Part shown: positions 1 through 52,582 of the stretch, one piece after another
How positions within the stretch are numbered: position 1 is the first letter of the stretch
Layout of the letters: each line of letters begins with the position of its first letter
Virus record (IMG/VR): IMGVR_UViG_3300023284_000581
Location: 1 to 52,582 of that record
Length of the DNA stretch: 52,582 nt
Origin: a virus
Lineage: Duplodnaviria > Caudoviricetes
Direction: 5' to 3' (one strand)
Program-made: the position numbers and the translations under genes
The notes under the pieces: model-generated
Seen by the model: only the letters and a program-made list of their open reading frames with translations
Database searches by the model: none
Told to the model about the DNA's origin: nothing

Positions 1-144
1 GCCGCTTGGTCGGCGATCCATGTACTGCATTCGAAGCGCACGGCCGACATATCGTTCTTCGAAAACAATGCCCGGCCGGACTTCCTGCTGACCGCCAAAC
101 CCGGGACCAACCCGGATCAGGTCGATCGCCTGGATTCGAAAATC
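1..144. repeat. Terminal direct repeat (copy 1), assembly overlap of a circular genome
   Basis: Bases 1-144 are identical to 52439-52582 (gccgcttggtcggcg...ggattcgaaaatc), and the portal reading frame continues across the join. Confidence 0.97.
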
Positions 145-1413
145 AGTAAGCTGCTGCGCGGTGCCCGTAAGGCCGGGCGCTGGCTGTCCGTAACGGGTGA
201 CATCACGGTTACGCCGATGCAGTTCCCGCCCAAGGATGCGGGGCTGGACCCATCGGTGCTGGAGGAACTTGCGGCTGTATTCGGCTACCCGATCACGAAG
301 CTCAAGGGCAACGACCCGAACCGCGCCAACGCGGAGCAGGGCGACCTGACCCACATGCGCGATACGATTCTGCCGATGCTGCGCGGCGATGAGGAGCGGA
401 TCAACCAGTGGCTTGAGGAGATCGATGAGGTGTTCGCGAACGGTGACGCCTGTTTTGCCTACGACGATCCGGTGCCGGTGAATCAGGAGCAGAAGCGTGC
501 TGATGAATTTCATCAGTTCCAAACCGGCCAGGTGTCATCCAATACGCTGGCGGTCGGCAACGGCCTGGAGCCGAATGAGGGCGGCGATAGTCCGCTGGTC
601 AATGCCGGACTGGTTAAGTTGCAGGACGTGGGCAAACAGCCGGCGGGCCTGTTCGGTGGTCTCGGTGGATTCGGCGGGGCGCAGGGGAGCCCGGGGGCGG
701 GGGTTCCGGGGTTGACGTTGCAGCCGACTGGGGGCGGGCTGCAATTACCAGGTGCACCGAAGCCCGATCAGGACGGCGCTGCAGATCAGGCAGCGCAGAA
801 TGTCGTGGCGGGCGAGAAGCTGAACGGCGCCAAGATCACTGCTGCCGTGGAAGTCCTGGATAAGGTCACGGCAGGGCAGACGCCTCCCGAGGTCGGCAAG
901 GAATTGCTTGTAGCCGTGGGCATCGATGAGGGGCGGGCCAGTCGAATGATCGCATCGGTCGAGGCATTTGAACCAGCGCCCGTGTCCGCGCCATCTGGTA
1001 AAATAGCCGGCAATGTTCAACCTGATATTTCTAGTCGAGACCTGGGGCGAACATCCGGTGACGATCCGGGACGAGTCGATCAGGATTCCTCGGATGCAGC
1101 CAACCGTTCTATCGGTAGTGACTCGGACGGAAATCAAACCCTTCGAGATTGTGATAAATCGCTTGGGCACATCGAAGAACGTGGAAGTGGCGATGGCGAT
1201 GGCCGATCAGACAAGGCTGCTTCACCACCCACTGACGGACCTGCCGGACAATCTGCTGGACCTGATGAACAAGCGACCCGCGCCAGCATCGAACTCGGCA
1301 AATCTTCGCCAGTAAGATACAAACTCAAGCTCTACGCGATCCCGCCACTAGTCCAACAGATCGCTGCTGACAGCGCCCGGGCCCAAGCTGGTTGGGCTGC
1401 TGATATGCATTGA
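1..1413 (+). CDS. Portal protein, C-terminal part (continues from 51659 across the circular join; about 730 aa total)
   Basis: Frame 1 is open from base 1 (AAWSAIHVLHSKRTADISFFENNARPDFLL), giving the HK97-portal-like FF.N.ARP motif. It is followed by a long Gly/Pro/Asp/Ser-rich extension. Confidence 0.88.
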   Translation, partial: AAWSAIHVLHSKRTADISFFENNARPDFLLTAKPGTNPDQVDRLDSKISKLLRGARKAGRWLSVTGDITVTPMQFPPKDAGLDPSVLEELAAVFGYPITKLKGNDPNRANAEQGDLTHMRDTILPMLRGDEERINQWLEEIDEVFANGDACFAYDDPVPVNQEQKRADEFHQFQTGQVSSNTLAVGNGLEPNEGGDSPLVNAGLVKLQDVGKQPAGLFGGLGGFGGAQGSPGAGVPGLTLQPTGGGLQLPGAPKPDQDGAADQAAQNVVAGEKLNGAKITAAVEVLDKVTAGQTPPEVGKELLVAVGIDEGRASRMIASVEAFEPAPVSAPSGKIAGNVQPDISSRDLGRTSGDDPGRVDQDSSDAANRSIGSDSDGNQTLRDCDKSLGHIEERGSGDGDGRSDKAASPPTDGPAGQSAGPDEQATRASIELGKSSPVRYKLKLYAIPPLVQQIAADSARAQAGWAADMH

Positions 1414-1437
1414 AACAGACCAATCGTCGGTTATACT
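1410..1437 (+). promoter_or_regulatory. Putative sigma70 promoter TTGAAA-16-TATACT
   Basis: Near-consensus hexamers in the gap before the 1469 gene. Confidence 0.45.
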
Positions 1438-1468
1438 TGTCGGCGATGATTACAATAGGGGTTAACGA

Positions 1469-1846
1469 ATGGCTTTTACGATTCCGAAGGAAAAATTTGG
1501 CAAGACCAAGGGCGGCGGCAGATTCCACAGCGCGACTGCGACCGGCACCGGGGTGATGGATGAGTCTCTGACCACGGGGCTGAATTGTTCCGTGAGGGAA
1601 ATCCGCCTGCACCTGAGCGCTGCCGGGGCCACGGCTGAAAACTTTACCGGGCAACACGACGCCCAAGAGGGCGTGGTCTTCGATCTTCTGATTGTATCGC
1701 AGGACATGAATGGCGAAACTGATTTTCACCGCGTCTATGATGGCGAGGGCATGGTGTTGGATCAGAACGACCTAATAGATTTTGATTATGCCAACACCGA
1801 CGCGCGTACCTGGGGGTTGGAGATCATCTACAAGGAATTACGCTAA
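1469..1846 (+). CDS. Hypothetical protein, probably virion-associated
   Basis: 125 aa ORF coupled to the next gene (TAATG overlap), beta-rich composition. Confidence 0.6.
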   Translation: MAFTIPKEKFGKTKGGGRFHSATATGTGVMDESLTTGLNCSVREIRLHLSAAGATAENFTGQHDAQEGVVFDLLIVSQDMNGETDFHRVYDGEGMVLDQNDLIDFDYANTDARTWGLEIIYKELR

Positions 1847-2457
1847 TGACTGATTTCCTAAGCGGTATAGAACAAACTGGCGGTGTACCAGCCGCGCATA
1901 CTTTAGGCGGCGCGCAGCACACCGCAGACACACTCGCGAATCTCAACACCAAGGTGTCGGACGCCACGCTTGACGAGATAAGCCATCTGGATGACTTCGA
2001 TGCTAATGATGCCATATTCCCATCGTCAAATCCAGCGGCGGCAATCGCGAGAAACAATCATCCGGTTCTTGCGTTCGATGCTGACACTGCTGAATCCGTT
2101 ATCTTCAATGGCTCGATGCTCAGGGATTACCTAGCAGCTAGCATCCTAGTGGACATCGATTGGGTTTCCGCGTCGGCTGTTGTTGGTGACGTCGTCTGGG
2201 GAATCGAGATTGAACGAATCGCACCGGGTGCTCAAGACATTGGCTCCGATGGGTTCGCCGCTCAGATAACCGGAACGAGCACCACAAGCGGGACGACGGG
2301 CATCATCACGCGCACGACCATAACGTTGACACAGGCGCAGGCCGATGCCATCACAGCGGGAGATGGCTACCGCATGCGAGTACAACGAGTTGCTGCTGAT
2401 GGCGGTGACACGATGCTGCTCGACGCTCAAATCGTTCGCGTGATCGTGAGGCAATAA
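1846..2457 (+). CDS. Putative virion structural/decoration protein
   Basis: Ala/Thr/Asp-rich beta-sandwich-like sequence in the head region with coupled overlaps on both sides. Confidence 0.6.
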   Translation: MTDFLSGIEQTGGVPAAHTLGGAQHTADTLANLNTKVSDATLDEISHLDDFDANDAIFPSSNPAAAIARNNHPVLAFDADTAESVIFNGSMLRDYLAASILVDIDWVSASAVVGDVVWGIEIERIAPGAQDIGSDGFAAQITGTSTTSGTTGIITRTTITLTQAQADAITAGDGYRMRVQRVAADGGDTMLLDAQIVRVIVRQ

Positions 2458-3146
2458 TGGCTCGCAACTTCGACGGCATAGACGATCACCTGGAGGTCGG
2501 CGATGTTCCGGCCCTGCGATTTCTGGGCGGTTCTGCGGATAAGATGTCGATCTCGGTGTGGGTCAAGATCGCATCCAAGACCGCCGAGAAGAAGGTGGTG
2601 GCCAAGTGGGAAGATGAACCTGATGAAACTCAGCGCAGCTATCTTTTAACAATTGACACTGGCGATAATGACACTCCCCGCTTCGCTGTTACCAATGCGA
2701 GCGGCACCGTTGCGATCACGAGCGCGACGACCAATATGGTCATCGGGACGTGGCATCACCTCGCCGGAACTTACGATGGGGCGAACGTCCGGATCTACGT
2801 CGATGGACTAGAGGAAGGTTCGGCTGCATTGACCGGTGCTATTAAATCAACCACAGCCGTAGTTAGGGTTGGCAGCGGTTCAGGGGGTCCCACCGTAGAA
2901 AACCCAATGCATGGCGACATTGGACATCTTGCGGCGTGGGACGTCGCGCTGAGCCCGGGTGAAGTGCAAACATTGGCGACGGGCCTTTCGCCGCTGAGAA
3001 TTAACAGAGCGAACCTAACGTTCTACGGTCCGATCAACGGCCAGTCGCCTGGGCTAGATGTGGTTGGCAGCCTTCCCTTGACAGTAACGGGAACGACCGT
3101 CAGCGAAGAACCCCCGATCCCCAATAGCATTGTGTGCCCGGGATGA
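2457..3146 (+). CDS. LamG / concanavalin A-like lectin domain protein (head appendage or adhesin)
   Basis: SISVWVK, GTWHHLAGTYDGANVRIYVDG and GDIGHLAAWDVALSPGEV are typical Laminin_G_3 motifs. Confidence 0.85.
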   Translation: MARNFDGIDDHLEVGDVPALRFLGGSADKMSISVWVKIASKTAEKKVVAKWEDEPDETQRSYLLTIDTGDNDTPRFAVTNASGTVAITSATTNMVIGTWHHLAGTYDGANVRIYVDGLEEGSAALTGAIKSTTAVVRVGSGSGGPTVENPMHGDIGHLAAWDVALSPGEVQTLATGLSPLRINRANLTFYGPINGQSPGLDVVGSLPLTVTGTTVSEEPPIPNSIVCPG

Positions 3147-3147
3147 A

Positions 3148-4902
3148 ATGACTGAAACTATCGCCGACAAAATCGCAAACGGCACGCCCCTCGACTTGAT
3201 GGAGAAGAAGACGGTCGTGGATTCGTGGGACGGGCTGTCGCCCGATCAGCGCGTTCGATATGGCGGTGATGTCGGGTTGCGGTGGATGCAGAAGACGATC
3301 GAGCAGGATGGCAAGAACCTGGGCTCGGGTTTGGTCGATAAATTCCTGAAGACTGGCAAGGTCGGATCGAACAAGGTCACGCGCCTGCCCGGGGAGTCGG
3401 TAGACGAGTGCGTTGAGCGTGCGGTCCCGCTACTGATCAACGAGGGCATGGAGCAGGACGAGGCGGTGGCGGTCGCCCACTCGATGTGCGAGAAATGTAT
3501 CAAGGCCAAGGGCCCCGAACAGTTCGCCCAGTGGGTGGCCGATCAGGGCGATAAGGTCGAAGCTGCTTGGATGCGCGGGATGCAGGTATTTGTCAGTATG
3601 CCCGCCAGTGAAGGCCAGGAAGACTTCGAAGATGTAATCCACGAACTGCAGGAGCTGCTTGGCGATGATTACATGGTGGACGTGCAGACCGAAGCCGAGC
3701 CGACCGAGGGCGAGGGCTGGGAACGGGTGAAGTACAACGGGGAAGACGAGGATGAGAAGCAAAAGCGATGGACCCGAAAGGAATTCTACCGCGATGAGCT
3801 TACGCCGCTTGGCCGTTGGATGTATGACTGGGGCGGCGACAGCCAGGAGATATTGATCCTTAAACCGCCATCGAATATCGGCGCTGAGCCTGATCCAAAC
3901 AGGACGGTCGAAAAGTTCCTACTGTCCCAAGCCAAAGCGGCTTGGCGTGCCAAAGTCGAAGCCGCCGAAGACATCCGCGACGAAGAGCCCGACGCGCCGA
4001 TCATTCGCCTCGCTCGCGGATTGGCCGACATCTTCGCACGACAAGAGGCTGAGGTTCTGGCCGCTGTGGTCGAGTCAAACAAGGGTAAAAAGTCCGTCCG
4101 CTTCAAGATCAACCAGGGCGACATCGACCGCATCCTCCAGATTATCAGCAGCTTTGATGACGAGATTATCGACCTGATGGGGCCGTTCGCCGAGGGCATG
4201 GTTGGGCTGGGCGGCGATGCTGGCATTGTCCGACTAAACGATCAGTTTGGTCGGCTTGTCGAGGGCGACCCCGACGCGCCGGTCATCGCCGCCTTCGACG
4301 TGACCAACCCGGAGGTGCAGAAGTTCCTCGAATCCTACGCCATTCAGTTGACCGATCAGGTACAACAGCAGTCGGCCGATGCGATCAACCGGGTGCTGCA
4401 ACAGTCGCTCGAAGAGGGCGCGACGACCGCCACGATGGCCAAGCGCATCCAGGAGACGGGCCGGTTCAGCATCGCGCAGGCTGAGCGGATTGCCCGGACC
4501 GAATCGGCGCGGGCGTATGTGTCGGGACAGGATGAAAGTTGGAAGCAGAGCGGCGTTGTGGTTGGAACCCGTTGGCTCCTTGCGCCAGGCGCATGCCCGA
4601 TTTGCCAAGCTGCAGCCGCCGTATTCAACTCGACGGCCAACGGTGTGCCTGCTGGTGAAGCAGCATTAAAGAAAGGCCAGACGCTTTCGTTGCCAGGCGG
4701 CGGTACGTTCACGATTGGTTTTATCGACCTGACTGGTCCCCCGATCCACCCGCATGACCGCTGCGATAAGGTCGCGGTGCTGACCACTGATGCCGAAACC
4801 GCGAAGGCGATAAGCAAGTGGTTCGATGAATACGCGGAGACCGGTAAGTATCCGGCGCCGATCAAGGTCAAGTTGTATCGGTTTGTCCGTAAGGCGGCGT
4901 AA
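3148..4902 (+). CDS. Head morphogenesis protein (Mu F / SPP1 gp7 family) with N-terminal extension
   Basis: QAERIARTESARA, W...ACPIC and PPIHPHDRC motifs; lies between portal and protease. Confidence 0.88.
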   Translation: MTETIADKIANGTPLDLMEKKTVVDSWDGLSPDQRVRYGGDVGLRWMQKTIEQDGKNLGSGLVDKFLKTGKVGSNKVTRLPGESVDECVERAVPLLINEGMEQDEAVAVAHSMCEKCIKAKGPEQFAQWVADQGDKVEAAWMRGMQVFVSMPASEGQEDFEDVIHELQELLGDDYMVDVQTEAEPTEGEGWERVKYNGEDEDEKQKRWTRKEFYRDELTPLGRWMYDWGGDSQEILILKPPSNIGAEPDPNRTVEKFLLSQAKAAWRAKVEAAEDIRDEEPDAPIIRLARGLADIFARQEAEVLAAVVESNKGKKSVRFKINQGDIDRILQIISSFDDEIIDLMGPFAEGMVGLGGDAGIVRLNDQFGRLVEGDPDAPVIAAFDVTNPEVQKFLESYAIQLTDQVQQQSADAINRVLQQSLEEGATTATMAKRIQETGRFSIAQAERIARTESARAYVSGQDESWKQSGVVVGTRWLLAPGACPICQAAAAVFNSTANGVPAGEAALKKGQTLSLPGGGTFTIGFIDLTGPPIHPHDRCDKVAVLTTDAETAKAISKWFDEYAETGKYPAPIKVKLYRFVRKAA

Positions 4903-5111
4903 TGACTATCAACATCCTCATACCCGTAACCAACGACCTGCTGGCCAAAGGAGATCCACTGTTGCGCCAACACCTTGACACTGTGGCTGCGCAAAACCTG
5001 AAACACAAGGGCTACGATCCTGCCAAGTGCACACGGGTTGGCAAAGAGTTTGATAAGGGGCTCGTGGCGTTCAGGGTTAGTTATGAGGTTGGGGCGGAGG
5101 GAGAAAATTAA
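4902..5111 (+). CDS. Hypothetical protein
   Basis: 69 aa ORF with TAATG coupling to the upstream gene. Confidence 0.55.
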   Translation: MTINILIPVTNDLLAKGDPLLRQHLDTVAAQNLKHKGYDPAKCTRVGKEFDKGLVAFRVSYEVGAEGEN

Positions 5112-5112
5112 C

Positions 5113-5436
5113 ATGGGTATAGGATACCGAACAAATGAGTGGGGTTGTGACGTTTGCCATGTCACAGGCGAAGCGGCCGAGGATGATAATCGCTGCTCGG
5201 AATGCAGACGACTGGATCGTTATCCATTTGACCGGGATCCTTGGGCGCGACGTGTATTGCATTGGATTCTCAAGGCATATGGCGCGCCCTGTTACTGGCT
5301 AAGCCATCGCAGTCCCGTTTTCGGTAGCTTCTTTTTGGGTGCCTACTATTGGTCACTTCGCGCCACCTGCAACTGGTGCCGTTTGAACTGGTATGGGCAG
5401 CCGTGCCCGAAAACATTTAGAAAGGTCTGGTTATGA
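5113..5436 (+). CDS. Hypothetical Cys-rich protein
   Basis: ATG at 5113 after GGAGGGAG; CxxC motifs. Confidence 0.5.
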   Translation: MGIGYRTNEWGCDVCHVTGEAAEDDNRCSECRRLDRYPFDRDPWARRVLHWILKAYGAPCYWLSHRSPVFGSFFLGAYYWSLRATCNWCRLNWYGQPCPKTFRKVWL

Positions 5437-5930
5437 ACCGGGTCAGGCCATCATGTTTTGTTGAATTGATCGGGCGGGTATTTTCAGAAATGCCCTTGGG
5501 CATTTCTCGCTTATTGAACGGCACTGACTTTGCAATCGGCCTTTCGCCTTCATGGATAAATTTACACCATAGTAAATCAAGCGAGGACGGACGGTCTTAT
5601 GCCAGTACGTCGCATGCAGTTTGGCCTATGCATCAGAAGCATTTACCAATGGCACAGCGCAATGCAACAGTGGTGCTTAATGATGGTGATGAATTTGATC
5701 GCTTGTTAATTCTACATGAGTTGGGGCATATTTTAGATGAGCGACTTGATTTTGGTTCACCTAAGCCAATCGCAATATCTGACTATGCAAAAACAAGTGA
5801 CGTTGAAGCGTTTGCCACATCATTCCAAGCGTTCCTCACACCACTGGGCGAGGGGAAGTTTAATTACCCCACCTATGGCGATCTATGGGAATCAGATAGC
5901 CGCATGCTGAATTTCTTTAGGAGCTTATAA
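5433..5930 (+). CDS. Zincin-like metallopeptidase domain protein
   Basis: LILHELGHILD (HExxH) plus downstream SDYAKTSDVEAFA (third-ligand E motif); visibly AT-richer than its neighbours. Confidence 0.7.
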   Translation: MNRVRPSCFVELIGRVFSEMPLGISRLLNGTDFAIGLSPSWINLHHSKSSEDGRSYASTSHAVWPMHQKHLPMAQRNATVVLNDGDEFDRLLILHELGHILDERLDFGSPKPIAISDYAKTSDVEAFATSFQAFLTPLGEGKFNYPTYGDLWESDSRMLNFFRSL

Positions 5931-6424
5931 TGAACCGCCGCACATCCCTAAAAGCAATCGCCGCGTCCATCGCCGGTATCGTCGCCGCGCCGTTTACGGT
6001 GTTTGCGAAGCCGAAGCAGACGCAGAAGATCAGCTTGCCGCCGCTTATATTGAACGCGAACGTGGATAAATACCGGGACGGTCTGAAAAAAGCACAGGCG
6101 AAAATCATGGAAACTTTCCGACCCGCAATCATCACGCCGAAGCGGACCATTTCGCACGATGGCCGCTGGGAATATGAATGTCAATTTGTGCGTAGGGTCG
6201 GCGACAGCTTTGAACCCACCGGCGAATCCGTCTTGGCCTACAACACCAGCGAGGGCGGGCACGATCTGTATGAATTGGAAGAGGGGCTATTCGTTCAGCC
6301 CGTTGGGGCTGGCGTGAAATTGATCGCGCTGGTGTTCAAGGTCAAAACTGAATCAGGACCACGATACGCCTTCAATTATGAGAATGCTTACAGCAGCGTC
6401 AGGCCACCCGTTTACTACGGATAG
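5930..6424 (+). CDS. Tat-signal protein whose C-terminal domain resembles tail-region protein 16282-16815
   Basis: N-terminus MNRRTSLKAIAASIAGIVAAPFTVFA; shares RW.Y, A.NT.E, PVGAG and F.YENA motifs with 16282-16815. Confidence 0.7.
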   Translation: MNRRTSLKAIAASIAGIVAAPFTVFAKPKQTQKISLPPLILNANVDKYRDGLKKAQAKIMETFRPAIITPKRTISHDGRWEYECQFVRRVGDSFEPTGESVLAYNTSEGGHDLYELEEGLFVQPVGAGVKLIALVFKVKTESGPRYAFNYENAYSSVRPPVYYG

Positions 6425-6434
6425 GAGACTCATC

Positions 6435-7274
6435 ATGACACTAATCAAATCCCCACCCCGACCCGGAACCCCCGAATGGTGGGCCCAGCGCAAAGGCGAG
6501 ATGGCCGACCGCCACGGCCGCGAGGCCGAAAAGATGGTTATCAAGGTTTTGCCCGGTCGCTACAAGATCGATAAGGCTGACCCGTTCCTATTTACCGCCC
6601 AGATCACCAAGCAGATCAACGACCGCGACCGCGAGGTCGTGATGCCCGAGGGAATCCGGCTCAAGAACTTTCGGAGATCCGGCGCTGTCCATTGGATGCA
6701 CGACTTTAGTAAGCCCGTGGCCGTTCCGCGCGATGTCAAGCATGTCGGCGACACGCTTGTATCCACGGCCCGGTTTATGGAACGTGAGCCGGATATGAAG
6801 GGAGAGTTCTTCCCCGACTTCGCGCGCGCGTTCGTTACCCAGATGATCAAGGCTGGCAAGATGCCGGGCGTGTCCATCGGTTTCGAACCCCTGGAATCGC
6901 GGCGACCCACCAGCGGCGACAAAGAGAAGTTCGGCAAGGACGTGCAGTTGATTACCAGCAAGGCCGATCTGCTGGAATGGTCGATCGCGACCGTGCCGTG
7001 CAACCCTCAATCATTCGTAACCACCATCGGCAAATCGCTGGGCCTGTCGCGGCCCGCAATCAAAGAGCTGTTCTATGGCGTGGATCTGCCGGCCAAAGCG
7101 GAACCCGAGCAGGTTGTGGGCGTGATTGCCACGGTGGCGCGCAAGAAACGTGTTGGGCCGGTGCTGATCTACATGGACCCGCCGAAGAAGAAGGCCAAGA
7201 CGGTCAGGCGCGAGGATCCGCAGATCGTGGTGGCGAAGAAGGTGGCGCGGCTGAGTGGCCAGATGTTTGTTTGA
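6435..7274 (+). CDS. HK97-type prohead protease
   Basis: DRDREVVMPEG, VHWMHD (His), GVSIGF (Ser) and LLEWSIATVPCNP motifs; ATG at 6435 follows AGGAG. Confidence 0.88.
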   Translation: MTLIKSPPRPGTPEWWAQRKGEMADRHGREAEKMVIKVLPGRYKIDKADPFLFTAQITKQINDRDREVVMPEGIRLKNFRRSGAVHWMHDFSKPVAVPRDVKHVGDTLVSTARFMEREPDMKGEFFPDFARAFVTQMIKAGKMPGVSIGFEPLESRRPTSGDKEKFGKDVQLITSKADLLEWSIATVPCNPQSFVTTIGKSLGLSRPAIKELFYGVDLPAKAEPEQVVGVIATVARKKRVGPVLIYMDPPKKKAKTVRREDPQIVVAKKVARLSGQMFV

Positions 7275-7315
7275 GTAGGTGCGCGGGTACAGAGTTTTGT
7301 TCCAGTCGGTTTTGC

Positions 7316-7504
7316 TCATGTTCCTTCCTCCAACTTAAACGCCCCGTTCACCCGCTCCGCCCAGTCCGCAAGCAACCCCATCACCTGCCGATACTCCTGG
7401 TCCGGTATCTGATCGTTGATGCTCGGCACGATCTGGCGCAGGACGCCTTGGGCGCAGCGGATCTTGGTCAGGTCGGTGGCGAGGGTGTATTGGGATTCGG
7501 TCAT
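7316..7504 (-). CDS. Hypothetical protein
   Basis: 62 aa ORF coupled to 7501-7926 in a minus-strand mini-operon. Confidence 0.55.
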   Translation of the reverse strand: MTESQYTLATDLTKIRCAQGVLRQIVPSINDQIPDQEYRQVMGLLADWAERVNGAFKLEEGT

Positions 7505-7926
7505 TTTGACTTAGCCTTAAATTCACCGCACCAATCGTTACAACCATCGACATTAGGCCACATCAAGGTGCGGGCACGGGGAACAAAACCATCTCCTGGA
7601 ACATGGGGTGGCGTCTCGGATCGCGGCGTAATCATGAACACATATGCGACAGGAGGGGACTTCCGGCATTCACCATCGCCGCCTTCGATTTCATTAAAAT
7701 AATATTTGCAAAGTCGGCATTGCTCTTTGATGTCAACAATAGCATCTACCGCCTCTTCCGCAGTTTGGCCCGTAAATATTCTGGAGGTATCTTCCTGGTC
7801 TGGCTTTCCTCGCCAAGCCATCACCCCGCCGAAACGCCTGTCCACCGAAACAGTTGTATTGCGTTCTCCGTCATAGTAATAATCCATGCCACTGTAGGGG
7901 CTTTTAATCTCTTCCAACATTGCCAT
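7501..7926 (-). CDS. Hypothetical protein with C-terminal Cys metal-binding domain
   Basis: CRLCKYY...GECRKSPP...WPNV...DWCGEF pattern seen in small phage Cys proteins; GGAG SD. Confidence 0.65.
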   Translation of the reverse strand: MAMLEEIKSPYSGMDYYYDGERNTTVSVDRRFGGVMAWRGKPDQEDTSRIFTGQTAEEAVDAIVDIKEQCRLCKYYFNEIEGGDGECRKSPPVAYVFMITPRSETPPHVPGDGFVPRARTLMWPNVDGCNDWCGEFKAKSK

Positions 7927-7964
7927 CGCTCCAGCTATTATTTTTAGGCATCAACCCGCACCCG

Positions 7965-8150
7965 TCACTCCCCCACCATTGCCACAACCACACTAACTGG
8001 AATCATCCAGTAGCCTTTGGGATTTTGCCGCGCCTTATCCATCGGCGCGGTTTTGTCTTTAATCCAAACACGTCCAGTTTCGGGTGTGATGCCAAGCATT
8101 CGGCACGCTTCAGATAAACGAATGAGTCTATCGGGTTCGTTCTTTTCCAT
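7965..8150 (-). CDS. Excisionase/MerR-like helix-turn-helix DNA-binding protein
   Basis: RLIRLSEACRMLGITPETGRVWIKD...GYWMIP fits the HTH_17/AlpA-like winged HTH pattern. Confidence 0.75.
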   Translation of the reverse strand: MEKNEPDRLIRLSEACRMLGITPETGRVWIKDKTAPMDKARQNPKGYWMIPVSVVVAMVGE

Positions 8151-8156
8151 AAGTTG

Positions 8157-8205
8157 ATCTTAGTAACCACACGGAACCGCTGTCAACCCCCCTTGTTTCG
8201 TGTGG
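8157..8205 (-). promoter_or_regulatory. Leftward promoter TTGACA-18-TAAGAT with flanking inverted repeat (operator); probable leaderless start at 8150
   Basis: TTGACA (8186-8181) and TAAGAT (8162-8157) lie 6 nt before the ATG. Inverted repeat ccacacggaac 8167-8177 / gtttcgtgtgg 8195-8205. Confidence 0.6.
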
Positions 8206-8223
8206 GCAAAATAATTCCACCCC

Positions 8224-8253
8224 TTGCATCGCGCTCCACCCCGCGCTTATAAA
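8224..8253 (+). promoter_or_regulatory. Putative capsid-operon promoter TTGCAT-18-TATAAA
   Basis: Hexamers upstream of the ~185 nt capsid leader; the same TTGCAT -35 occurs in both switch promoters. Confidence 0.5.
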
Positions 8254-8276
8254 ACAACCTCAAGGCAATTCCCCTT

Positions 8277-8368
8277 CGGGCCGGATGGCTGGCAACGGCC
8301 GGGCCGGATGATCGGGGTCTTTTGCCGGGCCGGATGGTCTATCACTTCTCGATAGTCCGGGCCGGATG
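8277..8368 (+). repeat. Four direct repeats of CGGGCCGGATG in the capsid leader
   Basis: Exact copies at 8277, 8300, 8326 and 8358. Confidence 0.9.
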
Positions 8369-8442
8369 GCGAAGACGAAAGCCGCAGTGCTGTGCTTTTG
8401 CGCAGCGGGCATTCGTATTCCACCCATTCGGAGACCGGACAG

Positions 8443-9918
8443 ATGAAACTCAAGCAATTCCTAGCTGTCATCAAACTTGAAATGAAGGGCGGCGCGACGT
8501 TTGACGAGGCCAAAAAGAAGGCTGTCGTCATGCTTGACGGTGATGCCATCCTTGACGAAACCGGCGCGGAGGTCAGCGTTGACCAGATTCAACTGATAAC
8601 AACGGCCCCGGCCAAGCGCGAAGATGAAACCGAAGAGGAGAAAGCCAAGCGCGAAGATGAGGAAGAGTTGAAGCGCAAACTACAGGACGAAGAGGAAGAG
8701 GAGGAAGACCCTGCCAAGGGCAAAATTTATCAGTTCACTGATAAGCAGCTCGATAAGTTCATCAACGCCAAGGCCAAAGCCGACCACGCCGCAGCCGCCA
8801 GCCAGACCAACAAGGCCACGCAGATCGGTATCATTAGCGCTGGCGATGTCACCGGTGGCGGCCCGCGCAATGATCTAGCCAAGACAACTGGCGGGTTTAA
8901 GTGCCTTGGCGACCAAGCCCGGGCAATCCATCAGTATGTGATGGACCCGATCAACCTGGACCCACGGCTCAAGTCCTTCAGCGGCAAATCCACACCCACC
9001 AATGTTTCGGTCGGGCAAGTTGGCTCCGATGGCGGCTTTTCGATCGCCCCGGATTTTCTCGCAGAACTCCAAGGCCATGCGTTTGATGAAAATTCCATTT
9101 TCGCCCTTTGCCGCCAACTGAACACCAGCGGCAACAGCCTGGAACTACCCAAGGATGAGACCGTTCCCTGGGGAACCGATGGCGTGCAGGTTAACTGGAC
9201 CGCCGAAAACGTCGGCATCACAGATAGCAAGTTGAAGATCGGCGCCATCGACATCAAGCTGCACAAGCTCGCCGCTCTGGTGCCTGTTACCAATGAATTA
9301 CTCGAAGACAGCGCCCTGAACCTGGGTTCGTATCTTAACGACACGACCCCGCGCAAGATCCGCTACAAGGTCGATGACGCGATTGTTAACGGCAGCGGCG
9401 CTGGTCAACCGCTGGGCATCCGCAACAGTGGCGCAATCAAAACTGTCACCCGCACGACCGCCACGGGCATCGCGATCGATGAGATCGCCGACCTCATGGC
9501 CGCTGTTCCGTCATGGTCAATCAATAGCGCAACATTCCTGAGCCACACCACGGTCCTACCCGACATCGTTAAGGCGCAGATCGGTAACTTCCCGGTATTC
9601 ATGGCTCCCGGCGCGCTGGAGACCAAAGGGTTGCCCATGGGCCTGATGGGGCGGCCGCTCCTGGTCCATGAAGTGGCCCAAGCTCGGGACAATGCCGGCG
9701 ATCTGGCCTTGCATGATTTCTCACAATATATTTGCGTGACCAAGACGGTTAGCGGCGGAATCCAAGGTCAGATGTCGGTTCACCTGTACTTCGATCGCGA
9801 TGTATCAGCGTTCCGTTTCACCATGCGAATCGGTGGCCAGCCGTGGCTAACCTCGACCATCGCGCAAGACAACGGCGGTGGCACCATCAGCCCGTTCAGT
9901 GAAATCGGCGCTACCTAA
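8443..9918 (+). CDS. Major capsid protein, HK97 fold, with acidic N-terminal scaffold/delta domain
   Basis: DGGFSIAPDF, KLAALVPVTNELLEDS, AIVNGSGAGQPLGI and LMGRPLLV motifs; ATG at 8443. Confidence 0.95.
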   Translation: MKLKQFLAVIKLEMKGGATFDEAKKKAVVMLDGDAILDETGAEVSVDQIQLITTAPAKREDETEEEKAKREDEEELKRKLQDEEEEEEDPAKGKIYQFTDKQLDKFINAKAKADHAAAASQTNKATQIGIISAGDVTGGGPRNDLAKTTGGFKCLGDQARAIHQYVMDPINLDPRLKSFSGKSTPTNVSVGQVGSDGGFSIAPDFLAELQGHAFDENSIFALCRQLNTSGNSLELPKDETVPWGTDGVQVNWTAENVGITDSKLKIGAIDIKLHKLAALVPVTNELLEDSALNLGSYLNDTTPRKIRYKVDDAIVNGSGAGQPLGIRNSGAIKTVTRTTATGIAIDEIADLMAAVPSWSINSATFLSHTTVLPDIVKAQIGNFPVFMAPGALETKGLPMGLMGRPLLVHEVAQARDNAGDLALHDFSQYICVTKTVSGGIQGQMSVHLYFDRDVSAFRFTMRIGGQPWLTSTIAQDNGGGTISPFSEIGAT

Positions 9919-9959
9919 TCGTGATCGATTCTCCCGACCTTTAGCACAGGAGATAGGTC

Positions 9960-10199
9960 ATGAGCGAGACAAAGAAGCTGCTGAATGTGGCCCAAGCCAA
10001 CTTGGCAAAGGCGCAGGCCGATGCCAAGGACGCCGATAAGGCCGTAGCCGATGCAAAGCAGAAAGTCAGTTCCGCAGTGCTGGCGCAGCAGAAATCTTCC
10101 GACACTGAGGCCAATGTACCCAAGGCTCCATCGAGCGGGGAAGAGCGCGGACCGCAGCCGAAGAAGACCACAAAGAAAAAGACCAGCGAGAAGAAATAA
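9960..10199 (+). CDS. Hypothetical Ala/Lys-rich protein
   Basis: AGGAG SD; 79 aa directly after the capsid gene. Confidence 0.6.
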   Translation: MSETKKLLNVAQANLAKAQADAKDADKAVADAKQKVSSAVLAQQKSSDTEANVPKAPSSGEERGPQPKKTTKKKTSEKK

Positions 10200-10235
10200 C
10201 CAACCTTGAATCAAGAAAGAATTTGGAGATAGATC

Positions 10236-10688
10236 ATGCCTAATAACGCACTTGGAACTGAACTAAGCGCCCTGGTCGGTGCTATCGATCCTGATGTGAC
10301 TGCCGCGTCCACCGTTACTACGGCGTGGATTACGGCTAAAGATTTTGAGCGATATGTCGCAACAATCATGGTTGGAACGCTTGGGGCGTCAGCCACGGTT
10401 GATGCCAAGCTTCAGCAGGCTACGGACGGCAGCGGAACCGGCGCAAAGGACATAACTGGTAAAGCCATCACCCAGCTTACTGCGGCTGGCACTGATTCGG
10501 ACAAGCAGTCGAAGATTAATCTTCGCGGGGATGAACTCGATGTCGATGGCGGGTTTGATTTCATCCAATTGTCGGTAACTGTCGCCGTGGCGACTTCTGA
10601 TATTGCCGCATACGTGGAAGGATTGAGTCCCCGATACGGGCCAGCCAATGATTTCGATGCGACGACTGTAGACGAAATCATCAGCTAA
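10236..10688 (+). CDS. Putative head decoration/cement protein
   Basis: Ala/Thr-rich beta protein (VDAKLQQATDGSGTGAKDI) of the type often found just after HK97 capsid genes. Confidence 0.65.
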   Translation: MPNNALGTELSALVGAIDPDVTAASTVTTAWITAKDFERYVATIMVGTLGASATVDAKLQQATDGSGTGAKDITGKAITQLTAAGTDSDKQSKINLRGDELDVDGGFDFIQLSVTVAVATSDIAAYVEGLSPRYGPANDFDATTVDEIIS

Positions 10689-10760
10689 CAAAACTGAATA
10701 CGCACCCCAATCTCGCTTAACGGCGCGCTTGGGCTTTTCCTATTACCACGGAGGTGAGCT

Positions 10761-11090
10761 ATGGCAATTGTGCAAACGAGAAAAGAACACTGCGGGCTTG
10801 CAGAAGGTCGTGTCATGTACATGACTGATGTCGCCGCCGAGAAGCTGGTGGCACGCGGTAAGGTCAAAATCCTGAAAACAAACGAATCGAATAAGGCGCG
10901 GCTCATGGCCGAAAACTCGGTTCACATTAAACCGGACGAACCCGAAACCGAACAAGAACCACAGACCCCAACCGCCGGCGATTTCGATTCGATGAAAAAG
11001 GCCAAGGACAAGCCCACACGCGACAAGGCAGTCAAGTCCGAGGAAACCAAACGCAAGGGCCCCACGAACGTCACGACCAGCGAGGGCTAA
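10761..11090 (+). CDS. Hypothetical protein (possible head-tail connector accessory)
   Basis: GGAGGT SD; AEKLVARGKV motif followed by a charged tail. Confidence 0.6.
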   Translation: MAIVQTRKEHCGLAEGRVMYMTDVAAEKLVARGKVKILKTNESNKARLMAENSVHIKPDEPETEQEPQTPTAGDFDSMKKAKDKPTRDKAVKSEETKRKGPTNVTTSEG

Positions 11091-11092
11091 CC

Positions 11093-11311
11093 ATGGCGAC
11101 GGGAACTCTCACAGTTGAAGTGCGGGCACGATTCCCTTGGTGGTGGAAACCATTGGCCAAGACTGTCGTCTTTGCGAGCCGCTTGGGTATTCGAATGCCT
11201 TTTTCGGAAGAAGCGTTCGCGTCATTCATCATTCGCCGTGCCACATTCCAAACCAAACAAGCAGATAAGTGGGTAGACATTGGCAAGCCTGACCACCAGA
11301 GCAAAGCTTAA
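11093..11311 (+). CDS. Hypothetical protein
   Basis: 72 aa ORF filling the gap, with GAGGG SD. Confidence 0.45.
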   Translation: MATGTLTVEVRARFPWWWKPLAKTVVFASRLGIRMPFSEEAFASFIIRRATFQTKQADKWVDIGKPDHQSKA

Positions 11312-12149
11312 ACGGTACCTGGGTATCAACGAATTGATCAGCGCTGATGATAGCCTGCTTGATTCGTTGATCATCGCGGGCACCAAGCGGATTGAACGCC
11401 TTGCCCATCGGATTTTCTGCGCCAACGACCGGCGCGAATGGCACGATGGCGACGATGCGCATATCAAGGTCAAGAACTGGCCGCTAATACGGGTTAATCG
11501 CGTGATGATCGGTAGCGGCGAGGCCCTGCGTCTGGAATACACGGGGTCGGACATACAGGCCCACGTCTCGGTCTTTTCCGATGCCGACCATGAAACCACC
11601 GGTATCCGGCTAAGCACGCTTAGCGCGACCGGTACGGCGATCAATACCGAGCGAACCTTTGCCAACTTCCTGACGCTTTCACTGATGGCCACCGAGCTAA
11701 ACAGCGTTGCGGATTGGACGGTCACGCAGCGCGGCGACGATTGGAGCGTTAAGGATCTGCACCCGCTGTCGGGGCTCGATGCCAAAGCTACCGCGGTAAA
11801 CCTGACGCGCCCGGATTTCTCCTGTCCATTTGAAACCAACTACCGCACGGGCATTATCGAGATACCCCACCTGCGCGATGCCACGATCCACATGCACCTG
11901 AATGCCTATGACCGACCCCAGACTCGGTTCCAGATGACGCTGGTGGATTATCGTGGTGGGTACGACGCCATCCCGGCGGACATTGAGCAGGTGGCACACG
12001 AGTTTATCCGGGATATGTTTGCCAATACCGACCAACCCAGCGGTGTGCAGTCGGAAAACCTGGGCGATTACGCATACAGCCTCGCCGATCAGACTCAGTT
12101 CAACACTCGCCAACTTGAAATCATCCGTTCTTATGTGGAGTTGGTCTGA
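11280..12149 (+). CDS. Head-tail connector (gp6/gp15-like adaptor)
   Basis: LTTRAKLKRYLGI...DDSLLDSLI and YRGGYDAIPADIEQ...SENLGDYAYS motifs. Confidence 0.82.
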   Translation: MASLTTRAKLKRYLGINELISADDSLLDSLIIAGTKRIERLAHRIFCANDRREWHDGDDAHIKVKNWPLIRVNRVMIGSGEALRLEYTGSDIQAHVSVFSDADHETTGIRLSTLSATGTAINTERTFANFLTLSLMATELNSVADWTVTQRGDDWSVKDLHPLSGLDAKATAVNLTRPDFSCPFETNYRTGIIEIPHLRDATIHMHLNAYDRPQTRFQMTLVDYRGGYDAIPADIEQVAHEFIRDMFANTDQPSGVQSENLGDYAYSLADQTQFNTRQLEIIRSYVELV

Positions 12150-12508
12150 TGACGTTTGTCAAGCGACCTCCGCGTCACTTATTTAATTCGGTCGTCACCG
12201 TGCAGGCCATTACCCAGACCGCGACAGGCGTCGGGGGCGGCTTTACCCAGACATGGCCAAACACACTGGTGAGCATCCAGGCGCGCATACAACCGCAAGT
12301 AGCGGCCTTCAGCGTCCAGCAGGGAACCGAGCGCGAGCGCAAGAAGTACACGGTCTTTATCGCACCAGGCCAGGCGGTTGTCGCCGGCTACCGCATGACC
12401 TTCACCGACTTCGAGGGCACGGCCCGCACTGTCCTGATCGATTCGACCAAGGACAACCAGCTTGGCGGCGTGGTCCTGCGCTGTGACTGTACGGAGGTGC
12501 TGGACTGA
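12149..12508 (+). CDS. Head closure / stopper protein
   Basis: Position and G.GGFTQTW...IQARIQP motif. Confidence 0.7.
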   Translation: MTFVKRPPRHLFNSVVTVQAITQTATGVGGGFTQTWPNTLVSIQARIQPQVAAFSVQQGTERERKKYTVFIAPGQAVVAGYRMTFTDFEGTARTVLIDSTKDNQLGGVVLRCDCTEVLD

Positions 12509-13002
12509 TGGCTAGCAGGGTTGTCTGGAAAGGTGAACAAGCGTTGAAGGCGGCCAAGGTGGCGGCGTGTGCTGCTATTGCTGCGGGCGCTATTTTCATC
12601 CAAGCCGAAACCAAGAAGAATCTGAACCGACACAACAGCGGATCGCCCGCAAAACCTTCCAAGCCTAGTTCCCCAGGCCGTCCACCAGGTAAGCAGAGCG
12701 GCGCCCTGAGCCGATCCATCCAGGTCGATCTATCGGATTGCAAAAACAAACTGATTGCCCGGGTCGGGACGAACCTGATTTATGCCCGCATCCAGGAGTT
12801 CGGCGGCATGATCACGGCCAAGACCGCGAAGTTCCTCAAGTTCATGCTGCCCGATGGAACCTGGCGGATGGTCAAGAGTGTATTTCTGCCGTCCCGCCCT
12901 TATATGCGTCCAGTGATTGCCCGCAAGCAACGCAAGATCCTGGACACCGTTGCGGTCACGTTCCGCAAAGTGTTCTTTAAGCAGACACGGAACCTTCGAT
13001 GA
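12508..13002 (+). CDS. HK97 gp10-like neck/tail completion protein
   Basis: PGRPPGKQSGALSRSI, VGTNLIYARIQEFG and PSRPYMRP motifs. Confidence 0.85.
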   Translation: MASRVVWKGEQALKAAKVAACAAIAAGAIFIQAETKKNLNRHNSGSPAKPSKPSSPGRPPGKQSGALSRSIQVDLSDCKNKLIARVGTNLIYARIQEFGGMITAKTAKFLKFMLPDGTWRMVKSVFLPSRPYMRPVIARKQRKILDTVAVTFRKVFFKQTRNLR

Positions 13003-13418
13003 GCCAAGTTGAGTTCAACAAGGCGGTGCTGACCAAGTTCACCGGCAGCGGTGCGCTCGACACTGCGCTGACCAGTCGGTTCTTTGACACGATGCCGCCA
13101 ACCGATGCGAACGGCCAACTATTGGCGAATCTGCCGTTCCTGGTCTGGACCGTCACTACCGACGTCCACCCACCTAATTTCATTCGCGACGATCTGGACG
13201 TGATTATTCAAATCGACCTTTGGTCAAAGAAAGAGACTGGCAAGGAAGCGGCGACGGCAAACAACGATTTGATCGTTGCACTGTTAAACCGTCAGTCGCT
13301 GACCATGACCGGCGTAACCGGTATTACCGGCCGAGTCGAAGACAGAGGAACCCCCTCGTTTGAGGGTGACGCCATCCGAATTTTATCGTCCTACCGATTC
13401 GTAGGCACTGGGAGCTAA
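12999..13418 (+). CDS. Tail terminator protein (DUF3168-like)
   Basis: Position before the tail tube gene; PFLVW and IQIDLWS motifs. Confidence 0.72.
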   Translation: MSQVEFNKAVLTKFTGSGALDTALTSRFFDTMPPTDANGQLLANLPFLVWTVTTDVHPPNFIRDDLDVIIQIDLWSKKETGKEAATANNDLIVALLNRQSLTMTGVTGITGRVEDRGTPSFEGDAIRILSSYRFVGTGS

Positions 13419-13420
13419 CT

Positions 13421-13837
13421 ATGGCTATTCCTGATATTGGCAGTTTCAACGGCGAGATCATCCTGCAGGCGTTCACCGGTTGTACGTTGACATTCAACGC
13501 GACGATTACCCAGGTCAGTCTGGATCGAACCGACAAGGAAGCCATGGTCGGCACGTTCACGTTCGTTTCTGACGGCGATCCCACGTCGATTGTTTGGGAT
13601 GAGAGTGGCGCCGGCCCGACAGTCATCCAGGGCCTTAACGCGGCAGTCACCATGCCCGCCGGCTTCAACCTGACCGAAAACGCATGGCAGGCGACGATCG
13701 ATGTGGATGCGGTTACGTGGTCGGAGTTCATCAGCTTCTGGGAGCGGAACAAGCCGGGCAACGCGCGAATCAATGGAACGATCACCGGCCTGGTGCAGTT
13801 CGACGCGGCCAACACGCAACCCGTGCCGTCTGTCTAA
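13421..13837 (+). CDS. Probable major tail (tube) protein
   Basis: Synteny between terminator and chaperones; 138 aa, beta-rich. Confidence 0.6.
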   Translation: MAIPDIGSFNGEIILQAFTGCTLTFNATITQVSLDRTDKEAMVGTFTFVSDGDPTSIVWDESGAGPTVIQGLNAAVTMPAGFNLTENAWQATIDVDAVTWSEFISFWERNKPGNARINGTITGLVQFDAANTQPVPSV

Positions 13838-13860
13838 CTAATTGAATCGGGAGATCAATC

Positions 13861-14073
13861 ATGGCCCAGGAAGACAAAGGCATAACGATGAAGCAGCTTT
13901 GCAAGAGGATCCGTAGCGGCCAAAACGGAATCAGGGTGGCGTGCCGAGGCAACGATCTTGGCCCGGACATCCTTGATCCGAAGAAAGTCATGGACGAACG
14001 CTACAGCGAAAAGATGGTGGCGAAAATCGCCAATGCCATGGGGCTCGAAGGCAAGGGGCAGAAAACCACTTAA
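13861..14073 (+). CDS. Hypothetical protein
   Basis: GGGAG SD; 70 aa. Confidence 0.55.
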   Translation: MAQEDKGITMKQLCKRIRSGQNGIRVACRGNDLGPDILDPKKVMDERYSEKMVAKIANAMGLEGKGQKTT

Positions 14074-14113
14074 GCGATTGGCTAACCAACAACCCTTTTA
14101 GGAGAGGATTGAA

Positions 14114-14476
14114 ATGATTGCTGAATTATCAAAAGTCGCAACAACCCATAACGAGGTGGAGTTGCGCAAACTCACGATGCAAAACTGGGCCGATTTGGCG
14201 TCTAAGTTGCCAGATCATATTAAAGACCGGGGGATCGATGGGGTAATCGAATGGATTACTGGACATCCCGGAGGCCTGGTTGCTGGGCTAAAAATGGTTA
14301 CTTCGATGAGCGATGAACAGCTACTTGGACTTACGGACGTCTTCGGTTGGTCAAAGGCGTTGGGAGAGTGTATCGCGCCCCCAAAAGATCAAGGCTCGGA
14401 GAATACGGATCCGGGCCGACCGACTGGATCGTCGAGTGTGCCACGTTCGAATACATCTACAAGCGCTCACCAATGA
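14114..14476 (+). CDS. Tail assembly chaperone (gpG-like)
   Basis: Strong SD, located upstream of the tape measure, contains slippery site CCCAAAA at 14380-14386. Confidence 0.75.
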   Translation: MIAELSKVATTHNEVELRKLTMQNWADLASKLPDHIKDRGIDGVIEWITGHPGGLVAGLKMVTSMSDEQLLGLTDVFGWSKALGECIAPPKDQGSENTDPGRPTGSSSVPRSNTSTSAHQ

Positions 14477-14595
14477 GCATGACGTTGCGGCAGTTCGACG
14501 ATTACCGAATGCAAGCCGCGTATTTCAAAGCCCTGGAAAGCGGCGACGAGAAAGCGATTACCAAGCAGCGATTCTTTATGTTAATGAGGAACTAG
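14380..14595 (+). CDS. Tail assembly chaperone frameshift extension (gpGT-like), reached by -1 frameshift
   Basis: In-frame C CCA AAA (X XXY YYZ). The -1 frame is open to 14595 (PKRSRLGEYG...SPMSMTLRQF...) and ends 1 nt before the tape measure ATG. Confidence 0.75.
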   Translation, partial: PKRSRLGEYGSGPTDWIVECATFEYIYKRSPMSMTLRQFDDYRMQAAYFKALESGDEKAITKQRFFMLMRN

Positions 14596-14596
14596 C

Positions 14597-15406
14597 ATGG
14601 CGCCCAAGGCAACTGTTGCTGAAATGATTATTGAGCTTAGGGCCGACACTAAACGGCTCAGGGCCGATTTCAAGAAAGCGCGCAGGCTGTCCGACGATGA
14701 AGCCAAGAAGATCGGCAAGGGGTTTCGCGATCAGTTCGGCGAGACGATGGGCCAGATAGGCCAGATTCGGGCTGTGACAGGAGAGATCGCCAATGTTGCC
14801 AACGGACTTACCGAAATGGGCAAGAAGCTGCGCATGGTTGAAAGTGATGCTGAAGGAATCCTGGTTGTCTTCGAGTCTATGCCATTTGGCATCGGGCAAG
14901 CGGTCAGTTCGGTTAAGGGCTTGTTCAATGAATTGTCCGGGGCCGCCGAACAAGCGGAGAGGCTGGCAAAATTCCGGCTCGGTCAATCAATAGAGGGGCG
15001 CAGGACTGCATCAAGGGACGCGATCGCCCGGGGTCTGAGCAACAGACTCGCGTTGGCAACCGCCAAGACCCCGCAGGCCCGGCAGGCTATCCAGAACCAG
15101 CAACAAGTAGAAACCCTGAGGTCTCAATTCAGGAGGATCGGGGGCTTTGATCCGTTCAGTTCGAGGCAAGACGACAAGTTGCCAGCGCAGTTCCAGGCAG
15201 CGCTTGCCTCGCTAAAGGAGCTGCAGGGGCTTGCCGGTGGCGGTGGGGCTGGCGGTGTGCCAGGGGCCCGAACCATCAGCCTGTCGCGCACGGCATTTGG
15301 CGGGCCCGGCGGCGCTGAAATGGGCAAGCCGATTAACGAGCGACAAGGCACGCGGATCATCGAACTCCTCGAACAAGGGAACACCCAGGGGGCGACAGCA
15401 GGATAA
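14597..15406 (+). CDS. Tape measure protein, unusually short (269 aa)
   Basis: Follows the G/GT pair; N-terminus VAEMIIELRADTKRL is typical of tape measures; Ala/Gly/Gln helical composition. Confidence 0.7.
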   Translation: MAPKATVAEMIIELRADTKRLRADFKKARRLSDDEAKKIGKGFRDQFGETMGQIGQIRAVTGEIANVANGLTEMGKKLRMVESDAEGILVVFESMPFGIGQAVSSVKGLFNELSGAAEQAERLAKFRLGQSIEGRRTASRDAIARGLSNRLALATAKTPQARQAIQNQQQVETLRSQFRRIGGFDPFSSRQDDKLPAQFQAALASLKELQGLAGGGGAGGVPGARTISLSRTAFGGPGGAEMGKPINERQGTRIIELLEQGNTQGATAG

Positions 15407-16278
15407 TGGCACCGAAAGTCACATTAAAACACGCTGGCACCTCGGTAGGCGATACCGTCGCCACCTTTGCCTATCAAATTATCGATCTGGATGCTGGCCC
15501 CTCCGGTGATTTTGCGCCTGGAGACTCCGCGCTGCAAAGCGTTGACCGCGCTATGCAAGCCTACAACGTACTGCCTGTCAAGAAAAAAGACTTCCCGAAA
15601 AAAGGACTGGGTTGGCAGTTCGATGCCAAGCAGATCACCAGCATCGACAGCGCCACAGCCGCGTCCGGTTTCGTTCGTTACGTAAAACTGAAAGCCGCCG
15701 CCGAAGTTACTTTTCGCATGGGCTCGATCGTTCGGTCGGTGACGACTGAAACCGATGTGGACAGCAAACCCATCGTGGTTGAATACACCGGAAAAGACGG
15801 GACCATGGGCGATCCGATCAGTGCCACGACCAATCAATTCATCCCGAATAACACACTGATCGTTAACCACCAGACGACCAACCCGCCATTCAGCCAGTTG
15901 GCCAATGTCGGAAAAGTTAACGAGAAAGCATGGATAGGCAACGTCTTGGGCCGCATCGACGTGCCTGACGGCGCTGGCCAGTGGCTGTTTCATGCGTTGG
16001 AGTTGCCGACGTTTAACCCAAGGGATCTAGCGGAAAGTACGGCGGAGGTTCCCCCCTACAACGTCCAATACACCTTTGTATTGGACCAAGACACATTCCA
16101 TCCGGTTGTGGCAGCGATAAATCCGGCAACAGGCAAACAGTTTTCCAATAACACCAAGCCCGACCGAATAGAACCCGGCCAAAAGGGCAATGGAACACTT
16201 GTGGTGCAGACTCAGAAGATTCTCGATTTCGGAACCCTCCCATTTGTCGCAACGCTCAAACGATTACGCAACAGGTAA
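15406..16278 (+). CDS. Tail tip / distal tail region protein
   Basis: Coupled immediately after the tape measure. Confidence 0.55.
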   Translation: MAPKVTLKHAGTSVGDTVATFAYQIIDLDAGPSGDFAPGDSALQSVDRAMQAYNVLPVKKKDFPKKGLGWQFDAKQITSIDSATAASGFVRYVKLKAAAEVTFRMGSIVRSVTTETDVDSKPIVVEYTGKDGTMGDPISATTNQFIPNNTLIVNHQTTNPPFSQLANVGKVNEKAWIGNVLGRIDVPDGAGQWLFHALELPTFNPRDLAESTAEVPPYNVQYTFVLDQDTFHPVVAAINPATGKQFSNNTKPDRIEPGQKGNGTLVVQTQKILDFGTLPFVATLKRLRNR

Positions 16279-16281
16279 GCC

Positions 16282-16815
16282 ATGATTGATCGAATACAAA
16301 ATGGCCAAAGATTGCAAGGCGGCCTAGACGGCAACCTGAACAATGCCGCACGTGTGATGAACCCGATCATTTCGCAGCTTGATAGCTCTGCCTTGGACTT
16401 GGTGCGGCAAATCGTGGCTCTGATGTTCCCCTTTTCGGCCAAGATCACCGAATGGGAGGAGATTGACACCGATAGCAACCGTTGGAAGTACGCATGGGAA
16501 GAAGTAGCCAGAACTTCGGCTGATGCCTTCACCAATTCATCGGACCTAAAGAGATCGGGCACCCTTACCACCGACTACGCGCTCAACACGATTGAGGCCG
16601 TCAATGACGGAACCGGTGTACACGGCAATAGTGTGGACATCGACGGCGCAGACTATCCGGCCGGTTTCGAGCAGAAGCCAGTAGGCGCGGGCAGCGGCGG
16701 AACGCCTGATAAGGAAGTGGTTGTGATTATGAGCCCGATTGTCGGGTCGGACGGCAATATTAGTTTCCAATTCCAATACGAGAATGCAGACGATGGAACT
16801 TGTGAGGCGCCTTAA
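16282..16815 (+). CDS. Tail-region structural protein
   Basis: Position in the tail-tip block; paralogous motifs with 5930-6424. Confidence 0.6.
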   Translation: MIDRIQNGQRLQGGLDGNLNNAARVMNPIISQLDSSALDLVRQIVALMFPFSAKITEWEEIDTDSNRWKYAWEEVARTSADAFTNSSDLKRSGTLTTDYALNTIEAVNDGTGVHGNSVDIDGADYPAGFEQKPVGAGSGGTPDKEVVVIMSPIVGSDGNISFQFQYENADDGTCEAP

Positions 16816-17225
16816 TGTCATGGCGACACGGATCATGCGAATGCTGCGCAAACTGCCCAAGCGATTGCACGGCTTGCCCGTCAATCAGCGCCACGATCAC
16901 CGGCGGGACCGGATGTTGCTGCTCATCGGTCAATGTCGCCAGCCAGGCGCTTACCCGTATTGGCTGTACATGGTCGGCATCGTATTTCGGTGTGGATACC
17001 GGCATTGCAACCATCGACATCACTTGCGATGGAGTCACCAATGAATGGGTCTATACGGTCACGATCACCAGCCACGATGTTTGTGGCGGAGCCTGCAACG
17101 CCGACCAGGAAGTATGGGAAGGCCGCCAGCCCGCCAGTGCGTGCCCGGAAACAACGAGTCTTTCGCTTACTCACCAGTCGGGATCTGATTGCTCGGCACA
17201 AACTTTAACCCTAACGGTCGCATGA
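16815..17225 (+). CDS. Cys-rich tail-region protein
   Basis: N-terminus SCECCANCPSDCTAC and many further Cys; TAATG coupling. Confidence 0.65.
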   Translation: MSWRHGSCECCANCPSDCTACPSISATITGGTGCCCSSVNVASQALTRIGCTWSASYFGVDTGIATIDITCDGVTNEWVYTVTITSHDVCGGACNADQEVWEGRQPASACPETTSLSLTHQSGSDCSAQTLTLTVA

Positions 17226-17467
17226 TGATTATGGAACTGCAAAAAGCAAAAGACAAGCCATTGGGTAGTTGTGGCGCCCGAATACTTGGCAAGGCGCACA
17301 AGTCGGGCGATAGGCAGTTTTATTGGTTTGAATATGTCAGTTGGAATGGCGAGCAGGCTGTAGCCGCTAGCCAAAGGGATACGGCGTATAGCTTCGATGG
17401 AGGGATAGTAACCGAGGGCCAAATCGTTTACATGCACAACATCGGAGAGTTTCATTTCCACACATGA
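17222..17467 (+). CDS. Hypothetical protein, possible distant paralogue of 16282-16815
   Basis: ATGA-type overlaps at both ends; ARI...DRQFYWFEYV resembles AKI...DSNRWKYAWEEV. Confidence 0.5.
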   Translation: MMIMELQKAKDKPLGSCGARILGKAHKSGDRQFYWFEYVSWNGEQAVAASQRDTAYSFDGGIVTEGQIVYMHNIGEFHFHT

Positions 17468-18144
17468 ACATCATCGCCACAATTTGTAATCGACGTCCCG
17501 ACCTGTTGGAAATACAGGCGCGGCTTTGTATCAAGTTATGTACCGATCAATTCACTTTTGTTGTGGGGGTCGCCAAGCGGTTTGATGTGGGCGATCTATC
17601 ACAATGGTCAGATATTCGGCACGATTTGGAAAGCCGCGAATACAGCGAAAACGTGTTTGAGTTGGCCGATCACATCGATCGGATGAATCCAAGTGCGGCT
17701 ATCTATCTTGAAGAAGATGTATTGCCCATTGGGGCGTTCAGCTTTGATATGTATGCGCCTGTGGCTCGGCATTTTCAGGGCCAACCTGTCTACACGATGC
17801 GTAAGTGGTGTGGTAATTATCCACCTGAAAATCATTGGGACGAAATCGACGCCGAATATGCCGAGGCCAATCTGCTGATGGGCGAACTGCTTGATGGCGG
17901 TCGGTTCTATCACCTCGACAAATCGAGCCACATCCTGCCCCGATGGTTTCAGGATGAGAAATGGGCGCGTGTCAAAGCGATAGCGGACGCGCACGGCGTT
18001 CCAATGCCCGCCAAATCGTGGGCGCGGATCGAACGGGAGCAAACATCGGAAGAAATAGCACGCCATGAGGCGGCGGTGGAAGCGGCTTACGGAGGGAATT
18101 TACCGGAAATACAAGTAGGTAGCTGCAAAGGATGCGGCAACTAG
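17464..18144 (+). CDS. Degenerate GT-A glycosyltransferase-like protein with C-terminal CxxC
   Basis: N-terminal beta strand then NRRPDLLEIQ, AIYLEEDVLPI (DxD-like position), FYHLDKSS, terminal CKGCG. Confidence 0.45.
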   Translation: MNIIATICNRRPDLLEIQARLCIKLCTDQFTFVVGVAKRFDVGDLSQWSDIRHDLESREYSENVFELADHIDRMNPSAAIYLEEDVLPIGAFSFDMYAPVARHFQGQPVYTMRKWCGNYPPENHWDEIDAEYAEANLLMGELLDGGRFYHLDKSSHILPRWFQDEKWARVKAIADAHGVPMPAKSWARIEREQTSEEIARHEAAVEAAYGGNLPEIQVGSCKGCGN

Positions 18145-18154
18145 GAGATAGATT

Positions 18155-19369
18155 ATGCCTTTCGACTTTGTATGGAATGGAACGGGTGACGCCGTTAATG
18201 GCGATGTTAAAAAGGCCAAGAACTGGGACGGCATCAGCATCGTCAATGCAACCTATCGGTGGGTAGCTAGTGCGTCTGGTACTAATGAGTTTTTCGTTGA
18301 GTTAGCCGGCGGCGGGGATCCGGGCATCTCCGAGCAACCCGACTTTGTGCAGGAACTAGACCCGGTAGACGGGCAAACCTACACCGACATGCCAGAGGGC
18401 ACACTGGGGGCCCTCGCGGTTGGTGAGTTTGATTATGGCGATAACGATACGCTGGGGTTCTCTACTGTCTATGTTCGATTGACCGACACGGCTACGCCGG
18501 ACCCCGACAATCAGAACGTCGATCACGTCCAATTCCTTGACGTGCCCTATGCCTCGCAAAACTGGGACGCAGGTAACGGCTCGCAAGCCATGAGCACCAA
18601 TCTGCAGGCGCTGACGGCCCTGACCTTTGTGGATGTGTCAATCGCCCAGGATTTCGCCGGGGCCATTGGATTGCTAAACGAACCTCTACGGTTCAAGGTT
18701 TCGGGCGTCCTGACCATCGGCTATCTCAAAACGGACGGCACCACGCCCACCGGATCCGGCCGTCTGCACATGGACATCCAGGACTCCAATTGCACGGTTA
18801 AGATTGAGCGGTCATCTGTCTCGCCAACAGATTCAGGATTCAACCCGATCCGGTTACTGGTCAGAAATTCATCGACCAAGATTTACCAGCGCGGCGGTTC
18901 GGCTTCTTACGGCGTGAATCCCGGCGACATCTTTACCGCAAGCCTTCTAAGCGTAAGCGGTGACATTGAGGCGGCGTTTGCGCGCGTCGGTTATCCGGGT
19001 GGCCAGGCCAATATCACGATCACTGATACCGATGCATGGGCCAATGGCGAGATCGTGGCCTACGACGGGCCCAGCGGCACACTCAACATCTTCGAGGGAA
19101 TCTATCGACTGTTAGGCCAAGGCGTGTTTGGCACCGCCAACATCCGCGAGACCGGCTTGTTTGAATTGTCGTCAACAGGCAATCACAGCAGCGCCACAAT
19201 AAACATTCATGACGCTACGCTCGATACCTTCGGCCTGGACGATCAGCCTATCACGATTGGCACCATCGACCTGAAGTCGTCGGGTGCCATCTTTAGAGAA
19301 TCCAAGAGTATTACCGTTACCACGCTGACCCGAAGCTACACGGGCAAGCGCGAGGTTTCGGTATCGTAA
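18155..19369 (+). CDS. Virion structural protein, probable tail fibre/spike
   Basis: 404 aa, Gly/Thr/Asp-rich with beta-solenoid-like C-terminus; end of tail block; AGGAG SD. Confidence 0.6.
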   Translation: MPFDFVWNGTGDAVNGDVKKAKNWDGISIVNATYRWVASASGTNEFFVELAGGGDPGISEQPDFVQELDPVDGQTYTDMPEGTLGALAVGEFDYGDNDTLGFSTVYVRLTDTATPDPDNQNVDHVQFLDVPYASQNWDAGNGSQAMSTNLQALTALTFVDVSIAQDFAGAIGLLNEPLRFKVSGVLTIGYLKTDGTTPTGSGRLHMDIQDSNCTVKIERSSVSPTDSGFNPIRLLVRNSSTKIYQRGGSASYGVNPGDIFTASLLSVSGDIEAAFARVGYPGGQANITITDTDAWANGEIVAYDGPSGTLNIFEGIYRLLGQGVFGTANIRETGLFELSSTGNHSSATINIHDATLDTFGLDDQPITIGTIDLKSSGAIFRESKSITVTTLTRSYTGKREVSVS

Positions 19370-19413
19370 TTTGTGACTCGGAAAATGGACGCATTTAACG
19401 AGAGGTTTTTAGT

Positions 19414-19614
19414 ATGTCCGATCAAGATCAACTTGACAGGATGGAAAGGCAACTTACATCTATCCATAAATACATCAACGGCCATAACGGCGCCCCCGGA
19501 CTAAAGGTGCGCGTCGATAGACTGGAGCGATTCCAGGCCACCGCATCTAAGTTGATTTGGCTAATTATCGTTGTGGGCATCACCAATATCGCGGTGTTGA
19601 TCCTGACGCGATAG
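19414..19614 (+). CDS. Small coiled-coil + single TM protein (holin-like / membrane protein)
   Basis: QLDRMERQL...GHNGAPGLKVRVDRLE then hydrophobic LIWLIIVVGITNIAVLIL. Confidence 0.65.
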   Translation: MSDQDQLDRMERQLTSIHKYINGHNGAPGLKVRVDRLERFQATASKLIWLIIVVGITNIAVLILTR

Positions 19615-19632
19615 CCCGTTTTCTCCCCTCCG

Positions 19633-19669
19633 GGAGTCGTTTGCCACGACCGGCAAACGGCTCCTTTTT
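19633..19669 (+). terminator. Intrinsic terminator closing the structural operon
   Basis: ggagtcgtttgcc-acgacc-ggcaaacggctcc followed by ttttt. Confidence 0.85.
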
Positions 19670-19677
19670 GCTATAAT

Positions 19678-19706
19678 AGCCCTATCCGCCGATAGGCGGG
19701 GCTTTT
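19678..19706 (+). terminator. Second terminator-like hairpin
   Basis: ccgcc-gata-ggcgg with outer agcc/ggct pairing, then tttt. Confidence 0.5.
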
Positions 19707-19856
19707 ATATGCGCCCCTTGTCATCCCAGTCCAAATCCGCCACAATGCCAGTGTTACACCCTTCAACTTGAATATCTGAACGGCCGTGCTCCGCCGGTGA
19801 CTTTTCTTCGGAAGGGTGTAACACATCGGCGGAGCCATTGCGCATTGAGGGGCGTG

Positions 19857-20087
19857 ATGGATAAGCAAGAGGCTGAAATTAGGCGAATCAAGCGCAAGCT
19901 CGCTCCTGTTAAAGCGTGTCTCGATGAAGCGCTCAGGGGCCTGCCTGTCGGTACGGCGGTTGTTGAAGGTGAGCATTATCGATACTTCATTGTCCGCAAG
20001 GATCTGAAAGACTTTTACGGTACGCCGTTGGCCGACGCGCTCCGTATCCAATTGCTGGCGATGCGCGACGACTTGGCGGGAAAATAG
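19857..20087 (+). CDS. Hypothetical protein
   Basis: GAGGGG SD before ATG at 19857. Confidence 0.45.
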   Translation: MDKQEAEIRRIKRKLAPVKACLDEALRGLPVGTAVVEGEHYRYFIVRKDLKDFYGTPLADALRIQLLAMRDDLAGK

Positions 20088-20168
20088 GCAGCCCACTGAA
20101 CAGCCGCGGCTACTGTCGCGGCAACCCAAGCAGGACGTCCCCTGCAAAGGTTTTGTTCATGGGCTGCC

Positions 20169-20906
20169 TTATTTCTTATGGGCTATTTTGATGATTTTAC
20201 AATCAACAAGGGATATGGAGTACGCCCGCCACCTGTCGCCTATTCGATGATTTACCTTTTTTATCGTACCTTCAAGAATAATTAAATCACCTTTTTTGAC
20301 ATTGGCTAATTGATCAATGTATTTGGTTGAGATCAAGCATTCAAGATCGCAGTGAATTCCTCTTCCTGAAATACTCAGAGATGGTGGCTTGCTGAATGCC
20401 GGCCAATTTGCTTTAAGTGGATTGCCTTTCAGGTAAAAGCCTTTTCCGATCACCCCTCGACTATTGACTTTCGATGCACCCCCTTTTGTATGGAACGTGA
20501 CTCTAATCGCTTTGCCTATCGACTTCATCTTTTTTTCTTGTGAATCGATCCGGTCTTGATAAATATCATTGGGGCTTTGGCCTACAGGTGGCAATACGCC
20601 AGTGGGAAAGGCCTTTGCCAATGCTTCAAACGATGGGATAATGCCCTCTTTCAGGGGTGCGGGAATCGGTTGCTTGCCGCCTCCCAGCGCCTTCACCTGC
20701 GCCACCAGCTTGGCCACCTGCGCCCGCAGCCGCGCGTTCTCAGCCTTGAGCTTAGCCAGTTCGCCCTTGGTGTCCTTGGTCTTGCCCTTATTGAGGATCG
20801 CCTGCGCCGCCCTTTGCCGCGCGGCCCGCGCCTCGACTTCGGCGGGGGTGTCGGCCAGGGTGGCGGTGGCGAGGATCATTCCTATTAGAATTGCCCGGGT
20901 AATCAT
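20169..20906 (-). CDS. Secreted coiled-coil + OB-fold (tRNA_anti-like) protein; lysogenic-conversion candidate
   Basis: Sec-type signal MITRAILIGMILATATLA, coiled coil ELAKLKAENARLRAQV, C-terminal LANVKKGDLIILEGTI...ISLVDCKI; AT-rich 3' half. Confidence 0.7.
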   Translation of the reverse strand: MITRAILIGMILATATLADTPAEVEARAARQRAAQAILNKGKTKDTKGELAKLKAENARLRAQVAKLVAQVKALGGGKQPIPAPLKEGIIPSFEALAKAFPTGVLPPVGQSPNDIYQDRIDSQEKKMKSIGKAIRVTFHTKGGASKVNSRGVIGKGFYLKGNPLKANWPAFSKPPSLSISGRGIHCDLECLISTKYIDQLANVKKGDLIILEGTIKKVNHRIGDRWRAYSISLVDCKIIKIAHKK

Positions 20907-20950
20907 GGTGAACTTACCTTTCTTCCCACGCTGTTTTAATCATATGCAGA

Positions 20951-21568
20951 CTATTTCAATCGGCTCACCAACATCATGCTTTTCCATAACCACACGCACC
21001 GACCCAGCCCACGAAACCCCACCACGTTAAAACCCTCTTTATTGAGCAGGGTTGTTAGCGATCGCTTCGACCAGAACTTAATATGTCCGCCGTCCCACGC
21101 GCTGTGATGAAAATCCCACCCGCCCGCCAGCGCGATAGCCAGGTTCTTTAGGTAGCCGTGGTATGGCGTCGTCAGGATCAGGTGACCTGATGGCCGCAGC
21201 GCCGCAGCGGCAAATTCCAGGAGCTTGCCCGGGTAATACAGGTGCTCAATCACTTCGCACGATATAACGGCGTCAAAGGTTTTACCCTCCAGCACATCAG
21301 GTGAGTCATAAACACTGCACTGGATAAACCGTGCATCGGGTACAAACTTCGTAGCCTTTTCGGTTCCCTTTTTATCGGTGTCACAGCCGGTTACCTGGAA
21401 CCCCGCATCGGCAAGATGCTTGGTCAGCAGCCCATTACCGCAGCCAAGATCCAATATGGTGGACGCGCCGATCTTTTGACACGCATCCACCAATGGACCA
21501 GCCAGGTACGATTCCGAGTAGCTGGGCACATCACCCCAGTTAAAATCGTCAATGACCATTTCAGTCAT
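20951..21568 (-). CDS. Class I SAM-dependent small-molecule/glycan methyltransferase (UbiG-like, Methyltransf_23)
   Basis: ILDLGCGNG motif I, FDAVISCEVIEH and LRPSGHLILTTP; no DNA-methyltransferase catalytic motif. Confidence 0.88.
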   Translation of the reverse strand: MTEMVIDDFNWGDVPSYSESYLAGPLVDACQKIGASTILDLGCGNGLLTKHLADAGFQVTGCDTDKKGTEKATKFVPDARFIQCSVYDSPDVLEGKTFDAVISCEVIEHLYYPGKLLEFAAAALRPSGHLILTTPYHGYLKNLAIALAGGWDFHHSAWDGGHIKFWSKRSLTTLLNKEGFNVVGFRGLGRCVWLWKSMMLVSRLK

Positions 21569-21582
21569 CTCGGCCCCCTTAC

Positions 21583-21591
21583 TTATCCACA
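21583..21591. promoter_or_regulatory. Perfect DnaA box TTATCCACA
   Basis: Exact consensus about 15 nt upstream of the methyltransferase ATG. Confidence 0.45.
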
Positions 21592-21719
21592 AAAAGTCCA
21601 CAACCTCTTAAATCCAATTGCCGTCACAATTTGGCGCACACTTGAGTTATCGACAGCTTGTTATAATATTCGTGGCCATACCGGGACGGCCACCATTTCC
21701 AATCCGGTGGAGACAACTC

Positions 21720-21947
21720 ATGCGTGATACTTACCCCGTTGTACTCGTGCCCAATCCCCAGCCAGACGACCAAGGCCAACCCTTTTGCGTCATTCGGGAC
21801 CACGACGCCGAAACGATTTGGGTCTGGCGCGATGCGCCACCTGACCGCGTTCGCCAGGGGTTTGAGGCGATTGGGGTCAACTGCCCCTGGGCGGTCGTTT
21901 CGGAGTTCCAATCGTACTTCCAGTACCAACCTCCTGGGGTGGTTTAG
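21720..21947 (+). CDS. Hypothetical protein with its own extended -10 promoter
   Basis: TGtTATAAT at 21659-21667 and GGAG SD; converges on and overlaps the 3' end of the putative repressor. Confidence 0.45.
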   Translation: MRDTYPVVLVPNPQPDDQGQPFCVIRDHDAETIWVWRDAPPDRVRQGFEAIGVNCPWAVVSEFQSYFQYQPPGVV

Positions 21948-22173
21948 GCTTTTTCCCCGCTGCCAAACGCTCTAAAAGCATCTTTGCATACCAGGGCTCC
22001 AGTGTTTCTGGCACGCCGCGCAATATCGCTGACTGCAATTCGTCTGGCTGTTGTTCAAACCAGGGCAATAGACGGTCAAGGACGTATTGCTCCGACTGAT
22101 CAAACTTGTCCTTTATCCGCTTCACTGTCGCTAAGGACAGACTCGAAGCCGGAATACTTGTACGTTTAGCCAT
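21877..22173 (-). CDS. Putative repressor (RHH-like N-terminus)
   Basis: Divergent from the 22312 gene across operator repeats; GGGAG SD; beta-helix-helix-like N-terminus. No S24 peptidase domain. Confidence 0.55.
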   Translation of the reverse strand: MAKRTSIPASSLSLATVKRIKDKFDQSEQYVLDRLLPWFEQQPDELQSAILRGVPETLEPWYAKMLLERLAAGKKPKPPQEVGTGSTIGTPKRPPRGS

Positions 22174-22192
22174 TTCTCGCTCCCACCAAGCG

Positions 22193-22305
22193 AATGTATA
22201 AAAAAATATACAGAATGCAACCCCTTTATATAGATAGGGTTGTGTAATTCTATACACAAATTGTGTACAGAACTGCTTGCATTGTGTAATAAGTTACACC
22301 ATAAT
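22193..22305. promoter_or_regulatory. Lysis/lysogeny switch: two divergent promoters and three palindromic operators TGTRTA-N6-TAYACA
   Basis: Operators at 22195-22212, 22241-22258 and 22283-22300. Rightward TTGCAT(22277)-17-CATAAT; leftward TTGCAT(22220)-16-TACATT. Confidence 0.8.
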
Positions 22306-22311
22306 GCGGTC

Positions 22312-22689
22312 ATGGTTAACAGAACAACCGTTGCCGTATCTCGAGAGACGCACGACAAGCTCAAGCTGATCGCCGAGCGCGATAGCCGGACAATCAGCGG
22401 AGTAGTTGCTGTTCTTGTACGTGATGACCTGGCGGCCCACGCGAACGGCAAAGGTGTTGGCAATAGCAAAGCATCCCAGTCCTCCTTAAACGAAGAACCG
22501 GTCAGCCCAGACCGAGATATGTCGTCGGCTCCATCCGCGCCAACGGAAAGCGAGCCGGTCAACGGCGAGCGTGGCAGTGACCACGACGCCGACAGCGACA
22601 AAAGCGAATCATCCGTGATTGAAACAGCCGCCCACCAAGGCGGATCAGATACAGACCGCGGGCCCGAATCGGGTGGCGGTCGAACTTAG
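22312..22689 (+). CDS. Arc/CopG-like ribbon-helix-helix regulator (Cro analogue) with disordered tail
   Basis: TTVAVSRETHDKLKLIAERDSRTISGVVAVLV is a classic RHH; first gene of the early operon. Confidence 0.8.
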   Translation: MVNRTTVAVSRETHDKLKLIAERDSRTISGVVAVLVRDDLAAHANGKGVGNSKASQSSLNEEPVSPDRDMSSAPSAPTESEPVNGERGSDHDADSDKSESSVIETAAHQGGSDTDRGPESGGGRT

Positions 22690-22804
22690 TTTGGAGGGAG
22701 GTTTGCGGCGTGATGTGTAGGAGCTGATCGCCGCGGCCTCCGGTTTAGAACCGTGTCCGCCTCAACTCTAACGAGCAAGGCGGGCCCAAGTCAAGGGGTT
22801 TGTC

Positions 22805-23161
22805 GTGGCCGAAACGAAAGAACAGCAAACAACGGCGCGGACGCAGGGGAAGTTGATTGCCATTCCACCTGATGAGGTATGGACCGCGTGGGTCATTCAA
22901 ACCACTGATGACGAGAAGCTGGCAGATGGCATTGAATCCGGCGATGAAGAAAAGGACGCGGCCAACGCCCATCACCTCGCCCACTGCTGGAATACGCACG
23001 ATGAACTGGTGGACGCACTTGGGATATTCGCCGACGGGGCGGAAATCGGCAAAGAGTGGAACGACAAGAAAGACGATGAACTGATCACCGTGGCGATGAC
23101 CGCGGGCGAATTGCGTCACATCCTCAAGCTGTACGCCGCCGCCCAGGAGCCAACGTCGTGA
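22805..23161 (+). CDS. Hypothetical early protein (paralogue of 23804-24319)
   Basis: RTQGK... and HLAHCWNTHDELVDAL are shared with 23804-24319. Confidence 0.65.
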   Translation: MAETKEQQTTARTQGKLIAIPPDEVWTAWVIQTTDDEKLADGIESGDEEKDAANAHHLAHCWNTHDELVDALGIFADGAEIGKEWNDKKDDELITVAMTAGELRHILKLYAAAQEPTS

Positions 23162-23340
23162 ACCAAATCAATCCAATCGTCGCCAGCCCCCAAGAGACCA
23201 TCGCGGTCCGCGCGCTGAATCAGTACGACGATCACAACAAACTCGACGATCCCAAGCCCCAACTACCAAGCCCCCGAAATCCGGCTGGGTCGCATGACGA
23301 GCGCGGCCTGGCCGGTCTTTTAACAAGCGAGAGATCATGA
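23158..23340 (+). CDS. Hypothetical protein
   Basis: GTGA/ATGA overlaps and AGGAG SD. Confidence 0.45.
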   Translation: MNQINPIVASPQETIAVRALNQYDDHNKLDDPKPQLPSPRNPAGSHDERGLAGLLTSERS

Positions 23341-23807
23341 GCGAGCAAGCCACACGATCACAGCCAGACTTTAGAGCTATGGCCGAAAACTTTGCCAAGA
23401 CGATGCATTGCAATTGCGATCTAGATAACTGGCAGCCCGAACCAGATACCGGGCATTCCCATGTGTGCAGAATCCATAGGGCTGCAAAGGACGCGAGGCG
23501 TGATGATGCTGGTTACATCGGGAAACAAGTGCCCATTCCCGCTAAACCCAAAGCGCCACAGCCCGAATCGCGAAAGATCGATGACGGCGGGCCAATCCTT
23601 CCCGGCCCTTGCCAGCATGAAACCAACATTGATATTCACGAAGGCATGTCGCTTCGTGAGTGGTATGCGGGGCAGGCGTTGGCGGGGATGACCGCCACAG
23701 CCTATCTAGCGGCTGCTGGTGAGATGAGCATTCCGGCGGCCGCCAAGGATCTTGCAGAGATTTGTTTCGCTACCGCCGACGCCTTGATCGCTGCGAGTAA
23801 ATCATGA
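23337..23807 (+). CDS. Conserved phage hypothetical protein (DGGP..P...GMSLR.WYAGQAL family)
   Basis: DDGGPILP...GMSLREWYAGQALAGM...ADALIAA motif, common in phage early regions. Confidence 0.7.
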   Translation: MSEQATRSQPDFRAMAENFAKTMHCNCDLDNWQPEPDTGHSHVCRIHRAAKDARRDDAGYIGKQVPIPAKPKAPQPESRKIDDGGPILPGPCQHETNIDIHEGMSLREWYAGQALAGMTATAYLAAAGEMSIPAAAKDLAEICFATADALIAASKS

Positions 23808-24319
23808 CCGACACACCCCCCAAACCAAAGCGCACGCAGGGAAAGATCGCCTGGTTCGCCAATCGCAAGACCGGCACGGCCTATCTTGCCACGCCGAATC
23901 GTGGTCGCGTGTTTGTGCTCAGCGCGGACCGCAATAGGCAGATCCTCGCGCAAGACCACAAGCCCGATTGCGACGGAAACTGTCGGGGTTGTGGCATCAT
24001 GAAGCCTATCCACGAATTCGGCGAAGCGGACCATAACGGCGAAGTCGCGGTAGACCATCCGGATCTTAACCATCTCGTGTACTGCTGGAATGCGCATGAG
24101 GAATTGGTCGCGGCGTTGAAAGCGCAGAAGTTTTACCGCACGCACGGAGCCTACCTGTATTGCGCTGAGTACGGAATTAATTGGAGATCGCTTTTCAAAC
24201 AAGATGATGTTGCGCCGGGCAATGCTGTTGACGCTGGCGTTAATGGACTGGCGACCGGAGATGTTCAGAGGCGTGCTAATGAAGCCCTCGCGAATCTGCC
24301 GTTTGAGGACCAATCATGA
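23804..24319 (+). CDS. Hypothetical early protein
   Basis: Coupled ORF; NHLVYCWNAHEELVAAL motif and an inserted CxxxCxxC. Confidence 0.65.
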   Translation: MTDTPPKPKRTQGKIAWFANRKTGTAYLATPNRGRVFVLSADRNRQILAQDHKPDCDGNCRGCGIMKPIHEFGEADHNGEVAVDHPDLNHLVYCWNAHEELVAALKAQKFYRTHGAYLYCAEYGINWRSLFKQDDVAPGNAVDAGVNGLATGDVQRRANEALANLPFEDQS

Positions 24320-24609
24320 CCACCACGGCCCCACAATCCGAACTGCTTCTCTCGATGTCCGACTTGCGCAAGAGCCGGGCGCGTCGGGCGGCCCATCGGG
24401 CACAAGGCGCGACTGATCGGATCAAGCACTGGCTTGGGAAGAAAGACCAGATGGTCGCGGCCTGCAATCAGGGCGGGGCCCAGCAATGCGAACAGCAGGT
24501 CCAGATCGCGATCCTCGATCGCAACCGGGCAATCATCGAATGCGCGGAGCATAACCAGATGGCCGACGAACTAATCACCGGGGCCGCACAACAAGGAGAA
24601 ATCGAATGA
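24316..24609 (+). CDS. Hypothetical protein
   Basis: Coupled ORF (ATGA overlaps). Confidence 0.55.
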   Translation: MTTTAPQSELLLSMSDLRKSRARRAAHRAQGATDRIKHWLGKKDQMVAACNQGGAQQCEQQVQIAILDRNRAIIECAEHNQMADELITGAAQQGEIE

Positions 24610-25892
24610 TCAAGATCGTTGAACTTCAATCGGAAAACGTTAAGCGCCTCCGGGCCGTCACGATCACGCCCCAGGGTAACACGGTGGTGATCGCCGGCGA
24701 CAACGAGCAGGGCAAATCCAGCGCGTTGGACTCCATCCAATATGCCTTTGACGGCAAGCGATCGATCCCGTCCGACCCGGTTCGCCACGGCGAGGAAAGC
24801 GCGACGATCAATATCAAACTCAGCAACGGCCTGACCGTGACCCGAACGATCACGCCCGAGGGCAAGAGCCAGCTTGTGGTGAAGAATGCTGACGGCCATC
24901 GGATGTCCAGCCCGCAATCCATCCTGGACGCCATGACGGGATCAATCGCGTTCGATCCGCTTGAGTTTAGTCGGATGAAATCGAAGGATCAGGCTCGGAC
25001 GGTGCGCGAACTGCTGGGCCTGGATTTTACAGAATTGGATCAAAGGCGCGACGGGCTTTACAACCAGCGGACGGATGTGAACCGCGAGGCCAAGCGGCTG
25101 GAAGGTGTGGTACTTACATACAGCCATGATCCTGACACGCCGGACGAAGAGGTTTTGATCGCGGATCTGTCGGTGGAATTGGAGCGCAGACGCACAGTTA
25201 ACCGGGATAACCAGTCGCGGCGCGATGGCCTCGCAACCCAAATACAAACCCAGGAGGCCAAGCTTGAGCGCCTGGCGGGAATTCAGCAACAGATCGAGGA
25301 ACTACGGAAAGCCGAACAGGAATTGAATGGCTCGATCGACGCGAACCAAAAGGTTCTTGACGCTGATGCGATCGGCATCGAAAAGCTCAAGGATCTCGAT
25401 ACCCAATTCGTTGTCGGTCAAATCTCATCGGCCGAGGATACGAACGCGAAAGTCAGAGCCAACCAAGCGTTCCAACAAGCGTCCGAGCAGGCCAAGGCCA
25501 AGAATCAAGAGTCGGCGAAACTCACCGAACAAATCGAATCGATCGACCAGGACAAGCAGAAGCAACTCACGGCGGCAGATATGCCGGTCCCCGGTCTGTC
25601 CTTTGACGAAAGCGGCGTGCAACTCGACGGCGTTCCGCTCGAGCAGGCTTCGAGCGCCCAGAAGCTAAAGACCTCGATCGCCATGGGCATCGCGATGAAC
25701 CCCGAGCTGCGGGTCCAGTTGATCCGCGAGGGCTCGGCACTTGACGGCAAGTCCATGAAGATCGTCGAAGACATGGCCGAACAACACGACATGCAAATCT
25801 GGATCGAACGTGTGGGCCAGGACGCCGACGCGACGGTCATCATCGAAGACGGCCAGGTGGCCGCCGCATTGGAAACCGTACCTGCTGAATAG
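24606..25892 (+). CDS. SMC/Rad50-like ABC ATPase with coiled coil
   Basis: Walker A GDNEQGKSS, long coiled coil, signature-like QASSAQ, Walker B-like QLIREGSALD. Confidence 0.85.
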   Translation: MIKIVELQSENVKRLRAVTITPQGNTVVIAGDNEQGKSSALDSIQYAFDGKRSIPSDPVRHGEESATINIKLSNGLTVTRTITPEGKSQLVVKNADGHRMSSPQSILDAMTGSIAFDPLEFSRMKSKDQARTVRELLGLDFTELDQRRDGLYNQRTDVNREAKRLEGVVLTYSHDPDTPDEEVLIADLSVELERRRTVNRDNQSRRDGLATQIQTQEAKLERLAGIQQQIEELRKAEQELNGSIDANQKVLDADAIGIEKLKDLDTQFVVGQISSAEDTNAKVRANQAFQQASEQAKAKNQESAKLTEQIESIDQDKQKQLTAADMPVPGLSFDESGVQLDGVPLEQASSAQKLKTSIAMGIAMNPELRVQLIREGSALDGKSMKIVEDMAEQHDMQIWIERVGQDADATVIIEDGQVAAALETVPAE

Positions 25893-25904
25893 AAAGGGGA
25901 TCAC

Positions 25905-26822
25905 TTGATCACCAAAGCCCAAAAATTAGACATTGGTTTCTTCCCAAACGTCCCGATGGAGACCTATCGCCAGTGGCCGGAGATGAACGCCAGCACGCTC
26001 ATTTGGGGCATGGTGTCGGAGAAGCACTTGAAGGCGTCCCTCGATGGTCGGATGGATCACGACTCCCCCGCCATGGCATTCGGCCGAGCCTATCACGCGG
26101 CGTTGCTGGAGCCCGAGGTATTCAAGAACGAATACCGCGAAGCCCAAAACTGCCAGGTCCTGATGAAGAGCGGCAAGCGAGCAGGGGAGGCTTGCGGCGC
26201 GGCCGGCAAGACCCTGATGGGCGACGATGTTTGGGCGTGCGGCAAACACAACGAAGGGTCAGACCCGGACGAGAACGCGCTGGCGTCCCATGAATTTGCA
26301 GCGATCAGATCAATGCGATCGGAGGTCATGGCGCACGATGTGGTGAAGCTGCTCCGCCAGGCCGGCGGTTTTGAAATCTCTGCGCGGGCTCGCTTCATGA
26401 ATGTCGACGTGAAGATCCGCCTCGACAAGTACATACCGTTGGTCGATGGGCTCGACAGTTCGTACATCATTGATTTGAAGAAGACCCGGCGCGGCAAGGT
26501 TACGTCCAGCAAATGGGAAGCCGAAGTCCTCAACTATCACTATCACGTAAAGGCCTCGTGGTATCGAGACATCGCTGCTGAACTGACGGGCGACATGCCC
26601 AGGTTCATCTGGATCGCACAAGAGGATGAGGCGCCGTACGACGTTGGGGTGTATGAGCAGGATCAGGAAAGTTACGAGATTGGTCGGTGGGAATACCGCA
26701 ATCTAGTCGCCAAATTCATTAACTGCACAGCCAGCGGCAATTGGCCGGGTGTCTGCCAGGACATCGTTGACTCCGGCCTTCCCGAATGGCATGTCAAGCA
26801 GATGAGGAGGATCATGCTGTGA
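25905..26822 (+). CDS. PD-(D/E)XK exonuclease, RecE/ExoVIII-like (DUF3799)
   Basis: AMAFGRAYHAALLEP, KIRLD...IIDLKKT and YHYHVKASWY motifs; directly upstream of RecT. Confidence 0.85.
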   Translation: MITKAQKLDIGFFPNVPMETYRQWPEMNASTLIWGMVSEKHLKASLDGRMDHDSPAMAFGRAYHAALLEPEVFKNEYREAQNCQVLMKSGKRAGEACGAAGKTLMGDDVWACGKHNEGSDPDENALASHEFAAIRSMRSEVMAHDVVKLLRQAGGFEISARARFMNVDVKIRLDKYIPLVDGLDSSYIIDLKKTRRGKVTSSKWEAEVLNYHYHVKASWYRDIAAELTGDMPRFIWIAQEDEAPYDVGVYEQDQESYEIGRWEYRNLVAKFINCTASGNWPGVCQDIVDSGLPEWHVKQMRRIML

Positions 26823-28063
26823 CCCAGGCAAAAACACAACCAGCTAGCAATGGCGGCGCGACCAGAACGACAACGCGCAAACCAGACTCGGATTTCAGCC
26901 GTCTTCTAAGCCTGCCGGCTGCCCGGAATCACGGCGCGGAAGCCGCGTCCAAAGCGATCCCCAGCATCATTAAAGCCTTGCCGGGAACGACTGATCAGGA
27001 GCGGTTTGCCAACTCCCTGATCGTCGCGCTTAATGAACTGAATGATGTCCCCAACGGCGATAAATGCACGGACAAGTCTGTCCTGATGTGCGCCTATAAC
27101 TGTGCACGGCTCAACTTGATGCCGGGCAGAGTATTGGGGCTCGTCGCATTCATCCCGCGATGGAACTCAAAGGGTGGCCCCGATGGCAAGGGTGCCACCG
27201 AATGCCAGTTGATGACGATGTATCGCGGCTATCAGGAAATGGCCTATCGCAATGGCTTCCTCCTGCGCATGAGTGCCCAAGTCGTCACGCAGGAAGAGTT
27301 GGTCAACTTTGATATGTGGGCCGATGAGGCTGGCGAGCATCTTAAACATCGCATCGATCCGAACCGCAACATTGAGGCCAGCAATATCGTCGGCGCCTAC
27401 TGCTCGTTCACGCGAAGCAACGGCACCCATGGCTATGTCTATGTGAACAGGCAGCAACTCGATAGGGCTATGCAGGCTGGAGGCGACAAGGGATTCAGCC
27501 CATGGAAAGACAAAATCTATTTTGCGGCGATGGCCCGAAAGACACCGATCCGGGCGGCAGCCAAAGACTGGCTCTTGACGCCCGACATGGCATTGGCCGT
27601 CCGGATGGACGAGCAGATCGAACTGGGTGTTCCGCAGTCTTACGACGGTTGGGATGGCGGTGGCGAAACCGACCCAGACCCCGCGCCGCGCAAGCCCGGG
27701 CTGAATGATCTTCCCGATCCCGATGCTAAAGCCGGTTCTGGTAAGCAGAAGGCCAAACCCAATAAGCAAACGGCCAAGTCTGAAACGAAAGAGCCGGAAC
27801 CCGAGCAGCCCTACACCGACACGGGCCACGAAGAAGCTGTTGCGGCGCAGGAGCAAGAGAAGCAGCAGGACCAGGGCACCCCCAGTAAAGCCGATCAGTT
27901 GATCGATCTGATGACGAGCAATTGCGAATGCAACTCGGATCAGGCTGAGGCGAAACTGAACAAGTCGCTGGGCCTCTACGGCGTCAAGTCGCTGGACGAT
28001 CTGAGCGATGAGCAGTTCAGCGACATCGCGGGTCGCATCAACTCGGGAGACATCGCGGTTTAA
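26819..28063 (+). CDS. recT: RecT-family single-strand annealing recombinase
   Basis: LNLMPG..LGLVAFIP, CQLMTMYRGY, IVGAYC and SPW...AMARKTPIR motifs. Confidence 0.85.
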   Translation: MTQAKTQPASNGGATRTTTRKPDSDFSRLLSLPAARNHGAEAASKAIPSIIKALPGTTDQERFANSLIVALNELNDVPNGDKCTDKSVLMCAYNCARLNLMPGRVLGLVAFIPRWNSKGGPDGKGATECQLMTMYRGYQEMAYRNGFLLRMSAQVVTQEELVNFDMWADEAGEHLKHRIDPNRNIEASNIVGAYCSFTRSNGTHGYVYVNRQQLDRAMQAGGDKGFSPWKDKIYFAAMARKTPIRAAAKDWLLTPDMALAVRMDEQIELGVPQSYDGWDGGGETDPDPAPRKPGLNDLPDPDAKAGSGKQKAKPNKQTAKSETKEPEPEQPYTDTGHEEAVAAQEQEKQQDQGTPSKADQLIDLMTSNCECNSDQAEAKLNKSLGLYGVKSLDDLSDEQFSDIAGRINSGDIAV

Positions 28064-28182
28064 CAAGCCCCCGGAAGGGTTCGGTCGGTCCAAGTTCGAG
28101 CCGGCCGGACCTATTTCGCTGCGTCGGGTTACCACTCGGCGCGGCGTTTGGAGACGAGGAACCCTTTTCAAAGGAGAACGAT

Positions 28183-28563
28183 GTGAGGAAATCAGCAGTA
28201 GGGGAATTGAACAAGATGGTGAAATCGCTACGGGACCAGCGCCAGTATCACCTTGACGCGGTTGATCAGATCGACGCGGCGTTCGATGGCCTGGGGATGA
28301 ACGGCCAGGCCAAGACGAACGGCCACGCCCCCGGAGCCCGAAAGCCCCGCCAGCGCAGCAAGTTCAAACTGACGGCCGAGGAAATGATCGCCCAGTTGCT
28401 CAAGGGCAAGACCATGACGACCGGACAGATCAACAAGCGGTGGACCCGCGCAGGCCGCGGCGGCAACGCGGACAACACCTTGAGCAAGATGACCAGGGAG
28501 AATCAGATCCGGCGCACGAACATGCCGGGCGTGATGGGGAGTCAGTATCGGTTGGCCGGATGA
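28183..28563 (+). CDS. Putative winged-helix DNA-binding protein
   Basis: AAGGAG SD; coiled N-terminus, basic linker, wHTH-like C-terminus. Confidence 0.6.
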   Translation: MRKSAVGELNKMVKSLRDQRQYHLDAVDQIDAAFDGLGMNGQAKTNGHAPGARKPRQRSKFKLTAEEMIAQLLKGKTMTTGQINKRWTRAGRGGNADNTLSKMTRENQIRRTNMPGVMGSQYRLAG

Positions 28564-28570
28564 CAGATGG

Positions 28571-28693
28571 TGGCTGGTAGCTCAGTTGGTAGAGCGGCTG
28601 CGGAAGCAGTGCCACCAGAAGGACGCCTGGAACAGTCGCGAATGGTTCAGGCTATCGACTTCTTAAGCGCAGGTTCGAGTCCTGCCCAGCCCA
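28571..28693 (+). ncRNA. tRNA-like RNA with intact acceptor, D and T arms but anticodon arm replaced by a ~70 nt structured insert
   Basis: 5' TGGCTGG-TA-GCTC-AGTTGGTA-GAGC and 3' GCAGG-TTCGAGT-CCTGC-CCAGCCC-A; 123 nt total; no 7-nt anticodon loop. Confidence 0.8.
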
Positions 28694-28714
28694 TTTAACT
28701 TAGGAACTTCACGG

Positions 28715-28963
28715 ATGGCAGGACCAAAACGCAACGGATTGATCAGACACCTCATGCCCCAGCGCGATCGGCGCCTGGACGAGATACCCCGCAACGTAGA
28801 AAACCGGCCCAGGGGTATGTCGCATTCTGATGCGACCCGGCAGAGCACCATTCAAGCACAACAACTTTACGACCAGATATGCGCCGACGTGGCGCTGAAG
28901 CGTTCAGGTGGACGGTGGACGTTTATTGGTGACCTACTTGTTCGGGCTCACACCCACAGATGA
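28715..28963 (+). CDS. Hypothetical protein
   Basis: 82 aa ORF filling the gap after the tRNA-like RNA. Confidence 0.4.
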   Translation: MAGPKRNGLIRHLMPQRDRRLDEIPRNVENRPRGMSHSDATRQSTIQAQQLYDQICADVALKRSGGRWTFIGDLLVRAHTHR

Positions 28964-28973
28964 AAGGATTCAA

Positions 28974-29435
28974 ATGTCTAAGAAAGAGAAAGAGAAATCA
29001 CGATCCATCCCGGTTTCATTCCAGGGAGTCACGGTCAACGAGGATAAGTGCAGTATCCCTGTCCACGCGCTTCGTACTTATTTGAATTTGGATGTTGCGG
29101 ACTTGGGGATCTGTAAGGCCCGCCTGGATGTGACGTTGTGCGAGCACGATCCAGACCAGGGGAACCTGCAGGAAGAGGCTGACGAGGAGGTTCGTCTGGT
29201 TTCGGTTGCCGACGCCAACACCCTGACGGTTTCCCCCGAAAAGATCAACTTCACACTCTCGTTTCAACGCTCCGACATCGACGTGAACAAGCTGATCAAG
29301 TTCGCTAAGCGATCGGGATACCTGCGATTCCAACGCATCGGCGATGCCAAGTCCAACCCAGACGATCAAAGCCGGGTTGGCAACGAGCCGTTGCTTGATG
29401 GCGAAGAGCAGGAAAAGGAAACCGCGAAAGCGTAA
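28974..29435 (+). CDS. Hypothetical protein
   Basis: GAAAGGA SD before ATG 28974. Confidence 0.6.
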   Translation: MSKKEKEKSRSIPVSFQGVTVNEDKCSIPVHALRTYLNLDVADLGICKARLDVTLCEHDPDQGNLQEEADEEVRLVSVADANTLTVSPEKINFTLSFQRSDIDVNKLIKFAKRSGYLRFQRIGDAKSNPDDQSRVGNEPLLDGEEQEKETAKA

Positions 29436-29453
29436 ACCCGGAGTGAGCCAAGG

Positions 29454-30293
29454 ATGGCCGAGTGCTGGCGAATAACTCAATGGGTCGAGCGCTACGAGGT
29501 AGGCAGCGACGGTAAGGCTTTGACCGATCTGACCAAGCCGATCCGCGCGACACCACTTCCCTACGTGCGCTACAAGGTAAACGGCCACAAAGACGGTGGC
29601 GGTTACAAGCGTCTCAAGTTAGTCGCCGGCACTCCGGCCAAACTGCTTTCCTGCGTTGCCGTGTTCTCGAAATTATTGGAGTTGGCGGCCGATGAGCCGC
29701 GCGATCTTCGGGGATGGATCTTAAACGAGCGGGATGAGCCCGCGACAGTGGACGACATCATGCTTTTCACCGGGTTCAATAAATCGTCAATCAACACGGC
29801 CCTGCAAATACTGTCAGACGCTCGGCTTGCGTGGATCGAGCTGGATGACTTCGCAATTGACCGCTTTGTTCCGCGAGTCTCAGCTAATGACAGGAAATCC
29901 CTTCAAGAAGAACAGAAACAGAAACAGAAACAGAGACTTAAACATAAGAATAAGAAGGGCGGGGAATCCGGGGGGAATTCTGGGGGAGATTTGGGTGATA
30001 TTTCTGATTCTGTTTCTGATCAGCCCACAGCCCCACGCCGTGCCCGGATGAAATTCGATCTTGCCATCCAGCCGATCATGGCACCCAAGGGATCAAAGCA
30101 ACACACATCCGACAGGACTGACCTGGACCAAAACATCTGGCCGACCATCTGGCCCGAAGGCGCTCGGTTTGAAACTGCCCAGCCTGTTTTCGCCCTGGCG
30201 ATGGTCTGCATCGATGGCGCACGTAAGTACAGCGGCAAGGCCTCGAAGATGAGCGTCTTCAAATCACTCCTCAAGAAAGCGGGAATCAAATGA
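29454..30293 (+). CDS. Replication initiator protein
   Basis: Immediately upstream of DnaB; HTH-like VDDIMLFTGFNKSSINTALQIL and QKQKQKQ linker typical of phage O/DnaD-like initiators. Confidence 0.7.
   Translation: MAECWRITQWVERYEVGSDGKALTDLTKPIRATPLPYVRYKVNGHKDGGGYKRLKLVAGTPAKLLSCVAVFSKLLELAADEPRDLRGWILNERDEPATVDDIMLFTGFNKSSINTALQILSDARLAWIELDDFAIDRFVPRVSANDRKSLQEEQKQKQKQRLKHKNKKGGESGGNSGGDLGDISDSVSDQPTAPRRARMKFDLAIQPIMAPKGSKQHTSDRTDLDQNIWPTIWPEGARFETAQPVFALAMVCIDGARKYSGKASKMSVFKSLLKKAGIK
29911..30020. repeat. Putative replication origin within the initiator gene
   Basis: Tandem AACAGA repeats, GGGGAAT(T/C)C-like repeats, then the inverted TTCTGTTTCTG. Confidence 0.45.
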
Positions 30294-31675
30294 GCAGCGC
30301 ACCACCGATTGAACACAGACAACACCACTTGCTCCCGGCGCCGCACAGCCTCGAATCCGAGATGGCGCTGCTGGGTTCGATCCTGATTGACCCCAAGCAG
30401 ATCGGTGAGGCCCTGTTGATCTTGAGCGGCATGGATGATTTCTACTCGCAGAAGAACGCGATGGTCTATCACGCGATGGTGGCGGTCTTCGAGGAAGGCA
30501 ATGAACTCGATGTCATCACGATCAAGAACTGGCTCCAGGATCGTGGTGAACTCAAGCAGATCGGCGGCAGCGAGTACCTGATGGAGATGGCCGACACGGT
30601 GGCGAGCGGGGTTGTCGCGCTGTATTACGCCAAACAGGTCAGGGAATACGCACACCGGCGCCAGTTGATCGAGACACTGAGCCGCGGTTTGCAGCGAGCG
30701 ATGCGCGGCGATGAGTCGGCATCTGAGCTAGCCGATGCGGTCGAGACCGAGATTTACAAACTGGCCAGCACGAGCGAAACGCACGAGGCGCAGGATCTCG
30801 GTTCGTTGTTGCAGGCCGAATACGATCGGTTGGAAGCTGCGGATGGTCAGGGGATGTCGGGTCTCGAGACCGGGTTCTACGACCTGGACCACCTGATGGG
30901 CGGGTTCCAGCGTTCAGACATGATCATCCTGGCGGGCCGACCCTCGATGGGCAAGACCGCGCTGGGCCTCGGCATCGCGGCCCACCTGGCGTGCAATAAA
31001 GGCGAGCCGGTCGGGATCTTCTCGCTCGAGATGAGTAAATCACAGTTGGGCCAGCGCCTGCTGTGCGGACACGCGGGTGTTGATTCCGGCAAGGTCAAGC
31101 GGAACCAGCTCAGCGGCGAGGAATTCAATCGACTGTCGCTGTCGGTCGGGGCCCTGCACGATGCCCCGCTTTACATCCACGATCAGGCGGGCCTGACGAT
31201 CATGCAGCTCCGGGCGCTCGCTCGCAGGATGGCCAGCAAGTACCAGATCAAACTCCTGGTGATCGATTACCTGCAGTTGATGCACGCAACAGGCTACGAC
31301 TCTCGGCGCGAGGAAGTCGATGCGATCAGCCGCGGCATCAAGGCACTGGCGCGCGAGCTGGACATCCCGGTACTGGCCCTGGCCCAGTTGAATCGATCGC
31401 CCGAGGCCCGGGCTGATTTCAAACCACGCATGAGTGACCTGCGCGAGAGTGGCGCGCTCGAACAGGACGCGGACGCGATCCTGATGCTGCACCGCGAAGA
31501 GTATTACCACCAGGGGGACGAGACGTGGATAACTGAAAACTACGACAAGAAGGGCCACACGTTGTTGATGCTGCTCAAGGCGCGCAACGGACCGGTCGGG
31601 AATGTCAATCTTCATTTCGATGCCCTCACGACTCGGTTCCACAGTCACGCGCAACGAAACCCAATGAATCTATGA
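30290..31675 (+). CDS. dnaB: Replicative DNA helicase
   Basis: PHSLESEMALLGS, AGRPSMGKT, FSLEMS, VIDYLQLM, LAQLNR, DLRESGALEQDAD and KARNGP motifs. Confidence 0.97.
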   Translation: MSSAPPIEHRQHHLLPAPHSLESEMALLGSILIDPKQIGEALLILSGMDDFYSQKNAMVYHAMVAVFEEGNELDVITIKNWLQDRGELKQIGGSEYLMEMADTVASGVVALYYAKQVREYAHRRQLIETLSRGLQRAMRGDESASELADAVETEIYKLASTSETHEAQDLGSLLQAEYDRLEAADGQGMSGLETGFYDLDHLMGGFQRSDMIILAGRPSMGKTALGLGIAAHLACNKGEPVGIFSLEMSKSQLGQRLLCGHAGVDSGKVKRNQLSGEEFNRLSLSVGALHDAPLYIHDQAGLTIMQLRALARRMASKYQIKLLVIDYLQLMHATGYDSRREEVDAISRGIKALARELDIPVLALAQLNRSPEARADFKPRMSDLRESGALEQDADAILMLHREEYYHQGDETWITENYDKKGHTLLMLLKARNGPVGNVNLHFDALTTRFHSHAQRNPMNL

Positions 31676-31765
31676 CGGAGGCCAGCGAGCGTTCGCAGGG
31701 GCGACGGCAACTCTAACTACCATCAAAAAACCCGCCGCGCCCCGCGGCCTTCGACTGAGAGAATT

Positions 31766-33463
31766 ATGAAACCACCACAAAACAATCTGTTTCGTTACGA
31801 ACGACCGTCCGCCACCAGCTTGATCGATGACGATCTCGGGATGGTCGTGGACAACTTCGCCGGTGGCGGTGGGGCATCGACCGGAATCGAGGCCGCAATC
31901 GGCCGGCCCTGTGACCTGGCGGTTAATCACGACCCGCAGGCGATCGCGATGCATGAGGTCAATCATCCGGACACACGCCACCTTTGCGAGTCCGTTTGGG
32001 ATATTGACCCCCTGAAGGTCACGGGCGGACGCACGGTCGGTCTCGCTTGGTTTAGCCCGGATTGCACCTACTTCTCCAAGGCGCGCGGGGGCAAGCCACA
32101 ACGCGATGAGGCCAAGAAGGTACGGGGCCTGGCGTGGGTTGTGATCAAGTGGGCCAAGGCGGTTAAGCCGCGCGTGATCATGCTGGAGAACGTCGAGGAA
32201 TTCCGACACTGGGGCCCGCTCAAGCGTGATGGCCAGCCATGCAAAAGGCGCCGTGGCCAGACGTTTGATCAATGGGTCGGTGCTCTTCGCGCTGAAGGCT
32301 ATGAGGTCGATTGGAAAGAACTTCGTGCCTGTGATTATGGCGCCCCAACAATCCGCAAGCGTCTGTTCCTGATCGCTCGTTGCGATGGCCGGCCGATCGT
32401 CTGGCCCGCCGCGACACATGGTAAGGCGCCATTACTTCCCTATCGCACGGCGGCGGAGTGCATCGACTGGTCACTTCCCTGCCCCTCGATATTCGAACGC
32501 AGGCGCCCGCTGGTCGAAAAAACACTCACTCGAATCGCGACGGGAATCCGGCGCTATGTGATCGATGCCCAAGAGCCGTTCATCGTCACTTGCAATCACG
32601 GCGGCGATTGGTTCCGTGGCCAGGGTATTTCCGAGCCGTTCAAGACCGTGACGGGATCGCGCGATGCGCACGGCCTGGTCTCTCCCATCTTGAGCCAATA
32701 CCACAGCCAGAAGGGCGATGAGTCCCGCTGCGGATCTCCCAATGATCCGATCAACACACTGGACACCCAGAATCGTTTCGGCCTGGTGTCGGCGTTTCTT
32801 GCCAAGCATTTCGGCGGTGCGGTTGGCGCGAAAGTAACAAGGCCATTCCCGACGATCACCCAGCGCGGGGTTCAGAACCAGGTCACGACGGCGTACTTGA
32901 ATCGCATCTGTCAGAATGGGTCCAAGGGAAAACGTGTCAGCGATGTTCGGGATCCACTGACCACGATCACCAGCAAGAATGAGCATTGTGTCACCGCTGC
33001 TTTCCTCTCCCACCAGCGCGGTTCAAATACGGGCGGCGGCAACGGCAATCTCGACAAGCCGCTAAACGCTCTCACCGCCGGCGGCAATCACATCGCGGAG
33101 GTCCGCGCGTTCCTGATCCAGTATTACTCGCACGGTTCGGGCAAGACCGGCAGGGCGATCGACAAGCCGGCTCCAACGATCCCGACAAAGCATCGTTTGG
33201 GACTGGTCACCATCAGCGGGATCGAATATCAGATCATTGACATCGGCATGCGCATGTTGCAGCCGCGCGAATTGTTCCGATGCCAGGGCTTCCCCGATGA
33301 CTACGTGATCGATCCGATCAATCCAGCAACCAGCCGGGCATTCACCAAGACGTTGCAGATCAAGATGTGCGGCAATTCAGTATCGCCGCAAATGTCCGAG
33401 GCGCTGGTCCGCGCGAACGTCGCGGCACCTGAGAATTATTTCGCGAAGGGAGCGGTAGCGTGA
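31766..33463 (+). CDS. DNA (cytosine-5)-methyltransferase with repeated variable region
   Basis: DNFAGGGG, FSPDCT (catalytic Cys), LENV, RKRLFLIAR, RMLQPREL..CQGFP and GNSVSP motifs. Confidence 0.93.
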   Translation: MKPPQNNLFRYERPSATSLIDDDLGMVVDNFAGGGGASTGIEAAIGRPCDLAVNHDPQAIAMHEVNHPDTRHLCESVWDIDPLKVTGGRTVGLAWFSPDCTYFSKARGGKPQRDEAKKVRGLAWVVIKWAKAVKPRVIMLENVEEFRHWGPLKRDGQPCKRRRGQTFDQWVGALRAEGYEVDWKELRACDYGAPTIRKRLFLIARCDGRPIVWPAATHGKAPLLPYRTAAECIDWSLPCPSIFERRRPLVEKTLTRIATGIRRYVIDAQEPFIVTCNHGGDWFRGQGISEPFKTVTGSRDAHGLVSPILSQYHSQKGDESRCGSPNDPINTLDTQNRFGLVSAFLAKHFGGAVGAKVTRPFPTITQRGVQNQVTTAYLNRICQNGSKGKRVSDVRDPLTTITSKNEHCVTAAFLSHQRGSNTGGGNGNLDKPLNALTAGGNHIAEVRAFLIQYYSHGSGKTGRAIDKPAPTIPTKHRLGLVTISGIEYQIIDIGMRMLQPRELFRCQGFPDDYVIDPINPATSRAFTKTLQIKMCGNSVSPQMSEALVRANVAAPENYFAKGAVA

Positions 33464-33705
33464 TCACCACCGATGAAATCGAAACCCGTGTATTCCAGAT
33501 GATCCGCGAGCAACTGGGCCAACCAGAATTCGAGGTCCACCGCGAGTTGAATTTCGGGCTCCTGGGCTTTGACAGCATGGACGAACTGGAGTTGTTGATT
33601 GAATACGAGGATGAATTCGATCTGGAGATCCCCGAGAGCGTTTCGGTCAAGTGGCGTACGCCCGGCGATGTGATCGACTGGCTGGAGAAGGAGCTGAGCA
33701 AGTGA
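33460..33705 (+). CDS. Acyl carrier protein-like
   Basis: LGFDSMDELELLIEYEDEFDLEIPE...TPGDVIDWL, with phosphopantetheine Ser in DS; acidic 81 aa. Confidence 0.88.
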   Translation: MITTDEIETRVFQMIREQLGQPEFEVHRELNFGLLGFDSMDELELLIEYEDEFDLEIPESVSVKWRTPGDVIDWLEKELSK

Positions 33706-34976
33706 AGTTGAAAGCGCCCTTCCCATATTTTGGCGGCAAGAAAGCTGTGGCCGAGCTGGTCTGGAACCGCCTGGGTGACGTGCGCAATTACATCGAACCG
33801 TTCGCTGGGTCGATCGCGGTTTTACTATTGCGGCCGCACAAGCAGAAGGTCGAGACGATCAACGACATCGATCCGTACATCTCGAATTTCTGGCGCTCGG
33901 TCAAGATGGACAAGGATGCGGTTGTGAATTATTGCGACTGGCCGGTGATCGAAACCGATCTGCACGCTCGCCACCGGTACTTGGTGCTCTCCGATGACGC
34001 GGTTGAATTCCGCCGGAGGATGCGAACCGACCCCGATTACTACGATCCGAAGATCGCCGGCTGGTGGGTGTGGGGCCAATGCATGTGGATCGGTGCCGGT
34101 TGGTGTGCTAATGATCCGAGCGCTCGTGCTACGCCTGAAACCAATTTGCGCCCGCATCTGAGTTCGGACGGCAGGGGCCAGGGGATGCAGCGCGGTCCCA
34201 AGCAGGAGATCCCGTCGAATTGCGCTAAGGGCGTTCACAAGAAGCGGCCGGCCATCGGCGATAGCGCTGGTGACAAAGGCCTACTGCAGAATCTTCCCGA
34301 TGTTTCGGGTCATCGCGGAGGTACCGGGCGAGGGATCCTGACGAGCAAGAAGCCAATGTTGTCCGGGAAGGGTGTTGGCAAGGGTGTTCATGCCGAAGGC
34401 CTGCGCGATGGCTGCCGTCCGCAGCTCGCGGATCAACGCGCTCGCGGACGAGGTATTCACAGCAACGACGCAATGGAAGAATGCGAGGCTCGTCACGAAT
34501 GGCTGTCGAGATGGCTGGGCTCGCTGCAGGATCGGTTGAGATCCGTACGGACCTGCTCGGGCGATTGGAAGCGCGTTTGTTCATCGCCCAGCGTCACGAC
34601 CCGCATCGGCATGACCGGATTGTTTATGGATCCGCCGTACAAGCACACGGTCCAGGATGGTGAAGGCGACCAGGTGAAGAACCGGGATGCCCGACTGTAC
34701 GGCCATGATGCCTCGACGGTCGCGCAGGAATGTCAGGACTACTGCATCGAACGTGGCGAAGACCCGCTGATGCGAATCGCGCTGTGCGGCCTCGAGGGAG
34801 AACACGAGCAGCTTGAGAAACACGGTTGGGAAGTCGTCGCCTGGAAGTCTCACGGCGGTTACGGCAATCGATCAGTCAACGGGAACGACAACAAAGAACG
34901 CGAGCGCATCTGGTTTAGCCCGCATTGCCTAAGCGGATTGACTGCCGAAGCGCCACTATTTTCGGAGCAATCATGA
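33702..34976 (+). CDS. DNA adenine methyltransferase (Dam/D12 class) with repeat-containing insertion
   Basis: PFPYFGGK, YIEPFAGS, INDID and FMDPPY motifs. Confidence 0.9.
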   Translation: MKLKAPFPYFGGKKAVAELVWNRLGDVRNYIEPFAGSIAVLLLRPHKQKVETINDIDPYISNFWRSVKMDKDAVVNYCDWPVIETDLHARHRYLVLSDDAVEFRRRMRTDPDYYDPKIAGWWVWGQCMWIGAGWCANDPSARATPETNLRPHLSSDGRGQGMQRGPKQEIPSNCAKGVHKKRPAIGDSAGDKGLLQNLPDVSGHRGGTGRGILTSKKPMLSGKGVGKGVHAEGLRDGCRPQLADQRARGRGIHSNDAMEECEARHEWLSRWLGSLQDRLRSVRTCSGDWKRVCSSPSVTTRIGMTGLFMDPPYKHTVQDGEGDQVKNRDARLYGHDASTVAQECQDYCIERGEDPLMRIALCGLEGEHEQLEKHGWEVVAWKSHGGYGNRSVNGNDNKERERIWFSPHCLSGLTAEAPLFSEQS

Positions 34977-35356
34977 CGATACTCGACTTACCACATTGTG
35001 CAGAACCCGTGACCGAACCGCTCGGCGGAATGCTGAGCGTCTTGAACTGCGGCCTGGGCGACCTTGAGATCGCGTTCGATAAAGACGATGCGCGTCAGGT
35101 GGCCAAAGCCAAGCGGGTCATCAACGACATGCTGAAGCGCGGCTATCTCCTGTTCGTCAAGCACGGTGAAGAGTGGGTGCAGGTCAAATCGTTCGACCCC
35201 GAGCAAGAGGCGTACATGATCGAAGAGGGCCCGCTGTATTCGGACGAACAGCCCGAACCGGAGAAACCCAAGAAAAAGCGTGGGCGTCCGCGCAAGACGG
35301 CTAAGCCATTACGGACGACCAGGGCGATTGCTGTCGGTCCGACCGCAGGAGGATGA
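34973..35356 (+). CDS. Hypothetical protein with AT-hook-like KKRGRPRK
   Basis: Coupled ORF; GRP motif near the C-terminus, ends in GG. Confidence 0.6.
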   Translation: MTILDLPHCAEPVTEPLGGMLSVLNCGLGDLEIAFDKDDARQVAKAKRVINDMLKRGYLLFVKHGEEWVQVKSFDPEQEAYMIEEGPLYSDEQPEPEKPKKKRGRPRKTAKPLRTTRAIAVGPTAGG

Positions 35357-36045
35357 GCATGACGGTGACATGGGATGACGTTAACGAGAAATCGAACGAG
35401 CTGCTCATGAAGCGCGGCGAGTGGGCTGGCGCTCCGGCGCTGGCTGATACTGATCTGGTGCTTGAGCCGCGCCATCCGCTGTATGAAAACCTGAACGGTT
35501 GCAGCATTGAAAACCTCACCAAGAAGAAGGAGCCCGACGCACCGGTCGATTACAAGTTGGTCAACTCCTGGTTCTCCTTCAAGCGCGACTCGCAGGTCTA
35601 CATCTTTCGCGAGGCCAATGGCCGGACCACCCATTCGGAAATAAAGAACGCGGGCATTCGTATGCGACATCTGATGCACACGCTCGGCAACTCCCAGTAC
35701 ATCAAGGTGGACGCGGAACTCAAGGCGATCCAGACCTTGATGCCTCTGATCAACCGCAACCAATTTCGGACCTACATGGTCAGTGGCATGTTCGTCGAAT
35801 CCTCCAAGCGCAGCGGTGTGGCCTACGTCTTCCGAAAGAACCGGCCGACGCTGGCCATCCGGGGCAACACGTACATCGCGGCCCTGTGCCTGCATCCCAT
35901 CGGTTACTACGACACGAGCTGGCTGGGCGTGATGGCGCCGACCGATGACGTGATCGCGCACCTGCTGATGATGCGGGCGAACGAGCACAAGTTCTGGGCG
36001 AAGGCGAATCAGCACGCGGTCTGGGTACCGCAGTCGGGAGTTTGA
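35353..36045 (+). CDS. Conserved hypothetical protein
   Basis: AGGAGG SD; LCLHP...TDDVIAHLLM...FWAKAN C-terminal domain. Confidence 0.65.
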   Translation: MSMTVTWDDVNEKSNELLMKRGEWAGAPALADTDLVLEPRHPLYENLNGCSIENLTKKKEPDAPVDYKLVNSWFSFKRDSQVYIFREANGRTTHSEIKNAGIRMRHLMHTLGNSQYIKVDAELKAIQTLMPLINRNQFRTYMVSGMFVESSKRSGVAYVFRKNRPTLAIRGNTYIAALCLHPIGYYDTSWLGVMAPTDDVIAHLLMMRANEHKFWAKANQHAVWVPQSGV

Positions 36046-36047
36046 GA

Positions 36048-36497
36048 ATGAAAACCATCAGCTTATGGCAACCCCACGCCGCCGCGATCGCGCGCCATCT
36101 CAAAACAATCGAGACGCGCCACTGGAGTCCACCCGAGAAGTACATCGGGGTCACGATCGCGATCCACGCGGCCCGGCGCAAGATCCGCCCGAGCGAGCTG
36201 CAGGAGTTCCAACACGACATGGCGGCCTGGGACTGGTTGCTCTGCCCGGGCGTGGTTCAGCAGTTGCCCTACGGCGCACTGATCGCGACCTGCAAGATCG
36301 AGCGGGTTCTGCCGACGAACGACCCAGTGCTGATCAAGCTCGCGTTCGACCAGGATCAACTCCCGTTCGGCAACTTCGGGCCCCAGCGGTTCGGCTGGAT
36401 TCTCTCGGATGTCAAGGCACTGGCCACGCCCGTTCCGTTCAAGGGCCGCCAGGGCTGGTTCGATGTGCCGGATGAACTTTTGTTGGAGGTAGCGTGA
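36048..36497 (+). CDS. ASCH domain protein
   Basis: TISLWQPHA...KTIETRHW...IAIHA...PVPFKGRQGWF. Confidence 0.85.
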   Translation: MKTISLWQPHAAAIARHLKTIETRHWSPPEKYIGVTIAIHAARRKIRPSELQEFQHDMAAWDWLLCPGVVQQLPYGALIATCKIERVLPTNDPVLIKLAFDQDQLPFGNFGPQRFGWILSDVKALATPVPFKGRQGWFDVPDELLLEVA

Positions 36498-36820
36498 TTT
36501 ACCTCGCAAGCCCATATTCCGACGTTAACCCGGAGGTTCGACAGCAGCGGTTTGAGGCCGCGTGCAAAGCGGCGGCAAGGTTGATGAATGGCGGCCGAAT
36601 CGTGTTCTGCCCTGTGGCGCACAGTCACGGTATAGCTGAATTGGGATTTGCGACTAGAGACTGGGAGTTTTGGCGCGTTCAATCCCTGGCGATGTTGAGG
36701 CTTGCGACTGAGTTGATGGTCTTGAAACTTCCGGGCTGGGACGTAAGCGTTGGCATTAATGCAGAACTTATGCACGCGAAGACGATGGGGATGCCCATTC
36801 GATACATGGAGGCGAAATGA
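36494..36820 (+). CDS. DUF1937 family protein (nucleoside deoxyribosyltransferase-like fold)
   Basis: MIYLASPYS...VFCPVAHSH...LPGWDVSVGINAE. Confidence 0.85.
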   Translation: MIYLASPYSDVNPEVRQQRFEAACKAAARLMNGGRIVFCPVAHSHGIAELGFATRDWEFWRVQSLAMLRLATELMVLKLPGWDVSVGINAELMHAKTMGMPIRYMEAK

Positions 36821-37356
36821 ACGACGCGATCTCCGAAAACGTGATCTGCTGCTCGCTGTACCTGAGCTATCGGTCGGCCTCGTCTGTGACCGCGCCGCGA
36901 TACACCCCGCCCAAATGGTGGGAGTGCGATTTCTTCCGCATTACCAAGGCTGGTTTCTTCTACGAGTATGAGATCAAGCAGACGAGGGAAGATTTCAAAG
37001 CGGACTTCAAGAAGGCCAAGACCGAATGGGGCGAGTGGGACGCTGAGCAGCAGAATTTTGATCACACGAGGCACAACAAGCACAACCTTCTTGAGGCTGG
37101 ATCAGATCGCGGCCCGTCCTACTTTAACTTTGTAGTCCCTGAAAAACTCACCAATAATATTGTCATTCCTGATTACGCGGGCCTGATCACGTTCACTCCG
37201 TCCACAAATCGCAAGCGCGTTTATCTAACCGTGCAGAAGAAAGCGCCGCAACTGCACAAGAACAAGATTAAAGACCCGCAACACGTCTACCGTCAGGCCT
37301 GCGAGCGCCTTGCTTATCGCTATTGGAATCTACTGATCGGGGGGCTGGCACGATGA
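36817..37356 (+). CDS. MmcB-like PD-(D/E)XK nuclease
   Basis: ECDFF...EYEIKQTREDFKADFKK...FNFVVP...PDYAGLI. Confidence 0.75.
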   Translation: MNDAISENVICCSLYLSYRSASSVTAPRYTPPKWWECDFFRITKAGFFYEYEIKQTREDFKADFKKAKTEWGEWDAEQQNFDHTRHNKHNLLEAGSDRGPSYFNFVVPEKLTNNIVIPDYAGLITFTPSTNRKRVYLTVQKKAPQLHKNKIKDPQHVYRQACERLAYRYWNLLIGGLAR

Positions 37357-37793
37357 GCACCTTGTTCGACAACACGCCGCGACCCGAAGGCCTGCAATCG
37401 ATCGCCCCGGTCCCGACCAACTACGGCGCGCCGCACAATGGCTCGGACACCAGCAGGGCGGGGGCGCGGAAGATCAGCAGCGAGCGGATCAACCTGGAGA
37501 CCTACGTGAAGGTCGCGCTGTGGAACGCGGGCCGGTCGGGTCTGACTTTGTGCGAATTGACCGAGGCCGTGACGAAGCGCAGGGGTAAGACCACGAAGGA
37601 GACGAGCTTGACGGGGCGGCTTGACACGTTGAGTGGTTATCGAAAGGACGAAAGCGGTAAGCGAGTGCTCCATCCTGGACTGCGGTGGGTCTACAAAACC
37701 AAGAAGCGGCGCATGGGATCGGCACATATCGAAATCACTGTTTGGATGCACAAGGAATTTTGGACGGCTGATATGGGAGATGACAAATCATGA
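37353..37793 (+). CDS. Putative winged-helix DNA-binding protein
   Basis: DTSRAGA...GLTLCEL...SLTGRLDTL...VW pattern. Confidence 0.55.
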   Translation: MSTLFDNTPRPEGLQSIAPVPTNYGAPHNGSDTSRAGARKISSERINLETYVKVALWNAGRSGLTLCELTEAVTKRRGKTTKETSLTGRLDTLSGYRKDESGKRVLHPGLRWVYKTKKRRMGSAHIEITVWMHKEFWTADMGDDKS

Positions 37794-38308
37794 TGACCAG
37801 CACAGAAAAGTGGATGGCCGTTGATGGCTTTCCGTATGAGGTAAGCAGCCACGGCCGGGTTCGTCGAACCAAGGCAATCGGATGCACTTGGGTTGGTCGG
37901 GTGCGAAAGCTTTGCCAAAATAAATGGGGGTATTTGATAACGCGCTTGTTGGATGGGCCAAAACATCGCACCGTAACGGTTCATATATTGGTTGCCTCGG
38001 CATTCCTGGGCCCGAGGCCGGAGGGCAAGGAGGTCAACCACAAAGACGGGGTGAAGCACAACAATCACGCTTCCAATCTTGAATACGTTACCCGGTCCGA
38101 AAACAACAGCCACGCCTTTTCGTTAGGCCTCAAGTGCGTGGATGGAGAGCGCAATCCCCAGGCGAAAATTACCGAGGGCGACGTTCGGGAAATCAGGAAA
38201 CTTCGCGCTGGTGGAATGAAGAACGTAGACATCGCAAAGAGTTACCCAATTGGCGCAACGATGGTTTCCCAGATTTGCGTTGGCAGAGCTTGGAGTCATG
38301 TTCGATGA
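37790..38308 (+). CDS. NUMOD4-HNH homing endonuclease
   Basis: EKWMAVDGFPYEVSSHGRVR (NUMOD4), VHILVA, VNHKDGVKHNNHASNLEY, C-terminal HTH. Confidence 0.92.
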   Translation: MMTSTEKWMAVDGFPYEVSSHGRVRRTKAIGCTWVGRVRKLCQNKWGYLITRLLDGPKHRTVTVHILVASAFLGPRPEGKEVNHKDGVKHNNHASNLEYVTRSENNSHAFSLGLKCVDGERNPQAKITEGDVREIRKLRAGGMKNVDIAKSYPIGATMVSQICVGRAWSHVR

Positions 38309-38862
38309 AAATCGCCGCGATAGACCCATCCAGCACGGGAATTGGATACGCCTGCGGCACCAGCCCGCGCGACATTCAGAGCGCGCGCCTGTTCAATCGG
38401 CCGGGCGACCACTGGAACATCCGGGTCAAGGCGGCAATCCCGGCGCTGCGCAAGCAGATCCAGGCGGACCGGCCGGACAAGTTCGTGATCGAGGAACCCA
38501 GCGGCCACACGCACGCGCGGGTCGGCAACGCGGGTGGTTGGCTCGCTTACTACGGCTGCGGTGTCGGCGCGATCTGGATGCTCTGCGAACTCTACGCCGG
38601 TATGTGGGGGCTCGGGCCCAATGCGATCGAGCTCATCAACGCGAACGACTGGACCCGGCACTTCCGCGCACCGAAGAAGAACAAGGCGATGGGGGATCTG
38701 TTCGGCGGCAAATCGAGCGATCCGAAGGCAATGCGGCGCCTGCACGCGCGGCAGACCTATCCGAGGTACGTGACGTTCGACGATCCGAAAGCGGACCTGG
38801 CGGATGCGATTTGTTTGTTGGACTGGTGGTTTACCGAGCAACGGGTTAGGAGTTTGAAATGA
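38305..38862 (+). CDS. RuvC-like Holliday junction resolvase
   Basis: MKIAAIDPSSTGIGYA, FVIEEP and DLADAICL catalytic acidic residues. Confidence 0.8.
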   Translation: MKIAAIDPSSTGIGYACGTSPRDIQSARLFNRPGDHWNIRVKAAIPALRKQIQADRPDKFVIEEPSGHTHARVGNAGGWLAYYGCGVGAIWMLCELYAGMWGLGPNAIELINANDWTRHFRAPKKNKAMGDLFGGKSSDPKAMRRLHARQTYPRYVTFDDPKADLADAICLLDWWFTEQRVRSLK

Positions 38863-39203
38863 GCAGCTTTGCCGACGCGATCATCCAGGGAACGCCACCA
38901 GCGGACGGACGCAACTGGGAATGCCAGTGCGCTCGCTGCGGATCGTCGGCTGACTGGATTGATTGCTGGGCATGCGTTGACGGGATGGCCGGGCACGACT
39001 GCGGTGAAGATTGCTGTATGTGCTTGCGCCCGGAGGAGAACGTTATTTGTGAAATTTGCGGCGGTAATGGTGGCGGGTGGCGCTGCTTGGCCGCGCTAAT
39101 TTATTGCGAAGAGAACCCGATGGATGGGCGCGAGCAGATTGTGCGCGGGGCTATCGAGTGGTTTACGGTTGAAAGGAATGAACGTGAGCAAGACATCAAT
39201 TGA
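38859..39203 (+). CDS. Cys-rich zinc-finger protein
   Basis: CARC, CWACVDG, CGEDCCMC and CEICGGNGG. Confidence 0.65.
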   Translation: MSSFADAIIQGTPPADGRNWECQCARCGSSADWIDCWACVDGMAGHDCGEDCCMCLRPEENVICEICGGNGGGWRCLAALIYCEENPMDGREQIVRGAIEWFTVERNEREQDIN

Positions 39204-40209
39204 ATGGACGACCGATAGTTGGAATCCGATCCGCGCACGCCGCAAGGATACGGGCAAGATCGGCTGGCATTGCGAGCGAGTGAGCGATGGCTGTAAAAAC
39301 TGCTACGCCGCGACGTTCAACCAGCGCATGCTGCCCAACGGCGGGACCGGTCTGGATTACACCAGGCAGAAGCGCGACGAGGTTGAGATTTACCTGGACG
39401 AAGAGGTCTTGTTACAGCCGCTCGGGTGGAAGAAACCGCGCAAGGTCTTCGTCTGCTCGATGACTGATCTGTTCGGCGAGTTCGTTCCGTTTGAATTGGT
39501 CGATCACGTAATGGCCGTGATGGCGCTTTGCCCCGAGCATACGTTTCAGGTGTTGACCAAGCGGCCGGAGCGGTCGGTGGAGCATCTGAAGAAACGAGTC
39601 GCCGATGGCTGGGACACGCCCACTGGAAACTTCCATGACACCGTTGAAGCGAACATGACCGATGGATTTTTCAAAGCGTACAACGGGGTATTCAACAAGG
39701 GCGGTGACGAATACCACAGCAACGGAACGTACTTGGGAACCAGCCCCGGCTATGTCGAACATGAGATGCCGAACATATTGCCCAACGTCCAGATCGGCAC
39801 GTCGGCCGAAGATCAACCGACGATCAATGAACGGGCTGTCCACCTACGCGAGTTGTCCAACGCCGGTTGGTTCACCTGGTTCAGCCTCGAACCGTTGATC
39901 GATCAGATCCACTTGCCCGATCAGTGCTACCACGATCCGGATGTTGCCGCGTCGTGCTGGATTGACTGGATCGTTGTCGGCGGCGAGTCCGGCCGGCCGC
40001 GGCCGTGCAACATCGATTGGATCCGTTCGATCGTCCAGCAGTGCCGGGCCGCTGGCGTTCCAGTTTTCGTCAAGCAGCTCGGGACGATTTCGCGCAGAGT
40101 CTCGGGCGGTGTGACCCGTGATGTTCGGATGAAGAAGAAGGGCGGCCAGCTTAAAGACTTCCCGGCCGATCTCCGCGTCCGCGAATTTCCAAAGGCGGTG
40201 AGGATATGA
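39178..40209 (+). CDS. DUF5131 / phage gp37-gp68 family (radical-SAM-like)
   Basis: TSIEWT..SWNP, CERVSDGCKNCYA, VFVCSMTDLF, FQVLTKRP, SLEPL, WIVVGGESG and VPVFVKQLG motifs. Confidence 0.92.
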   Translation: MNVSKTSIEWTTDSWNPIRARRKDTGKIGWHCERVSDGCKNCYAATFNQRMLPNGGTGLDYTRQKRDEVEIYLDEEVLLQPLGWKKPRKVFVCSMTDLFGEFVPFELVDHVMAVMALCPEHTFQVLTKRPERSVEHLKKRVADGWDTPTGNFHDTVEANMTDGFFKAYNGVFNKGGDEYHSNGTYLGTSPGYVEHEMPNILPNVQIGTSAEDQPTINERAVHLRELSNAGWFTWFSLEPLIDQIHLPDQCYHDPDVAASCWIDWIVVGGESGRPRPCNIDWIRSIVQQCRAAGVPVFVKQLGTISRRVSGGVTRDVRMKKKGGQLKDFPADLRVREFPKAVRI

Positions 40210-41888
40210 GCAATAAACCATGCCCCAAGTGCGGCACGTTTTCGATGACGGAAGCCGAATGCGAGCAGGGCGTTTGTTACGACTGTCGGCGGAAGGCCCC
40301 CGCGCCCGCCGAAACGACCGAGCAAGCGTATGGCATAAAGCTGGCCGAACTGGCCGATGCCCACCACGAATTGGCAAACGATTACGAGCGCGCCGGATTC
40401 ATCGATGGAACCGTTGCTCTTCGGAAAGTCGAGAACCTGCTGTACGCGATTCTGCAAGGCCGGGAGGCCGTGGCCATTCTGCCGCCGCTTGCTGAGGTAG
40501 ACCCCACGCCCAGCGAACTAAAGCCGTGCCCGTTTTGCGGCGGCGAAGCAGCGGACCCATGTGAAGATGGCGACCTTAACATTGGCGACGGGTGGCTGGT
40601 CTCCTGCGAGGCGTGTGGCGCTAACGTTGGCAGTTTCATTTGCATGGACGGCAGCACTGAGCCCGAAGAACTGCGGGCTAGCGCCATCGCCGCATGGAAC
40701 ACTCGCAATGAATTGGGGGGCGATAAGCAGGTGCCCATAGCGGTTCAAGCCGCTGGGTCTGTAGAGCACCACCCATCGACCATTCCAAGGTCATCGGGTT
40801 ATCAGACTCCGCCTGTCCGCCCCACCCCCGCGCCCGCCGATGCGGCTGTTGCTGAACAGTTGCGAGCGACCGCCGAATGTTTTGCAGCACTTGAGTTGTC
40901 GCAGAACACCACCGTTCAGGCGGTAGGCATCGAATGCGGCGAACATCTGGAAAAGCTCACCGCCATCTTGGCGAAGCAGGTTACCCAGCCCGCCGATGCG
41001 GCAGAAGTAGTCGGCCTAATTGTCACCGGCAAGGATGGTGAGTTTAGTTGGGACGACAACATTTGGGACGCGAATGATCGCGACGGCGCTCAAGAAATAT
41101 TAGACGAGTTGGATGCAAATCGCCCGCAGGATGGTCCGCACCAAATCATCGAGTTTTACAGCAGGCCGTCACAACCCAGCGAGAGCCTCCGCACCGCTGC
41201 CGACATTGAAGCGGAAACACCGATTGCTGTTGGCGCAACCACCCAGCCCACCCCCGCCGCGCGCGATGCGGCAGCGGTGGCAGAAGCTATCACGACCATT
41301 GAAAACGGTGCGTGGTTTAGCGGAGACTGCGCGGCGATTAAGGAAGCGTGGGTAGTTATCACCGCCATCCTCGCCACCCCCGCGCCCGCCAGCGCGGCAG
41401 CGGTGGACGAAAATGTAGCTGGACAAATCGTAACGCAGATGACGACGTATCGGTCGGATGATCGCAAGGCAAATGTGGCGCTCGTTGCCGCGATGCTTAC
41501 CGGTTACCGTTCCGCCATCTTGAATAAGCACGCCACCGACAGCGCGGGGCGGGTTGAACAAATCGATGCCATGCTGGACGGATTGCTCGGTGTGTTTGCC
41601 GCCGCGGGTTTTCCTGAACCAATCGAAGGGTTCAAGGAGCGCCCGCAGGACGTTAAGCATTGCGTTCGTGATGCGCTGAAAGAACTCGCCGACCTGCGGG
41701 GGCGATGCGAGTGGCTGGAGGGGGGTTATGAAAAGTCCAAGAAAGTGTCGGCGGGGCTCATCCGCATGATGGCGGAAGACATCGCTAAAGCAAGGGGCGT
41801 CAATCTCGCAAAGGTACTTACCCAATACGAGGAAGCCGCCCTTGCACTCCTGCCCGGCGGCGCGAAGGAGCCCACCGATGCCACTTAG
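40206..41888 (+). CDS. Mosaic protein containing a Lar-type (restriction alleviation) zinc ribbon
   Basis: ELKPCPFCGG...VSCEACGA...AIAAWNTR; modules separated by PAPADAAV-like linkers. Confidence 0.7.
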   Translation: MSNKPCPKCGTFSMTEAECEQGVCYDCRRKAPAPAETTEQAYGIKLAELADAHHELANDYERAGFIDGTVALRKVENLLYAILQGREAVAILPPLAEVDPTPSELKPCPFCGGEAADPCEDGDLNIGDGWLVSCEACGANVGSFICMDGSTEPEELRASAIAAWNTRNELGGDKQVPIAVQAAGSVEHHPSTIPRSSGYQTPPVRPTPAPADAAVAEQLRATAECFAALELSQNTTVQAVGIECGEHLEKLTAILAKQVTQPADAAEVVGLIVTGKDGEFSWDDNIWDANDRDGAQEILDELDANRPQDGPHQIIEFYSRPSQPSESLRTAADIEAETPIAVGATTQPTPAARDAAAVAEAITTIENGAWFSGDCAAIKEAWVVITAILATPAPASAAAVDENVAGQIVTQMTTYRSDDRKANVALVAAMLTGYRSAILNKHATDSAGRVEQIDAMLDGLLGVFAAAGFPEPIEGFKERPQDVKHCVRDALKELADLRGRCEWLEGGYEKSKKVSAGLIRMMAEDIAKARGVNLAKVLTQYEEAALALLPGGAKEPTDAT

Positions 41889-41970
41889 TCCTCTCGAAGC
41901 CATCACGATCCTGCTGGTCGCGTGTTGGGGGCTGATCTGCAGGTTATCCACACGGCGCCGGCGCCGCTGA
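41878..41970 (+). CDS. Putative 30 aa membrane peptide
   Basis: AAGGAG SD; MPLSPLEAITILLVACWGLICRLSTRRRRR (hydrophobic core, poly-Arg tail). Confidence 0.45.
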   Translation: MPLSPLEAITILLVACWGLICRLSTRRRRR

Positions 41971-41985
41971 TCCGACTTATCCACA
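41944..41985. promoter_or_regulatory. Two perfect DnaA boxes directly upstream of integrase
   Basis: TTATCCACA at 41944-41952 and 41977-41985; integrase ATG at 41987. Confidence 0.55.
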
Positions 41986-41986
41986 A

Positions 41987-43240
41987 ATGAGCCAAGCAAC
42001 GATCCAACCCGAGAACATGATGGACGCGGTAAAAATCGCCGCGGCCCGCATGGGTATGGTGCCGTCCCGAAAGGGAGGCAATGTCTTGAGCGCACCGAAA
42101 GAGCGAACGGATCGGCCCGGCACCTGGTACTACAGCTACAAGGATCATCGCGGTCGGTGGCGCAAGAAGTCGGGGTTCGCGTCCGACGGCGCCGCCTGGG
42201 CCGACAAGATCGTTACGGAGTCCGCGCTGCAGAACGTCAAGCTTGGTCTCGAGACACCCGAGCAATACGAGCAGGCGCGCGATATGGCGATCCCGCTGAT
42301 CGATCTGGCTGGGCGCAAGCACAATCTGGAGATCGACCAGGGTAAGCGCCGGGGCGATCGCAAGGATGACGATCTTCTTATCCAGTTCCGTGACCACATG
42401 ACGGGCGAGGGCCGGAGCCGGATGCACGTCCGCTGGTTCACCCGGTACGCCGAGGACATGATCACGACCTGCCGGTTCAAGAGCCTGGGGGACATTGAAC
42501 CCAACGAGGTCGATAAGCAACTCGCCAGGCGGATCCAGAACGGCGCCAGCTTCGCGACCCGCAACCGCTATCTATCAGCCATCAAGGCGTTCGTGAACTG
42601 GGCGGTCGAGCGCCGGATGCTCCAGGCCAACCCGCTCAAGTGCCTGCACAAGCTCAATGAACGGAAAGACCCACGCCGGCCGAACCGGGCGCTGACCGAG
42701 GATCAGTTCGAGAGCCTGATCGCCACGGCGCCAGCCCGTTACCGCGTTTTCTACATGGTTTCAGCGTTGACCGGTGGGCGCTGGTCCGAGATCGCCCGGC
42801 TGGAATGGCAGCATGTGGACTTCGATCGCCGCGAAATCTACTACGCGCCTAACATCACCAAGACGGGCGAACCCGGTACGGTATCGATGAACCGCGAACT
42901 TACCCGGGCTCTTAGGGAATTTCGGCCAGTGGGTGCCAGCCTGGGCGACAAGATATTCGGCAATCAGCCCCAGCTACTGACCTGGAAGAAACACCTGAAA
43001 ACTGCGGGCATTCCGCACCAGGACGGCGCGGGCCGAATCGCCGATCGCAAGTGCCTGCGGAGTTCGTTCGCGTCATGGCTGATCGCAAAGGGCGTGCTCC
43101 CGCGCGAGCTACAGATCCTGATGCGCCACGCGGACATCAGTACGACAATGCGTTACTACTCAGATCCCACGCTGGTCGATACCGCGTCGGCCGTCCAGTT
43201 GCTGGGCAAGAAGGTCAAGAAGAAGAAAGGGGTGGCGTAG
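41987..43240 (+). CDS. int: Tyrosine integrase
   Basis: TGGRWSEI (R), KTG (K), KCLRSSFAS (R), MRHADISTTMRYY (H, Y); arm-binding and SAM-like domains; attP downstream. Confidence 0.93.
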   Translation: MSQATIQPENMMDAVKIAAARMGMVPSRKGGNVLSAPKERTDRPGTWYYSYKDHRGRWRKKSGFASDGAAWADKIVTESALQNVKLGLETPEQYEQARDMAIPLIDLAGRKHNLEIDQGKRRGDRKDDDLLIQFRDHMTGEGRSRMHVRWFTRYAEDMITTCRFKSLGDIEPNEVDKQLARRIQNGASFATRNRYLSAIKAFVNWAVERRMLQANPLKCLHKLNERKDPRRPNRALTEDQFESLIATAPARYRVFYMVSALTGGRWSEIARLEWQHVDFDRREIYYAPNITKTGEPGTVSMNRELTRALREFRPVGASLGDKIFGNQPQLLTWKKHLKTAGIPHQDGAGRIADRKCLRSSFASWLIAKGVLPRELQILMRHADISTTMRYYSDPTLVDTASAVQLLGKKVKKKKGVA

Positions 43241-43504
43241 ATGGGGTGTGGCCACGGACCATCGGTAAAACTTGAACTCTGCTGGAACTGCCGTGAAATC
43301 GAGGGTCACATGGGCTCGACTGAATGGGGTCACGGATTCTATTGCTGCTCCGATGCCTGCGGGATGCGCCTCGGCCATAAGATACGGCACGGGATGTTGA
43401 CCACCGAGCAGGCTAATCAGTTGGGCTTTACGTACAAGACGCCAGAATGGTATCTGCGAGTGCAGATTAGATGGCTGAAATACCTTTTGAAGTATGACGG
43501 TTGA
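43241..43504 (+). CDS. Hypothetical Cys-containing protein
   Basis: Starts directly after the int stop; CWNC...YCCSDAC. Confidence 0.45.
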   Translation: MGCGHGPSVKLELCWNCREIEGHMGSTEWGHGFYCCSDACGMRLGHKIRHGMLTTEQANQLGFTYKTPEWYLRVQIRWLKYLLKYDG

Positions 43505-43511
43505 TAATAAT

Positions 43512-43738
<227 letters not shown>

Positions 43739-43746
43739 GGATAGCC

Positions 43747-43992
43747 ATGAAATGCGCCTGCGAAACCCGATGGCAGATCAATGTCGGCGATAAGCGCGGC
43801 TGGTTCATCGTGCCGGCACAGATCGCGGCGCAGGCTCTGGTGCAGGTCAAAGCGGATGTTCAGTTGATTTCCGTCTCGATGTCGATGCTCCGGCCGATAG
43901 CTGTTCCAGGCGTGATCTACCGGGGCGACGATGAGTACGTGGCGAAGGTCTGCCGGGTGTGCGGGTATCCGACCAGGATGGAGAAAGTCTGA
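43747..43992 (+). CDS. Hypothetical Cys-motif protein
   Basis: AAGGA SD; CAC...CRVCG. Confidence 0.5.
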   Translation: MKCACETRWQINVGDKRGWFIVPAQIAAQALVQVKADVQLISVSMSMLRPIAVPGVIYRGDDEYVAKVCRVCGYPTRMEKV

Positions 43993-44246
43993 TGGATGAG
44001 CCGAATCTATTTGGACCGACCACCAAGGACGGCAAGCGTATCAGGGATATGTTGTTTGACCCCGTTTATTGCCATGAAGGCGGCGAGGATCTGGAATCGA
44101 GTGTGATCGAGTTCGATTTGGCTGGCAACGGCATCTGGACAGCTATGTTCTACGCGCCTGACGTTATTGAGAACGGTGACCTTTTTGTGCCAGTGGCTGA
44201 ATGCTACTCGACAAAGGACGCACTTAACGCGCTGGAGAACCAATAG
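43992..44246 (+). CDS. Hypothetical acidic protein
   Basis: TGATG coupling. Confidence 0.5.
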   Translation: MDEPNLFGPTTKDGKRIRDMLFDPVYCHEGGEDLESSVIEFDLAGNGIWTAMFYAPDVIENGDLFVPVAECYSTKDALNALENQ

Positions 44247-44265
44247 CGCGTGATAGAATGCTCAC

Positions 44266-44631
44266 ATGGACAAGCTGCCCGACGACTGGCTGACGCAACT
44301 GCTGGGCGGATTGCCGCCGGAGTACGCGGCGCTGGTGCTCCTGGCCCTGATCGCGCTGGCGGCGTGGATCGCATACCTGGTGATCGGGAAGAAGAAGAGC
44401 AAGAACAACGAGGACCAAGCTTTACGCGAGATCCACGAGAAGAAGACCATGCCGGACTTCATCCGCGACACGTCGAGCCTGATGGTCGATCATGGCAACA
44501 CGAAGCGGCGTGTAAATAAACAAGGCGCCAACGTCGATTGGCATCATGACCGGATCGCACAGATCGAATTTAAGCTGGGTTTGAAGCCGCCACGGATGCG
44601 ACGGGAGATTGAGGACGAGTCGGACGGGTAA
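44266..44631 (+). CDS. Single-TM membrane protein, holin/antiholin-like
   Basis: TM segment YAALVLLALIALAAWIAYLVI followed by GKKK and a charged soluble domain; extended -10 TGaTAGAAT 6 nt upstream of the ATG. Confidence 0.65.
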   Translation: MDKLPDDWLTQLLGGLPPEYAALVLLALIALAAWIAYLVIGKKKSKNNEDQALREIHEKKTMPDFIRDTSSLMVDHGNTKRRVNKQGANVDWHHDRIAQIEFKLGLKPPRMRREIEDESDG

Positions 44632-44649
44632 TTGAGGTATAATCGGGCG

Positions 44650-44805
44650 ATGGACAAGAAGGGCAACATGAAGATAATCCAACTGAAGCCAAGCGAACAG
44701 GCACTGGAATTCGCCCAGTGGATGCGGCGCGTCCGCGAATTGGAGAAGCAAATGTTTCGATCATTTCTCTTGACCGAAGATCAGATTAAACGCCCTAACC
44801 ATTGA
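44650..44805 (+). CDS. Small hypothetical protein (51 aa), probable leaderless gene
   Basis: TATAAT 44638-44643, 6 nt, then ATG; MDKKGNMKIIQLKPSEQALEFAQWMRRVRELEKQMFRSFLLTEDQIKRPNH. Confidence 0.5.
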   Translation: MDKKGNMKIIQLKPSEQALEFAQWMRRVRELEKQMFRSFLLTEDQIKRPNH

Positions 44806-44890
44806 CATCCATCCCGCGCGCTCTGTACGATTCAGACGTGTAGCACCGGCAGGGAGACCTGCCCATGATGTCAATACGCCGGTGCTACAC
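44802..44890 (+). promoter_or_regulatory. Promoter TTGACA-18-TACGAT followed by a 13-bp stem enclosing the SD and start codon
   Basis: GTGTAGCACCGGC (44838-44850) / GCCGGTGCTACAC (44878-44890) perfect inverted repeat; inner GGCAGG-GAGA-CCTGCC hairpin. Confidence 0.75.
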
Positions 44891-45308
44891 AACACCGCAC
44901 AAGAACCATCGCGTCAATCTACTCGGCGCGGTGGTTCTTTTTACTTCAATTCTGACCAGCTGCTCGACCTTGACCGTCTACGATTATGCCGAGGCCGGCA
45001 CGGTCATAGCGCTGGTATCGACCCGGGCCACCGTCGATGAGGCGCAGCAGGTCAAGGATCTGGCCGCCGAGCTTGAAGCGGTCGCCCATCTTGATCGCGC
45101 CGCCATCGAGAAGGTCTACGACAGCGGGGTCGCGCGGATCCGCAACGACAAGCTGCGCCTCGCGCTCGAAAAGCTCAAGCCCAAGCTGATCAGCCAGATC
45201 GTCAAGCTCGCTCAGCGCAACCCGCTGGTGCAGATCCGCGTCCATGTTGTTGAGGCCGCCCAGGGAATTCAAAGCGGCTGCACGATCTATATCACGGCGA
45301 AAAGTTAA
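44865..45308 (+). CDS. Lipoprotein (helical)
   Basis: Basic N-region, hydrophobic LLGAVVLFTSI, lipobox LTSC. Confidence 0.72.
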   Translation: MMSIRRCYTTPHKNHRVNLLGAVVLFTSILTSCSTLTVYDYAEAGTVIALVSTRATVDEAQQVKDLAAELEAVAHLDRAAIEKVYDSGVARIRNDKLRLALEKLKPKLISQIVKLAQRNPLVQIRVHVVEAAQGIQSGCTIYITAKS

Positions 45309-45313
45309 ACGAT

Positions 45314-45387
45314 TGCAGTGTGGAGAAGCGGTCTATCTCGTCGCGCTCATAACGCGAATGTCGCAGGTTCGAATCCTGTCACTGCTA
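45314..45387 (+). tRNA. tRNA-Met(CAT), initiator-like
   Basis: TGCAGTG/CACTGCT acceptor with 1:72 mismatch, D stem GAGA/TCTC (A11-U24), anticodon arm TCGCG-CTCATAA-CGCGA, T arm GCAGG-TTCGAAT-CCTGT; CCA not encoded. Confidence 0.92.
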
Positions 45388-45392
45388 TTCCG

Positions 45393-46151
45393 ATGAAACA
45401 CGAAACCCTCGCACGCATGGCTTTAGCCGCTTACCTGCCGTTGGAACCGGCCGAGTCGCTGTTCATCGACGACGGTTGGTCACTCAAGCTGATCGAACGC
45501 AACGAGACGCAGTGCATGGTGTTCAAGGGCGCGGACGATCTGGTGTTTGCGTTCCGCGGTACCGAGCGAAAGTGGCGGGACATCCGGGCGGACCTGGATC
45601 TTCGCTGGAAACCGATCGACGGCGCGGGTCATGTCTACCGGGGTTTCCACGATGCGATGTGTCAGGTGCGAGACGAACTGTTTGCCCTGGCTGACCGCGC
45701 GGGTGGGCGGAAAGTCAGTGTCACGGGGCACAGTCTGGGTGGGGCTGAGTCGTATCTTTTTGCGTGCTTCCTTGAACGCAGCGGTGTCCGAGTCGATCAA
45801 GTCGTGACTTTTGGGGCCCCCCGACCTGGCGATCGTCGATACCGCGACGTTTACAACAACTGGCTTGTTCATAAGACCTATCGCTACATGCTGTTTACCG
45901 ATCCGGTGTGCCTCGTGCCATCCAATATTCGCGGTGGGCGACACGTCGGTGGCAACTTCGCGTGGTGGACCGGCCTGCGCTGGCGCTACAAGTTTCAGTG
46001 GTGGCGCGCGGCGATTGTCGGGACGGTCGTGCGGTTGCTGCTCGGCTTGGGTTCAAGCCATCCCATGAAGGGCTACGTGGATGTGCTGCGCCGCCATGAG
46101 GACGAGATTGCTCTGAACGGAAACGGTGCGGTGCTGGCGGGGGGTGAATGA
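45393..46151 (+). CDS. Class 3 lipase (Lipase_3, alpha/beta hydrolase)
   Basis: VFAFRGTE, GHVYRGFH, VTGHSLGGA (Ser), VVTFGAPRPG, DPVCLVP (Asp) and HPMKGY (His). Confidence 0.93.
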   Translation: MKHETLARMALAAYLPLEPAESLFIDDGWSLKLIERNETQCMVFKGADDLVFAFRGTERKWRDIRADLDLRWKPIDGAGHVYRGFHDAMCQVRDELFALADRAGGRKVSVTGHSLGGAESYLFACFLERSGVRVDQVVTFGAPRPGDRRYRDVYNNWLVHKTYRYMLFTDPVCLVPSNIRGGRHVGGNFAWWTGLRWRYKFQWWRAAIVGTVVRLLLGLGSSHPMKGYVDVLRRHEDEIALNGNGAVLAGGE

Positions 46152-46933
46152 TGGGCGTAGTCCCTGGAATCCTAAACGGCGGCGCAACGCTGATCGGCCC
46201 TACGACTGATGGCACGGCCAATCAGGTGATGGAGACTGACGGCGCTGGTAATCTGTCGTTTGTCACGCCTGCAGGCGGCGGGGGTTTGGCTGATGGTATC
46301 GCGATCGTAAAGGATCATGAAGTCATACAGGTGGTTGATGTCCACATGGACAATCATCACCAAGTGGGATCGAGCGGCACAGGATCATCGACAGGCAACG
46401 GTCAACGTCGCCACCATTTGGCGACCGGGACCACGGCTGGATCAACGGGGTGGGTCAAGTTTTTCGACGAGAGCTTCATAAATCTATCAGCTACTGAAGC
46501 TGATAGCGCAATGAATTTTAGTAAGGCTATGGAGGCAGTATTTGTACTGTCGCAACTGAACACTACCGCAAACGGGATACTGCGTCTATGGTTCGGTTCT
46601 GATGGCACGCCAACAACCAACCTGGTGGAGAAGACCATGGGGTTTGAAATCCAAGGCAACGCCATTAAGGGCGCACACTATGGGACTTCCGAGGTAATCA
46701 CTGATCTGTCTACCACAGTCACCGCCGATAAGACGACTATTTTAAGGGTATCCAACGACGGCGCGGGCAATCTTGAATGGTTTGTCAATGGCACCACAAA
46801 GGCGACGGCTTCAACTGGGCCGACAGGCACTTTAACTGCTGGCGTTGGGCTGAGTGCTGGGGTTATTAACGGGGCGGACGCAGCTCAGTATTTCTTCTCC
46901 CTTGCCCAAATACGATTGGCGGTAGCACAATGA
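46148..46933 (+). CDS. Virion fibre/appendage-like protein
   Basis: PTTDGTANQVMETDGAGNLSFV fibre-type repeat followed by a beta-sandwich (ConA-like EWFVNG). Confidence 0.65.
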   Translation: MMGVVPGILNGGATLIGPTTDGTANQVMETDGAGNLSFVTPAGGGGLADGIAIVKDHEVIQVVDVHMDNHHQVGSSGTGSSTGNGQRRHHLATGTTAGSTGWVKFFDESFINLSATEADSAMNFSKAMEAVFVLSQLNTTANGILRLWFGSDGTPTTNLVEKTMGFEIQGNAIKGAHYGTSEVITDLSTTVTADKTTILRVSNDGAGNLEWFVNGTTKATASTGPTGTLTAGVGLSAGVINGADAAQYFFSLAQIRLAVAQ

Positions 46934-47142
46934 AAATCGAAGTCACAAGAGACAATTTGAATTTAAGATCACCGATCGACATTGCCGAGCAGTTCGGCAT
47001 TAAGGATCAGTTAACCGAGCTTCCCTCGATACTGGTTGAACGCGATCGCGTTGTGTTGGACTTTCCCGGCGTACCAGAGGACGCGCGAAAGCGCGCCGAA
47101 TTCGAAGCCTACGGCCTAAAACTACTTGAGCAAAGTCGATAA
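46930..47142 (+). CDS. Hypothetical protein
   Basis: Coupled ORF. Confidence 0.55.
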   Translation: MKIEVTRDNLNLRSPIDIAEQFGIKDQLTELPSILVERDRVVLDFPGVPEDARKRAEFEAYGLKLLEQSR

Positions 47143-47831
47143 TGGCAACCACGCCGATCCAATTCAAAGCACCGACCGGGCTGTCGCTTAAGCTAGAGCT
47201 ATATCCGTTTGGCAGTGATACCATCGCCAACGGGGCGGGGGGCGACACCGCGGCCGAGAAGACCAATGCGGACGGCCTGTATTCTGCTGATGTAACCCAG
47301 AACATTACGGGTCTGCATGATGCGGTTATTGTTGACGGGTCGGACAATTTGATCGCGACTTACTCGGTCAACATCCGTGCGGATGACGCGACGATCTATC
47401 GGTGTTCCGATGACGTGGCGGGGCTGGTGGCGCTGCCGGATGCCCAGATAAACAACTTCGATCCTGCGTCTGATGCGGTCGGAACGGTTACGATTTTGAC
47501 CGGTCACACCGCCCAAACCGGGGACAGCTTCGCGCGGATCGGGGCGGCGGGGGTGAGCCTCACAGACTTGGGTGGTATGTCTACAACGATGAAGGCCCAG
47601 GTAAATACCGAAGTTGACGGGGCTCTTGATACTGCTATCGCTGAGTTAGCCAGTGAGCCAGGGGCGACTCCGACCCTGCGTACCGGGTTGATGCTGCTTT
47701 ATATGTGGCTGCGGAACAACACGCAGGATACGGCAACAGCACGCAAGATTCTAAACGATGCCGGGACTACCATCGCAACGGGCACTATGGCCGACGATGG
47801 AACCACCTTCGCGCAAGGGAAACTGTCATAG
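47142..47831 (+). CDS. Putative virion structural protein
   Basis: Ala/Thr/Asp-rich; C-terminal NDAGTTIAT...DDGTTF. Confidence 0.65.
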   Translation: MATTPIQFKAPTGLSLKLELYPFGSDTIANGAGGDTAAEKTNADGLYSADVTQNITGLHDAVIVDGSDNLIATYSVNIRADDATIYRCSDDVAGLVALPDAQINNFDPASDAVGTVTILTGHTAQTGDSFARIGAAGVSLTDLGGMSTTMKAQVNTEVDGALDTAIAELASEPGATPTLRTGLMLLYMWLRNNTQDTATARKILNDAGTTIATGTMADDGTTFAQGKLS

Positions 47832-48157
47832 CGATCAACACCGAGACAAGACGACGGTCGGCCCTTCGATCGGTCCACGCGGTTCCGGACGGGACTATCA
47901 GTTCCCTAGACCGGCGCCATGCGCTGCGGATCTATGCGGGCATTGAGACTGCGCCGGTGGGCCCGGCCTGCACGCCGGCCAACAGTAACTGGGTGGGCGA
48001 TGTGGCGGCTGGCTCAAACGCCCCGGGCGATCTGGTGCCGAACAGTAATTGGCCAGGTGATCTAGTTCCAGCAAGCAACGCCCCGGGCGATGTGTTGACC
48101 AACAGCAATACCCCGGGCAGCATCGCCGTAACCTCAACATGGGACACATGTAACTGA
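47828..48157 (+). CDS. Hypothetical structural protein with 10-aa tandem repeats; probable ATA start
   Basis: AAGGGA SD 7 nt before ATA-GCG-ATC-AAC overlapping the upstream TAG; SN(W/A/T)PGD repeats at ~47980-48130. Confidence 0.55.
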   Translation: MAINTETRRRSALRSVHAVPDGTISSLDRRHALRIYAGIETAPVGPACTPANSNWVGDVAAGSNAPGDLVPNSNWPGDLVPASNAPGDVLTNSNTPGSIAVTSTWDTCN

Positions 48158-48501
48158 TGGCAACGAACGCAGGCACATTGATAGTCTTCGAGGGGACTGA
48201 TCGAGACCTTGACTTTACCCACAGCGGTAATGATGCGTCTACTGCCACGGCGATTCTTTTTACGGTGACCGATGATCCGGGCGTGACCACACTGAACGGC
48301 AAAACCGCGATTAGTAAGACGCTGGGCGCAGGCATCACCGCGCCGGATTCGACTTCAATAATCGTGGCACTGGCCGATACCGACCTCGACGGGTTCGGCG
48401 GCGTGTTGGGCTATTTCGATTTGCGCGTGACGGATGCCAGCGGGAACGAGGATGTGGTGGCGTTTGGTGTGCTGGATATACGGCCAAGTAATACGGATTA
48501 G
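48157..48501 (+). CDS. Putative virion adaptor (BppU-N-like beta sandwich)
   Basis: IIVALADTD...YFDLRVTDASG...VAFGVLDI pattern. Confidence 0.55.
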   Translation: MATNAGTLIVFEGTDRDLDFTHSGNDASTATAILFTVTDDPGVTTLNGKTAISKTLGAGITAPDSTSIIVALADTDLDGFGGVLGYFDLRVTDASGNEDVVAFGVLDIRPSNTD

Positions 48502-48512
48502 GAGTCGAACTC

Positions 48513-48686
48513 ATGGCAGACAAATGGGAAAAAGTCGCGGGACTACTTGCAAAGCGTATAGCGCAACTTGAATGCAAGGCAGTCGATATGGAGAAGCGAG
48601 TGGGCAAGGCCGAGCTTGCAACGGCGGCGCTGGCTGCGCGGGTAGCGAAGCTTGAGCCCGAAGTCGCAGAAGCGGATACAGATTGA
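48513..48686 (+). CDS. Small coiled-coil protein (57 aa)
   Basis: AGGAG SD; MADKWEKVAGLLAKRIAQLE...; below the ORF-track size cutoff. Confidence 0.55.
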   Translation: MADKWEKVAGLLAKRIAQLECKAVDMEKRVGKAELATAALAARVAKLEPEVAEADTD

Positions 48687-48743
48687 TCTTATTAAGCCAA
48701 ACCGGTGATTTCCACTTGGTTTGGCAGATGCGGGAGAACAGGC

Positions 48744-48971
48744 ATGGAAAGCGAAGGATTGATTGTGCAATACCCAGGGCGTGAACCGCAGACATTCCGC
48801 TACGCCGTGAGCGTGGTTGAACGTGGTGGCCTGCGCCATCTGGTAGATCGGCTCGGCAACTGGGTGCAGACCGTATTTGATGACCGAGCTTTTATCGGGA
48901 ATCAGCGCGAGCATATATGGAATCAAGTAGGCGATGGGCCGTTCAGTGATGTGTTTAAGGGAATGTTCTGA
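48744..48971 (+). CDS. Hypothetical protein
   Basis: GGGAG SD; TGATG coupling downstream. Confidence 0.5.
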   Translation: MESEGLIVQYPGREPQTFRYAVSVVERGGLRHLVDRLGNWVQTVFDDRAFIGNQREHIWNQVGDGPFSDVFKGMF

Positions 48972-49387
48972 TGATCAAGCCCAGCGACGGATATAATGGA
49001 AATGGCGATGGGGGTCAGGGGGACTCCGCCTCGCCACTTTCAACTAGCGACGGACACCACGACCGCGACGACGTGCGGCAGCTTGTGCGCGCCATCACCG
49101 CGGGATGGCTCAAGGGCGATGCGTTCGAGAAAGCAGTTGATCGTCTCAAGGTGCTGGCCGAAGGCAGCCATGACGACCGGGTAAAGCTCGGCGCCGAAAA
49201 GGGCCTGATCGACATTGCCAAGCTGGGGCTGAATGTGGCTGAGTTCGAGGATAAGGCGAATCGGTTGGACAGTGGCGGCGCGACTGATCGGGTCGAGTTC
49301 CTCCCCATGAAAGTCCTGCCCCCCGACTGCCTGAACGACATCCGCAACACCGCCAAATCGAACGGGAATGGGAGTAACGGCAAATGA
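48971..49387 (+). CDS. Possible terminase small subunit
   Basis: Helical 138 aa protein shortly upstream of TerL; positional inference only. Confidence 0.4.
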   Translation: MIKPSDGYNGNGDGGQGDSASPLSTSDGHHDRDDVRQLVRAITAGWLKGDAFEKAVDRLKVLAEGSHDDRVKLGAEKGLIDIAKLGLNVAEFEDKANRLDSGGATDRVEFLPMKVLPPDCLNDIRNTAKSNGNGSNGK

Positions 49388-49638
49388 CTCAAGTCAAAGT
49401 GTACGAATACACAGTGGGCTACAAACTGGATGGCAAGGGGGCCGTGTTTCATTGGACATTCCGTGCAGCAGACGAAGAGGATGCAAGAGGGCAATTAAAG
49501 CAATTATCTAAAGGATCATCACACAAGCGGCACGTTACCTCGGTAACGCAAGGGCGATACTTGGGGTCAAATCCTATGAAGCTCAGATGTAGCGGAGAGG
49601 TCTACGCCGCGCCGGCACTGCCATGGCTGGCACCATAA
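49384..49638 (+). CDS. Hypothetical protein
   Basis: ATGA overlap. Confidence 0.45.
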   Translation: MTQVKVYEYTVGYKLDGKGAVFHWTFRAADEEDARGQLKQLSKGSSHKRHVTSVTQGRYLGSNPMKLRCSGEVYAAPALPWLAP

Positions 49639-49645
49639 AAGAACA

Positions 49646-51061
49646 ATGCCGATTACCACCCTCGACACCCCGCCCACCGCTCAAGACAACGTGTACCGCC
49701 CTTACGGCGCTGCCCGCGAGCTATGGCGTGCCCGCGATGAACAGGTCCTGCTCGAGGGTCCGGCCGGTACGGGCAAGACCCGCGCGCTGTGTGAGTACGC
49801 CTTTGCCTTGGCCTGTGAGTATGACGGCTGCCGCATCCTGTTCATCAGGCAGACGCGCGAGTCGATGACCGAATCGGTGCTGGTCACCTGGGAAGAGAAG
49901 GTGGTGCCCGCCCAGCATCCGTGCCTCGTCGGTCCCAAGCGAAACGGGCGGCAGGCCTACGTGTTCCCCAACCGCAGCGAGATCGTGGTGGCGGGCATGA
50001 AATCGAACGGCCGCGACCAATCGGCCAAGATCATGTCCACCGAGTTCGATCTGATATGCGTCTTTGAGGCCACCGAGATAGCCGAGGGCGACTTTGAAAA
50101 ACTGACCACACGGCTCCGGAATGGTGTTATCCCGTGGCAACAGATCGTGGCCGACTGCAATCCCGGCGCCACCACCCACTGGCTGAACCGCCGGGCTAAT
50201 GATTCCAAGATGGCCAGGCTGCTATCCCGCCATGAGGACAACCCGGTCCTGTATCGCAACGGCAAGTGGACTGCCGCGGGCGTTAATTACATCGGCAAGC
50301 TGGACGCCCTGACCGGTCCGCGCCGTGAGCGATTGCGGTTCGGGCGCTGGGCAACATCTGAAGGCGTGGTGTATGAGAACTGGGATCCGGCTGTACATCT
50401 GATTGACGCCTTCCCGATTCCAGACGACTGGGAGCGGTATCGGTGCATCGACTTCGGGTACACCAATCCGTTCGTATGCGGCTGGTGGGCGATGGACCCG
50501 GATGGGCGACTCTATCGTTATCGCGAGATTTACCACACCAAGCGCATCGTGGCTGACCATGCTATCCAGATCAAGGACTTAAGTGGCGATGAGCGATTCG
50601 AAGACACCGTAGCCGACCATGACGCGGAGGACCGGGCGACCCTGGACCGAGCGGGTATAGGCACGTCATCGGCCAAGAAGGCGGTCAGGCCTGGAATCGA
50701 CGCGGTGACCGACCGGCTCAAGATCCAAGACGACGGCAAGGCTCGGCTCTACATCTTCAGGGACTGCCTGGTTGAAGTGGATGAGAAACTGCGCGAGGCT
50801 CATAAGCCGATCTGCCTTGCCGAGGAATTCGATAGCTACATCTGGAGAAAGTCAGTCGAGGGAAAGCCGATCAAGGAAGAGCCAGTCAAGACGGACGACC
50901 ACGGCATGGACGAGATGCGCTACATCGTGATGCAGTTGGACGCGACCACCGCGATCGACGCCCGCGTACTCGGCCAGGACCTGGACGATTCAGACCACGA
51001 CCCGTTCGACGAGTACGAAGAGGACTGGTCGGCGGGTCAGCATGAATGGGGAGGGAACTGA
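49646..51061 (+). CDS. terL: Terminase large subunit (PBSX-like)
   Basis: Walker A EGPAGTGKT, Walker B-like ICVFEATE, DCNP coupling motif, nuclease CIDFGYTNP and DDHGMDEMRY. Confidence 0.93.
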   Translation: MPITTLDTPPTAQDNVYRPYGAARELWRARDEQVLLEGPAGTGKTRALCEYAFALACEYDGCRILFIRQTRESMTESVLVTWEEKVVPAQHPCLVGPKRNGRQAYVFPNRSEIVVAGMKSNGRDQSAKIMSTEFDLICVFEATEIAEGDFEKLTTRLRNGVIPWQQIVADCNPGATTHWLNRRANDSKMARLLSRHEDNPVLYRNGKWTAAGVNYIGKLDALTGPRRERLRFGRWATSEGVVYENWDPAVHLIDAFPIPDDWERYRCIDFGYTNPFVCGWWAMDPDGRLYRYREIYHTKRIVADHAIQIKDLSGDERFEDTVADHDAEDRATLDRAGIGTSSAKKAVRPGIDAVTDRLKIQDDGKARLYIFRDCLVEVDEKLREAHKPICLAEEFDSYIWRKSVEGKPIKEEPVKTDDHGMDEMRYIVMQLDATTAIDARVLGQDLDDSDHDPFDEYEEDWSAGQHEWGGN

Positions 51062-51423
51062 TGGGCTGGGGTTCACCAATAGAAAAAGAAAATATCACCG
51101 ACCGATCCGCGCCTAACGAGGTAAAGCCAACCGATTGCACCTGTGATTGGCCTGTCGTGAGTTACCCAAACGGACATGGCCACCATCCATCATGCCCGTT
51201 TGGGGTTAGATGGAACCTGCTAGCACAGGGAAGCGGCAATCCCATGTTGCTGCCGGACAAACCGATGGAGTACGCATTGCCGGCGACCAACATCACAGTA
51301 GCGATAACCGAACAGATCGGCGCAGTAAGCGTGACATTCATGGCGGCCTCGACCGAGCAATTAGCTGAGCTTATGGAGAACCAGCGGATACGGAAGTCAA
51401 TGAAATCAGGAGGCGAAAACTAG
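51061..51423 (+). CDS. Hypothetical protein
   Basis: TGATG coupling; CTC...HHPSC motif. Confidence 0.5.
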   Translation: MGWGSPIEKENITDRSAPNEVKPTDCTCDWPVVSYPNGHGHHPSCPFGVRWNLLAQGSGNPMLLPDKPMEYALPATNITVAITEQIGAVSVTFMAASTEQLAELMENQRIRKSMKSGGEN

Positions 51424-51426
51424 CCA

Positions 51427-51654
51427 ATGCTCAAACACCTGGACCCCAACATCAAAACCGCTTTACAGACCGGCCTGGCCCTGAGCTTTCTGCTCGGCAT
51501 GATCGCGTTGGGGGCCGCGCTGGTCTGGTCGTTCTTCGTCCCGCTGACTTTCGCCGAGTGCCTGGTGCCGATCAGTGGCGGCTGGTTCATCTTGTCGGCC
51601 ATCGTCCTGGGGGGCTGTGCAATCTTCTTAACCCGTAAGCTTGAAAAGGGCTGA
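51427..51654 (+). CDS. Two-TM membrane protein
   Basis: AGGAGG SD; two hydrophobic segments and basic C-terminus. Confidence 0.65.
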   Translation: MLKHLDPNIKTALQTGLALSFLLGMIALGAALVWSFFVPLTFAECLVPISGGWFILSAIVLGGCAIFLTRKLEKG

Positions 51655-51658
51655 GTAA

Positions 51659-52582
51659 ATGGGGTTCCTTACAAAACTACGTCACAGCAACGTCGTGGCC
51701 GCGCGCGTCAAGGCCCAGACCGAGCCCGAGAAGTTCCTCGAGTCAACGGTTCGGATCATCGACGGTGGTCCGCATTCGATCTACGGCAAGCCATGGCCGG
51801 CCGATTACCACGCCTTCATGGTGCAGGCTCAATCGTGGGCCTACGCCGCGGCGATGGGTAACGCGCGGACCGCCGCGAGCGTGGCGATGCGACTGTTTGT
51901 CCGAACGACCCGCACGACCAAGGGCCAGTCGGTGCATCCGTTTCTCAAGCGCGCCAACGGCGACCCAATGGAGTTCTGCCATCCGACACAGAAGGTCGAT
52001 CCGCATACGCGCCGCTATCTCAAGGGCCAATTTGCGCACAAGCCGTCGATGGCGGTCCAGCGCAAGGTCATGGCGTTCGGCGAAGACTTCGAAGAGGTTA
52101 CGGATCATCCGCTTCTGCAGTTGTTCCGTAAGGTCAATTCCGAGATGGACGGGTACCAATTCGCGGTGCTGCGCTTCCTGTCGCAGGAGATTACCGGGAA
52201 CTTCTACATGCACCCGATCATGGGCCAGGTGCTTGGCCACCCGCAACCGGTCGAACTCTGGCCGATGCTGCCCCATTGGGTGCGCGTGCTGGTGGCCGAA
52301 CCGGATACCAATGAACTGGTCGAGGGTTATGTCTACGGATCTCAGGGTTCAAACCGTCAACGCTTCGAACCGGACGAGGTTGTGCACTTCAAGTACACCA
52401 ACCCGCGCGATCTGATTTACGGACTGGGCAAGTTCGAGGCCGCTTGGTCGGCGATCCATGTACTGCATTCGAAGCGCACGGCCGACATATCGTTCTTCGA
52501 AAACAATGCCCGGCCGGACTTCCTGCTGACCGCCAAACCCGGGACCAACCCGGATCAGGTCGATCGCCTGGATTCGAAAATC
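51659..52582 (+). CDS. Portal protein, N-terminal part (continues into 1-1413)
   Basis: ATG 51659 open to the window end: HPLLQLFRKVN, GNFY, PVELWPMLP, FEPDEVVHFKYTNP..YGLG are HK97 portal motifs. Missing from the ORF track because it runs off the end. Confidence 0.92.
   Translation, partial: MGFLTKLRHSNVVAARVKAQTEPEKFLESTVRIIDGGPHSIYGKPWPADYHAFMVQAQSWAYAAAMGNARTAASVAMRLFVRTTRTTKGQSVHPFLKRANGDPMEFCHPTQKVDPHTRRYLKGQFAHKPSMAVQRKVMAFGEDFEEVTDHPLLQLFRKVNSEMDGYQFAVLRFLSQEITGNFYMHPIMGQVLGHPQPVELWPMLPHWVRVLVAEPDTNELVEGYVYGSQGSNRQRFEPDEVVHFKYTNPRDLIYGLGKFEAAWSAIHVLHSKRTADISFFENNARPDFLLTAKPGTNPDQVDRLDSKI
52439..52582. repeat. Terminal direct repeat (copy 2)
   Basis: Identical to 1-144. Confidence 0.97.

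Follow-up and report, generated by a model that had tools for sequence, protein, structure and literature searches.

Several phage proteins located in the host envelope are known to act on phage entry. In the known cases of prophage exclusion, the genes are expressed from the prophage, and Cor-type lipoproteins are grouped with the T5 protein Llp as envelope receptor blockers. In the Ff filamentous phages, endogenous pIII, once exported to the envelope, ties up the co-receptor TolA to saturation, so that superinfection is blocked (PMC7070036). In this case the blocking protein is the virion protein itself, which is exported anyway, and filamentous phages assemble at the membrane. T5 Llp, as described in two reports (bioRxiv 10.64898/2026.03.26.714494; PMC9586334), is a small phage-encoded lipoprotein of the outer membrane, where it sits at the inner leaflet. 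By binding FhuA it blocks the receptor that the phage itself uses, and it protects the infected cell and its progeny; it is expressed early and, in those reports, is not reported as related to the tail protein. The title of a further preprint states that prophages block receptors to ensure progeny survival (10.1101/2024.03.05.583538).

The locus that we compare with these systems lies in a complete virus record of 52,582 bp with direct terminal repeats at its ends, which is called the window. Its main landmarks, to which replication and recombination genes (RecT, DnaB and methylases) are to be added, are the following.

1-9,918: portal, MuF-like, prohead protease (S78) and HK97-type capsid genes, assigned by Pfam and PHROG family matches
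11,280-13,418: adaptor, head-completion, neck and tail-terminator genes
Reaching 19,369: further ORFs on the plus strand
41,987-43,240: tyrosine integrase
44.2-46.9 kb: candidate membrane and lipoprotein genes, plus a lipase, distant from the target gene
49,646-51,061: large terminase
51,427-51,654: three-helix membrane ORF, distant from the target gene

The integrase together with the head, tail and terminase gene content therefore identifies the phage as temperate and siphovirus-like. An accessory region with a lipoprotein-like gene adjoins the integrase, away from the target gene. Among cultured phages the capsid protein has no close relative, the best matches being to Ralstonia and Bradyrhizobium phages at no more than 37% identity.

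The target gene sits in the head region, where a first-pass annotation had placed an ORF of 164 aa at 5930-6424 on the plus strand, a position that holds. It and its immediate surroundings are laid out as follows.

5433-5930, plus strand: upstream ORF of 165 aa, translationally coupled to the target, with a zincin-like HELGH...EAFA motif
5919-5923, plus strand: Shine-Dalgarno-like AGGAG, read from the sequence, 6 bases 5' of the target ATG
5930-6424, plus strand: target gene, read as an ORF, encoding protein P0001 (164 aa; relative P0002)
5930-6007, plus strand: residues 1-26, export-type N-terminus with an n-region, an uncharged core and VFA
6008-6115, plus strand: residues 27-62, basic KPKQTQK, a low-confidence linker and a predicted helix at 45-62 (AF2, pLDDT 54-84)
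6116-6421, plus strand: residues 63-164, divergent OB-fold-like beta-barrel domain, almost certainly homologous to the C-terminal domain of a tail-module family
6435-7274, plus strand: prohead protease (Peptidase_S78), directly 3' of the target

The target ATG shares one base with the TAA of the upstream ORF (TAATG), and its TAG (6422-6424) overlaps the GGAG that lies 5' of the likely protease start at 6435, which places the gene between that of a MuF-like minor head protein and that of the prohead protease. A promoter scan of 2,800-8,600 returned five sites against 3.8 +/- 2.0 expected, none of them just upstream of the target, and the composition of the target (GC 0.543, GC3 0.67) is like that of the phage's own genes. 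From the lack of a promoter-like site of its own and the phage-like composition, we conclude that the target is integral to the late head operon; that it is a real gene follows from its Shine-Dalgarno sequence, the overlaps with its neighbors, the phage-like GC3, the existence of P0002 and the AF2 model. The same lack of a promoter-like site and the tight packing in the late head operon argue against classical superinfection exclusion. No family in Pfam, PHROG, NCBIfam or PADLOC matched the target.

The upstream gene offers one alternative account of the target. The stop/start overlap, and the fact that HELGH...EAFA is kept in the sole relative of the upstream protein (46% identity), would suit a partnership in which the target acts as a periplasmic immunity protein or inhibitor of the zincin-like protein, or as a signal-bearing carrier with which the folded complex hitch-hikes through Tat; MuF-linked toxin and immunity cassettes do occur in temperate phages. 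However, GC drops sharply in the upstream ORF (GC 0.45, GC3 0.43), an island that is a compositionally foreign insert, in contrast to the target, and from this mismatch it follows that the two were not acquired together. As a weaker point against the partnership, the one upstream relative is too distant to belong to the phage that carries P0002. A complex prediction for the zincin-like protein with target residues 27-164 scored 0.02, a value that counts neither for nor against pairing. We regard such a partnership as highly improbable. A toxin-immunity cassette was also considered and set aside as unlikely, given the compositional mismatch between the two ORFs.

The position of the gene suggests another alternative. 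Its place among head-morphogenesis genes, between MuF-like and prohead protease genes, and its translational coupling to its neighbors would fit a virion-borne ejection or pilot protein, in which the N-terminus would be a membrane-insertion segment that is packaged and then released into the host envelope at infection. Other tailed phages have membrane-active ejection proteins. The evidence that bears on this account comes largely from the N-terminus and from the predicted fold.

The N-terminus runs MNRRTSLK, then AIAASIAGIVAAPFTVFA, then KPKQTQK. The core AIAASIAGIVAAPFTVFA consists of 18 uncharged hydrophobic residues (9-26) that end in VFA (24-26), the arginine pair stands at positions 3-4, and Kyte-Doolittle hydropathy averages 2.01 over the best stretch of 15 residues. 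Secretion signals have the same n/h/c organization, in which VFA could be the site for signal peptidase I; the first 83 residues are free of cysteine, so there is no lipobox. The target has RR in the n-region, an uncharged core of at least 13 residues and a small residue at -1. A cruder rule, RR plus an uncharged stretch, also fires on 34 of the 2338 ORFs of at least 50 aa, most of which are surely non-genes. On the plus strand of the structural module no other such N-terminus occurs, and the sole further hydropathy flag is an Ala-rich stretch in the neck protein. Because of the 34 ORFs and the flagged neck protein, such simple signal rules must be considered non-specific.

The first-pass annotation had called this N-terminus a twin-arginine signal. 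The elements that it named, MNRRTSLK, a hydrophobic stretch and VFA, are all present; the Tat label itself found no echo in the two dedicated models, PF10518 (Pfam, E<=0.1) and TIGR01409 (NCBIfam, E<=10), neither of which matched the target protein. Run against the six-frame translation of the window at E<=10, they again gave no match, although both models matched in 12 of 14 control genomes; these are short models that miss many true signals. Tat signal peptides, including the uncleaved Rieske anchor, have the same arginine pair, a moderately hydrophobic core rich in Ala, Gly and Ser, and basic residues after it. Set against them, the target lacks a match to either model, has S after RRx (RRTSLK) where the Tat consensus has F, and carries no cofactor-binding cargo that would need Tat. 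Features that favor Tat are the RR, the K after the motif, the Ala/Gly/Ser-rich core and three lysines within the first seven residues after the core. Basic residues in this position are frequent in Tat signals and are an obstacle to export by Sec. By reading, the charges on the two sides of the core are near equal (+3 and +3), which leaves the topology not obvious. The nearest ESM-feature clusters (periplasmic [Fe] hydrogenase small subunit, TAT_signal and Rieske TAT-signal) scored 0.82-0.87, under the 0.9 bar, and thus serve only as a lead. On these grounds we infer that the target is probably exported or membrane-anchored. Given export, the chances of the Tat route appear roughly balanced, with the RR and the three lysines that directly follow the hydrophobic core speaking for it; Sec export or an uncleaved anchor may apply instead. 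For an ejection protein, this canonical secretion-signal layout (RR/K, 18 uncharged residues, VFA) is an adverse finding, and the export machinery would probably capture the protein before assembly. The target also remained unmatched to any head or ejection-protein family.

The remainder of the protein points to the tail module. The first-pass annotation had held that the C-terminal ~100 aa are colinear with the protein encoded at 16282-16815, and that this second copy lies among tail genes. We found support for both claims. That protein and the genes that precede it are arranged as follows; a 136-aa ORF is also counted in the tail module.

14114-14476 and 14313-14627: two overlapping small ORFs 5' of the tape-measure-like ORF
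14597-15406, plus strand: tape-measure-like ORF of 269 aa, related to a 365-aa ORF of a Planctomycetota MAG (L023)
15406-16278, plus strand: ORF of 290 aa directly 5' of the tail-module gene, placed by synteny, homology among such ORFs not being established
16282-16815, plus strand: tail-module protein P0003 (177 aa), with N-terminal helices and then an OB-fold-like C-terminal domain

Direct comparison of the target with P0003 by BLASTP gave 30 identities over 117 positions (26%; E 0.001 for this single comparison), and hhalign of the target pair (the target and P0002) against eight tail-family proteins gave a probability of 81% (E 1.2e-5). With an HMM built from the eight tail proteins, no other non-member in a set of 2364 ORFs scored as well as the target (E 0.0097, against 0.47 for the next) and, reciprocally, a target HMM retrieved tail-family members (E 0.015). 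With an HMM of 152 family members from which the target pair was left out, the target scored 25.5 bits (E 1.1e-6 among the 2364 ORFs; next non-member at 2.4), these members having come from a profile in which the target pair made up two of ten rows. BLASTP, hhalign and HMM statistics are thus all beyond chance, and every motif pair listed in the earlier annotation is visible in the alignments. In an 87-row alignment, the family invariants Y70, N102 and E105 of P0003 correspond to Y82, N105 and E108 of the target, and the PVGAG and F-x-YENA motifs are common to the target and the subgroup formed by P0003 and P0004. Other family features are missing. The target is without the family insert of ~12 residues after a short helix, and without the terminal D-G-x-C, in which C174 is invariant and G172 nearly so across 85 members; it ends instead in ENAYSSVRPPVYYG, with no cysteine there. 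Taken together, the C-terminal ~100 aa of the target can be considered homologous to the P0003 domain with near certainty, and the target is an extreme outlier of this family.

The family itself is large and lacks annotation. When 1.84 billion representatives were searched with a profile built from both families, 1623 proteins matched at E<=1e-3, of which 872 also passed E<=1e-10 and 66 passed E<=1e-30, and the family domain is C-terminal in proteins of 120-894 aa; P0003 has seven relatives among 5.8 billion proteins. The P0003 family matched nothing in Pfam, PHROG, NCBIfam or PADLOC, and ten long members matched no PHROG or Pfam entry save for one sub-threshold CBM_56 (E 0.0024). No family match was found among cultured phages by tblastn against 50,697 phage records, and the search for a solved relative by sequence found none. 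Carriers of the family were found at 21 IMG/VR loci and on one Planctomycetota MAG contig; Planctomycetota is also the single lead to the host of the phage. In 21 of 23 sources, made up of these 22 loci and the window, the end of an ORF of 241-298 aa meets the family gene or falls just short of it, a count that holds fewer independent cases than it suggests since L006/L007 and L015-L018 are near-identical, and this ORF is usually preceded by one of 269-1034 aa. In the window, the 269-aa ORF has a relative in the 365-aa ORF that occupies the corresponding position in L023 (27% identity over 114 aa, E 4e-5). In other phages, wherever a capsid gene is seen, 6-8.5 kb separate it from the family gene downstream. 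With the adaptor, neck and terminator genes upstream and this synteny, the place of the P0003 family is the usual one for tail-tip genes after the tape measure, and a tail-tip identity of the domain is compatible with gene position and with a weak fold resemblance. We also considered the 241-298-aa neighbors as candidates for Dit, a label that proved unsupported: they have no PDB relative, and no PHROG match save for a chance-level capsid match of one member. The slot of the target breaks the family synteny, being in the head operon and not in the tail module after the 241-298-aa ORF. As separate observations, genome G002 has a second, N-terminally cut family copy that adjoins its terminase genes, and G012 has repeated stretches in one frame.

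Predicted structures are consistent with the alignments. AF2 models (mean pLDDT 80.2 for the target and 89.1 for the tail-module protein) are alike in having a helix followed by a small beta-barrel, and the DSSP class is the same at 78 of 101 aligned positions, a likeness that is partly by construction because the alignment behind the target model is dominated by the tail family. Foldseek searches of the PDB with both models gave nothing at E<=0.001 and only weak OB-fold rows, and in a VIA-align comparison with 48,161 chains, half of the 50 listed rows (25) were common to the two models. In this comparison, the target and P0003 domains bear a weak likeness to the OB domains of membrane-contacting spikes. 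Central tail spikes (P2 gpV, Mu baseplate chain V/gp45, the R2 pyocin spike and VgrG-like proteins) have an N-terminal OB domain and then a beta-helical needle, whereas the barrel is C-terminal in the target and P0003, and both models end with it. A domain that is related to a tail-module one and weakly resembles membrane-meeting spike domains would again be in keeping with an ejection protein. However, the other 152 family proteins that we saw do without an N-terminal segment of this kind and, weighing this together with the secretion-type layout, we consider an ejection protein unlikely.

Sequences that combine both parts of the target are rare among those searched. Among 5.8 billion proteins, only P0002 (155 aa, 79% identical in the alignment, encoded on a 10.9-kb contig) is related to the target, and across all ~15 billion proteins searched there are only two sequences of this kind. 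IMG/VR and the GTDB genomes hold no close relatives, and matches to cultured phages are at chance level (E 0.6). An export-type N-terminus of RR plus hydrophobic core was present in 2 of the 154 family proteins inspected, namely the target and P0002, these 154 being the target pair and the best of the 1623 matches, so that the other ~1470 may hold further cases. The first-pass annotation had suggested a search for the fusion of signal and tail domain in related genomes. P0002 provides one further instance, and there is no second signal-bearing copy in 21 related virus records, of which only two are at least 90% complete. The arginine pair is kept in P0002, a conservation that says little in a protein that is 79% identical overall. 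Identity between the two proteins is distributed unevenly.

Residues 1-39: signal and first linker residues, 35 of 39 identical (22/26 in residues 1-26 and 13/13 in residues 27-39)
Residues 40-62: linker, 3 of 23 identical, with a 9-residue deletion in P0002
Residues 63-164: domain, 85 of 102 identical

Selection acting on both signal and domain would produce such a pattern, as judged from a single pair.

The first-pass annotation had further proposed that the target is a duplicate of the tail gene. The best tree found in which the target pair and P0003/P0004 were kept together had a log-likelihood 30.2 higher than that of a free quick tree, and the arrangement was not rejected (p-AU 0.80). 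The branch of the target pair is very long, every other row being at least 8.5 changes per column away, and the same-genome copy P0003 is not among the 40 best phmmer matches of the target. Duplication within the lineage is compatible with these data and would be the simplest reading of them, short of proof. The long branch and the lost family motifs could also be expected if the target were a decaying or neutral duplicate, a redundant tail-domain copy that drifts and whose hydrophobic N-terminus arose by chance and has no role; that only two such sequences are known, and that the crude signal rule fires on many other ORFs, fits this account as well. Moreover, two known sequences provide no comparative support for a selected function. 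Against mere drift, both phages keep an intact frame despite a difference at 21% of residues, residues 1-39 and the domain are far better conserved than the linker, and the gene has a strong ribosome-binding site, a confident fold prediction and the invariant family positions. We thus judge a functionless duplicate to be very unlikely.

We propose that the target may be a late decoy derived from the phage itself, in which an exported copy of a tail-tip domain occupies the entry site or captures the tail tips of the same or related phages. The protein would consist of three parts: a cleavable or anchoring export signal (residues 1-26), a short basic linker with a helix, and the divergent OB-fold-like domain. 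Made late, it would leave the cytoplasm for the periplasm or stay tethered to the cytoplasmic membrane, facing outward. Because the Y, N and E invariants are kept, the domain might bind the same envelope component or partner tail protein as the virion-borne domain; once bound, the target would hide the site of entry or block tail tips. Since its gene is expressed alongside the late head genes, the gain would go to the infected or induced cell and its progeny, which would suffer less superinfection and less wasteful adsorption, and not the quiet lysogen. With the D-G-x-C and the insert lost, the target may not bind the ligand of the tail protein. In a bolder variant, the signal-bearing target may carry a signal-less partner, such as the tail paralogue, through Tat as a folded complex. 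Overall, a function in exclusion or masking is a tentative reading of the sequence evidence, and the self-derived decoy in the specific form given here is possible but somewhat doubtful.

Expression with the late genes and the export-type N-terminus would equally suit an accessory protein of the late envelope, whose exported OB-fold would bind the wall or membrane and aid lysis or release through the timing of disruption, or would sense the periplasm. No canonical endolysin or spanin family was recognized among the window genes scanned, which leaves room for such a role. Then again, the membrane, lipoprotein and lipase genes and the three-helix membrane ORF are all far from the target, OB-fold tail domains are not known to be linked to lysis, and the kept family invariants point to the ligand of the tail protein. 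We consider an envelope accessory of this type rather improbable.

If the target is exported and blocks entry, it would represent a simple route to exclusion: a part of the tail in contact with the cell is duplicated, gains a leader and then serves as a competitor. If true, the self-derived decoy would also provide a handle on what that tail part binds. The search with the target exposed a large unannotated family, with its 1623 representatives at E<=1e-3 and its constant position within tail modules of uncultured phages, and the signal-bearing paralogue could help to assign a function to the P0003 family.

When compared with known exclusion and defense families (Llp/Cor, Sie and those of PADLOC), the target had no match in Pfam, PHROGs, NCBIfam or PADLOC. 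In the literature searched on superinfection exclusion, phage receptor binding and signal peptides of Planctomycetes prophages, we found no description of a tailed-phage paralogue that joins a secretion signal to a tail-module domain. The proposed logic of the target is like that of Ff pIII, in that a self-derived host-recognition protein would block further phage entry; unlike pIII, the target appears to be a separate signal-bearing copy in a tailed phage that assembles in the cytoplasm, and the two have no sequence relation. T5 Llp differs from the target, which is without a lipobox, belongs to the late operon and shares homology with a domain of the tail module. The target may thus join the known class of phage envelope proteins that act on phage entry, in which the combination of a signal with a tail-domain paralogue would be new.

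The C-terminal domain that the product of the target gene (5930-6424, + strand) shares with the tail-module protein encoded at 16282-16815 belongs to a large family, seen at 16282-16815 in the window and in loci L002-L023. We found 1623 representatives of the family at E<=1e-3, and it is without a relative in Pfam, in PHROG or among solved structures. Its proteins range from 120 to 894 aa and are highly variable in their N-terminal parts, and the C-terminal Cys is invariant. Among the matches listed, many members were seen by eye to begin with a sequence resembling G-D/E-x-I/L-T/S-A-x-x-L-N. Next to the family gene in the window lies a further small ORF:

16815-17225, + strand: Cys-rich ORF, 136 aa, adjoining the 3' end of the tail-module gene 16282-16815

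Near its start this ORF reads CECCANCPSDCTACPS..., and no family was matched in Pfam, PHROG or NCBIfam.

More than one copy of the family domain was observed in two related virus records. In G012 (locus L025), the domain is repeated inside one 401-aa frame, and G002 carries two copies within a single record, the second of which is neighboured by a 320-aa ORF and terminase genes:

L024 8045-8476 (G002:C1:38044-38475), - strand: second G002 copy, cut by the contig end

Candidate membrane-protein and accessory genes were also found elsewhere in the window:

44266-46933, + strand: cluster of four ORFs downstream of the integrase
51427-51654, + strand: 75-aa ORF with three hydrophobic segments

In the cluster, a 121-aa ORF contains a single hydrophobic helix and a 147-aa ORF has an N-terminus resembling that of a lipoprotein (LTSC, read by eye); the other two ORFs are a class-3 lipase/esterase (Pfam, 1.6e-19; PHROG, 1.5e-19) and one of 261 aa. 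ARAGORN places a tRNA-Met at 45313-45388, overlapping the start of the lipase ORF. The 75-aa ORF, for which the PHROG search gave no match, is flanked by the terminase gene and a portal ORF that continues past the record end.

Within the head operon, three further features were noted around the target gene and the prohead protease:

5433-5930, + strand: zincin-like ORF, 165 aa, with a conserved HELGH...EAFA motif
7316-8150, - strand: three small ORFs (62, 141 and 61 aa) separating the prohead protease from the capsid gene
8392-9918, + strand: capsid gene, 508-aa protein

The zincin-like ORF, immediately upstream of the target gene, forms a sharp low-GC island (0.45 versus about 0.57). Pfam and NCBIfam searches matched it to no family, its sole PHROG match was weak (E 0.0045, to a PHROG of unknown function), and one relative of the protein was found, at 46% identity. 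GC is also lowered at the minus-strand group (0.485-0.515), whose third, 61-aa ORF carries an HTH_17 domain and which is accompanied by a promoter-like TTGACA-18-TAAGAT at 8186-8157; the group has the appearance of a moron-type insert. In the capsid protein, the Phage_capsid domain begins only at residue 214, and the long N-terminal part may serve as a built-in scaffold.

Follow-up and report, generated by a model that had tools for sequence, protein, structure and literature searches.

A lipase, lipoprotein and membrane-protein gene cassette in a temperate phage genome as a possible accessory lysis module

The window analysed here is the whole of IMG/VR record IMGVR_UViG_3300023284_000581 (Duplodnaviria; Caudoviricetes), a stretch of 52,582 nucleotides. 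Its first 144 bp are repeated exactly at its end (1-144 and 52439-52582), its classification gives direct terminal repeats and a completeness estimated at 100%, and the genome is complete, as the sequence-only reading that preceded this analysis had supposed. The phage is temperate. Its integrase gene occupies 41987-43240, and 377 nt downstream of that gene lies a probable attP core (43617-43663, minus strand) whose sequence corresponds to the 3'-terminal 47 nt of a tRNA-Pro(GGG) gene, stretching from anticodon stem to discriminator base. Two small overlapping plus-strand ORFs (43687-44246; 101 and 95 aa), neither with a family or a membrane segment, stand between attP and the cassette under study. 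The cassette (44266-46151) forms the head of a long plus-strand late array, before terminase, and encodes in order a membrane protein, a 57-aa ORF, a lipoprotein, a tRNA-Met and a class 3 lipase. The charged, helical 57-aa ORF (44632-44805, plus strand) has no family in Pfam, PHROGs or NCBIfam. The tRNA-Met(CAT) gene (45313-45388, plus strand; found by ARAGORN, Rfam 59.3 bits) fits between the lipoprotein stop and the lipase start with 4 nt to spare on either side. Downstream, the stop codon of the lipase gene shares an ATGA with the start codon of the gene that follows, the first of five coupled plus-strand ORFs (46148-48501; 261, 70, 229, about 110 and 114 aa) that by their sequences look like fibre or lectin proteins and may lie outside the module. 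The protein encoded at 47142-47831 has a homologue in another lipase-bearing locus, L073, that adjoins a ConA-like virion protein.

The lipase is a protein of 252 aa encoded on the plus strand at 45393-46151. It scores 70.7 bits for Lipase_3 (PF01764), for which the cut-off is 22 (E 1.6e-19), and also matches the PHROGs esterase/lipase family phrog_21992 (1.5e-19). The ORF as originally listed began at a GTG at 45318 and passed through the tRNA gene; the gene in fact begins with the ATG at 45393, a start that lines up with the N-terminus of the nearest homologue (P0002, 51% identity). The catalytic triad is intact, as had been claimed: Ser114 within GHSLGG (45732-45734), Asp170 (45900-45902) and His223 (46059-46061) are invariant in all 19 aligned homologues. 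The absence of a signal peptide also held, a hydrophobicity scan having found no hydrophobic N-terminal segment. The hydrophobic and basic patch WRYKFQWWRAAIVGTVVRLLLG, formerly placed at the C-terminus, comprises residues 197-218; its location between Asp170 and His223, which P0002 shares, means that it forms no C-terminal tail. Solved class 3 lipases of fungi match the family profile (1.8e-36), and since the solved relatives include triacylglycerol lipases, a feruloyl esterase, a diacylglycerol lipase and a plant phospholipase A1, the substrate of the phage enzyme is not readable from its family.

The first gene of the cassette (44266-44631, plus strand) encodes a protein of 121 aa in which the hydrophobicity scan marks a single hydrophobic segment, around residues 20-40. 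The flank preceding this segment is acidic (net about -3) and KKKSK follows it, so that the positive-inside rule predicts an N-out/C-in topology with the C-terminal 80 aa in the cytoplasm. One homologue was found (P0026, 58% identical), with the identity mostly in residues 61-115. The description of this protein as a single-TM holin-like product stands as regards the membrane segment; the holin label is weak because conservation resides in the soluble C-terminal domain and not in the membrane segment, and no holin or spanin family was matched in Pfam, PHROGs or NCBIfam. The protein combines one membrane segment with a charged tail, but has no neighbouring endolysin. Nor is it the only holin-like gene of the genome. 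A 66-aa ORF directly after the tail genes (19414-19614, plus strand; an N-terminal helix and a C-terminal membrane segment) and a 75-aa ORF between large terminase and portal (51427-51654, plus strand; 2-3 hydrophobic segments and a charged C-terminus) appear to match holins in size and shape at least as well. The former equals in size and architecture an ORF of Shewanella phage vB_Sb_QDWS overlapping the start of the endolysin gene, with no significant sequence similarity between the two, and the sole family match of the latter is very weak (Phage_holin_3_6, E 1.6). An endolysin remnant beside 19414-19614 was considered and rejected, tblastn with three phage endolysins giving chance-level matches only.

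The lipoprotein (44865-45308, plus strand; 147 aa) carries the lipobox L30-T31-S32-C33, with the codon of Cys33 at 44961-44963 and serine at +2. The tRNA, the small ORF and the LTSC lipoprotein are thus all present as first described. In the six frames of the genome this is the sole convincing lipobox ORF; the corresponding lipoprotein is likewise the sole lipobox ORF in the complete vB_Sb_QDWS genome and in the 39.6 kb of Burkholderia phage BgManors32 that were examined. This leaves the module lipoprotein as the one candidate outer-membrane component of lysis. Its family is small, with a closer homologue at 59% identity (P0027) and others at 29% (P0028) and 32% (P0030), all of which keep the lipobox cysteine, and the proteins resembling it are viral, helical and about 140-150 aa long. 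As a predicted outer-membrane lipoprotein with a lipobox it has the form of an o-spanin. An i-spanin is N-in/C-out with a long periplasmic coiled coil, a description that the product of 44266-44631, predicted C-in from its sequence, does not fit, and no spanin family of PHROGs, Pfam or NCBIfam was matched in the cassette.

No peptidoglycan hydrolase was recognised, in agreement with the sequence-only reading, among 94 ORFs searched with Pfam and PHROGs, 67 of which were also searched with NCBIfam. Pfam returned no such family for 75 ORFs (E<=0.01), for 48 unassigned ORFs (E<=10) or for 19 further ORFs (E<=1); the PHROGs lysis category was matched by 0 of 75 ORFs, 0 of 42 (E<=5) and 0 of the 19 further ones; and NCBIfam gave no hydrolase in 67. 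Six-frame searches with PF00959, PF01510 and PF01464 yielded no matches at E<=1 and did match the positive-control genomes, and tblastn with the three phage endolysins found no endolysin remnant. The lipase is the sole recognisable hydrolase of envelope components in the genome. These findings favour the proposal that the phage has no peptidoglycan hydrolase at all and is released by the lipase, triggered by the membrane protein and partnered by the lipoprotein, from a host whose wall is thin, atypical or absent. Possibly in the same direction, the complete cyanophages P-SSM2 and Cr-LKS4, both of which carry a lipase, lack six common endolysin families in six-frame searches. Against it, about one ORF in two belongs to no family, and since the absence was established by profile searches a divergent endolysin may be encoded. 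The predicted structures of two orphan ORFs (5930-6424 and 51046-51423) were of too low confidence for a fold search (pLDDT 40.7 and 39.4), and the product of 5433-5930 resembles a small zincin peptidase, not a wall hydrolase. The lipobox lipoprotein, together with a Tat-signal protein (one closer homologue, P0032, 75%), suggests an ordinary bacterial envelope.

The likely host bears on the same proposal. Exact matches to the tRNA-Pro fragment of attP were found inside tRNA genes in 30 genome stretches from five phyla, 16 of them from Planctomycetota and five from Chloroflexota (four labelled Dehalococcoidia). Cultured Dehalococcoides are not known to have peptidoglycan, which would suit release without a wall hydrolase; Planctomycetota, the commonest match, possess peptidoglycan, which argues against it. 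In a host sampling that took in Planctomycetota and Chloroflexota, the capsid protein had matches in 42 of 401 Planctomycetota genomes (best 4e-50, 35% identity) and in 20 of 401 Chloroflexota genomes (best 1.5e-40). We lean towards Planctomycetota as the host phylum on these sequence matches. The Planctomycetota prophages found through the capsid protein have only head and recombination genes in common with the window, and in their 66 scanned ORFs there was neither a lipase nor a Pfam-recognisable endolysin. Beyond a related large terminase (37-56% identity), twelve contigs have almost nothing in common with the window. Scans of viral contigs with the lipase alone, the capsid protein and the lipoprotein alignment revealed no close relative, and two metagenome scans, one with the lipoprotein pair and one with the lipase pair, revealed no relative.

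Three cultured phages, one each of Burkholderia, Ralstonia and Shewanella, show the same three-gene order, in which a gene for a small membrane protein precedes a lipoprotein gene that runs into the start of a Lipase_3 gene; in all of them the genes are annotated just as hypothetical proteins and esterase/lipase. In Burkholderia phage BgManors32 (NC_070955.1) a membrane ORF (gp47), an endolysin (gp46; phrog_181, 3.5e-56) and an HNH gene are followed by a membrane protein (gp44) and a lipoprotein with an LAAC lipobox (gp43) overlapping the lipase gp42 (phrog_21992, 1.4e-79). Ralstonia phage Raharianne (NC_054955.1) has gp53 with two membrane segments, gp54 annotated as endolysin RrrD, an HNH gene, gp56, and the lipoprotein gp57 overlapping the lipase gp58. 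In vB_Sb_QDWS (OK094664.1) the membrane protein gp16 precedes the lipoprotein gp15, which overlaps the lipase gp14, and the endolysin gp20 lies about 3 kb upstream. The trio thus stands directly behind holin-like and endolysin genes in the first two phages. Between BgManors32 and vB_Sb_QDWS the membrane proteins (gp44 and gp16) are 69% identical, the lipoproteins 38% and the lipases 64%. The neighbouring endolysins differ in type, gp46 and gp20 being kin (31% identity) and that of Raharianne being annotated RrrD, and the three parts of the module travel together as a set.

The window and the cultured phages agree in gene order, in a Lipase_3 protein without a signal, in a position at the edge of the late operon by lysogeny genes, and in being temperate tailed phages. 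They differ in that the lipoprotein stop overlaps the lipase start in the cultured phages, whereas the window has a tRNA between these genes and a 57-aa ORF separating the membrane protein from the lipoprotein. The lipases of the three phages are 27-32% identical to that of the window, and blastp of the window membrane protein and lipoprotein against the other phages' counterparts gave nothing at 1e-2; as judged from sequence, the parallel is one of architecture only. A further difference is that those phages have a recognisable endolysin, whereas none was recognised in the window. The suggestion that lipase and endolysin might exclude one another at this locus is not supported by the three cultured phages examined, all of which have both, although their lipases are this distant from that of the window, and the presence of a canonical endolysin in each carrier of the three-gene layout makes release without any peptidoglycan hydrolase improbable for the window. 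Because the trio adjoins ordinary wall-degrading genes in other phages, the module probably aids envelope breakage and probably does not take the endolysin's place. The earlier lysis-cassette reading survives in that the placing of the lipase in an envelope- or lysis-associated gene set is supported by these gene neighbourhoods; as a claim of endolysin replacement it is not supported.

The module borders on integration or lysogeny genes in each of the four temperate phages. The lipase abuts the integrase gene in vB_Sb_QDWS and opposite-strand lysogeny or transposase genes in BgManors32 and Raharianne, and integration of the present phage at 43617-43663 would leave the cassette as the gene block nearest to attL within the prophage. 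Such positions suit a moron or lysogenic-conversion cassette expressed from the prophage, in which the lipoprotein would serve superinfection exclusion in the style of Llp, Cor or Bor, or immunity to the lipase in the style of Tle/Tli. Tle/Tli pairs have the lipoprotein encoded directly beside the lipase, which is the layout seen here; in a variant of this kind the lipase would be used against competitors or be delivered by incoming sister phages. A sigma-70-like site (44802-44831, 10 of 12 positions) immediately before the lipoprotein gene would also agree with expression from the prophage, but such sites show no excess, three being observed and 4.5 expected from shuffled sequence. The cassette genes are, however, co-directional and contiguous with the late genes, the lipase stop overlaps a late-type gene, and the trio follows holin-like and endolysin genes in two cultured phages. 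Moreover, the lipase has neither a signal peptide nor a secretion-system marker, so in a healthy lysogen it would miss a periplasmic immunity protein. We consider expression as a prophage moron unlikely, though deserving of some weight.

Lipase homologues were surveyed at 80 IMG/VR loci, 43 of which have the lipase flanked by a membrane protein of ~95 aa and/or a spanin pair. The ~95-aa single-pass protein lies directly downstream of the lipase at 42 of the 80 loci; an i-spanin-like gene (phrog_739, 1e-14) was found at 19, a lipoprotein beside the lipase (phrog_812 'Rz-like spanin', 2e-14) also at 19, and both spanin-like genes at 18. Seven marine loci have the order lipase, membrane protein, i-spanin, o-spanin, and the lipase therefore fills the slot where an endolysin often sits, a point in favour of release without a wall hydrolase. 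The marine clade keeps its spanins, so the lipase there is not simply their replacement. The marine association derives from one lipase clade, a large one of uncultured phages, which is one of six clusters at 40% identity. Profiles of the marine neighbours, searched with hmmsearch, gave no match to the window proteins (best E 0.045-0.55), those of the spanin-like neighbours giving E values of 0.19-0.55. In P-SSM2 the genes adjoining the lipase match none of the four marine neighbour profiles, and in Cr-LKS4 the lipase adjoins a dCTP deaminase gene. Unrelated lipoprotein-like ORFs lie directly upstream of the lipase in loci L081, L083, L110, L140 and L070; the background of lipobox-like ORFs is 16 in about 668 kb.

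At L070 and L073 the lipase lies near portal/MuF, and in the window its translation is coupled to that of the 261-aa fibre- or lectin-like protein, with four more such ORFs beyond. These arrangements raise the possibility of a virion-associated or entry enzyme, acting with the downstream fibre-like proteins or packaged in the head and breaching or modifying the envelope at infection. GDSL-type lipase or esterase domains are described in phage tail fibre ORFs (PMC7468147), and a distant 'lipoprotein lipase' homologue is reported from virions of cyanophage S-CREM1 (PMC9964418). The S-CREM1 protein was set aside as a possible case of the same family, its record being absent from the 14 phage records that match the P-SSM2 Lipase_3 protein (E<=1e-3). 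The fibre-gene association is not kept in other carriers, and the window lipase is a free protein with no fibre or capsid-targeting domain. On balance a role in the virion or at entry seems quite unlikely.

We favour, at slightly less than even odds (a probability of roughly 0.45), the reading that 44266-46151 holds one copy of a module that recurs among phages and that, expressed late, assists lysis by attacking the lipid of a membrane, likeliest the outer one. The gene content, the intact triad, the repeated layout and its place beside lysis genes elsewhere are observed; for the substrate, compartment, timing and protein contacts of the lipase we infer the following course. The lipoprotein would be exported and lipid-anchored and, because it has no Asp at +2, would be sorted to the outer membrane under the E. 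coli rule. The lipase would build up in the cytoplasm, perhaps restrained or timed by the membrane protein's cytoplasmic domain, and would enter the periplasm when a holin breaches the inner membrane. There, perhaps positioned by the lipoprotein, it would hydrolyse membrane ester lipids until the envelope fails, the peptidoglycan being cut by an endolysin not recognisable in profile searches. The module would in this way do the work of spanins, which most Gram-negative phages use, or of LysB in mycobacteriophages. The place of the cassette at the head of the late array and the translational coupling of the lipase to the next late gene support this reading, as do the layout shared with the cultured phages, the marine neighbourhoods, the uniqueness of the lipoprotein and the precedent of a GDSL lipase in the lysis region of a Pseudomonas syringae siphophage. 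Several observations weigh against an accessory lysis role: the marine association belongs to one lipase clade and the lipase is placed elsewhere in other relatives; the border with integration and lysogeny genes is also where morons sit; the trio in the window is interrupted by the 57-aa ORF and the tRNA; and its membrane protein and lipoprotein lack sequence similarity to the counterparts in other phages.

Textbook lysis of double-membraned bacteria by phages proceeds by holin, endolysin and spanin, and the exceptions known so far are mycobacteriophage LysB, a lipolytic enzyme, and a cationic peptide. In the literature searched, no account of a phage lysis cassette that includes a class 3 lipase came to light, and the one publication there that names BgManors32 contains no occurrence of lipase, esterase or spanin. 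If the accessory lysis reading is true, an enzymatic route to outer-membrane destruction would be added for Gram-negative phages, the lack of a findable spanin in some phages could be explained, and lipases might serve as helpers for endolysin-based antibacterials. Such a trio, conserved, mobile and close to lysis genes, occurs in several unrelated phage groups. A bolder reading holds that the phage truly lacks a peptidoglycan hydrolase and that the trio is a self-sufficient lipid-targeting lysis system and, more broadly, a new class of outer-membrane disruptor beside spanins and disruptin, spread over Burkholderia, Ralstonia, Shewanella and marine phages and that of an uncultured, possibly Planctomycetota, host. 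We regard it as very improbable; a phage really without an endolysin would be a rare tailed phage exiting by membrane attack alone.

Several known systems resemble the module in part. LysB attacks outer-membrane lipid linkages and completes lysis; as is proposed for the window lipase, LysB of mycobacteriophages Ms6 and D29 is a phage serine esterase encoded in a lysis region, with an outer-membrane lipid target and not peptidoglycan. Unlike the window protein, which matches Lipase_3 only, it belongs to another alpha/beta-hydrolase family, serves in a mycomembrane host, is not known to have a lipoprotein or membrane-protein partner or to occur apart from the endolysin LysA, a gene type of which Pfam and PHROGs found none in the window. 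The likeness is functional only. Two-component spanins (Rz/Rz1 of lambda, PseT.3/PseT.2 of T4) also place a membrane-anchored protein and an outer-membrane lipoprotein close together in the lysis region, and the marine-clade lipase stands directly beside genes of Rz-like spanin PHROGs. Spanins, however, have no enzyme component, and the window membrane protein is predicted C-in without a periplasmic coiled coil and its vB_Sb_QDWS equivalent has about 19 residues after the membrane segment. Tle/Tli of type VI secretion likewise pairs a lipase with an adjacent lipoprotein, but the window has no secretion-system genes (VgrG, PAAR, Hcp) among its annotated ORFs. Colicin release lipoproteins activate outer-membrane phospholipase A, so that a small lipoprotein controls envelope permeabilisation through phospholipid hydrolysis; the phospholipase in that case is the host's own. 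Lipolytic enzymes directed against the mycolic-acid outer membrane are described in PMC6116114. In a siphophage of Pseudomonas syringae pv. actinidiae a GDSL lipase, which is SGNH/GDSL and not class 3, is larger, has a carbohydrate-binding domain and appears in its description without a lipoprotein or membrane-protein partner (PMC12173070). It is nevertheless a lipolytic enzyme encoded beside holin and endolysin, which its authors read as part of the lysis cassette and for which they propose perturbation of the outer membrane or of surface polymers (PMC12173070).

All elements of the lysis cassette proposed in the sequence-only reading are present in the window. On the plus strand, a 121-aa membrane protein with one hydrophobic segment (44266-44631), a charged ORF of 57 aa (44632-44805) and a 147-aa lipoprotein whose signal sequence ends in the lipobox LTSC (44865-45308) are followed by a tRNA-Met gene (45313-45388) and a class 3 lipase. 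The lipase scores 70.7 bits against the Pfam class 3 lipase family (cut-off 22) and matches an esterase/lipase PHROG, and solved class 3 lipases of fungi match the profile of its family at 1.8e-36. All 19 aligned lipase homologues share Ser114 (within GHSLGG), Asp170 and His223. The gene does not begin at the listed position 45318, since that ORF includes the tRNA; the N-terminus of the homologue P0002 confirms the ATG at 45393 as the true start. Likewise, the Trp/Arg-rich patch described as C-terminal occupies residues 197-218, between the catalytic Asp and His, a position kept in P0002. It thus belongs to the catalytic domain and is no C-terminal anchor. The holin-like gene at 44266-44631 exists as described, but it is not the only such ORF: a 75-aa ORF with two to three hydrophobic segments and a charged end (51427-51654, plus strand) and a 66-aa ORF with a helix and a C-terminal segment, directly after the tail genes (19414-19614, plus strand), fit a holin as well as or better.

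The absence of a recognisable peptidoglycan hydrolase, on which the proposal of an endolysin-free cassette was built, holds at the level of profile searches. The 94 ORFs scanned (75 from a greedy call and 19 plus-strand ORFs displaced by it) contained no peptidoglycan hydrolase in Pfam at E up to 10 for unassigned ORFs and no lysis-category PHROG at E up to 5, and NCBIfam gave nothing relevant among 67 ORFs. A six-frame search for Phage_lysozyme, Amidase_2 and SLT, positive in control genomes, returned no match in the window at E<=1, and the endolysins of three further lipase-bearing phages, used as tblastn queries, produced chance-level matches only. These blank searches are weak evidence for the absence of an endolysin, because roughly half of all ORFs lack a family match and both orphan ORFs that were folded (5930-6424, pLDDT 40.7; a 125-aa ORF adjoining a two-segment membrane protein ORF, pLDDT 39.4) gave models too poor for fold comparison. 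One candidate wall hydrolase, the 165-aa product of 5433-5930, carries HELGH and was rejected, as it resembles instead the small zincin peptidases that many phages encode (Atlas score 0.96). This ORF is coupled to 5930-6424 on the plus strand, and the pair separates the MuF-like gene from that for the prohead protease. The product of 5930-6424 is 164 aa long and bears a twin-arginine (Tat) signal (MNRRTSLK...); its single homologue retains every one of the first 20 residues.

Three cultured phages, Burkholderia phage BgManors32, Ralstonia phage Raharianne and Shewanella phage vB_Sb_QDWS, carry the same layout of small membrane protein, lipoprotein and class 3 lipase, with lipases 27-32% identical to that of the window. 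All three also have an ordinary endolysin, which argues against the idea that the lipase replaces it; relatives with both genes are what the sequence-only reading had named as refuting an endolysin-free mechanism, although the lipases compared here are this distant. The last genes of the BgManors32 late operon are a membrane ORF, a GH19-type endolysin (phrog_181, 3.5e-56), an HNH gene and then the trio, comprising a 109-aa membrane protein, a 162-aa lipoprotein and a lipase whose start overlaps the lipoprotein stop. In Raharianne the order recurs, preceded by an ORF with two membrane segments and an endolysin annotated as RrrD-type, and in vB_Sb_QDWS the trio adjoins the integrase gene, with the endolysin about 3 kb upstream. 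HNH genes lie within the lysis regions of both BgManors32 and Raharianne, between endolysin and lipase trio. The Burkholderia and Shewanella phages are 69% identical in the membrane protein, 38% in the lipoprotein and 64% in the lipase, while the endolysins neighbouring the trio differ in type among the cultured carriers, which indicates that the trio behaves as one unit. The Raharianne lipase is 50-54% identical to those of the other two, but blastp at 1e-2 found no match for its small protein or its lipoprotein. Since the Shewanella membrane protein has only ~19 residues past its membrane segment, the small membrane proteins cannot be i-spanins. A home-made lipobox filter, applied to all six frames, found the module lipoprotein to be the only convincing match in the window, in the complete genome of vB_Sb_QDWS and in 39.6 kb of BgManors32, so it would be the only candidate for an outer-membrane lysis component, if these phages have one. 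In all four temperate phages the module is att-proximal, a position that would suit a moron or exclusion cassette, although we consider such a role unlikely.

The chief new evidence is the genomic setting of the lipase family in further phages. An alignment-based scan of viral contigs yielded at least 532 lipase-encoding stretches, and we clustered the neighbours within 5 kb of the lipase in the best 80. Among these best 80 of at least 532 loci, 42 have the lipase followed immediately by a ~95-aa single-pass membrane protein of a family unmatched in PHROGs and Pfam; in 19, an Rz-like spanin PHROG is matched by a protein that combines a coiled coil with a membrane segment at its N-terminus; and a lipobox lipoprotein matches another Rz-like spanin PHROG, also in 19. 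Both spanin-like genes, one on each side of the lipase, occur in 18 of the 80, and at least one of the three neighbour types in 43. The neighbour-bearing loci are mostly fragments of T4-like marine phages and derive from a single lipase clade (one of six clusters at 40% identity, 19-20 of 48 at 70%). In seven of these marine loci (L071, L074, L082, L107, L108, L127 and L136) the order is lipase, ~95-aa membrane protein, i-spanin and o-spanin, and the lipase holds the slot often taken by an endolysin. Beyond the marine clade, L081, L083, L110 and L140 have unrelated lipoprotein-like ORFs that stop no more than 150 nt before the lipase, and another precedes the lipase in L070, the best viral-contig match to the window lipase (38% identity); the background is 16 lipobox-like ORFs in about 668 kb.

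That the phage truly has no endolysin would agree with the blank searches of the window and with the lipase of the seven marine loci, which stands in the enzyme slot ahead of membrane protein and spanins. It would also agree with two complete lipase-bearing cyanophage genomes, P-SSM2 (NC_006883.2) and Cr-LKS4 (OQ625504.1), in which a six-frame search for six common endolysin families found no Phage_lysozyme, Amidase_2, Peptidase_M15_4, Peptidase_M23, SLT or Peptidase_M15_3, a result that covers these two lipase-bearing phages only. Nevertheless, the endolysins of all three cultured carriers of the same layout make a true absence quite improbable. The lipase of the window is coupled to fibre-like genes, and those of L070 and L073 have a portal/MuF neighbourhood, as might be expected of a virion or entry enzyme; this too we regard as improbable.

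The lipase is associated with proteins of the envelope and, across several lineages, with genes for lysis, which supports its placement in lysis by the sequence-only reading; it is not a stray metabolic gene. The most economical reading, to which we assign a probability of roughly 45%, is that the trio is an accessory, lipid-targeting lysis module. Such a module would work in like manner to LysB of mycobacteriophages or to spanins: the lipoprotein would be located at the outer membrane, the lipase would be cytoplasmic and then released via holin lesions, and the membrane protein may act as a tether or timer. Lipolytic enzymes are already known from phage lysis regions, LysB being one. Another is the GDSL lipase that a Pseudomonas syringae phage encodes beside its holin and endolysin (PMC12173070), which represents a precedent in kind. 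No description of a class 3 lipase, lipoprotein and small membrane protein as a conserved trio was found in the literature searched, and the trio is directly testable in the cultured phages.

The window represents a temperate tailed phage with 52,438 unique bases. End-to-end comparison revealed an exact 144-base repeat at both ends, and IMG/VR lists the record as a direct-terminal-repeat virus genome with an estimated completeness of 100%. No close relative was found in scans of viral and metagenome contigs, and the phage is isolated, with one closer homologue each for the lipase (P0002, 51% identity), membrane protein (P0026, 58%), lipoprotein (P0027, 59%) and Tat-signal protein (P0032, 75%). 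The probable attP core, just after the integrase gene (41987-43240), is the 3' 47 nt of a tRNA-Pro(GGG) gene (43617-43663, minus strand). Exact matches to these 47 nt occur in 30 genome stretches, labelled Planctomycetota (16), Chloroflexota (five, two from one genome), Myxococcota/Deltaproteobacteria (five), Acidobacteriota (three) and KSB1 (one); the flanks do not discriminate among them, at most two extra bases agreeing. Capsid-protein matches were found in 42 of 401 in a Planctomycetota sample (best 4e-50) and were rarer and weaker in a Chloroflexota sample (20 of 401, best 1.5e-40), and one Planctomycetota contig has nine genes in common with the window at 23-35% identity. We lean on these similarities towards a Planctomycetota host; because this is a lean and not settled, the argument from an unusual cell wall is unusable in either direction.

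Nearly all genes lie on the plus strand, including the large terminase (49646-51061) and a 730-aa portal gene (51659-52582 joined to 1-1413) that is readable only after circularisation across the terminal repeat; the ORF at 51765-52415, in another frame, was accordingly discarded as spurious. The head genes encode a MuF-like protein, prohead protease, HK97-type capsid protein and head-tail connectors. They are accompanied by a short plus-strand tail block without family assignments (13421-19369), in which the longest ORF is at most 404 aa and no tape measure protein is recognisable; by position, 14597-15406 (269 aa, helical, with a Gly-rich end) is possibly a very short one. Within the same block, 17464-18144 looks glycosyltransferase-like by eye. 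The minus-strand block includes a SAM methyltransferase (20951-21601) beside 20169-20906 (minus strand), whose 245-aa product combines a coiled coil with what looks like a cleavable signal peptide and is possibly encoded by a lysogenic-conversion gene. Further genes include those for recombination and replication, two DNA methylases and a Lar-like gene. Genes for C5 and N6 DNA methyltransferases flank 33460-33705 (plus strand), which encodes an acyl carrier protein of 81 aa (PP-binding 4.5e-8, phrog_5934 5.9e-10), and an HNH/NUMOD4 homing-type endonuclease (37790-38308, plus strand; phrog_59, 4.6e-42) overlaps the start of a RuvC-like resolvase ORF. A second tRNA-like gene at 28571-28693 (plus strand; Rfam, 39.9 bits), missed by ARAGORN, has 66 nt in the anticodon-arm region where the model has 15, indicating an insertion of ~51 nt.
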